Source: Jimgerdemannia flammicorona
Lineage: Eukaryota
Assembly: GCA_003990765.1 (NCBI GenBank)
Contig: RBNJ01000176.1
Span: 1-37,862, forward strand
Direction of reading: 5' to 3'
Length of the DNA stretch: 37,862 bases
Below the pieces are notes generated by a model. The model had not been told where the DNA came from, searched no databases, and was given only the letters and a program-made list of their open reading frames with translations. Position 1 is the stretch's first letter. Every line of letters starts with the position of its first letter. The translations under genes were made by a program, and so were the position numbers. This document shows, one piece after another, positions 1 through 37,862 of this stretch.

Positions 1-54
1 ATAATCCCCACTACCATTCACCGAAACCGACTCAAGAAATATCATGGCCAGTAA
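1..54 (+). CDS. C-terminal tail of Ty3/Gypsy integrase (pol), 5' part outside the window
   Basis: Frame 1 reads IIPTTIHRNRLKKYHGQ*. This matches the HxNxLKxY end of Gypsy integrase (compare PVHTNCLKIY in element A). It is followed by an ORF, a PPT and an LTR. Confidence 0.75.
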   Translation: MIPTTIHRNRLKKYHGQ

Positions 55-505
55 CAAAAGTACCGCAATGGCACTCAAGATCACCAGTGCTGCCCAAAGA
101 GCCATCGAAAGACAATGGCACACCACCAAGCCTCCGACCATAGAGCCATTCTATGAGGATATTCAGAGTATTGTGCAGACTCATCTCTCTCGGATCTCGC
201 ACTTTAGAGCCTATCAATATCGAGCAGAATTCCAAGAGTACTTCAAGCTTGGACAGGTGCTCAATCAGGATCCATCAAAGACCAAGGAGGACTGGATTGC
301 CGAGTGTCAACTCTCCCACTCACAGATCACCATCACCAAAAGGATCCACAAGTTATTCCGGGAAGATGAACCAGCCATAGACCACCTGAGAGGAGTAACC
401 CCTACCGACTTTGAGAAAGTAAGGAGACATCATTGGGAAACAGTTATACAGCAAATTGCACAGTACAAAACCATACAGATGGTTGAAGCCTGGGAGTTTG
501 AATAG
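44..505 (+). CDS. Intact 153-aa accessory ORF of unknown function between integrase and PPT of an LTR retrotransposon
   Basis: Open ATG-to-TAG frame. The ATG overlaps the integrase end, and the stop lies 28 nt before the PPT. A decayed homolog occurs at 37028-37522. Confidence 0.8.
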   Translation: MASNKSTAMALKITSAAQRAIERQWHTTKPPTIEPFYEDIQSIVQTHLSRISHFRAYQYRAEFQEYFKLGQVLNQDPSKTKEDWIAECQLSHSQITITKRIHKLFREDEPAIDHLRGVTPTDFEKVRRHHWETVIQQIAQYKTIQMVEAWEFE

Positions 506-532
506 ATGCCTCAGGGACGAGACCATCTATTC

Positions 533-541
533 AGGAGGAAG
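533..541 (+). other. Polypurine tract
   Basis: AGGAGGAAG lies just before the LTR start TGTGAC at 543. Confidence 0.7.
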
Positions 542-542
542 T

Positions 543-1020
543 TGTGACGGTACAGCCAGATTTGAAAGAAGGAAATAGGGAATAGACACTTGATCACACC
601 CATTCCCAAAGTAGTATAGCATCATAGTTAGCAGCCCTTGATTTTGACATTGTCTAATTTCTTAGATATTGTCTAAATTTTAGACATTATCCAAATCGAA
701 TACCCTGATTTAGTATAGCATTTAGACATTGTCCAAATGTTTCGACAAAGTCCAAATGACTCATTTATTACTTAGCCACCCTCTTATAGCTAGCAAACTT
801 GTATAAATAACCCAGTATCTTCAAGTGAATAAACCTCAGATCGAAATAGTTCAAAAGCAAAGAGATAGCAAAGGAACTAGTAAGCCTGCAGGCAGATACA
901 CTTCGAACTCACCCACCCTCCCCTGCAACTTCAAGAAGACTCTGCGAGAGTCAGAACAGTCAAGTTTTCAAGATACAGAAATCCGACGTACTTTCAAGAG
1001 TAAGCGTCCGCTACGTTACA
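543..1020 (+). mobile_element. 3' LTR (478 bp) of a young Ty3/Gypsy element
   Basis: TGTGACG...CGTTACA inverted termini, TATA-like GTATAAATA near 801, AATAAA near 828. The core motif is shared with the LTRs at 16138 and 28679. CpGs are retained. Confidence 0.85.
642..757. repeat. Five near-palindromic TTAGACATTGTC(T/C)AAA-type motifs in U3 of the LTR
   Basis: Copies read ttgacattgtctaa, ttagatattgtctaa, ttagacattatccaa, ttagacattgtccaa and ttcgacaaagtccaa. Confidence 0.75.
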
Positions 1021-2040
1021 ATATATATCTATAAGTTTTTCTAACTAATGGTTTAAAATTTTGCAATTATTTTTTATTTTTTCTAACTTATATAAATATC
1101 TCAAATATTTGAGTAAATAAACTTTAGTTAGCTAGTTATTAGTTATTATAAAAAAAAAGAGTTCAAGTAAAGAACTTAATAATATATATATTACTAACTC
1201 TAAGATATTTTAGAAAATAATACTATTTTGAGCATAAGCTTAGAGTTAAAGTTGACAAACTTCTCTTACTATCTCAGAAAACTACTAAGAAAAAAAACTA
1301 CCATTGAAACCAAACTCTAGAAATAATCTAAGAGATCAAAAAATATACTTAGAATTTGCAAAAATAATTATCAAAAACTATACAAATACTCTATTAACTT
1401 AGAGAAGAATTTTAAATAATATGAATAAGCTATTATTATTCTAAATAATTAATTATATAACTAATTATTCAAATATTAACTTTAATTAGATATAAATAAA
1501 TTAAATATAATATTGAGTTAGAGTTAGTATAAAATATAAAGATATAAGTTTATAGAGATAACTAAGTAATATATTGAACTATATACTAGTTATAAGAGTT
1601 TTAAATTATATACTATAATATTTAAATTATTTATAATAATTAACTAATTTTAATTAATAGTAGATTAATTTACAATTATATATTATATATATTTTATTAT
1701 TATTCTAAAGTAAAAAAAATTAAAATTTAATTAATAAATAATTATCATACTTACTATTTTAATAATATTTTATTTATAAGTTTTAAATAAATAAAATAAT
1801 ATATTTCTTAATATAATTTTATAATCTATAGATATCTTATTTTAATTATAATAGATAAATTAACAAAAATAAAATATTTTAAATAAATATAAAAATATTG
1901 CTTATTACTTCAGAATTAAGTTCCAACTTATTTAAATAATTATATTATAATTACATACTACTTTAATGAAATATTTTTGAGTAATGCTTGATCTATTTGA
2001 AGTATTAAAAAATAAGTATAATAAGTATTTTGTTCATACT
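1021..2040. other. Extremely AT-rich eroded tract, probably an old mutated repeat
   Basis: Very low GC, TA-rich, essentially no CpG, no ORFs of 60 aa or more. Confidence 0.6.
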
Positions 2041-2522
2041 CTTATAATTGGTGGTTCTATAGATAATATTCAAAGACGAGTCGTGCAGCCACAGCCTTTA
2101 CTCCGGAAATGAGGAGCAGGCGCGCGCGTGAAAAAAAAATAAAAATAAAAATAAAAAAAAAAAGGTTGGTAATATTCATAGGGTCGAGTAGGCGAAAATT
2201 CAAGTTTGCATAATACCCAAAATGATCTAGTCCAGCAGGCTTCTGGACAAAACGGTTCGCAAGACACATTTAATGATATTACATAGTAAGATAGTTCAAA
2301 TACAGATGGTTACAAATATATTTCAGTCGTAGCGGAACGAACTAATAGTCGCGCGTAGACAAAATTCATTTTGATGCATAATTATGTGTCATTCTAGTCG
2401 TGTGTTTACTGTTTTACGGGTCCGTAGACATTCTGATATTCTCTCAATAGTAACGAGAACATATGTATTTTTAAAAGTTCATATACAAGCATATTCCATC
2501 GGGTCGATGTAATGGTCCCATA

Positions 2523-5272
2523 TTATCGCAAATAGAAGCTCTGCACCACCATCTTTTTCCCCGCCGTCTCCGTGACGTCCTCGCCCGGCGCCTCGACCAC
2601 GTACCGAATCTCAATGTCTAGTTCGCGCGGGTTGTCGAAGCCCTTGCGGCAGTTGAAGGTGCCTTGGAGGGCCGTGCCTGGTGTCGGGATAGCGAGTAAA
2701 AAACAATGTTAGCAAACAAGTCACGGAAGGAAAACACGTTAAAAGAGTCAGAATGTAGCAGGAAGAGGAAAGGGTAACATGCAAGAGTAGATACTCACCC
2801 TCCTCCACGTCCAACCCCTTCTCCAAAACGAACACGGTCTGCTTCCAATGCGTGTCGAAAGCCGCCGGGCCCGTGGTAAAGAACGTCTCACCCTCCTTCG
2901 CCTCATCGCCTTGTTTGAGCGGGATTGCATGCCCGTCCCTCGTGAACCAAGTATCGAACCACCCGACGAACGCGTGGATCGTGCCCTTCTTATTCACGAC
3001 GAGCTTAAATGGCGTAGAGAAGTCCAGCTGCTTCTTGGTGATAATCTGCAACGGTAGATCTTTGACGGTGACGATGTCTGTGACAATGGACCCCGGCTTG
3101 ACGAAGTCGACCACAGCCTCGCTCAGCGTCGACCTCTTCATGGGCGACATCTTGAACCCATACACATCGTCCCAGAAGTTGTACTGGTCGTTTTTGAAGT
3201 CCTCGTCGTCAATGGCGGCGAGGAGGACACGCGTCTGCGAGGGGGCGAGGATGCCGCCTGGGGCGAGGAACCGGTCGCGAGCCACGAGGACCGAGTCGAG
3301 CATAGCCTCGTACAACAAGAAATAACCCATCCACTCCGAGATGATGATGTCAACCTTGGCGACGGGGAGGGTGATCTCCTCCACCCTGCCGCGGATCAGC
3401 GTGATCACGTCCGAGAGGCCGTTCTCGGCAACAATCTCGCGTGCCTTCTCGATGATGCCAGAGTTGTCGACGGAGAAGATACGCGCGGCGCCAGAGCGAG
3501 CGGCAAACATTGAGAGGATGCCCGTGCCGCAGCCAACGTCCAGCACGGTCTTGCCCTTGAAGATGTCCTTGTTCTCATAAATGAAATCTCGGTAAGATTC
3601 GGTGCGGACGCGGTCTTTAAGCATAGATTGATGGATTTCTGTTTTTCATGGGTTGGTAGCAAAAAGATCATGAATATAAATTCTTTGTTCCTCCGCCACA
3701 CTCATAATTAGTAATCTGCCCATACTACTCTGACGCTTACCGTTATGGGCATAAGAGTTAAAGTAGTAATTGCCATCATCATCGAATCCTGTAAAGCCGC
3801 TGCGCAGACTCAGGGAGCGTTCACTATATGCGCAAGAAAAAAAAAAAAAAAAAAAAAGCCAGCTGTGAGATCGGCCATCCTTTGAACTCATGACACAACC
3901 TCACTTTAAATATTCACATATCCTCATTACTATTCACATTTCCCCTTCCCATCCCTGCCGGCCCAATCTCCAAAAGCTACGAGCATACCGACACCTACCT
4001 CCTTAGATCGTCCGCCATTGAGTCAAAGAAGGTGGTTTTCACCATGGCGCGGTACTCGCCGTACTGCATCTCGACGCGGCGCAGCTGTTCTTGCGTCGCG
4101 CGCAACCGCGTCAGCAGTTCGCGCTCCAAGTCTGTTGTCGGCTTGTACTCCTCGTCCTCGGCCACGGCGCGACAGCCGAACGCGGCGGTGGAGTCGTCGT
4201 CGGCGAATTCCGAGTCCAAGTCGAGATCCTCAAAGGCTAGAAGGTGGGATGTATGGCAAGACACATATATTCAGATGGTGGTGTCAAAGGAAATTTCTCA
4301 CTCTCCATATCCCATGCGCCTCGCCCCGCCCCTCTGTTCCGTCGTTATCTGCCCATTTACAGCGCCTTAAATCCCACCCGTGCCAAATCACACCTTTAGT
4401 CACAACCTACCATACAGCAGTGTGTCATCCTCCATTACGGGTCTGAGCAAGTCATCGTCCTGCAGGAACTCCTCCTCGCCTGTTACCTTGAACTCGGTCG
4501 TGTTCTCAAACTCGGAGTCATTGGTAGCTAGCCGCCGTATGTGGTTGATAAGACGAACAGACTGGTAGAAGTCGAGTTCTGAGTGCCAAAAATCAGCCAA
4601 TTGCGCCATGTCATTGAGTCGTGTGCAATGCAACTTCCTCATAACGACAGGCTCCATCATCAGTTCACCCAAAAATAATTTCTTTCTGTCCGTCATGCCC
4701 GCCGTTTGCGTTCTCTACAGTTTCAGTCTGCGTTAGAAATACTTACTCAGGTCCTGTCGTGTCTTGAGGAAGTCGAACCCATGCGCTGCGGTGCAGTGAG
4801 CGAAAATCTCGGCAGCCTCCGGGAAGAGCTGTGCGCAGAAGAGGCATTTGGGATCTGCTTGCACATTCTCTTCGTCCTCTTCCCAGTCGTCCCACGTGTT
4901 GTCTACAATGAAGAAATGGAATGGGAAAAAAGAGAGTGAACCGGCGGGTGACGATAACAGTCTCGCAATGCGAAACTTGATCCACACATTGCATTCACGC
5001 GTACCTGCCGGATCCAGCTCTGACTCGGTATACTCGGACGGGACGTACTGAGGCCCAGGCCCGCGCCAGCCCTGTGGGAGATTAAGCAGGTGAGTGTGGG
5101 AGGATGAGGCAGGCCTCTGCTGGAATTGTTGCTGCAGCTCGCGCTGGCGCTCAGCAACCTCTTGCTCGGCCTTCAATTTCTGAATGGGGTTCTGGACAGC
5201 ATCGGAGCCCGGATGAACGGGGACGGCTTTGGAAGCTTCATAGGCAGCTGCGGTGCGGGAGGGGAGGCGCAT
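2523..5272 (-). CDS. PRMT3: Protein arginine N-methyltransferase 3 (PRMT3/Rmt3); exons 5272-5005, 4902-4747, 4578-4411, 4236-3999, 3823-3741, 3638-2799, 2677-2523; 1908 nt, about 635 aa
   Basis: All six introns are GT-AG with consistent phases. The protein has an N-terminal C2H2 finger (CLFC...HCTAAH), LDFYQSVRLINHIR, YFNSY, motif I VLDVGCGTGILSMF, double-E loop IISEWMGYFLLYE and the THW loop. The zinc finger distinguishes PRMT3 from PRMT1. Confidence 0.93.
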
Positions 5273-5331
5273 TGTCGGAATGGTGTTGGCCCCAGGAAGG
5301 TATGAAATGAAATGGATGTATCGGTGGCTTT

Positions 5332-5344
5332 GCTTATATATTAA
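5332..5344 (-). promoter_or_regulatory. TATA-like element about 65 bp upstream of the PRMT3 ATG
   Basis: Minus strand reads TTAATATATAAGC. Position only; not verified. Confidence 0.3.
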
Positions 5345-5369
5345 AGAAGAAAAAAAAGGACTACTGACC

Positions 5370-5608
5370 TATTTAAATATTACATTTTTATAAATAAAAT
5401 TAATATTTTATTAGTATTTAAAATTATTATAATTAAAAAAGTAAACTTTCATTTATATTTAATATATTTATAATAGTTAAAATATTATATTATTATTTAT
5501 AAATTAATTTTTATAATTTAAATAAAAATATATTAAATAAGTTTATAATGGCTCTTAGATTATAATAGGGAAATTTGAATAATACAAAAAGTTAAAAATC
5601 TAGAATTA

Positions 5609-5641
<33 letters not shown>

Positions 5642-6211
5642 AACACATATAAATTTATATATCATATTTACAATTTAAAAGATTATTAAGTTAATTAATA
5701 TTATTAAGATATTTAATATTTAATTATAAATATTACTTAGATAATAGCTTAGTATAAATATTATTAAAAATAAAATATCAAAACTTCTATTTTATATTAG
5801 ATTAGAAAATTCAGAATTAATATTTATAAATATCTTAGATAAACTTATATTTTTATTTTGTTAAAATCTATAATTAAAACTTTATTTAAATTTTATAATT
5901 ATAATTTATTTATTATTAATTTAACAAATAGTAATCTAGTTATTATTTTTTATATTTAGTATAATAGTTGATTTAAATTAGGAATATAAATCAGAGAAAT
6001 AAATATTTGATCATAATATCTAAATCTGATTCTCAAATATAGTATAGTCTTAGGAATAGCAGTTATTTTACAAATATTAAAGTTTTTACAAATATTAAAA
6101 TTTCACAGATATTAAATCTTAATAATTGTCAAAGATTTAATAGATATTAAGAATTAATACTTGTGAAAAGTAACTTATAGGAAATATACTCATAATTTAG
6201 TCATCTTATAG
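5370..6211. other. AT-rich eroded tract with a (TA)n microsatellite near 5614-5641
   Basis: Very low GC, no long ORFs, TA dinucleotide run. Confidence 0.6.
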
Positions 6212-7643
6212 TATAAGAGAGTTACTTATTAGAGTAACTGTTATATAGTTCTGAAAGAATTTTCTAGAAGTTCTGGATATTCTAGAAGACTGTTTTCTAA
6301 AGGTCAAGATCAATTTCATATAGAGTACATCCTCTATACTTATTGATTTCAAGATCAAGTTGATATCTCAACTAAAGTCCTTTTTCAGACTAGTTCTGAA
6401 TATTCAGAATTTTTCATATTTCAGGAAGTTTAAGAAACTAAGACTAGCTTAGTTGAATCAGTATATCACTGCAGACAATACCCAATTAGGAAATTTTATG
6501 ATATGGTTAGGAGTGAGACCTAATAGGATACAGATTTACTTAAAAGTAATTTGTGGATTATTAAATAGATTTATACACTATTTATGATATTACTATACTA
6601 AGAGTATTATGTGAAGAGATATTATAAAGAAGTGTTCAGAATTGTTCTTATCTGTTCAAGTCTGAGATTCTGAGGTCTGAAGGAGGGGATATTTATACTA
6701 ATGGAAGACTATCTGAACTAGGCTAAATATAGATATAGCACTTAGTATCTTGCTGAGTTAGTTTGTAGTCATATTATATAAGACTAATCTAACTATACTA
6801 ATGCCTGCTAAGCTATTTATAGGTTTAGACATTATCTGGATAGTCTTCAATGATATCATCTTTGATGACATCATCTCTAATAATATCTGAGTAGTTTTCT
6901 AACTTCTGATATCATCAATTTGAAAGATATCATTATCTCTATCTCTTGTAAATTAAAGCTATCCTCAGTAGTAATAGTTATACAAGAATAACAGATCTTG
7001 GTTCTCTTTTTTTTTTGAACTATTAGTGTATTTGCAAGGACTGACCATTCTTGTCTAGAGTGAGGGCCCTTATTGTTGTGGCTGGGGGTTCAAATCTCTC
7101 AAAAATAATATTTTCTATAATCTGAGATAATTTCTAATAGTAATATCTATCATATAGATAAACTTGAGATTGGTTTTGACAATGTCAGCTTTCTTGAGTT
7201 CAGATAAAACATCTATTATTCTCTAATAAAGGTGATACAAATAGAGTGAATGAAGTTATCCAAATATATTTTACTTCTGTTAAGTAATAAGGTCTTATAT
7301 AGTTACAGTATATCTTAGTTTTGAGTTGATAAGTATAGTTCATGAACCTTTGGTAGATGAGATAGATTCTTCTCATTTTGGTTTGAGTTTGATACTTTAG
7401 TTTTCTTTTATAATAGTATAGTATATCAAAACTAATTATAGAAGTTCAGAGTCAGTCTTATAGTTGTAGTACTTTTTCTGGTATTCTTATATGTATCTTA
7501 GTAGTAAGTTCTCATACTTGCTGGTATATTTTGTATAATCAGGTAATCTCTTCAGTAACTTGTTTTGTGATCTTATATGTGATTTCTAAATTAGTTCTGA
7601 GGGTGATATGTGATTTTGGTGGCTTGGAGATTATATACTTACA
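6212..7643 (-). mobile_element. 3' LTR of element C (about 1.43 kb)
   Basis: Minus strand starts TGTAAG right after the PPT and ends CTTATA (CTTACA in the 5' copy). Colinear with 7833-10650 and 13859-16137. Confidence 0.8.
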
Positions 7644-7644
7644 A

Positions 7645-7657
7645 CTCTCCTCTTCTT
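7645..7657 (-). other. Polypurine tract of element C
   Basis: Minus strand AAGAAGAGGAGAG lies 1 nt before the LTR start TGTAAG. Confidence 0.75.
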
Positions 7658-7689
7658 AGCTTTTGATGTCCTCATTGAGGTCTTCTAAT

Positions 7690-7791
7690 TTGATCTAGTG
7701 TTGTTATATCATTTGGATAATTCTTGTGGCTATATTTGTTGAGGATTTGTTCAACTTTGTATTCTTTCTAATTATTAATAATGACAGATAT
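7690..7791 (-). pseudogene. Chromodomain relic of element C
   Basis: Reads ISVIINN*KEYKVEQILNK, matching the PVII...EEYEVE.IL start of chromoviral chromodomains, just upstream of the PPT. Confidence 0.6.
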
Positions 7792-7832
7792 AGGTAGTTT
7801 TGTGATTTGGTTTGAAAATATATCTCAGAATT

Positions 7833-10650
7833 TATAAGAGGGTTTACTTATTAGGGTAACCATTACATAGTTCTAGAGGGGTTTTCTGGAGGTTCTGGAT
7901 ATTCTGGAAGACCATTTTCTTAAGGTCAAGATCAATTTCATATAGAGTATGTTCTCTTTTTTTTTTTTTTTTTTATAGTTACTTGGACTCCATCCTTTAT
8001 TAATATGTCTATCTATCCTCTATATAATACACAGTGCCCCACCCCTATCTGATCCCCCTAGGGCCCCCTCTCCCACTCTCTCTCGATGAAAGACCACTTT
8101 GTCAAGTACCATCTCTACCTACCCACCACTCTATCTACAGATCTCTTCTACCAGATATCAACATCACCCACCCTAGAGACCTCACCAAATCTACCACCCA
8201 GTCAGTAGATCTCCCACCAATGCCTCCCACCTCAACAACTTCTCCTGCATCCCTATTTGTTGCCCTTCCTCAAAAACAAAGAGCCAATGTCCAGCCAACT
8301 CTATCTACACTGCAATAACCCACCCTATCATGAGCTACTCATTTCCAATACCTTCTATCAGTCTAGATTTCAAATCCTCCCAGCGACTCCTCTCTCCATC
8401 TGGCCTCCTTCCTATACCCAGCTGGGCCCCTATAGTAATCCAAAAGTCCCCCAAAACCTTACACTCTCTCAGCCAATATTCTGACATCTGCACAACTCCC
8501 CTAGCCTATCCTACATTATAACACTCCTTACAATCCAGATGACCACCATCCACCAGATACCCAGCATGGAAATTTAACATAACATTCCTCCACAGTATTT
8601 ACCACCAAACTACCCAGAATTTGAGAGGAAGCCACCTCCATACCTCAGTACTCTAGGACCAGATTTCTACCCAGTTCCACTCCTCACCAATTCCCACTAC
8701 CTGCCAACTCCTTGGCCAAAGATCCTGGCCAAGTTTCTGCTGATACTCTACTCCATTGCCAATGTCAAACTCAGCAAGCAGAGTCCCCCCTAGAAGCAGT
8801 TAGTCCCATTGACACATAGCAGGGCCCTACACCACCTCTCTCTCATTGCCACACTAGTGCAGGTCTATTTGGTGAGCCCCATCCATCACTCTTCACCAGA
8901 AGTCTCTATATCTCATCTGTTGGCTTCTATTCAGACCCACCAGAGAGAGCAAATCTCCTGAGAACCCTTAAGGGGAGAATCTCATCTCCCACACCTTCTG
9001 TATCAGCAGTACCCAACCTTCTCCCTGCAGCTCTACTGCTCTTTTCAACCACCAAGCTTACAGACAGTGTAGCCACTTAGGGAAATCTACCAGACCTAGG
9101 CCTCCCCTAATTCCTGGCTCTACAAGGGTATCTCAACTGATCTGGGACCTTCTTCCTGCCCAAATCCAATCCCTAGCCAGCTTCATCAGCCTCTTCACTA
9201 CTTAGGCTGAAAAGTCTAAGTGATATACCACATACCATAGCTTGGGGAACCAGTATGAAGTATGTCCTCTATACTTATTGATTTCAAGATCAGGTTAATG
9301 TCTCAACCAAAGTCCTTTTTTGGACTAGTTCCAAATGTTCAGGATTTTCTGTATTTCAGAAAGTTCAAGAAACTAAGATCAGCTTAGTTGAATTGGCATA
9401 TCACTGTAGACAATATCCAATTAGGAAATTTCATAATGGGGTTAGGAGTGAGACCTAATGGGGAGTGGATTTACTTAAGAGTGGTTTGTGGATTATTAAA
9501 TAGGTTTATTCATTATTCATAATATTACTATACTAGGAGTAGTTGTGTGAAGGAGTATTGTGGGGAAGTGTTCAGGAGTTGTATTGGATTATTCAAGTCT
9601 TCAAGTCTGAGATTCTGAGGTCTGAAGGAGAGAATATTTATACTAGTGAGGGGCTATCTAGACTATGCTAGATATAGATGTAGCACTTAGTACCTTGCTG
9701 AGTCAGAATATAGCTACATAATATAAGTGTGATCTGATATATCAAAAGATTGTCTGACTGTTGAGTCAGTTCACAGTTATATCATATAAGGCTAATCTAA
9801 CTATACTATGACTGCTAAGCTATTTATAGATTTAGGTACTGTCTGATTAGTCTTTGATGATATTATTATTGATAACATCATTGCTGGCAAAGTCTGAGCA
9901 GTTTTCTGACTTCTGATATCATCAGTTTCAAAGATATCATTACTTCTATCTTTTGCAAGATTAAGACTGTCCTTGGTGGTGGTGGTTGTACAAGGATAAC
10001 AGGTCTTGGTTCTCTTTTTTTTTTTAATGTGCTGGCATATCTGCAAGAACTGGTCATTCTTGTCTAGGGTAAGAGCTTCCAATATCATGGCTGAGAGTTC
10101 AAACTTCTCAGAAATGATATTTTCTATAATCTGAGGCAATTTCTAGTAGTAATATCTGTCATATGGATGGGCTTGAGATTGGTTTTGACAATGTTAACTT
10201 TCTTGAGTTCAGATAAAGTGTCCATTACTCTCCAACAGAGGTGATACAGATAGAGCAAATAGAGTTGTTCAAATGCATTTTACTTCTGCTAAGTAATGAA
10301 GTCTTGTATAGTTATGGTATATCTTGGTCTTGAGTTGATAAGTGCAGTTCATGAACCTTTTGATAGATAAGATAGGGTTCTTCTTGTCTTGGTTTGAGTT
10401 TGGTACTTTTGGTTTTCTTTTGTAATAATACAGTATACCAAACTAGTTATAGAGGTTCAGAGTTAGTCTTATGGTTGTAGTACTTCTTCTGGTATTCTTA
10501 TGTCTTGGTAGTAGATTCTTATACTTGCTAGCATATTTTGTGTAACTAGATGATCTCTTCAGTAACTTGTTTTGTAGTCTCGCATGTGGTTTCCAAATTG
10601 GTTCTGAGGATGATATGTGATTTTAGTGGCTTGAAGGTTGTGTGCTTATA
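7833..10650 (-). mobile_element. Solo LTR of family C inserted into element C
   Basis: Full LTR copy (TATAAG...CTTATA on the + strand) flanked by a 5-bp TSD GAATT at 7828-7832 and 10651-10655. Confidence 0.85.
7957..9258 (-). mobile_element. 5'-truncated L1/Tx1-like non-LTR retrotransposon (ORF2 C-terminal part)
   Basis: Poly(A) tail (T run 7957-7974) and an 11-12 bp TSD AGTATGT(T/C)CTC. Absent from the other two LTR copies. Translation gives PKLWY...WIWAG...IS*DTL..P..RGGLGLVD and a zf-RVT-like CKEC...C. Confidence 0.85.
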
Positions 10651-10899
10651 GAATTTCTAGAGTAATGGTCTGATATGGCTGTTAACTTTGAAAAAGTCTT
10701 CTTTGAGGTTCTCAGGTTCTCCTTTGGATAGTTAAATAGAGATAGTAAAGAGAGGGCATTTCTTGGTCAATTTCTTGAGTTGTAACTTATTGATGTGGGT
10801 GATCTTTGGTCTAGGGTCACTAGAACTGAGTGAGTTTTTTTCATCTTATGGTTTGAAATTGTGGTGTCCCTTCTTGATGGTCAGAGGATAGTTTACTCA

Positions 10900-11205
10900 A
10901 TTGATCATAAGGTTCTCTTGTTTTAACCATGAGGTCCCAAGGATGATTTCATTATCAGAAAGTAGTATAATCTGGAGAGTAATATATACTTGGTAGTCAT
11001 CAATTCAGAAGATAGGTTGTAGACTTCCTTACTAATGATATGAGAGGTTCCATCAGCTATAGTAACTGCTTGAGTCTGTTATATTGGAGAGGTCAGAACC
11101 TTGAGTCTGTTGACTGTTTCTTCATTGATGAAGTTGCCTGAGACACCACTGTCTATCATAATCTTGACAGATACTTGATTGACAAAAGCTTGAAGTGTAA
11201 GCAGT
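10900..11205 (-). pseudogene. Retropepsin (aspartic protease) of element C
   Basis: Reads VKIMIDSGVSGNFI (DSG at 11145-11153) and IILGTSWLKQENLMI. Confidence 0.8.
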
Positions 11206-11423
11206 TTGTCTGATCCAATAGTAGTGATTTTAGTTATAAGAGCTTTCTTTCTGTTGGTTCTCCTTTAGACCAGTTTATTGATATAAGAGAAGCAATCATC
11301 AATCATTTAAGAAGAATACATTTTAATGCTATAGAGGCATCAGTCACTTGGTATAAATCTATTTTTGATTTTCTTGTAGAATTATTCTTCCTTACTTGTG
11401 GTAGATTGGGCTGGTGTCTTGTT

Positions 11424-11832
11424 TGATGAGCTAAATCCTCTGGATCCTCAGATAGTAGGTAGTAGTTTAGAGACTTCTTTGACTATCAGAGTTGATTTAA
11501 TTTTCTTAAATAGGATCTAGGCAATACAGAAACCAATGGAGATCTTAAAGAGTATCCAACTATAGTTTTGAATAAGGATAATGATTTTGCCTATATAATC
11601 CTCATTAATAACTCCTCCTTCTACTGAGAGTCCTTTCAATACTAGGCTGCTACAGCAGTATATTCTTCCAATATGTTCTTTAGGGATTTGAATGCTGATT
11701 CCTGTGTAGACTTGCTTGACTTCTTAGTTGGAAACTATAGCTTCTTCAGCTGTATATAGATCATATCTAACTGCTTTTTGACTTCCTTTGGTTAGAGTCT
11801 TGGCAGTTTGCCTTAATTTGATAAAGTTCAGT
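11424..11832 (-). pseudogene. dUTPase of element C, between gag and protease
   Basis: All five dUTPase motifs in decayed form: AVRYDL, GRIYCCSSL, GGVINEDYIGKI, CIA*ILF, *GSRGFSSS. Confidence 0.85.
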
Positions 11833-11904
11833 ATTTTGGTAGTCAAGTTATTGAGATGATATAGAGTAGTAATAGTTGCTCATATTACTGTTTAGAGTTT
11901 TTAG

Positions 11905-11955
11905 TTAGGGCAGACACTGACTATGTGTCCTGTCTTTCAGCAATAAAAGTATACT
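11905..11955 (-). pseudogene. Gag CCHC zinc knuckle relic of element C
   Basis: Reads YFYC*KTGHIVSVC, a decayed CX2CX4HX4C. Confidence 0.7.
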
Positions 11956-14385
11956 CTGCTTCTTTGAAGTTCATTTCTTTCTCCTTCTATGAGTTTCTTG
12001 AAGATACTTAGCTGGGTAGGTTCAGGATTTCAGAGTGTCCATGATGTAGATATAGAGGGAGCTCAGAATGCTTCATACTTGGGTTCTTCTTTCTTAGTCT
12101 AAGTCTTTTCCCTGTTATTGAATTATCTTTGAGGCAGAATTGGTTCAGCTGTTAGAATTTGCTTGACCATAGTCTTGATTCTTACCAGGCACTATTATTG
12201 ATAATTACAACCAACTGGGTATCCTTGTTATTGGATCTTTCTTATAAGCCATTTAGGTAGTATATCAAATAAATGGTCTGCTCTTATACTATTTCATACT
12301 TTATCATTGGTAATATATTCTAGACCAATGGTGTTCAAGAGTGACTCAAGTTTTGTACAGAAGGTTTTAAATTCCTCCTTGCTATATATATCAAATTTGA
12401 GACTGTGGAGTTTTACTTAAGATTTGGCAATCAGAGTTTCACTATGATATTGAGCAATCATGAGTTGTTTGAATCCAGGGGCTGCAGGATGGGTTTCATA
12501 TTCTGGGACATTATTTGCTATATTCTGTGCAATAACTACAGATCAGATATTCCATGTAAGGGGTTTTTCTGGAAGGGTTTACCGCAAGTTCTCAGAAGAA
12601 TATAATAACTTAATGAATATAGGTCATAATGATAGTAAAGAGTTGTTCCAGAGTATGGTTTTGATTATTTGTCAGAAGGTGGTCAGTAACTCACTCATTG
12701 ATCTATTGATTGACTTTGAAATTGGTATCAACTATATTAATGAAGCTTTGGACTTTCTGTGTAATATCATTGAAAGTAGATAGGCTCAGACTTTTTGTTG
12801 GTTAGGTCTGTTTAGCTAAGACAGTAATGGTTGCTACCATTATGGCTATCTGAGCTATAAGGTCTAGAATCTATTAGTTTGTCATGTTGTTTACTAGAGG
12901 TGGTTGAACTACTAGTAGTAGTATTACTGGTACACTTAAGGTACTGGTGCAGAGTGTAATGGTGTTCTTTGAGTCTATGTAAGTTACTGGAGTAATAGTT
13001 GTGAGTCTGGAGTAAGGGCTCAATAGATAGCTGTCTATTGCTGTATAGATATATTCTGTTCTGATAGAGGTGTATCTTCTTCAGTAGTACATATACATAT
13101 CCAGAATCGAATTCACTGAGATACTCCTCCTCCTCTTGGCTTTCATCCTCATATAGTTGGGTTTGTTTAGTATCAAAGTAGATAAAATCAGTTATATATT
13201 GGATTTTGGATGAGCTTAATTCAAAGTCTAGTTCTGGTTCAGTATTGGTCTTAGTTTCAGATAGAGTTATAGCTGAGTCTACTTCTGGTTCAGGATCAGA
13301 TTATTGATGAAGAGTTTCTCTTACTTCTTCTTTAAGAAAATAGTAGGTCTTATAATTTTAGAAGCAGTAATATAAGGTAGTCTTGGTCCTGGTACAGTGA
13401 AAGTCAGTAGAGTTGAGCCACTTAGCTATAGAGACTTGGACTTTATGAGAAACTAAGACTAGAAAGATAGCTGCTGGTTGTCCTAAGTTACTTGGATTTG
13501 TGGAGCTAATAAAACTCTTGTTGAGAAGAGTAAAGAAGACTTCTATAAGACCTTTTTCATCTTGACTTGCAGGGTGTAGAGCAAGGAGTTCAGTGTATAG
13601 AATTTTGTCTATCTGCTGATTTAATTGGAGTACTTCTTTTTGTAGATAAAGTCTGTCCTACTTGTTATAGGTGTAGAGGTCAAATTGTTCTTATACATCA
13701 GGTTCAATTCTCTCCAGATTGTCAGATATTTTATGATAAATTCCAGTTCAGAGATTAGGCTCTATATATATTAACTTGTAGGAATTCTCATAGGAGTTTA
13801 TAGTAGGGTGAGAAAGTATCTTGAAGTGGAATTGAATTGTAAACTACTACTATCAAGTTGTAAGAAGGTTACTTGTTAGAGTAATCATTATGTAGTTCTG
13901 GAAGAGTTTTCTAGAAGTTCTAGATATTCTGAAAGACTGTTTTCTTAAGGTCAAGATTAATTTCATATAGAGTATATTCTTTATACTTATTGATTTCAAG
14001 ATTGGGTTGACATCTCAACCAAAGTCCTTTTTTGGACTAGTTCTGAATGTTCAGAATTTTCAATATTTCAAGAAGTTCAAGAAACTAAGACCAGCTTAGT
14101 TGAATTAGTGTATTGCTGCAGATAATATTCAATTAGGAAATTTCATGATATAGTTAGGAGTGAGATCTAATGGGGTACAGATTTACTTAAGAGTAGTTTG
14201 TGGATTATTAAATAGGTTTATTTGCTATTTATAATATTGCTATACTAGGAGTAGTTATATGAAGTGATATTGTAGAGAAGTGTTCAGGATTATTCTTATC
14301 TATTTAAGTCTGAGATTCTGAGGTCTAAGAGAGGGGGTATTTATACTAATGAGAGGCTATCTGAACTAGGCTAAATATGGATATA

Positions 14386-15993
14386 TAGTGAGGGACAAAA
14401 CCTTACCAATGTTTTATTATTTTTAAATCTTAATCTATTGTAATCTAAATATATATAAATATTATTAAATTCATATTTTAACTAATAATAAAGAAGGTCT
14501 AGAATGAAACAGTATTTATTTTGCTAAATTTGTATAATTATTTCTAAAGTTATAATCCTTTTAAGTAAACTGCTCATTGGTAAGATTTTGTACCCCACTA
14601 TTTTTCCAATGGTTTTAATTCACTAACTCTGGCTCTGCAATTGCTCTGTACCTGAAACTTTGCCCCTTTATTCTTTTTTGATATACTTTTTCCTTCTACA
14701 CCTCTTACAATGAAAAAAATCTCAATTGACTATTGCAATCACATTATTAATACCCTGAAGTCCAGTATATTGGCAAGCAAGATTGTGAAAAAAATGGGTG
14801 TCAGCACCATGACCATTTCTTGTATACAAAAAGAGTTCTGTAGTAGTGAGGTTATGCTGCCAAAAGGAGGTTACCTGCATACATTCTCAGCTTGAGATGA
14901 AGTATGGGTTGTTCACTAGGTTATCATAGGCAAGGTGGAAACTATAACTGAGGTTACAAAAACACTTCAAGAAGCTGGTAAAACACTTCAAGATGGACTT
15001 CAAGATGATGGCAAACCTTCTGTAAGTATGAAAACAGTATGGCGAATACTGAAGAGGGCCAGCCTGAAGGCAATCATAAAGTGGAAGAGACCCAGATTGC
15101 TCAAATGACATATCAAGACTCATTATGAGTTTGCTCTTAAATATAAGGACTGGACAATTAAGGACTGGAAACAGGTCATTCTCTCTAATGAAATGAAGAT
15201 CAACTATCTTGGCTCTGATGATTGAAAATGGGCATGGAAAAAGTCAGAAATACCATACAATGAGCATTATATGACTAGAATGGTAAAATTTGACAGTAGA
15301 TCTCTGATGATCTGGGGATATATGACATATAAGGAGATCAGTTACATCTGTTGGATCAATGGTTGCATGGATGCAGAGCTGTACCAGAGCATCCTTGATG
15401 ATGAATTGCTGAAAACAATCAAATATTACCATATAGATCAAAAAAGGTTGATTTTTCAGCAAGATAACAACTTGAAACATATATCAAAAAAAGCCTGCTA
15501 ATTCACTAATCACTTGATTCATTTGTTGAGTTGGCCAGCATAATCCCCCAACCTGAATCTAATTGAACATTTATGCAACTTAAAAAATAACTTAATGCAT
15601 ACAAGGAGCCCTCTAAGGGAATACAGGATCTTTGGGAATATATAGAGCAGGAATAGAATAAGATTTCAAAGGATGTTTGTGTTGGTTTAATTGAGAGTAT
15701 GCCAAGGAGGGTTGCTGCTATATATAAAGCAAAAGAGGGCTATACTAAATATTGAAATGATAAATAAACTGATTGGTGATATATCAGAGACAAAACCTTA
15801 CCAATAGTCAGTTTTCCTAAAAAGGTTATAACTTTAGAAATAATTATTCATATTTAGCAAAATATATACTGTTTAAAAGCTCTAGACTTTCTTTATTATT
15901 GGTTAAAATATAGATTTAATAGCATTTATATTTAAACTACAATAGGTTAAAATTTAAAATAATAAAACATTAATAAGGTTTTGTCTCTCACTG
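14386..15993 (+). mobile_element. Tc1/mariner DNA transposon with TIRs of about 207 bp and a TA TSD
   Basis: (C/T)AGTGAG(G/A)GACAAAACCTTA termini. TA at 14384-14385 and 15994-15995. The empty site GATATAGCAC is visible in the sister LTR. Confidence 0.92.
14710..15755 (+). pseudogene. Tc1-type DDE transposase, disrupted
   Basis: HTH N-terminus, WKQVILSNE, LMIWG, IFQQDN..KH, WPA*SPNLNLIEH, LIESMPRRV...GYTKY*, with multiple stops. Confidence 0.9.
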
Positions 15994-16137
15994 TAGTACT
16001 TAGTGCCTTGCTGAGTCAGAATGCAGTCATGTAGTACAAGTGTGAACTGATATATCAAGAGATTATTTGACTGCTAAGTCAGTTTGCAGTTATGTCATAT
16101 AAGACTAATCTAACTATACTAATAACTGCTAAGCTAT

Positions 16138-17250
16138 TGTGACAAGCCAAGTACATAACCAGATGACATGAACTTTCAGCATAAATATAGTTACCTAGTT
16201 ACCCACTTATAATTAACTCAAATACCAAATCTGTACACCTGTCTCAAGTGGAACACCTGTTCTAAGTAGAACACTCATCCCAAGTGGAATATCTGTTCCA
16301 AGTGAAATACCTGTCCCAAGTAGAAGACTATTACCAGAAATAGTAGGCCTATAGTCAGCCTTATAGTAACCAGATAGCAACCAACTTGTATAAATTACCC
16401 CAGAAGCTAGAGTGAATAAACCTCAGTTCGAAATCAAAAAGCAGGAGCTTCCTTTCCCACTCCAGTTACAAAGCTAAAGATTTGTTACCAAGTTTGAGGA
16501 AGAACTTTGCCACCTTTTGAAGAGAAACCCGCCACTTAAGAAATAAGCCACATTTTCAAGTTATTTACTGCTATTCTTGCTACAAGCCAGTCTTTCTGAT
16601 GCAACTTTGCAGTGGAGCCAGTTTACGATGTAACCCCACACAAATGAAGCCAGTCTTTGATATAACTTGCCAAGAATTCGAGTTAATTTCCAGTTAAAGT
16701 CACTGATTTAGGAAAATCTGCGACATCTGAGTTATTCATTGTTCCTAGTAAGCCTGAGTTATTGAGTTATCTGCTGCCAGTACAAATCCCAGTGAACCCA
16801 CACCCAATTTGAGTTATTTGCTAAATTATCAGAATGTTCTACATAAGGAACCTATCACACTACATGGAATTGTTACCCAGAAATTACATACTTTTGGAGA
16901 TCATCGCACTACACAGAAATCATCCACCATCCAAGAAGGAGAACTGCTAAATTGCCAGACCATCATGTACAAGATCATCATGCTATACAAATTCTGCTAT
17001 TCCCAGTTGACCCAAGAAGGAATCCTATTCATATATAAATTGCTGCTATACTCAGAGAACTGACCCAATTAGGAAATCAACATACAATTAACTGCCATAT
17101 TCAGATTTGACTATTATATCACTAAACACTAAAGGACTTCAGAAATCTTAGAACATTTTGTTACTTTTGAACAAAGTAACTGGGGGCTCAAGCCAAATTC
17201 ACACATTTCCCAACCTTGTAATTTGCCTCTATTGAGCTGAGCACATTACA
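16138..17250 (+). mobile_element. 5' LTR of element A (1113 bp)
   Basis: TGTGAC...ATTACA termini, TATA and AATAAA near 16388-16420, followed by the PBS. Confidence 0.85.
16235..16324 (+). repeat. 5 x 18-bp tandem repeat (consensus ACACCTGTCCCAAGTGGA) in U3 of LTR A
   Basis: Units start at 16235, 16253, 16271, 16289 and 16307. Confidence 0.85.
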
Positions 17251-17252
17251 TT

Positions 17253-17270
17253 TGGGGGCTCAACTGAGAA
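17253..17270 (+). other. Primer binding site, tRNA-Pro-like
   Basis: TGGGGGCTCAACTGAGAA resembles the tRNA-Pro PBS TGGGGGCTCGTCCGGGA, mostly by transitions. The element B counterpart is at 30021. Confidence 0.65.
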
Positions 17271-17299
17271 GATTTCAAAATCGATATGACTTTTCAGCT

Positions 17300-18700
17300 C
17301 ACAACAAACTGGATACATTTGATACAACACCAACTTCTGTCACTACAGGAGAACCTGTCATAACTAGCATTTGGACAGGAAGAGAAGTAATCATCTCAAG
17401 ACTTGCCAACTACTCAGTATCAGAAGGATCCCAATCAGAAGTAGGAGGCAGTACAGTCAGAAATCTACAACCAGATCAACCAGACAATATAGGCAGCCCT
17501 GCTAGAGATTTTGGAGAACTTGTATAAGAACTAGAAGACCTCATCACACAGATCCAATACTTTACAGCCAGACAGCCCACACCAGTCCCACCAATCTCAC
17601 CAATAGAACCCCTACCACAACCCCTTGCAGGACCAGAAGTAGCTCCTACAAGAATACCTAGGCCTATTCCACTCTGTCCAAGGACCAGAACACCATCTTC
17701 AAGATACCTAAGTACTCCCATCTCTAGTGACAGTTCAGAAAGTGAATCAGAATCAGAAGAAAGTGATGATGAAATGGCCACCTCATTGCCAATCTTTGCA
17801 GGATACCCAGAGGAAGACCCCAGAGAATTTCTTGATGGAATTGAAGGAATTGCAGCCTTAAGAAATCTCTCGGATAAAAGAAAAATTGCTATCTACAAAG
17901 CTCAGCTCAGAGAACCAGCCAGAGGGATTTTCTATTGAACAGCAAACAACTGAGATTCAGAACTAGTAAGACAGATACAAGCAGCAATGTCTGATGAGCT
18001 AGAATATGAAGCCATGGTGCATTGGCTCATCAAAAATATGCAGGAAATGAAACCCATCACAAGGCTCAGGAATCCATCATGGGAATGAAGATGAATCTCG
18101 GAGAATCACCCAGAGCCTTCTTTACAAGAATCCAGAAGAGAATGCATTCTGCCAAGTTCAATACCACCAACCAAGACATCATAGGTCCAATGATCTTCAT
18201 AAATAGAATTCCCCCAAATATTGCCCAGCATGTCTGCACCCTAGGTATTAGAAGATCTGAAGAGCAAGTAGATATAGCCCAAAGATTCTTTGATGTCAGG
18301 CAAGGAACTACCTGGAGTGATCATGATAAAAAGGAAGATAAAGAAGATATTCTGATCAAAGCCCTGCAAGGACTCCTTCAAGGACAAGAAAGATCTGAGG
18401 AAAGAAGGCCAGCCAACGAGTGGAAAAAGGAGAAAAACGAAATCCAAGATCTCAACTCAAAACTAGACCAATTGGTGGGTCAGATTGAAAAACTCACCAC
18501 ATGCAAAAATCAGAACTATCAGCCAGACAACAGGGGATATCAACCATGAAGGAACCAGGACTACCCCAGAGACAACAGGAGCTACCAAGAAGAAAGAAGA
18601 TATTCCATCTGAGATAGAGTCCAAGTCCAATGCTTCCACTGTAGACAATTCAGACATTATGCCACAGAATGTGACAATAAAAGAAATGACCAAAGGAGCT
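17300..18700 (+). pseudogene. gag of element A
   Basis: LPIFAGYPEEDPREFL capsid start and zinc knuckle CFHCRQFRHYATEC at 18631-18672. Confidence 0.8.
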
Positions 18701-20935
18701 CTGAACCACCAAACCGAAGGAATGAAACCCAGTACAAAAAGACAGAAGCACATTCTGTTGAAGATTTCGAAGAGAGTGACCGAGAAGAGTACAGTGACCT
18801 AGATCTATACCCAGCTAAGGTCATCAGCAGGAAGATAGTATACCCAGCAGAAAAATGAAAGAGACCCATAGGAAGGCCTTCTAGGAATACCAGCAGAAGA
18901 ATCATTCAAGATGAAGAGGAGGAAGACAAACAGGATCAAGTTGAAACACCTCCTTGGTCACCTTCACCTTTAATCCCTGAAACAAGCAAACTACCCCCAG
19001 AAGATGAAGAAATGGAACAAGAACCCACTCCTCCAAAGCCCAAGAAGAAGTATACCCCAAAGATCATACCCAGGGATATCTACGATGAAGTCTGGCAAAA
19101 GATTCAAGAAGTCAAGATGGAAGTTCCTCTCTTGCAGTTCTTGCAACTAACACCTGCTGGAGTCTGAAACAAATTGTTGAGAACCACAAGGTCTAGCACT
19201 GGCCAGGTCCCAATCCCATAGCAAGAGCCAACCCCTATCCAAGCTGCAGAAAGACATATCTGCACATATCTGCATGGAAACATTGGAGGACAAAAGGCGA
19301 AAATTCTCATAGATATAGGAGCAGCTGTCTGTGTGATCTCCAAATGATTCCTGGACAGCCTCCAATGGCCCATTGATGGACCATCCAATCTCAGCATCAT
19401 AGTAGCAGATGGAGCCCGAACCCAACCCCTTGGAGAAGTCTGAAACATCACCATCTCTCTAGGACACATTCAGTTCTCAATCCCAAAAGCTGTTGTCACT
19501 GAAGCTATCACCTATGATATGATCCTAGGCATGAATTGGATAGAGGAAATGAATGCAGTCATAGACATTGGCCAATAAGTCCTCAAATTCGACTACAGAG
19601 GAAAAAAGTACAGAATGAAGGTCACCAGCTATGAACAGTCAAAGAAGAAAAAGAAGGTTACCATTCAAGAGAAATATGCCAGCAACAAAGAATCCACCAC
19701 AGAAGAGGAAGAAGAATCTGAAGATGGGAAAAATCCCAGACTTAGCCATGAATTAACCTAGTAAATAATAGGCTAGAAGACAATGTATGGCCAAGAACAC
19801 TATCCCCATCACCATTGGAGCCATTGCAGGACAGATCAAAGGATGCCCTACATGCCTCAAGAGACACAAGTGCTCTAAGCACTCATCCAAGATCATTGGA
19901 ACTTGAAAATCACCTGGCACAGCCTGCTATAAGTGCAGAAGAAAGAAGAAGAAGTGCAATCATCTTCCAAAAATACCTATAGATGAAGCAGCAGAAGTAT
20001 AAGCAATTTGAGATCAAGAATCATCTGAAGAAGAAGTGTCTGAACAAGAAGAAGAAGCAACTGAACAAGAGGTCTCTGAACAGGAAGAACCACCAGAACT
20101 CATCCCCTGGGATGATCCCCACTGGACACCACCTGAAGATGATGATGAGCCCTGGAATATTGAAGAAGGACTAAGTACAATCCCTGTTATCCAAAGGCAA
20201 GAAACACACCAAGAGAAAGCCTTTCAGATAGGAAGATGCCAACATCAAATGACCTTCTACTCTCCTCAAGACTACTGCTATGAATGCCACCTACTGGATC
20301 AATAAGAAAGACAGGGACCTGTGTGACCAAGAGTCTCAATGACAATCATCCAGTCAATTACCTTTCAACAAGCAACCTCACATTTGAAAGAACGAGCTAT
20401 TGGACATGGTATATTCATCCAAACAGAAATCCAGCCCCTGATAACAATGTCTCCAATCTATGATGAAGAAGGATATCGATTCCCTAAACAAAAAGAAATC
20501 GCTGATCAGGAGTCATATTCTCAAGTAATGAGATATTGCAGCCATGGAAGACACCCAGATTGCAGAGACTGCTACCACCAGAAGATCCATCTTAGCCAAG
20601 ATATTGCTATACACACATTGAAGAGAGGAGATGGTAGAATGCAGACCTGAAAAAGTCAAAAGAAGTCGAAAAAGAAGACTCTCAAGATCTATAATCTAGG
20701 AGAAGATATCCTGGCCTTAATCAGACATGCAACTTGTGAAGGAATACTAGATGATGCTATCAACTTCATGGAAGCCCTAGATCCAATGGGAAAAAGAGGA
20801 ATCAACTACCTCTGAGACCCTTCCACTGGAGCCAGATGGCCCCACCTCAATATCAGAGCATGGAGATTTACCACCATTGGAGCCTCAGCACATGGATAGC
20901 TGAAACTGAGTAAAGACATTGCCCAATATGTCTTG

Positions 20936-21324
20936 CTGCACCCTCAGGCCAAACCACTGACCAAGGCTCACCAGGAGGATGTAGGCTATGACCTTTATAG
21001 TCTGCAGGATCAACCAATCAAGTCTGGAAGAACTGTAGTATTCAGAACTGGACTAGTCATGTAGCCACCCAAAGGAACTTACATCCAATTGACCTCAAGG
21101 TCTGGACTAGCCAAGCAAGAAATCACTGTGAAAGGAGGAACCATAGACCCAGGATATATAGGCAAAATCAAGATTATCCTGAGAACAGTAGTACTAAATG
21201 GTGCCGAATTTTCAGAGAATAAAGGATTGCACAAGCAGTCTTCATGAAGGCCAAGACTCCCCAGCTGCAAGAAGTTCATGAACTGATCCAAGGAATAAGA
21301 CAAACCAAAGGATTTAGAAGCTCA
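20936..21324 (+). pseudogene. dUTPase of element A, between PR and RT
   Basis: DVGYDL, SRSGLA, GGTIDPGYIGKI, RIAQAVF, RQTKGFRSS. Confidence 0.88.
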
Positions 21325-24300
21325 GATAAGAAAGAAGTATACCTCCTCCAGGTCAACCATTTCAAAGAAAATGCCCCCCAGTAAGTACTCTGCCAACCAG
21401 TCAGAGTGTACAAAAATGTCATCCTGGAACCAGGAGAGCAAACAACCTTCGAAATCTTTGCCCAGGAATCTTTTCTTTGAACCCATTGAAGACATCAAAG
21501 GACTGGAGATAGAAGGACACACATTTCCAGACAAGATGAATCCAGTGCACTCCCGAGCAATCAACCAAAGTTGGGGAAACATCATTCTGCCAAAAGGAAC
21601 CATCATAGGACATCTGGTGCCATATCTCAACTGAGCATACCAAGAGGTCTATGAATTGAACCTATTGGGAAATGGCAAAAGGTCCCAGAAGAAAGGAAAG
21701 GCCCCTCTGCGACCCAGGAGAAAGTAAAGCCTTCCACTAACATTGGAGAAGAATTGACATCTCAGCAGCAACAACAATTGATAGAACTTTTGCATAAATA
21801 TCAGGACATCTTCATCACAGATTATGGCAACCTGCCATACAATCCATTATATCACTACAGCATAAATACAGGAAATGCGACACCCATCTGGCAGAAACCT
21901 TATAGAATACTCCATCATCTGAAAACATTTGAGAAGGAACATATTCAGGAACTCTTAGACAATAGAGTCATCCGACCCTCCACCAGCCCATGGGCTAGCC
22001 CTATACTTATTGTACCCAAGAAAGGGGGATGGAGACTCTGTGTAGACTACAGGAAGCTCAACTCAATTACCAAAAAAGATGCTTACCCTTTGCCTCAGAT
22101 TGATGACCTTTTGGATCAACTATAAGAAGCCAGATACTTCAGCAGTATGGATCTTTTTGCAGGATTCCACAAAATCCCTATAGACTCCAAAGATATCTAG
22201 AAAACAGCTTTCCTTGTCCTAGAAAAACTGTTTGAATACACTCAAATGCCCTTTGGACTTTGCAATGCACCATCCACCTTCCAGAGAATGATGAACTCAG
22301 TATATGCCCCACTGATTCAACAATGCTTGATCATGTATGTGGATGATTCCAACATCTACTCAGCAAATTTTGAAGACCATCTACAGCACCTAGAGGAATT
22401 CTTCAAGCTCACCTACAAGAACCACCTGAGGCTCAATTCTAAGAAATGTTACTTCAGGAAACAGAAACTTGAATTTCTTGGATTCATAGTTTCAAAAGAA
22501 GGAACATATACAGACCCAAAGAAAACCAAAAAGATCAACAACTGGCCAGTCCCCAAGACCCCAAAAGAAACACTATCATTCCTGATGCTAGTGTCCTACT
22601 ACAGAAGATTCATCAAGAACTTTGCTCAAATTACCACTCCAATCCGAGCCCTTCTCAAGAAAGGAGTGCCATACAAGTGGACAGAATCCCAAGAACAAGC
22701 ATTCAAGGAACTCAAGCACAAAATGACAACAGCACCCATTCTTGTGTGACCCAATCTACAGAAGCCATTCATCCTGTACACAGATGCTTCTAAAGATGGT
22801 CTTGGTGCAGTTCTAGCTCAAGAAGAATCAGATGGCCTATACTATGTGATAGCTTATGCAAGTCAAGCTACCAATCAGCAACAAGCCAATTATGGCAGCA
22901 CCAAACTAGAATACCTTGCAGTCATATGGGCAGTAACCTTGTTCAAGCATTACCTTATAGGAAAAAGATTCACTTTGATAACTGATCATGCTGCCTCAAA
23001 TGGCTATTCAACTGCAAGGATCCCTCTGGAATCTTGGCCTACTGGATTCTTATCTTGCAAGATTACAAAATCACCATCATCCACAAAGCAGAGAAAGCTC
23101 ACAATAATGTAGATGTGCTTTCCTGCCAGCTCTAATGAACCAGAAGAAGGGTGTCCCGAGGAACTACACTCTGAAGGAAGCTCCTCAAACCATCAAGATA
23201 CAAGAAGATCTTATCCAAAATGAACACCAGAAGGCCCACCAAGGACAATCAAATGAAGAAGAAAAGCTGTGAGCAACATATCAATATTGGCCCAATCTCC
23301 AAGCATAAGTTAGAGACATTCTCAAGAAGTGTGATATCTGTCAGAAGTACTAAGGAAAGAAGAATTATCAAGCACCACTCCAGCCAATCAAACCACTAGA
23401 CAACATCTTTCAGAGATGGGGAGTAGACGTTATTGGACCACTACCAGTGATACCAAGAAGGAACAAATATATTCTAGTATTTGTTGAACATCTGACCAAA
23501 TGGCCTGAAGCTTTCCCAATGGAAATTGCTAATGCCCTGACCATTGTTGGCCTCCTCCATGGTCTGACCCTCAGATATGGACCCCCTGAAGAACTTATCT
23601 CTAACCAGGGCACAGAATTCATCAATAATGTGATTACAAGTTACACCTGAATTCACAAGATCCACCTCAAAAGGACCATATCATACCACCCCCAGACTAA
23701 TGGCATGACTGAACAAATGAACCAGACCATCAAGAAAGAACTTGCCTGAGTCAATCCTACCAATTGGGACCTCTGCTTACCTGAGATCCTATGGGAAATT
23801 CGAAATACCCCAGCTGCCTCTACCAAACAAAAGCCATTTGAGATGATGTTTGCCAAGAAGACAAGAACTGCTGACCATGAGAACCTTGGAGGCCTCCTCA
23901 AAAAGGCAGAATAGTTATGTAATCAAGCCTGAGACCAGATAATCAAGGCTCAAGAAAGACAGAAGAAGTACTATAATCAAAAGCAGAAGGATCAGAAGAT
24001 CAAGATTGGAGATCAAGTACTAGTCTGGAGAAGTATGATTGAAACAAACTTTGCCACCAAACTGGAGCCCAAATGGAAAGGACCTTATCCTGTGCACAAT
24101 ATCAGAGGAACCAGCATCTATTTAAGAAGTATGGATGGACGAACTCTGAGGACACCAGTACATACCAATTGCCTCAAGATATATCTCTCCCCACATTATG
24201 AACTTCAGAATTGTACTGATAAAGGGTGGGTGTTCTAGAGTTCTGAAATCCCCTGCACTCATCTCCCTTTTTTTTTCTCCTCTTCAGATAATCACTCTCT

Positions 24301-25420
24301 TCACTGATATACTCTTTTTGATACAATTCTAGGGATGTATAAAATTCTGTACTCCTACCAGAACTTTAGAAGTACCATTGAAGAGCAAACTATGTGTGAG
24401 TATAATATGGCCTGTGTGGCAATAGTGGCTATGATCTGGGGTTTTTTGAGCAGATTGATAGAGTGTATGGCAGGCCAGCTTGGTAGTAATCTCAGTATAG
24501 CTGTACATATATTTTTGGTGCAATTTAGTATATCATATGAGGTGAGAAGCTCCACTTTTTTGGTGCTATAGCCCAGGGGGTTTCTGCCCCTCTGAATGCA
24601 AAAAGGACTGATGTGTTGTTAAGAAGGAGAGATAGTTGGCAATCCCCTTGAGAAGGATGGAAGCTGTGCTCTGCACATTAACACACACCAGTGTTTGAAG
24701 GCATTGCTCTGTCGCACCTGTGGGTCAGCAAGCATCTCAACACAGCAAAAAGGACTGACTGAATACTATCTGTTTTGGCAGGTTTCCAAGCCAGAGCTCC
24801 CAGAGCTGGACTAAGAGCAGGTATCTACCAGCACAGCCTGACAGCATGAGGTCCTGGGCCAAGGGTTCACCAACTGTATACTTGTATCATATCAGGATAT
24901 ATCAGGTGCAATATTTCTCTGCCTATACATATAAACAACAATATCACCCTAGTAATATTTTATATCCTGGAAAGGAAGGGCCCAATCTGAGAGGATAGTG
25001 GTAGAGTCTGATATGACCTCACTTATAGTTTCAGAGTCCCATTTGTAGCCAATATGACCATCCTATTCTAACTACATAACCATTACCTTTGAGGAGAGCT
25101 CAGATACAGCAGTTGTTATACTCACAACAAATGACAAGCTCATCAAGGCCTGGGACCAGTAGGTGGAGCAGTTTTTGTGAGGGTTAGGCAATCTTTCATA
25201 AGAGTTCAGCAGTTATTTTGTACAGATTGGGTAGTCTTTTGTGGGAGATTGGGCTGGCAGCCAGATGCTTCTTCTGTAGTACTAGTTTATTCATTATGCC
25301 AGGCCCTACTGGTCCCTTGGCCCTATTCTGTAGTGTCACTGGTATGGTACTATGGCATAGGACCAGGGTGCCCATGGGACCTGAACTGGCAATGGGACCC
25401 AAATTTGTGGTGGACTTCAA

Positions 25421-25500
25421 CTGCTGGAAGTATCCTCTAACTGCCAGAAATATCCTCTGACTGCCAAAAGTACTCTCTAACTGCCAGAAGCACCCTCTGA
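25421..25500. repeat. 4 x 20-bp tandem repeat (consensus CTGCCAGAAGTATCCTCT(A/G)A)
   Basis: Units start at 25421, 25441, 25461 and 25481. Confidence 0.85.
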
Positions 25501-25519
25501 CCTAGACTCAGACTCCTTA

Positions 25520-26090
25520 GCAGTTTGGAGTTATCTCTTTGCTGCTGGTTGAGAGCTACAAATTTTGCATGCTCTCTCCACTAACCCTGCTAACCTCTGG
25601 CTCAGGCACAGGCTGCTTGGGGGTGCCTCATACTACTGGCAGAGAGCTACAAATTTTGTACACTCCCTCCACCTATCCTGCCCCCTCCACTAATCCCCCC
25701 TGTTCTAGATACTTATGGCTTAGGGCTGCCCCTTGCTGCTGGTAGAGGGCTACAAATTTTGTATACTCCCTCTGCTGACTCTGTACCCACCAACCCCACT
25801 CACTGACCTGGGTACTGATAGCTTGGGGCTACCTCTTACTGCTGGCAGAGGGCCACAAATTTTGCATACTCTCTCCATCTACCCCACCCCCTCTGCCAAC
25901 CCCCCCATCCTGGACACTTATGGCTTTAGGCTACTCCTTGCTGCTAGCAGAGGACTGCAAATTTTGTACACTCTCTCTGCTGACCCCACACCCCCCAACC
26001 CTGCCCACTGACCTGAGCACTGATAGCTTGAGACTGTCCCTTGCTACTGGCAGAGGACTACAAATTTTGCATGCTCCCTCCACTACTACC
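25520..26090. repeat. Six tandem units of about 103 bp with core GGCAGAGGGCTACAAATTTTG
   Basis: CAAATTTTG cores at 25559, 25650, 25753, 25856, 25958 and 26061, in alternating A/B variants. Confidence 0.85.
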
Positions 26091-26142
26091 AAACCTACCA
26101 ACCACTGCCTCACTTGGGCTACAAACTCTGGACTGAGTCCTA

Positions 26143-26180
<38 letters not shown>

Positions 26181-26249
26181 AAAAAGTATTAAATAATCCA
26201 TAAGACCAATTAACTTATTTATAAACTCTAAGATCTATTGAATTTTAGT

Positions 26250-27337
26250 AGCCCAAGCTCTACTAAGATTTCAGACATATATATGTCTAGATAATCTCAG
26301 TATTCAGTATATACATACCTCTTAGGGGTAATAAGATCTACTCTACCTGAGAACATCTGCTCAATGGGAGTACTGGTAGCAGGAATTGCCAGATAGTCTC
26401 AAGTCATACTACACAGACTGGGGAAGTCTGTTTGATATAGCTGTAGCTATATACCTCAGTGGGTAGAGTGGTGGTTAGAATGGTGGTTAGGTTGGTGGAT
26501 TAAATTGGCCCAATACAACTAACTGCCTGTCTAACAACTCAACCCATCTTTCACCAGTTGAGTACCTCCACATCCTTCAGCAGAATCACATAGTCACTGG
26601 TGAGGTAAATGGTGAGTTCATCTATTAATAGTAGCTTATCTACTGATGACTCTCTCTTCCTCTTTCTGTTGAAGTAAATGTGGAACAAAAGATATCTCTT
26701 AGCATATTAATCTAGACTTCAGCTGAAATCTTATTGTAGTATATAGTTTTTCTAGTATGTTTCAATTATGGCCTATTTGGTTCCCTCAATGAAGTGCTGC
26801 TTCTAGCCCTGATCTTTATGGTATTGTAGCTTTAAGTATGGGTCCAGCACTGTTTGGAAAAAGAGAGTGAGTTTTGCAGAAGTTTCTCTGTTTTGGAAGA
26901 GACAATAGCCACATTCTGACATACTTGTACTGATTGAGTATACAGTAGTATCTGTTTTGGAGTAGTATTTTCTGAGCTTACTTAGAGCAACCTCTATAGT
27001 ATCTCTCTGATCCAGGCTTAACTGTAAATCACTACAACCCTCCAGCCTATCCTTGAGCTTGTTCTCTAGCCAGTTAATCAGAAAGTTGTATACTGGTAGT
27101 CAGGGTCATTTGTTTGACTATATCCTTCATACAATTATCAAAACACTGGTAGTTATATACAGTGAGGTATTATATTGTACAGAGGCAGACAAAATGAGTA
27201 TGGGGCCAGAGCAATTACTACTTACTTCCAAAACTCTGACAATATTCCTAAGTATATTCCACTTGCTTTCACCTAGAGCCTTGCCCTACATTTCTTTATC
27301 AGCAGTAATTATTGAATCTATTGATTTTTTTTGGTTT

Positions 27338-27376
<39 letters not shown>

Positions 27377-28678
27377 AAAAAAAAAATCTTCAATTATCCA
27401 AAACAAGTTGCATCAGCTGACCAATAAAAAGAATGCATACCACAGCAAACTCCAGTGTATACCGGATCATTGTAAATGTTGAGTTCCAATGTATACAGAC
27501 ATCTAATATAAGCTCTTTTGGGGCTAAACTGATTGCTCTATACTGTATAGTAAATTTGTCTTGTTATTGTGGAGATGATTGAACTAATACAACCAGTTTA
27601 CACAGCTTAAAAACTATACTCAGGGCCCCTCCTCTCTCAGATGTTTTGTCTATATGTATAAGATAGTCCTGAATAATGAGGTTCAGTACATGGGCCTGGT
27701 ATTGTATATAGCAGCTTTCTGTACTAAAGGTTATATTTTCCTGTTTAAGGCTGGCTGCTAAAACTTGGAAAAATATTGAGTTATTTGTAGCATTATTTGT
27801 CATAATGATCAAAATCTGTACTTAAAATATTCAGTCAGTAAATTTATATGAATTTAAAAAACCAATAAAATCTTTTTTATTTTAGGACTTCTCTCAAAAT
27901 GCTGATCTGATGGTAAGTCCCTCATTTTTACCTTAGTTGTGATCCTAAGCTCTCAGATATAACTAATAAAAGTATCTGTAATATTGTCTCTAGAATGAGG
28001 ACTAGTAAGTTTGACAAAGTCAAGAGTGAGAGATTTAAGCTATCAATCAAGATCAATCCAATAACTAATAATGCCCAGAAATGAAATTATATTGAGAGAT
28101 GTCCATGTGTTAATCATAAATGAAATTTTGTCTGCCAAATTCTACTTATTGAATGTGAGATTAAATTGGTGAGCTCTTTATAAATATATATATATATAAT
28201 TCAGCTTGCAAAGGTTATAGTGCTGTCCTTATTTATTTATTTTACCTGAAGTATTTAGCAGAGATTATCATGCTCCTTCCTATAGGCCTCTAGGACATCT
28301 TTGTGAATAGTATCAGTATTTGGTAAATATAAATCATACTTAAGGAGACTAAAGATGCTATGCAATTGATCACTCTCAATAGTTATGAATAGCTGGTCTG
28401 TGTACACAATCTAGTGAATGAGCTGATTTTGAAATTCTGCCAAAGAGTATTGCTAAATATTTTTGATTAAATAGAGTTGTTGGTACAGAAATAGTCAGGC
28501 AGTCAGATAAATATACCCACTATAGCTTAGATATCAATTTTATTTGTCTCTGTATTCTTTTTGATTTTGTTAGAGTATTTGTCTTTTATGTATCAATATA
28601 TGTTCAAAGTCAAACTACTAAGCATTTTGAACTTCTAGCTGTGTAGTTTATGGGAGTAGATGAAACAGTATCATGTAT
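26250..28678 (-). pseudogene. Intron-containing hAT transposase relic, 5' part displaced by element B
   Basis: KISFMINTWTS...FLGI.SYWID, IMTNNATNN, AHVLNLIIQD, HWNST, VLDPYLK, and the dimerisation motif FPSL.SM..DYLAIPATSTPIEQMFS. A GT-AG intron lies near 27816-27931. Confidence 0.85.
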
Positions 28679-30018
28679 TGTGACAAACCACAAAATGTAG
28701 CAATCTTGAAACCTAACCAGGTGACATGAATATTAGTATAGCATAGTAACCAGTAATCATTACTATAGAAAATGTATAAATAACCAGATAGCCAAAAAGG
28801 GGAATAATGTGAACAGTGGCTGTCCCCTGTAGCTATCCACCCAAACACACTATAAATAGCAAATCTATAGTTAGCCAGATAGCAACCAGATAGTAACCAT
28901 AATGTATAAATTACTCCAGAGATAAGAGTGAATAAACCTCAGTCTAAAATTGAATCCAAAAAGTAAAAGACAAGTCTGCCTACTACACTTTGAGAGATAC
29001 ACCTGCCTAGTACTCCCAATGAATCGAATCAAATCAAATTTGACCCAAACTCAATTCGATTTAATCAAATCAAGGGTCCAATTCAATTCAAATTAATTCA
29101 AATTGAAAAATCCCCAATTTGATTTGACTCATTTAACTCTCAATTCAATTCAATTCGAATTGATTCGACTTGTTTGGGAGCACTACACCTGCCAAAAGCC
29201 ACTTGATTCAGGAAGGATTGCAATACTTAGGAGAAATGCCTGCTCTAAAGCCACTACTAGGAGATTGTGAGCATTGGTTCCCTTTTTCCACTCTGGTCCA
29301 CTTTCTGATATAAAGAACAAGTCCATTTTTGGTTCACTTGCCAGATAAGTCTGAAGATTTGTTGCCCAAGTTCAAGGAAGAACTTTGCCACTGTTTCCCA
29401 GTTGAAGCTACTAATTTAGGAAGAATCTGTACAATTCAAGTTAATTCTCAGTTGAAGCTATTATTTCCAAGTTATTTGTATTCCCAGAAGAACCCAATTC
29501 ACACTATCTAAGTTTCCATGACATCCAAGTTATTTGTTCCCAGTGAGTCCAAGTTATTGAGTTATCTACCGCCAGTATAATTCTCAGTAAGCTGCCATTT
29601 CAGAGAAGCCATGCCAAATCGAGCCATCTACCAGAAATCACATACTTTTGAAGATTGTCACACTATACAGAGATCACCTATCACTCAAGAAGGAGAACTG
29701 CTAAATTGTCAGACTGTTACACAGAGATCATTACACTATACAAAATTGTAGTATTCCCAGTTGACCTAAATAGGGAACCTGCTCACACTATACACAAATT
29801 GACTGCTACCCAAGAAGAAAACTACTCATACAAGCTGCTGCTATATCCAAGAACCTGTCTCAAAAAGGAAACCACTTACACAGTATCCAGATCTTGACTA
29901 TTATACTGCTAAACACCAAGAACATTTTGTTGCTTTTAACAAAGTAACTGAGGGTTCAAGCCAAACTGCATCAACCCCCAACCTTGTAATTTGCCTCCAT
30001 TGAGCCAGGCAAGTTACA
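28679..30018 (+). mobile_element. 5' LTR of element B, containing a MITE
   Basis: TGTGAC...GTTACA termini, followed by PBS-like TGGAGACTCAACTAGGAA at 30021. Confidence 0.85.
29008..29185. mobile_element. 178-bp hAT-family MITE
   Basis: TIRs TAGT(A/G)CTCCCAA, an exact 8-bp TSD CACCTGCC (29000-29007 and 29186-29193), and internal AATC/ATTCG short repeats. Confidence 0.92.
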
Positions 30019-33000
30019 TTTGGAGACTCAACTAGGAATATTTCAAATCAACATAACTTTTCAGCTCACAAGAACCCACAGTCAAACTGGATACATTTGA
30101 CACAACACCAATCTCTACTACTACAAAAGAACTAGTTATCACCAGTATTTGGACAGGAAGAGAAGTAATCACATCAAGATTTACCAACTACCTAGTATCA
30201 GAAGGATCCCAACTGAAACCAGAAGACAGTACAGCCCAAAATCCCCAACCAGATCAATTAGACAATACAGGCAGCCCTGCTAGAGATTTTGAAGAACTTA
30301 TATAAGAACTGGAAGATCTTATCATATGAACCCAAGACCTTACAGCCAGATACTCCATACTAGTCCCATTAATCTCACCAATAGAACCTTTACCACAAAC
30401 CCTTATAGAGTTGGAAGTAGCTCCTACAAGAATATCTAGGCTCATTCCACTTTGTTCAAGGACCAGAACACCATCCTCAAGATACCTAAGCACCCTCATC
30501 TCTAGTGATAGCTTAGAAAGCAAACCAGAATCAGAATCTGAACCAGAACCAGAATCAGAAGAAAGTGATGATGAAATGGCCACCTCATTGCCAACCTTTA
30601 CAGGATACTCAGAGGAAGACTCCAGAGAATTCCTTGATGGAATTGAAGGAATTGCAGTCCTGAGGAATCTCTCAGATAAAAGAAAAATTGCTATCTATAA
30701 GACTCAGCTCAGAGAACCAGCCAGAGGAATTTTCCACTAGATAGCAAATAACCCAGATTCAGAACTAGTTAGACAGATATAAGCAGCAATGTCTTATGAG
30801 CTAGAATATGAGACCATGATCTACTGGCTCATTGGAAAGTATGCAGGAAATGAACCCCACCACAAGGCCCAGGAATCTATCATGGGATGAAAGTGAACCT
30901 CAGAGAATCACCTAGAGCCTTCTTTACAAGAATCCAGAAGAGAATGCATGCTGCCAGATTCAATGTCACCAACTAGGACATCATAGGTCCAATGACCTTC
31001 ATGAATGGAATTCCCCTGAACATTGCCCAGTGTCTGCACCTTAGGTATCAAAAGGTCCAAAGAGCAAGTAGATGTAGCCCAAGGATTCTTTGATGTCAGA
31101 CAAGGAACTACCTAGAGTGATCATGACAAAAAAGAAGATAAAGAAGACATCCTGGTCAAAGCCCTACAAGGACTCCTTCAAGGATAAGAAAGATCCAAAG
31201 AAAAAAGGCCAGCCAAGGAAGAAAAGAAGGACAGAAGTAAAATCTGAGACCTTAGCTCCAAGTTGGATCAATTGGTTGGATAGATTGAAAAACTCACCAC
31301 ATGCAAAAATCGGGGCTATCAAGACAACAGAGGATACCCACCACAGAGGAGCCAAGGTTATCCACCAAGAGATAACAGAAATACCAGTAAGAAGAAAGAA
31401 GATATCCTGTCTGAGACAGAGCCCAAGTCCAATGCTTCTACTGTGGATAATTTGGACACTATGCTACTGAATGTGACAACAAAAGAAGTAACCAAAGGGA
31501 CTCAGAATCATCAAACCAAAGAAATGACATCCAGTACAAAAAGACTGAAACTCATCCTGTTGAAGATTTTGAGGAGGTAAGTAACAGTGAAGACTACAGT
31601 GATCTGGACTTGTACCCTACCAAGGTTACTACTTGGAAAACAGTCTATCCAGTAGAGAAAAGAAAGAGACCTATAGGAAGACCATCCAGGAATATTAGTA
31701 GAAGAATCATCCAAGAGGAAGACAAAGAATATGAAGAAGAACAAGTAGAAACACCTCTCTGTACCCCCTCACCTTTTGTCCCCAAGACAAATGAGTTGCT
31801 ACTAGAAGATGAAGAAATAGAACAAGAAAAAGAGGAACCTGTCATTCCAAAGCCTAAGAAAAAGTACACCCCAAAGACCATGCCTAGAGACATCTACAAT
31901 GAAGCCTGGCAGAAGATCCAAGAGGCCAAGATGGAAGTCTCTCTCCTGCAGTTCCTGCAACTGACACCAGCTGGAGTCCAAAACAAATTGTTGAGAACAA
32001 CCAGGTCTAGCACTGGCCAAGTTCCAATTCCACAGCAAGAACCAGTTTCCATCCCTGTCTAAGCAGCTGAAAGACATGTCAGCACCTACCTATATAGAGA
32101 CATTTGAGGACAAAAGGTGAAAATCCTCATAGACACTGGAGCAGCTGTCTGTGTCATTGCCAAACAATTTCTGGACACCCTCCAATGGCCTATTGATAGA
32201 CTATCCAATCTTAGCATCATAGTAGCAGATAGAGCCCGAACTCAACCCCTTGGAGAAGTATGAAATATCACCATCTCCCTTGAACACATTCAGTTCTCCA
32301 TTCCAAAAGCTGTTGTCACTAAAGCTATCACCTATGATATGATTCTTGGTACCAACTGGATGAAGGAAATGAATACAGTCATTGATATTGGTCAACAAGT
32401 ACTCAAATTTGACTACTGAGGCAAGAAGTATAGAGTAAAGATGACCAGCTATGAGCAATCAAAGAAAAAGAAGAAGGTCACTATTCAGAAGGAATATGCT
32501 AGTAGTGAAAAATCTACTACAGAAGAAGAGGAAGAATCTGAAGATGGAAATGATCCCAGACTCAATCCCTGAATTAACCTGATAGATAACAGACCAGAAG
32601 TCAATGTGTGGGCCAAGAACACCATCCCTATCACCATTGGAGTTATTGCAGGAGAAATCAAAGGATACCCTACCTATCTCAAGAGACACAAGTGTTCCGA
32701 GCATTCCTCCAAGATCATAGAAATAAGGAAATTACCTGGTACAGTCTTCTCAGAGTGCAGAAAAAAGAAGAAGAAATGCAGACATGTTTCAGAAATATCT
32801 GCAACTGAAGCTGCAGAAGTATAAGCAATTTGGGATCAAGAATCATCTGAGGAAGAAGAAATTTCTGACCAAAAGTCCCTGAACAAGAAGCACCTGAAGA
32901 AGTAGAGGTCCCTGAACTCATTCCCTGAGATAATCCTCACTAGATACTACCTGAAGACAATAACCCTTGGAATACAGAAGAAGGATCCAGTATAATCACC

Positions 33001-33750
33001 ATTATCTCCAAGAAAGAAACTCACCAAGAAAAGGCTTTTTAGCTAGGAAGATGTCCATATCAAATGGTCTTCCACTCTCTCTAGAACTACTGCTATCAGT
33101 GATATTTACTAGACCAACAGGAGAGACAGAAACCCCAGAGACCAGAACCCCCAAATATAGTTGCACAGTCAACTACCTTCCAAGAAGTTACCACTAAGTT
33201 GTAAAGCTGATGCAGGGGATAAGGCTTCTTCACCCAGACAGAAATATATCCCTTATCTACTCTTCCACCCACTTATGACTAAGATGGGTACTGATTCCCA
33301 AAACAACAAGAGATTAATAACCGGAAACATCATTTCTGAGCAATGGGATATTGCAACCATAGAAGACACCCAGACTGCCGAGACTGCAGGCATCAGATGA
33401 TCCATCTCAGTCATGATGTTGCAGTTCACACCTTGAAGAGAGGAGATAACTGAAGCCAGATCCGAAAAAGCCAGACCAAAAAGCCAAAAAGAAGGACCCT
33501 CAAGATCTATGATTTAAGAGAAGACATCCTAGCTCTCATTAGACATGCAACCTACCAAAGATGGGTAGAAGATGTCACCAACTTCATGGAAGTCCTAGAC
33601 TCTATAGGAAGAAGGAGAATCAACTATCTCTGAGATCCCTCTACTGGAGCCAGATGGCCACACCTCAACCTTAGAGCTTAGAGGCTCTCCACTAGTGGAG
33701 CTTCAGCCCTAGGAAAGCCCAAACTCAGTAAGGATATTACTCAGTATGCC

Positions 33751-34143
33751 CTGCTGCACCCCAAGGCCAAACCCCCAACCAAAGCCCACCCAGAGGATAT
33801 AGGATATAATCTTCACAGTCTGGAGGATGAATCTATCAAACCCAGAAAAACCTTCATGATCAGAACTGGATTAGTCATGCAGCCACCCCAAGAATCTTAC
33901 ATCCAACTGACCTCAAGGTCTGGACTTGCCAGACAAGAAATAACTGTAGAAGGAGGAACTATTGACCTAAGATATACAGGTGAAATCAAGGTTATCTTAT
34001 ACAACAACAGTGCAGAATGGCACTGAATCATTAGAGAATAGAAGATTGCCCAAGCAGTCTTCATAAAGGTCAAGACTCCACAGTTACAAAAAGTCTCTGA
34101 ACTAACTGAAGGAATAAGACAAGCTAAAGGATTTAGAAGTTCA
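33751..34143 (+). pseudogene. dUTPase of element B
   Basis: DIGYNL, SRSGLA, GGTIDLRYTGEI, KIAQAVF, RQAKGFRSS. Confidence 0.88.
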
Positions 34144-37027
34144 GATAGGAAGGAAGTACACCTCCTTTAAGTCAACCACCTCAAGAGGAATGTTCCCCAG
34201 CAAGTGTACTGGCAACCAGTCAGACTGCACAAGAATCTTATCCTAGAGCCCAGAGAACAAACAACCTTCGAAATATTTGCACCACCCAACCTCAGAAATC
34301 TTTTCTTTGAACCCAAGGAAGATATTCCCCATCTGGACATAGAGGGATACACATTCTCTGACAAGATGAATCCAGTATACTCCTGAGCAACCAATCAAAG
34401 TTGGAAAACCATCATCTTGCTGAAAGGAACTATCATAGGACATCTGGTGCCTTTTCTCAACCAAACTCATAGAGAAGTTTATGAACTAAACCTATTGGGA
34501 AATAGCAAAAGGTCCTAGAAGAAAGGAAAGGCCTCTCTGCAACTCAGGAGACAGTGAAGCCTTTCACTAACATTGGAGAAGAATTGACACCTCAACAACA
34601 GTAACAACTAGTAGAACTTTTCAACAAATATCAAGATATTTTTACTACTGATTATGATAACCTGCTATACAATCCATCATATTACCACAACATAAATACA
34701 GAAAATGTAACACCCATCTGGCAGAAACTCCTATAGAATACCCCATTACTTGAAAACATTAAAAAGGAGCACATTTAAGAACTCTTAGACAATGGGGTTA
34801 TCTGACCCTCTACCAGCCCCTGGGCTAGCCCTATACTTATTGTACTAAAGAAAGGAGGATGGAGACTTTGTGTGGATTACAAGAAACTCAATTCAGTCAC
34901 CAAAAAGGATGTCTATCCTCTGCCCAGAATCAATGACCTTTTGGATCAGTTACAAGATACCAGATACTTCAGCAGTATGGACCTCTTTGCAGGATTTCAT
35001 GAAATCTCCATAGACTCCAAGGACATTCAAAAGACAGCCTTCCTTGCTCTAGAAAAACTGTTTGTGTACCTCTGAATGTCCTTTGGACTTTGCAATACAC
35101 TCTCCACCTTCTAGAGGATGATGAATTCAGTCTACACCCCCTTGATCCACCACTGCCTAATTGTATATATGGATGATTCCAACATCTATTCAGCAAATTT
35201 CAAAGAACACCTGCACCACCTAGAGGAATTCTTCAAGCTCACCTACAAGAACTACTTAAGATTGAATACAAAGAAATGCTACTTTGGAAAACAGAAATTT
35301 GAATTTCTTGGATTCATAGTTTCAAAAGAAAGAACCCATACAGACCCAAAGAAAACTGAGAAGATCAACAATTGGCCAATATCCAAAACCTTGAAGGAAA
35401 CACTATCATTCCTGATGCTAGTATCCTACTATAGAAGGTTTATCAAGGACTTTGCCCAAATCACTACCCCAATCTGAATCCTTTTCAAAAAAGAAGTGCT
35501 ATTCAAATAGACAGAATCACAAGAAAAAGCCTTCAAAGAACTCAAAAACTGTATGACTACAGCACCAATCCTTGTGTGCCCCAATCTACAGAAGCCATTC
35601 ATCTTATATATAGATGCCTCTAAAGATGGCCTTAGAGTAGTTCTAGCCCAAGAAGGACCTGATCAACAGCACTATATGTTAGCTTATACAAGTAGAGCTA
35701 CCAATCAGCAGCAGATGAACTATGGTAGCACCAAACTGGAATATCTTGTAGTCATATGGGCAGTTACCCTGTTCAAGCATTACCTTATCAGAAAAAGGTT
35801 CACTCTGATCACAGACTATACAGCTCTCAAATAGCTATTCAACCATAAGAAATCCACCAGAATCCTAGTCTGCTGGATCCTTATCCTTCAGGATTACAAA
35901 ATCACCATCATCCACAAAGCAGAAAAGCTCACAACAATGTTGATGTACTTTCCTGCCAGCCCCAATGAATCAGAAGAAGAGTGTCTCAAGGAACTACACT
36001 CTAAAGGAAGCTCTCCAGACCATCAAGGCACAAGAAGATCTCATCCAAAAAGAACATCAGAAAGTCCACCAAGGATAGGCAAATATAGAAGAGAAGCTGT
36101 GAATAATACACCAACACTGGCCCAACCTTAGAGCACAAGTCTGAGATATAGTTAAGAATGTGACACCTATCAGAAGTACTAAGGAAGGAAGAACTATCAA
36201 GCACCACTGCAACCAATTGTACCACCAGACAACATCTTTCAGAGATGGGAAATAGATGTAATTAGATCTCTACCAGTTACACTAAGAAGAAACAAATATA
36301 TCCTTGTACTTATAGAACATCTAACCAAGTGGCCCAAGGCTTTCTCAATGGAAATTTCAGTTATCTTAACCATTGTAGGTCTTCTCTATAGACTCACACT
36401 CAGATATGGACCCTCAGAAGAACTTATCTCTAACCAAGATATAGAATTCATCAATAACATAATCACAAACTATGCCCAAATTCACAAGATCCACCTTAAG
36501 CAGACTATATCATACTACCTGCAGACCAATGGCATGACAGAGAGAATGAACCAGACCATTAAGAAAGGACTTGCCTGAGTCAATCCTACCAGTTGAGACC
36601 TCTGCTTACCTGAGATCCTATGGGAAATTTGGAACACCCCTGCTACTTCTACTAAACAAAAGCCATTCAAAATGATGTTTGCTAAGAAAACCAGAATCGC
36701 TAACTATGAGAATCTTGGAGACCTCTTCAAGAAGGCAGAACAGTTATATAATCAAGCCTGAGGTCAGATTATCAAACCCCAAGAAAGACAGAAGAAGTAC
36801 TATAACCAAAAACAGAAGAATCAGGAGATCAAGATTGGAGATCAAGTACTAGTTTGGAGAAGCATGATTGAAATAAATTTTGCTACCAAACTGAAACTCA
36901 AATGGGAAGGACCTTATCTTGTATACAACATTAGAGGAACCAGTATCTATTTAAGAAGTATGGATAGATGAACCCTGAGAACACCAGTATACATCAATTG
37001 TCTCAAACTATATCTCCCCTCTATACT

Positions 37028-37522
37028 ATGAGCCAAAGGATTGATCAGTGACTCCAGACATTAGTCCTCAGCTCCTTCCAGGCCCTACCAGTTCCCTTAC
37101 CCCAGTTCTGTCAACTTAAAGGAACTCCAATACAATTAATCCAGAAGCATCAAGAGAACCTTGCCATTGTCCAAAGATTGTTATAGATCCACCATCTATA
37201 GGCCTTTGACAATATTGAATAATTACTTCAAGAACAGTCATACATTAGAGGACTAGCTGGCATAACCTGCTGAGAAGAAAAAACTGCCAAATGAATCTAC
37301 ACCTTGTATAAATGAAATTTTGGAGCCCTGGTGCAGTCTCACTTCTACCTCAATGATATTCATCAGATGAATGAGACCACCTTTCAGAGTATTCTTCAAC
37401 AGGTAGATATTCTGTTCTCTGAAGGACAAGAAGAAGATCTAGAGCTAGAATGTAGTGACTCTGGTACAGACAATGAAGATGATAGAATGGGTATAGATGT
37501 AGAAGCAGCTTATGCTTATTAG
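37028..37522 (+). pseudogene. Decayed accessory ORF (165 codons) downstream of integrase, homologous to ORF 44-505
   Basis: A single frame from the ATG at 37028. Seven internal stops, each one C-to-T step from CGA, CAG or CAA. No frameshift. Confidence 0.75.
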
Positions 37523-37528
37523 GATGAT

Positions 37529-37862
37529 TAGTGCTCCGAACGAGTCAATCCGGATGGGATTCGGATGGATTCGAATTGGATTCGAATCAGATTCGAATTG
37601 GATTCGAATCCCATCCGGATGGATTCGAATCGGATTCGAATCGGATTCGAATCGGATTCGAATCAACCATTGTTTTGATTTCCAAATTAGACAATTAAAT
37701 GTTTACATCAATAACTTGATGAATAATCATCCAATTTTGATGATCTTGGTGTCATTTGAAAGTCCTTAATAAGGCCTTTCTAATGATACCAAGAACATTA
37801 AAATCGGATTACGTCTTGCCGAGATATTAAGGAAAACGTTCCATTTGACGAAATTTCCAAAA
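37529..37862. mobile_element. Terminus of a young hAT-like DNA transposon with GATTCGAATC subterminal repeats; runs off the window
   Basis: Starts TAGTGCTCCGAACGAGTC, similar to the TIR of the MITE at 29008. Dense palindromic GATTCGAATC repeats at about 37558-37664, CpG intact. Confidence 0.75.

Follow-up and report, generated by a model that had tools for sequence, protein, structure and literature searches.

Fungal LTR retrotransposons are normally described as carrying gag and pol only, and the extra ORFs found 3' of pol in insect errantiviruses and some plant elements are env-like. The left end of the Jimgerdemannia flammicorona sequence analysed here (37,862 nucleotides of contig RBNJ01000176.1, hereafter the window) raises the question of whether a Ty3/Gypsy element can hold a third gene of another kind, how such a gene would be expressed and what its product would do. 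The candidate, ORF3, is an intact frame of 153 codons at 44..505 of the forward strand (frame 2), running from an ATG to a TAG at 503-505. It follows the end of pol, of which the window contains the last 17 codons (1..54, forward strand, frame 1; IIPTTIHRNRLKKYHGQ, stop TAA 52-54), recognisable as an integrase C-terminus by translation and by the match of the integrase end of a related element to window 1-84 (68% identity, E 1e-8, tblastn). The two frames share 11 nt, with ORF3 in the +1 frame relative to pol and its ATG having A at -3 and G at +4. The predicted protein is hydrophilic (GRAVY -0.71), and its highest 19-residue Kyte-Doolittle mean is 0.13, that of nine family members being at most 0.89; the threshold for a membrane helix is about 1.6. 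An env-like ORF would run to several hundred residues, with a signal peptide and transmembrane segments; ORF3, at 153 residues and with no hydrophobic stretch, is thus not env-like. A sequence-only reading had described an intact 153-residue ORF between integrase and the polypurine tract, overlapping the integrase end and devoid of transmembrane or env-like character, and this description proved accurate throughout.

Downstream of ORF3, the element ends as an LTR retrotransposon should. A polypurine tract (AGGAGGAAG, 533..541, forward strand), read directly from the sequence, lies 27 bases after ORF3 and two bases 5' of a 478-bp 3' LTR (543..1020, forward strand; TGTGAC...GTTACA), in which a TATA-like TATAAATA (802-809) and an AATAAA (828-833) were picked out by eye, both on the forward strand. 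The LTR end was set by contigs of three runs and by the related element, a metagenomic locus designated L001: contigs in three of the four aligned runs (X1, X7 and X2) depart from the window after 1020/1021 into a primer-binding-site-like (PBS-like) sequence, TTGGTGCCCATTGG, which is also present in L001, and the LTR-PBS junction of L001, at about 534-560, is the same as that of the window. The string joining the polypurine tract to the LTR start (TTCAGGAGGAAGTTGTGACGG) has the same letters in both. The element that carries ORF3 therefore has LTRs with TG...CA termini, a polypurine tract preceding the 3' LTR and a PBS following the 5' one.

L001 was the one locus returned by the metagenome search for ORF3 DNA, the viral contigs and genome contigs searched having yielded no further context. 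At 6479 bases, it is an almost complete element, in which Pfam finds zf-CCHC, aspartyl protease, dUTPase, RVT_1, RT_RNaseH and Integrase_H2C2 in that order, giving an overall arrangement of gag, PR, dUTPase, RT, RNase H, IN, ORF3, PPT and LTR. The order gag(CCHC)-PR-RT-RNase H-IN in L001 assigns the element to Ty3/Gypsy, the window itself having only the last 17 pol codons. No Chromo match at E<=0.01 was obtained in either the L001 integrase end or ORF3, and pol stops 17 codons into the window; the lineage bearing ORF3 is thus one of Ty3/Gypsy elements without an integrase chromodomain and with a dUTPase between protease and reverse transcriptase, and it is probably fungal. The sequence evidence makes a soil fungus the probable host: copies occur in soil metagenome runs, fungi are known to have Gypsy elements with a dUTPase, and an AT-rich block resembling repeat-induced point mutation lies at window 1021-2000; ESM Atlas clusters for a neighbouring PRMT3-like gene were of mixed taxa. 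As a metagenome assembly whose two LTR ends are only 79% alike, L001 may be chimeric; its gag is interrupted by a stop, the reading frame changes ahead of integrase, and integrase itself holds a further stop. The ORF3 of L001 (5795-6256) is again 153 codons long, overlaps the end of pol, likewise in the +1 frame, and is 68% identical to that of the window at the protein level. When the ORF3 profile was run against the gag and pol of L001 itself, no paralogy was seen (best other chunk E 0.64).

Close relatives of ORF3 also occur among database proteins. A word-indexed protein search recovered nine that are 62-81% identical to it (A-type), six of which begin at the first Met of window ORF3, the start of P0006 and P0007 being an internal Met (residue 33). 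With 153 residues, P0001 ends in EAWEFE, as does P0006 at its C-terminus; the remaining relatives are truncated where their short contigs end. Cluster look-ups added two further A-type members of 153 residues. As weak evidence on the form of the protein, no longer or fused version was scored among 76 candidates, and no protein above 268 residues carrying ORF3 sequence was found. Three copies in all have DNA context (the window, L001 and a decayed homolog termed B2, described below), and because the other proteins, about 25, come from short contigs, the slot after integrase is established for those three copies only.

Comparison of the window and L001 genes points to a translated frame under constraint. 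They are 67% identical in nucleotides, with 35, 24 and 91 differences at codon positions 1, 2 and 3, respectively, and with pN of 0.20 and pS of 0.83, the latter being saturated, so that no dS ratio is given. As a control, the same alignment read in the other two frames gave pN/pS ratios of 1.2 and 2.1. Variation among other copies of the element has the same tendency: of 20 variants within ORF3 among those listed from contigs (a further 27 lie across the 1030-base stretch), 11 are synonymous and nine non-synonymous, against a share of synonymous sites of 93/459 (20%). Given this third-position bias, the low pN relative to pS and the synonymous excess among variants, ORF3 is best read as a selected protein-coding gene rather than a cis-acting nucleotide element. 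The contrary view, that the frame is open by chance or conserved as cis-acting DNA or RNA between pol and the polypurine tract, draws on the general knowledge that plus-strand priming in LTR elements depends in cis on the region beside the polypurine tract, and on the fact that neither RNA nor protein evidence for ORF3 was obtained. It is highly improbable, since the differences concentrate at third codon positions and pN is well below pS in the ORF3 frame only, since length, start and end are maintained at 62-81% amino-acid identity and since a second branch at about 22% identity retains the core motifs; the codon comparison of window and L001 already contradicts it.

This second branch was reached through P0018, a protein of 165 residues and 24% identity that matches ORF3 at E 4e-4 (phmmer, against a library of 1.8 billion). 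P0018 seeds a set of 11 proteins of 94-168 residues (P-type), with lengths of 152-168 residues as compared with 153 for the A-type, and the profile built from them matches window ORF3 at E 9e-13. Aligned by hhalign, the two branches match with 97.2% probability (E 3e-11, 109 columns). Identity between them is about 22% in amino acids, with the core motifs kept: R100, L104 and F105 (window numbering) are invariant and EFQ at 62-64 is nearly so, such that the common core consists of EFQ followed about 35 residues later by R-[IV]-[YH]-x-L-F-[RK]-[DE]-[DH]-x-x-A-[LI]-x-H. The C-terminal tails are more variable. P-type tails are strongly acidic and studded with aromatic residues (PPFIDFG...LDEWDL), holding 9-12 D/E and 0-2 K/R among the final 30 residues in five proteins and ending in LDEWDL or similar, whereas EAWEFE terminates all four full-length A-type proteins, as well as P0006, and the final 30 residues of the A-type hold five D/E against three to five K/R. 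Because the A-type tail is so much less acidic than that of the P-type, an acidic tail is not uniformly conserved.

The breadth of the family also bears on whether ORF3 might derive from the host, either by capture or as a gene merely adjoining the element. LTR elements do capture cellular ORFs, the dUTPase of the present lineage being one example and the esterase and exonuclease ORF3s described in the part of a rotifer study drawn on here (PMC5408684) being others. A HMMER scan of 1.84 billion representative proteins nevertheless returned only four clusters at 50% identity, all of small proteins, and no larger cellular family. ORF3 furthermore is internal to the element in both the window and L001, with pol on one side and the polypurine tract and LTR on the other, and in soil metagenome runs its stretch goes with an element present in multiple copies. 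A host origin of this sort is accordingly most improbable, and ORF3 is a real, selected and lineage-restricted accessory gene.

A third form of the gene lies further along the window, which contains two decayed copies of a related element, B1 (16877-24190) and B2 (29631-37019), that are 79% identical and also carry a dUTPase-like region. Their similarity ends exactly at the integrase end (24190/37019), and an ORF3-like region is present in B2 and absent from B1. The pol end of B2, corresponding to the integrase C-terminal region (36699..37031, forward strand; tblastn and sequence), stops at a TGA (37029-37031) that overlaps an ATG (37028-37030) as ATGA; from this ATG runs a decayed frame of 164 codons (37028..37522, forward strand) with seven in-frame stops and an acidic tail. 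Pairwise, tblastn of ORF3 against the window revealed no significant link with B2, the best non-self match (E 0.77) lying elsewhere. Profiles were more informative: the A-type profile alone scored 4.7 bits against B2, a value that 30 of 5000 shuffles attained, the P-type profile 9.7 bits (1/5000) and the joint A- and P-type profile 17.8 bits (0/5000; hmmsearch). With the joint profile, B2 was the top non-self match among 378 six-frame chunks of the window (E 1.5e-4; next unrelated match E 4.4), and residues 68-127 of the B2 frame (nt 37229-37408) aligned with profile positions 75-134, collinear with the start codon. The B2 frame thus qualifies, by profile comparison, as a homolog of ORF3, with the match limited to the C-terminal half, and the small ORF3 superfamily comprises at least three branches, namely the A-type, the P-type and the decayed element-B form.

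A protein-level homolog in element B had been proposed beforehand from hand alignment, using B peptides that map to 37136-37405 in frame 2, inside 37028-37522. The proposal of homology was right, its support coming from the intermediate P-type family through the joint profile and not from the hand alignment; it holds for one copy, B2, in its C-terminal half, and fails for B1, which lacks the region. Of the two blocks that had been aligned, the second (TAK.IYTLYK ... FQSILQQV) is placed by the profile just as proposed, while the first (LIQKHQENL...) is left unaligned by it and gains no support. The further claim that the homolog occupies the same slot in element B stands on the integrase side; the polypurine tract and 3' LTR of B2 fall outside the window. 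PBS-like patterns for element B in the window (five matches with three mismatches, 2.6 being expected) are not meaningful.

Several features of the pol-ORF3 junction bear on how the protein is made. The AUG lies 8 nt 5' of the pol stop in the window, 41 nt in L001 and 1 nt in B2, and in each of these three DNA contexts A occupies -3; with respect to pol, ORF3 is in the +1 frame in both the window and L001 and in the -1 frame in B2; and an in-frame stop is found 13 codons 5' of the ATG in both the window (TAA, 2-4) and L001. Because of the conserved ATG, the upstream in-frame stop and the differing frame relation to pol, ORF3 is probably a protein in its own right, translated from its own AUG, and not a frameshift fusion. 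Fusion would make ORF3 a C-terminal extension of integrase, produced by programmed frameshifting and serving as a targeting module in place of a chromodomain. Such an arrangement has some appeal, in that ORF3 begins exactly where chromoviruses have their chromodomain, after a GPY/F-type integrase end, and in that the overlap with pol is short and in the +1 frame in both the window and L001. It is unlikely, as the start codon with its A at -3 is conserved in three of three contexts, as the conserved in-frame stop leaves only 39 nt for the shift and as B2 combines a -1 relation with an ATGA stop-start overlap; the failure to find any protein of more than 268 residues with ORF3 sequence argues weakly in the same direction.

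If ORF3 is separately translated, two routes come into consideration. An AUG near the stop of the upstream ORF, the stop-start arrangement of termination-reinitiation, is present in all three contexts, and genes expressed in this way include calicivirus VP2, influenza B BM2, pneumovirus M2-2 and those behind the victorivirus AUGA and hypovirus UAAUG overlaps. In these RNA viruses, some of which infect fungi, as in the ORF3 elements, the downstream AUG lies at the stop or from a few to about 40 nt 5' of it, B2 having a literal ATGA. Unlike the viral cases, no upstream promoting structure is detectable for ORF3: about 120 nt 5' of the AUG fold no better than shuffles (z -0.05 for L001, 0.30 for B2 and 0.39 for B1), and reinitiation-promoting RNA structure of known kind is visible in none of three sequences. 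Subgenomic RNA would explain the layout equally well. Production by reinitiation on genomic RNA is accordingly a serious possibility that falls somewhat short of an even chance, and production from a subgenomic or spliced RNA comes close to one. None of the runs listed as containing the ORF3 stretch is recorded as RNA, and the four aligned runs all consist of contigs, which show no start, end or splice junction relevant to ORF3; one run guessed to be RNA (X16) covers the LTR and two ORF3 bins (176-245, depths 39 and 5), not the rest.

Neither sequence nor structure comparison connects the ORF3 protein to a described domain. Pfam has no family at E<=10 for the window protein and, across 21 family members, gives scattered weak matches only (best E 0.01, in at most four members); the best E against PDB sequence profiles is 0.1. 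Two AlphaFold2 models are all-helical, the assignment being soft because mean pLDDT is only 53.3 and 54.6. Searched with models of such confidence (pLDDT about 55, at which a known fold is still possible), Foldseek on PDB gave no match at E<=0.001 and VIA-align gave generic helical hairpins only (Z<=5.7). The ESM Atlas returned only unnamed or unrelated clusters. When the C-terminal piece of L001 integrase was modelled together with ORF3, with neither controls nor a family alignment, the score was 0.00, which gives no verdict for or against. The core of the sequence-only reading, a selected and probably helical accessory protein of no known family, is therefore well supported overall: selection by the codon and variant counts given above, helicity by both models at their low confidence (pLDDT 53-55) and the missing family by Pfam, PDB profiles, Foldseek and VIA-align. 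The two hand alignments to element B on which that reading had relied were weaker evidence than its conclusion.

Taken as a whole, ORF3 is probably a genuine gene of its Ty3/Gypsy lineage, separately translated and encoding an element-specific accessory factor. In such a factor, the helical body would dock on a partner from the element or the host, and the acidic, aromatic-studded C-terminal tail (EAWEFE; PPFIDFG...LDEWDL) would recruit a host factor. The single most likely role would be that of a regulator or adaptor, acting either to activate the element's own LTR or to tether the integration complex, two possibilities between which no computation discriminates. This reading of function draws on anatomy only, namely a soluble, helical protein whose central motif is conserved and whose tail is acidic and aromatic.

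A more specific version of the activator role can be formulated around the U3 region of the LTR, which holds an 18-nt tandem array of 3.1 copies (641..696, forward strand; TRF). Arrays of 18-nt period also occur in the L001 3' LTR (6399-6479) and the B1 LTR (16235-16325), with unrelated units, and none was seen in the B2 LTR region; between window 786-847 and the B1 LTR (16374-16434), identity is 82%. The U3 repeats thus differ among three related LTRs, as ORF3 differs among elements, and an element-specific activator that binds DNA would be in keeping with this. In this version, ORF3 would be a Tas/Tax-like transcription activator in a simple, probably fungal retrotransposon, made by stop-start reinitiation, its helical body recognising the element's own 18-bp U3 repeats and its acidic-aromatic tail recruiting the host transcription machinery, so as to form a positive feedback loop. 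A counterpart would be foamy virus Tas/Bel1, a 3'-encoded regulatory protein of complex retroviruses. Like ORF3, Tas/Bel1 is the product of a small gene between pol/env and the 3' LTR, and the ORF3 tail is acidic and hydrophobic-studded, as in activation domains, next to an LTR with U3 tandem arrays; the likeness is positional and compositional only. There is no similarity of sequence or fold between the two, and no sign of DNA binding, of an internal promoter or of splicing was seen for ORF3 elements. This version is improbable, and the broader reading of ORF3 as a regulator or adaptor is retained.

Extra ORFs have been reported before in LTR retrotransposons. As far as the part of the rotifer study used here extends (PMC5408684), some bdelloid rotifer ORF3s encode a GDSL esterase or a DEDDy exonuclease and others have no assignable function, and several of the elements concerned also carry a dUTPase. 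The Vesta and Juno ORF3s of rotifers resemble that of the window in lying 3' of pol in Ty3/Gypsy-like elements and in being non-env and lineage-specific; they differ in that those with an assignment are enzymes, whereas window ORF3 is small, has no domain match and belongs to a different, probably fungal lineage. Among fungi, a survey of Gypsy LTR retrotransposons includes an unexplained extra ORF, whose element, location and sequence are not given in the portion of the text relied on here (Novikova et al. 2010; PMC2864245). In the same portion, Postia, Phanerochaete and Tuber have Gypsy elements with a dUTPase, located between PR and RT in PosPlaTy3-5, and lineages that lack a chromodomain are described (Ylt1-like and SN_1006; PMC2864245). 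An extra ORF, a dUTPase between PR and RT and the lack of a chromodomain are features that elements of that survey share with the ORF3 lineage, and the extra ORF there may or may not belong to the ORF3 family. Elsewhere, the section consulted gives fungal LTR elements a gag-pol plan into which a further domain is occasionally inserted (Muszewska et al. 2011; PMC3248453). The full-text literature searched contains such general reports of extra ORFs and nothing on the ORF3 protein, motifs being unsearchable in text and subscription journals and Repbase lying outside its scope.

ORF3 consequently appears to represent an undescribed protein family in the known role of LTR-retrotransposon ORF3. It establishes no new principle, because LTR elements of plants, rotifers, insects and, in some cases, fungi already provide examples of extra ORFs to which no function is assigned. 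Its interest lies in a third gene being retained under purifying selection across copies down to 22% amino-acid identity, and therefore in the element needing something beyond gag and pol, be it for regulation, targeting or defence. The family offers a clean entry point to that need, since it is small, has no domain match and is absent from the literature searched, and the AUG set against the pol stop would provide a simple system for examining termination-reinitiation in a retrotransposon.

The defence option had been raised in the sequence-only reading, together with targeting and particle function as other speculative roles; it guessed that ORF3 might counter host silencing or mutation directed at repeats and pointed to an intense C-to-T attack on the repeats of the window. 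Part of this holds. Between B1 and B2, 7268 aligned sites show 1048 transitions and 330 transversions, and window 1021-2000, which is AT-rich, has TpA/ApT and (CpA+TpG)/(ApC+GpT) indices of 1.19 and 0.59, being the only region beyond both thresholds of repeat-induced point mutation (RIP; above about 0.89 and below about 1.03, respectively). The B copies themselves are not RIP-like, their indices (0.61 and 1.71 for B1; 0.84 and 1.39 for B2) falling short of both thresholds. A counter-defence protein is suggested by the position and size of ORF3, which are reminiscent of the accessory genes with which retroviruses oppose host restriction, and by the survival of the window copy, intact at 43% GC, amid decayed repeats and beside the RIP-like stretch. 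It is improbable nonetheless, given that nothing links the ORF3 protein to any silencing component and that the B copies, which once carried the gene, are heavily mutated, with dinucleotide indices unlike those of RIP.

Similarity between B1 and B2, the two decayed copies of the related element B, breaks off exactly at the integrase end (window position 24190 in B1 and 37019 in B2). The B1 sequence opposite the ORF3-like frame of B2 (window 37028-37522) is unrelated to B2 and, because such sequence takes the place of this frame, B1 is truncated or recombined at position 24190. Immediately 3' of the stop of the B2 frame lie approximately 10 tandem copies of the palindromic 11-mer GGATTCGAATC (window 37557-37664), an array also visible as inverted self-matches. 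A C-rich tandem repeat with a 103/205-nt period (2.3-3.5 copies; window 25615-26086) is located between B1 and B2.

The metagenome contig L001, which carries the related, almost complete element, contains an ORF3 end, polypurine tract (PPT) and LTR at its start, and another such set at its end. Given that these contig ends (L001 1-534 and 6224-6479) are only 79% identical, the contig holds two family members, either arranged in tandem or joined into a chimera during assembly. Its element encodes a dUTPase domain between protease and reverse transcriptase (L001 2715-3100, protein residues 625-752; Pfam E 3e-28). dUTPase-like matches are also present in B1 (window 20936-21187), in B2 (window 33754-34149) and in a third retroelement remnant of the window, on the minus strand (11418-11783).

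Tandem arrays with an 18-nt period occur in U3 of each of three related LTRs, namely those of the ORF3-carrying element (window 641-696), L001 (6399-6479) and B1 (window 16235-16325). The repeat units are unrelated in sequence between these LTRs, and a conserved TATA/AATAAA core lies downstream of the array in all three; in the LTR region of B2 (window 28500-29700), arrays of this kind were not detected. Directly 3' of the LTR of the ORF3-carrying element is a block of 15% GC (window 1021-2000) with RIP-like dinucleotide indices (TpA/ApT 1.19; (CpA+TpG)/(ApC+GpT) 0.59), values of which B1 and B2 fall short.

The only clear cellular gene seen in the window is a host gene on the minus strand encoding a type I protein arginine methyltransferase (2611-3624 and 4733-5272), with a PRMT3-type C2H2 finger encoded on the same strand in an exon-like ORF upstream of the methyltransferase part.
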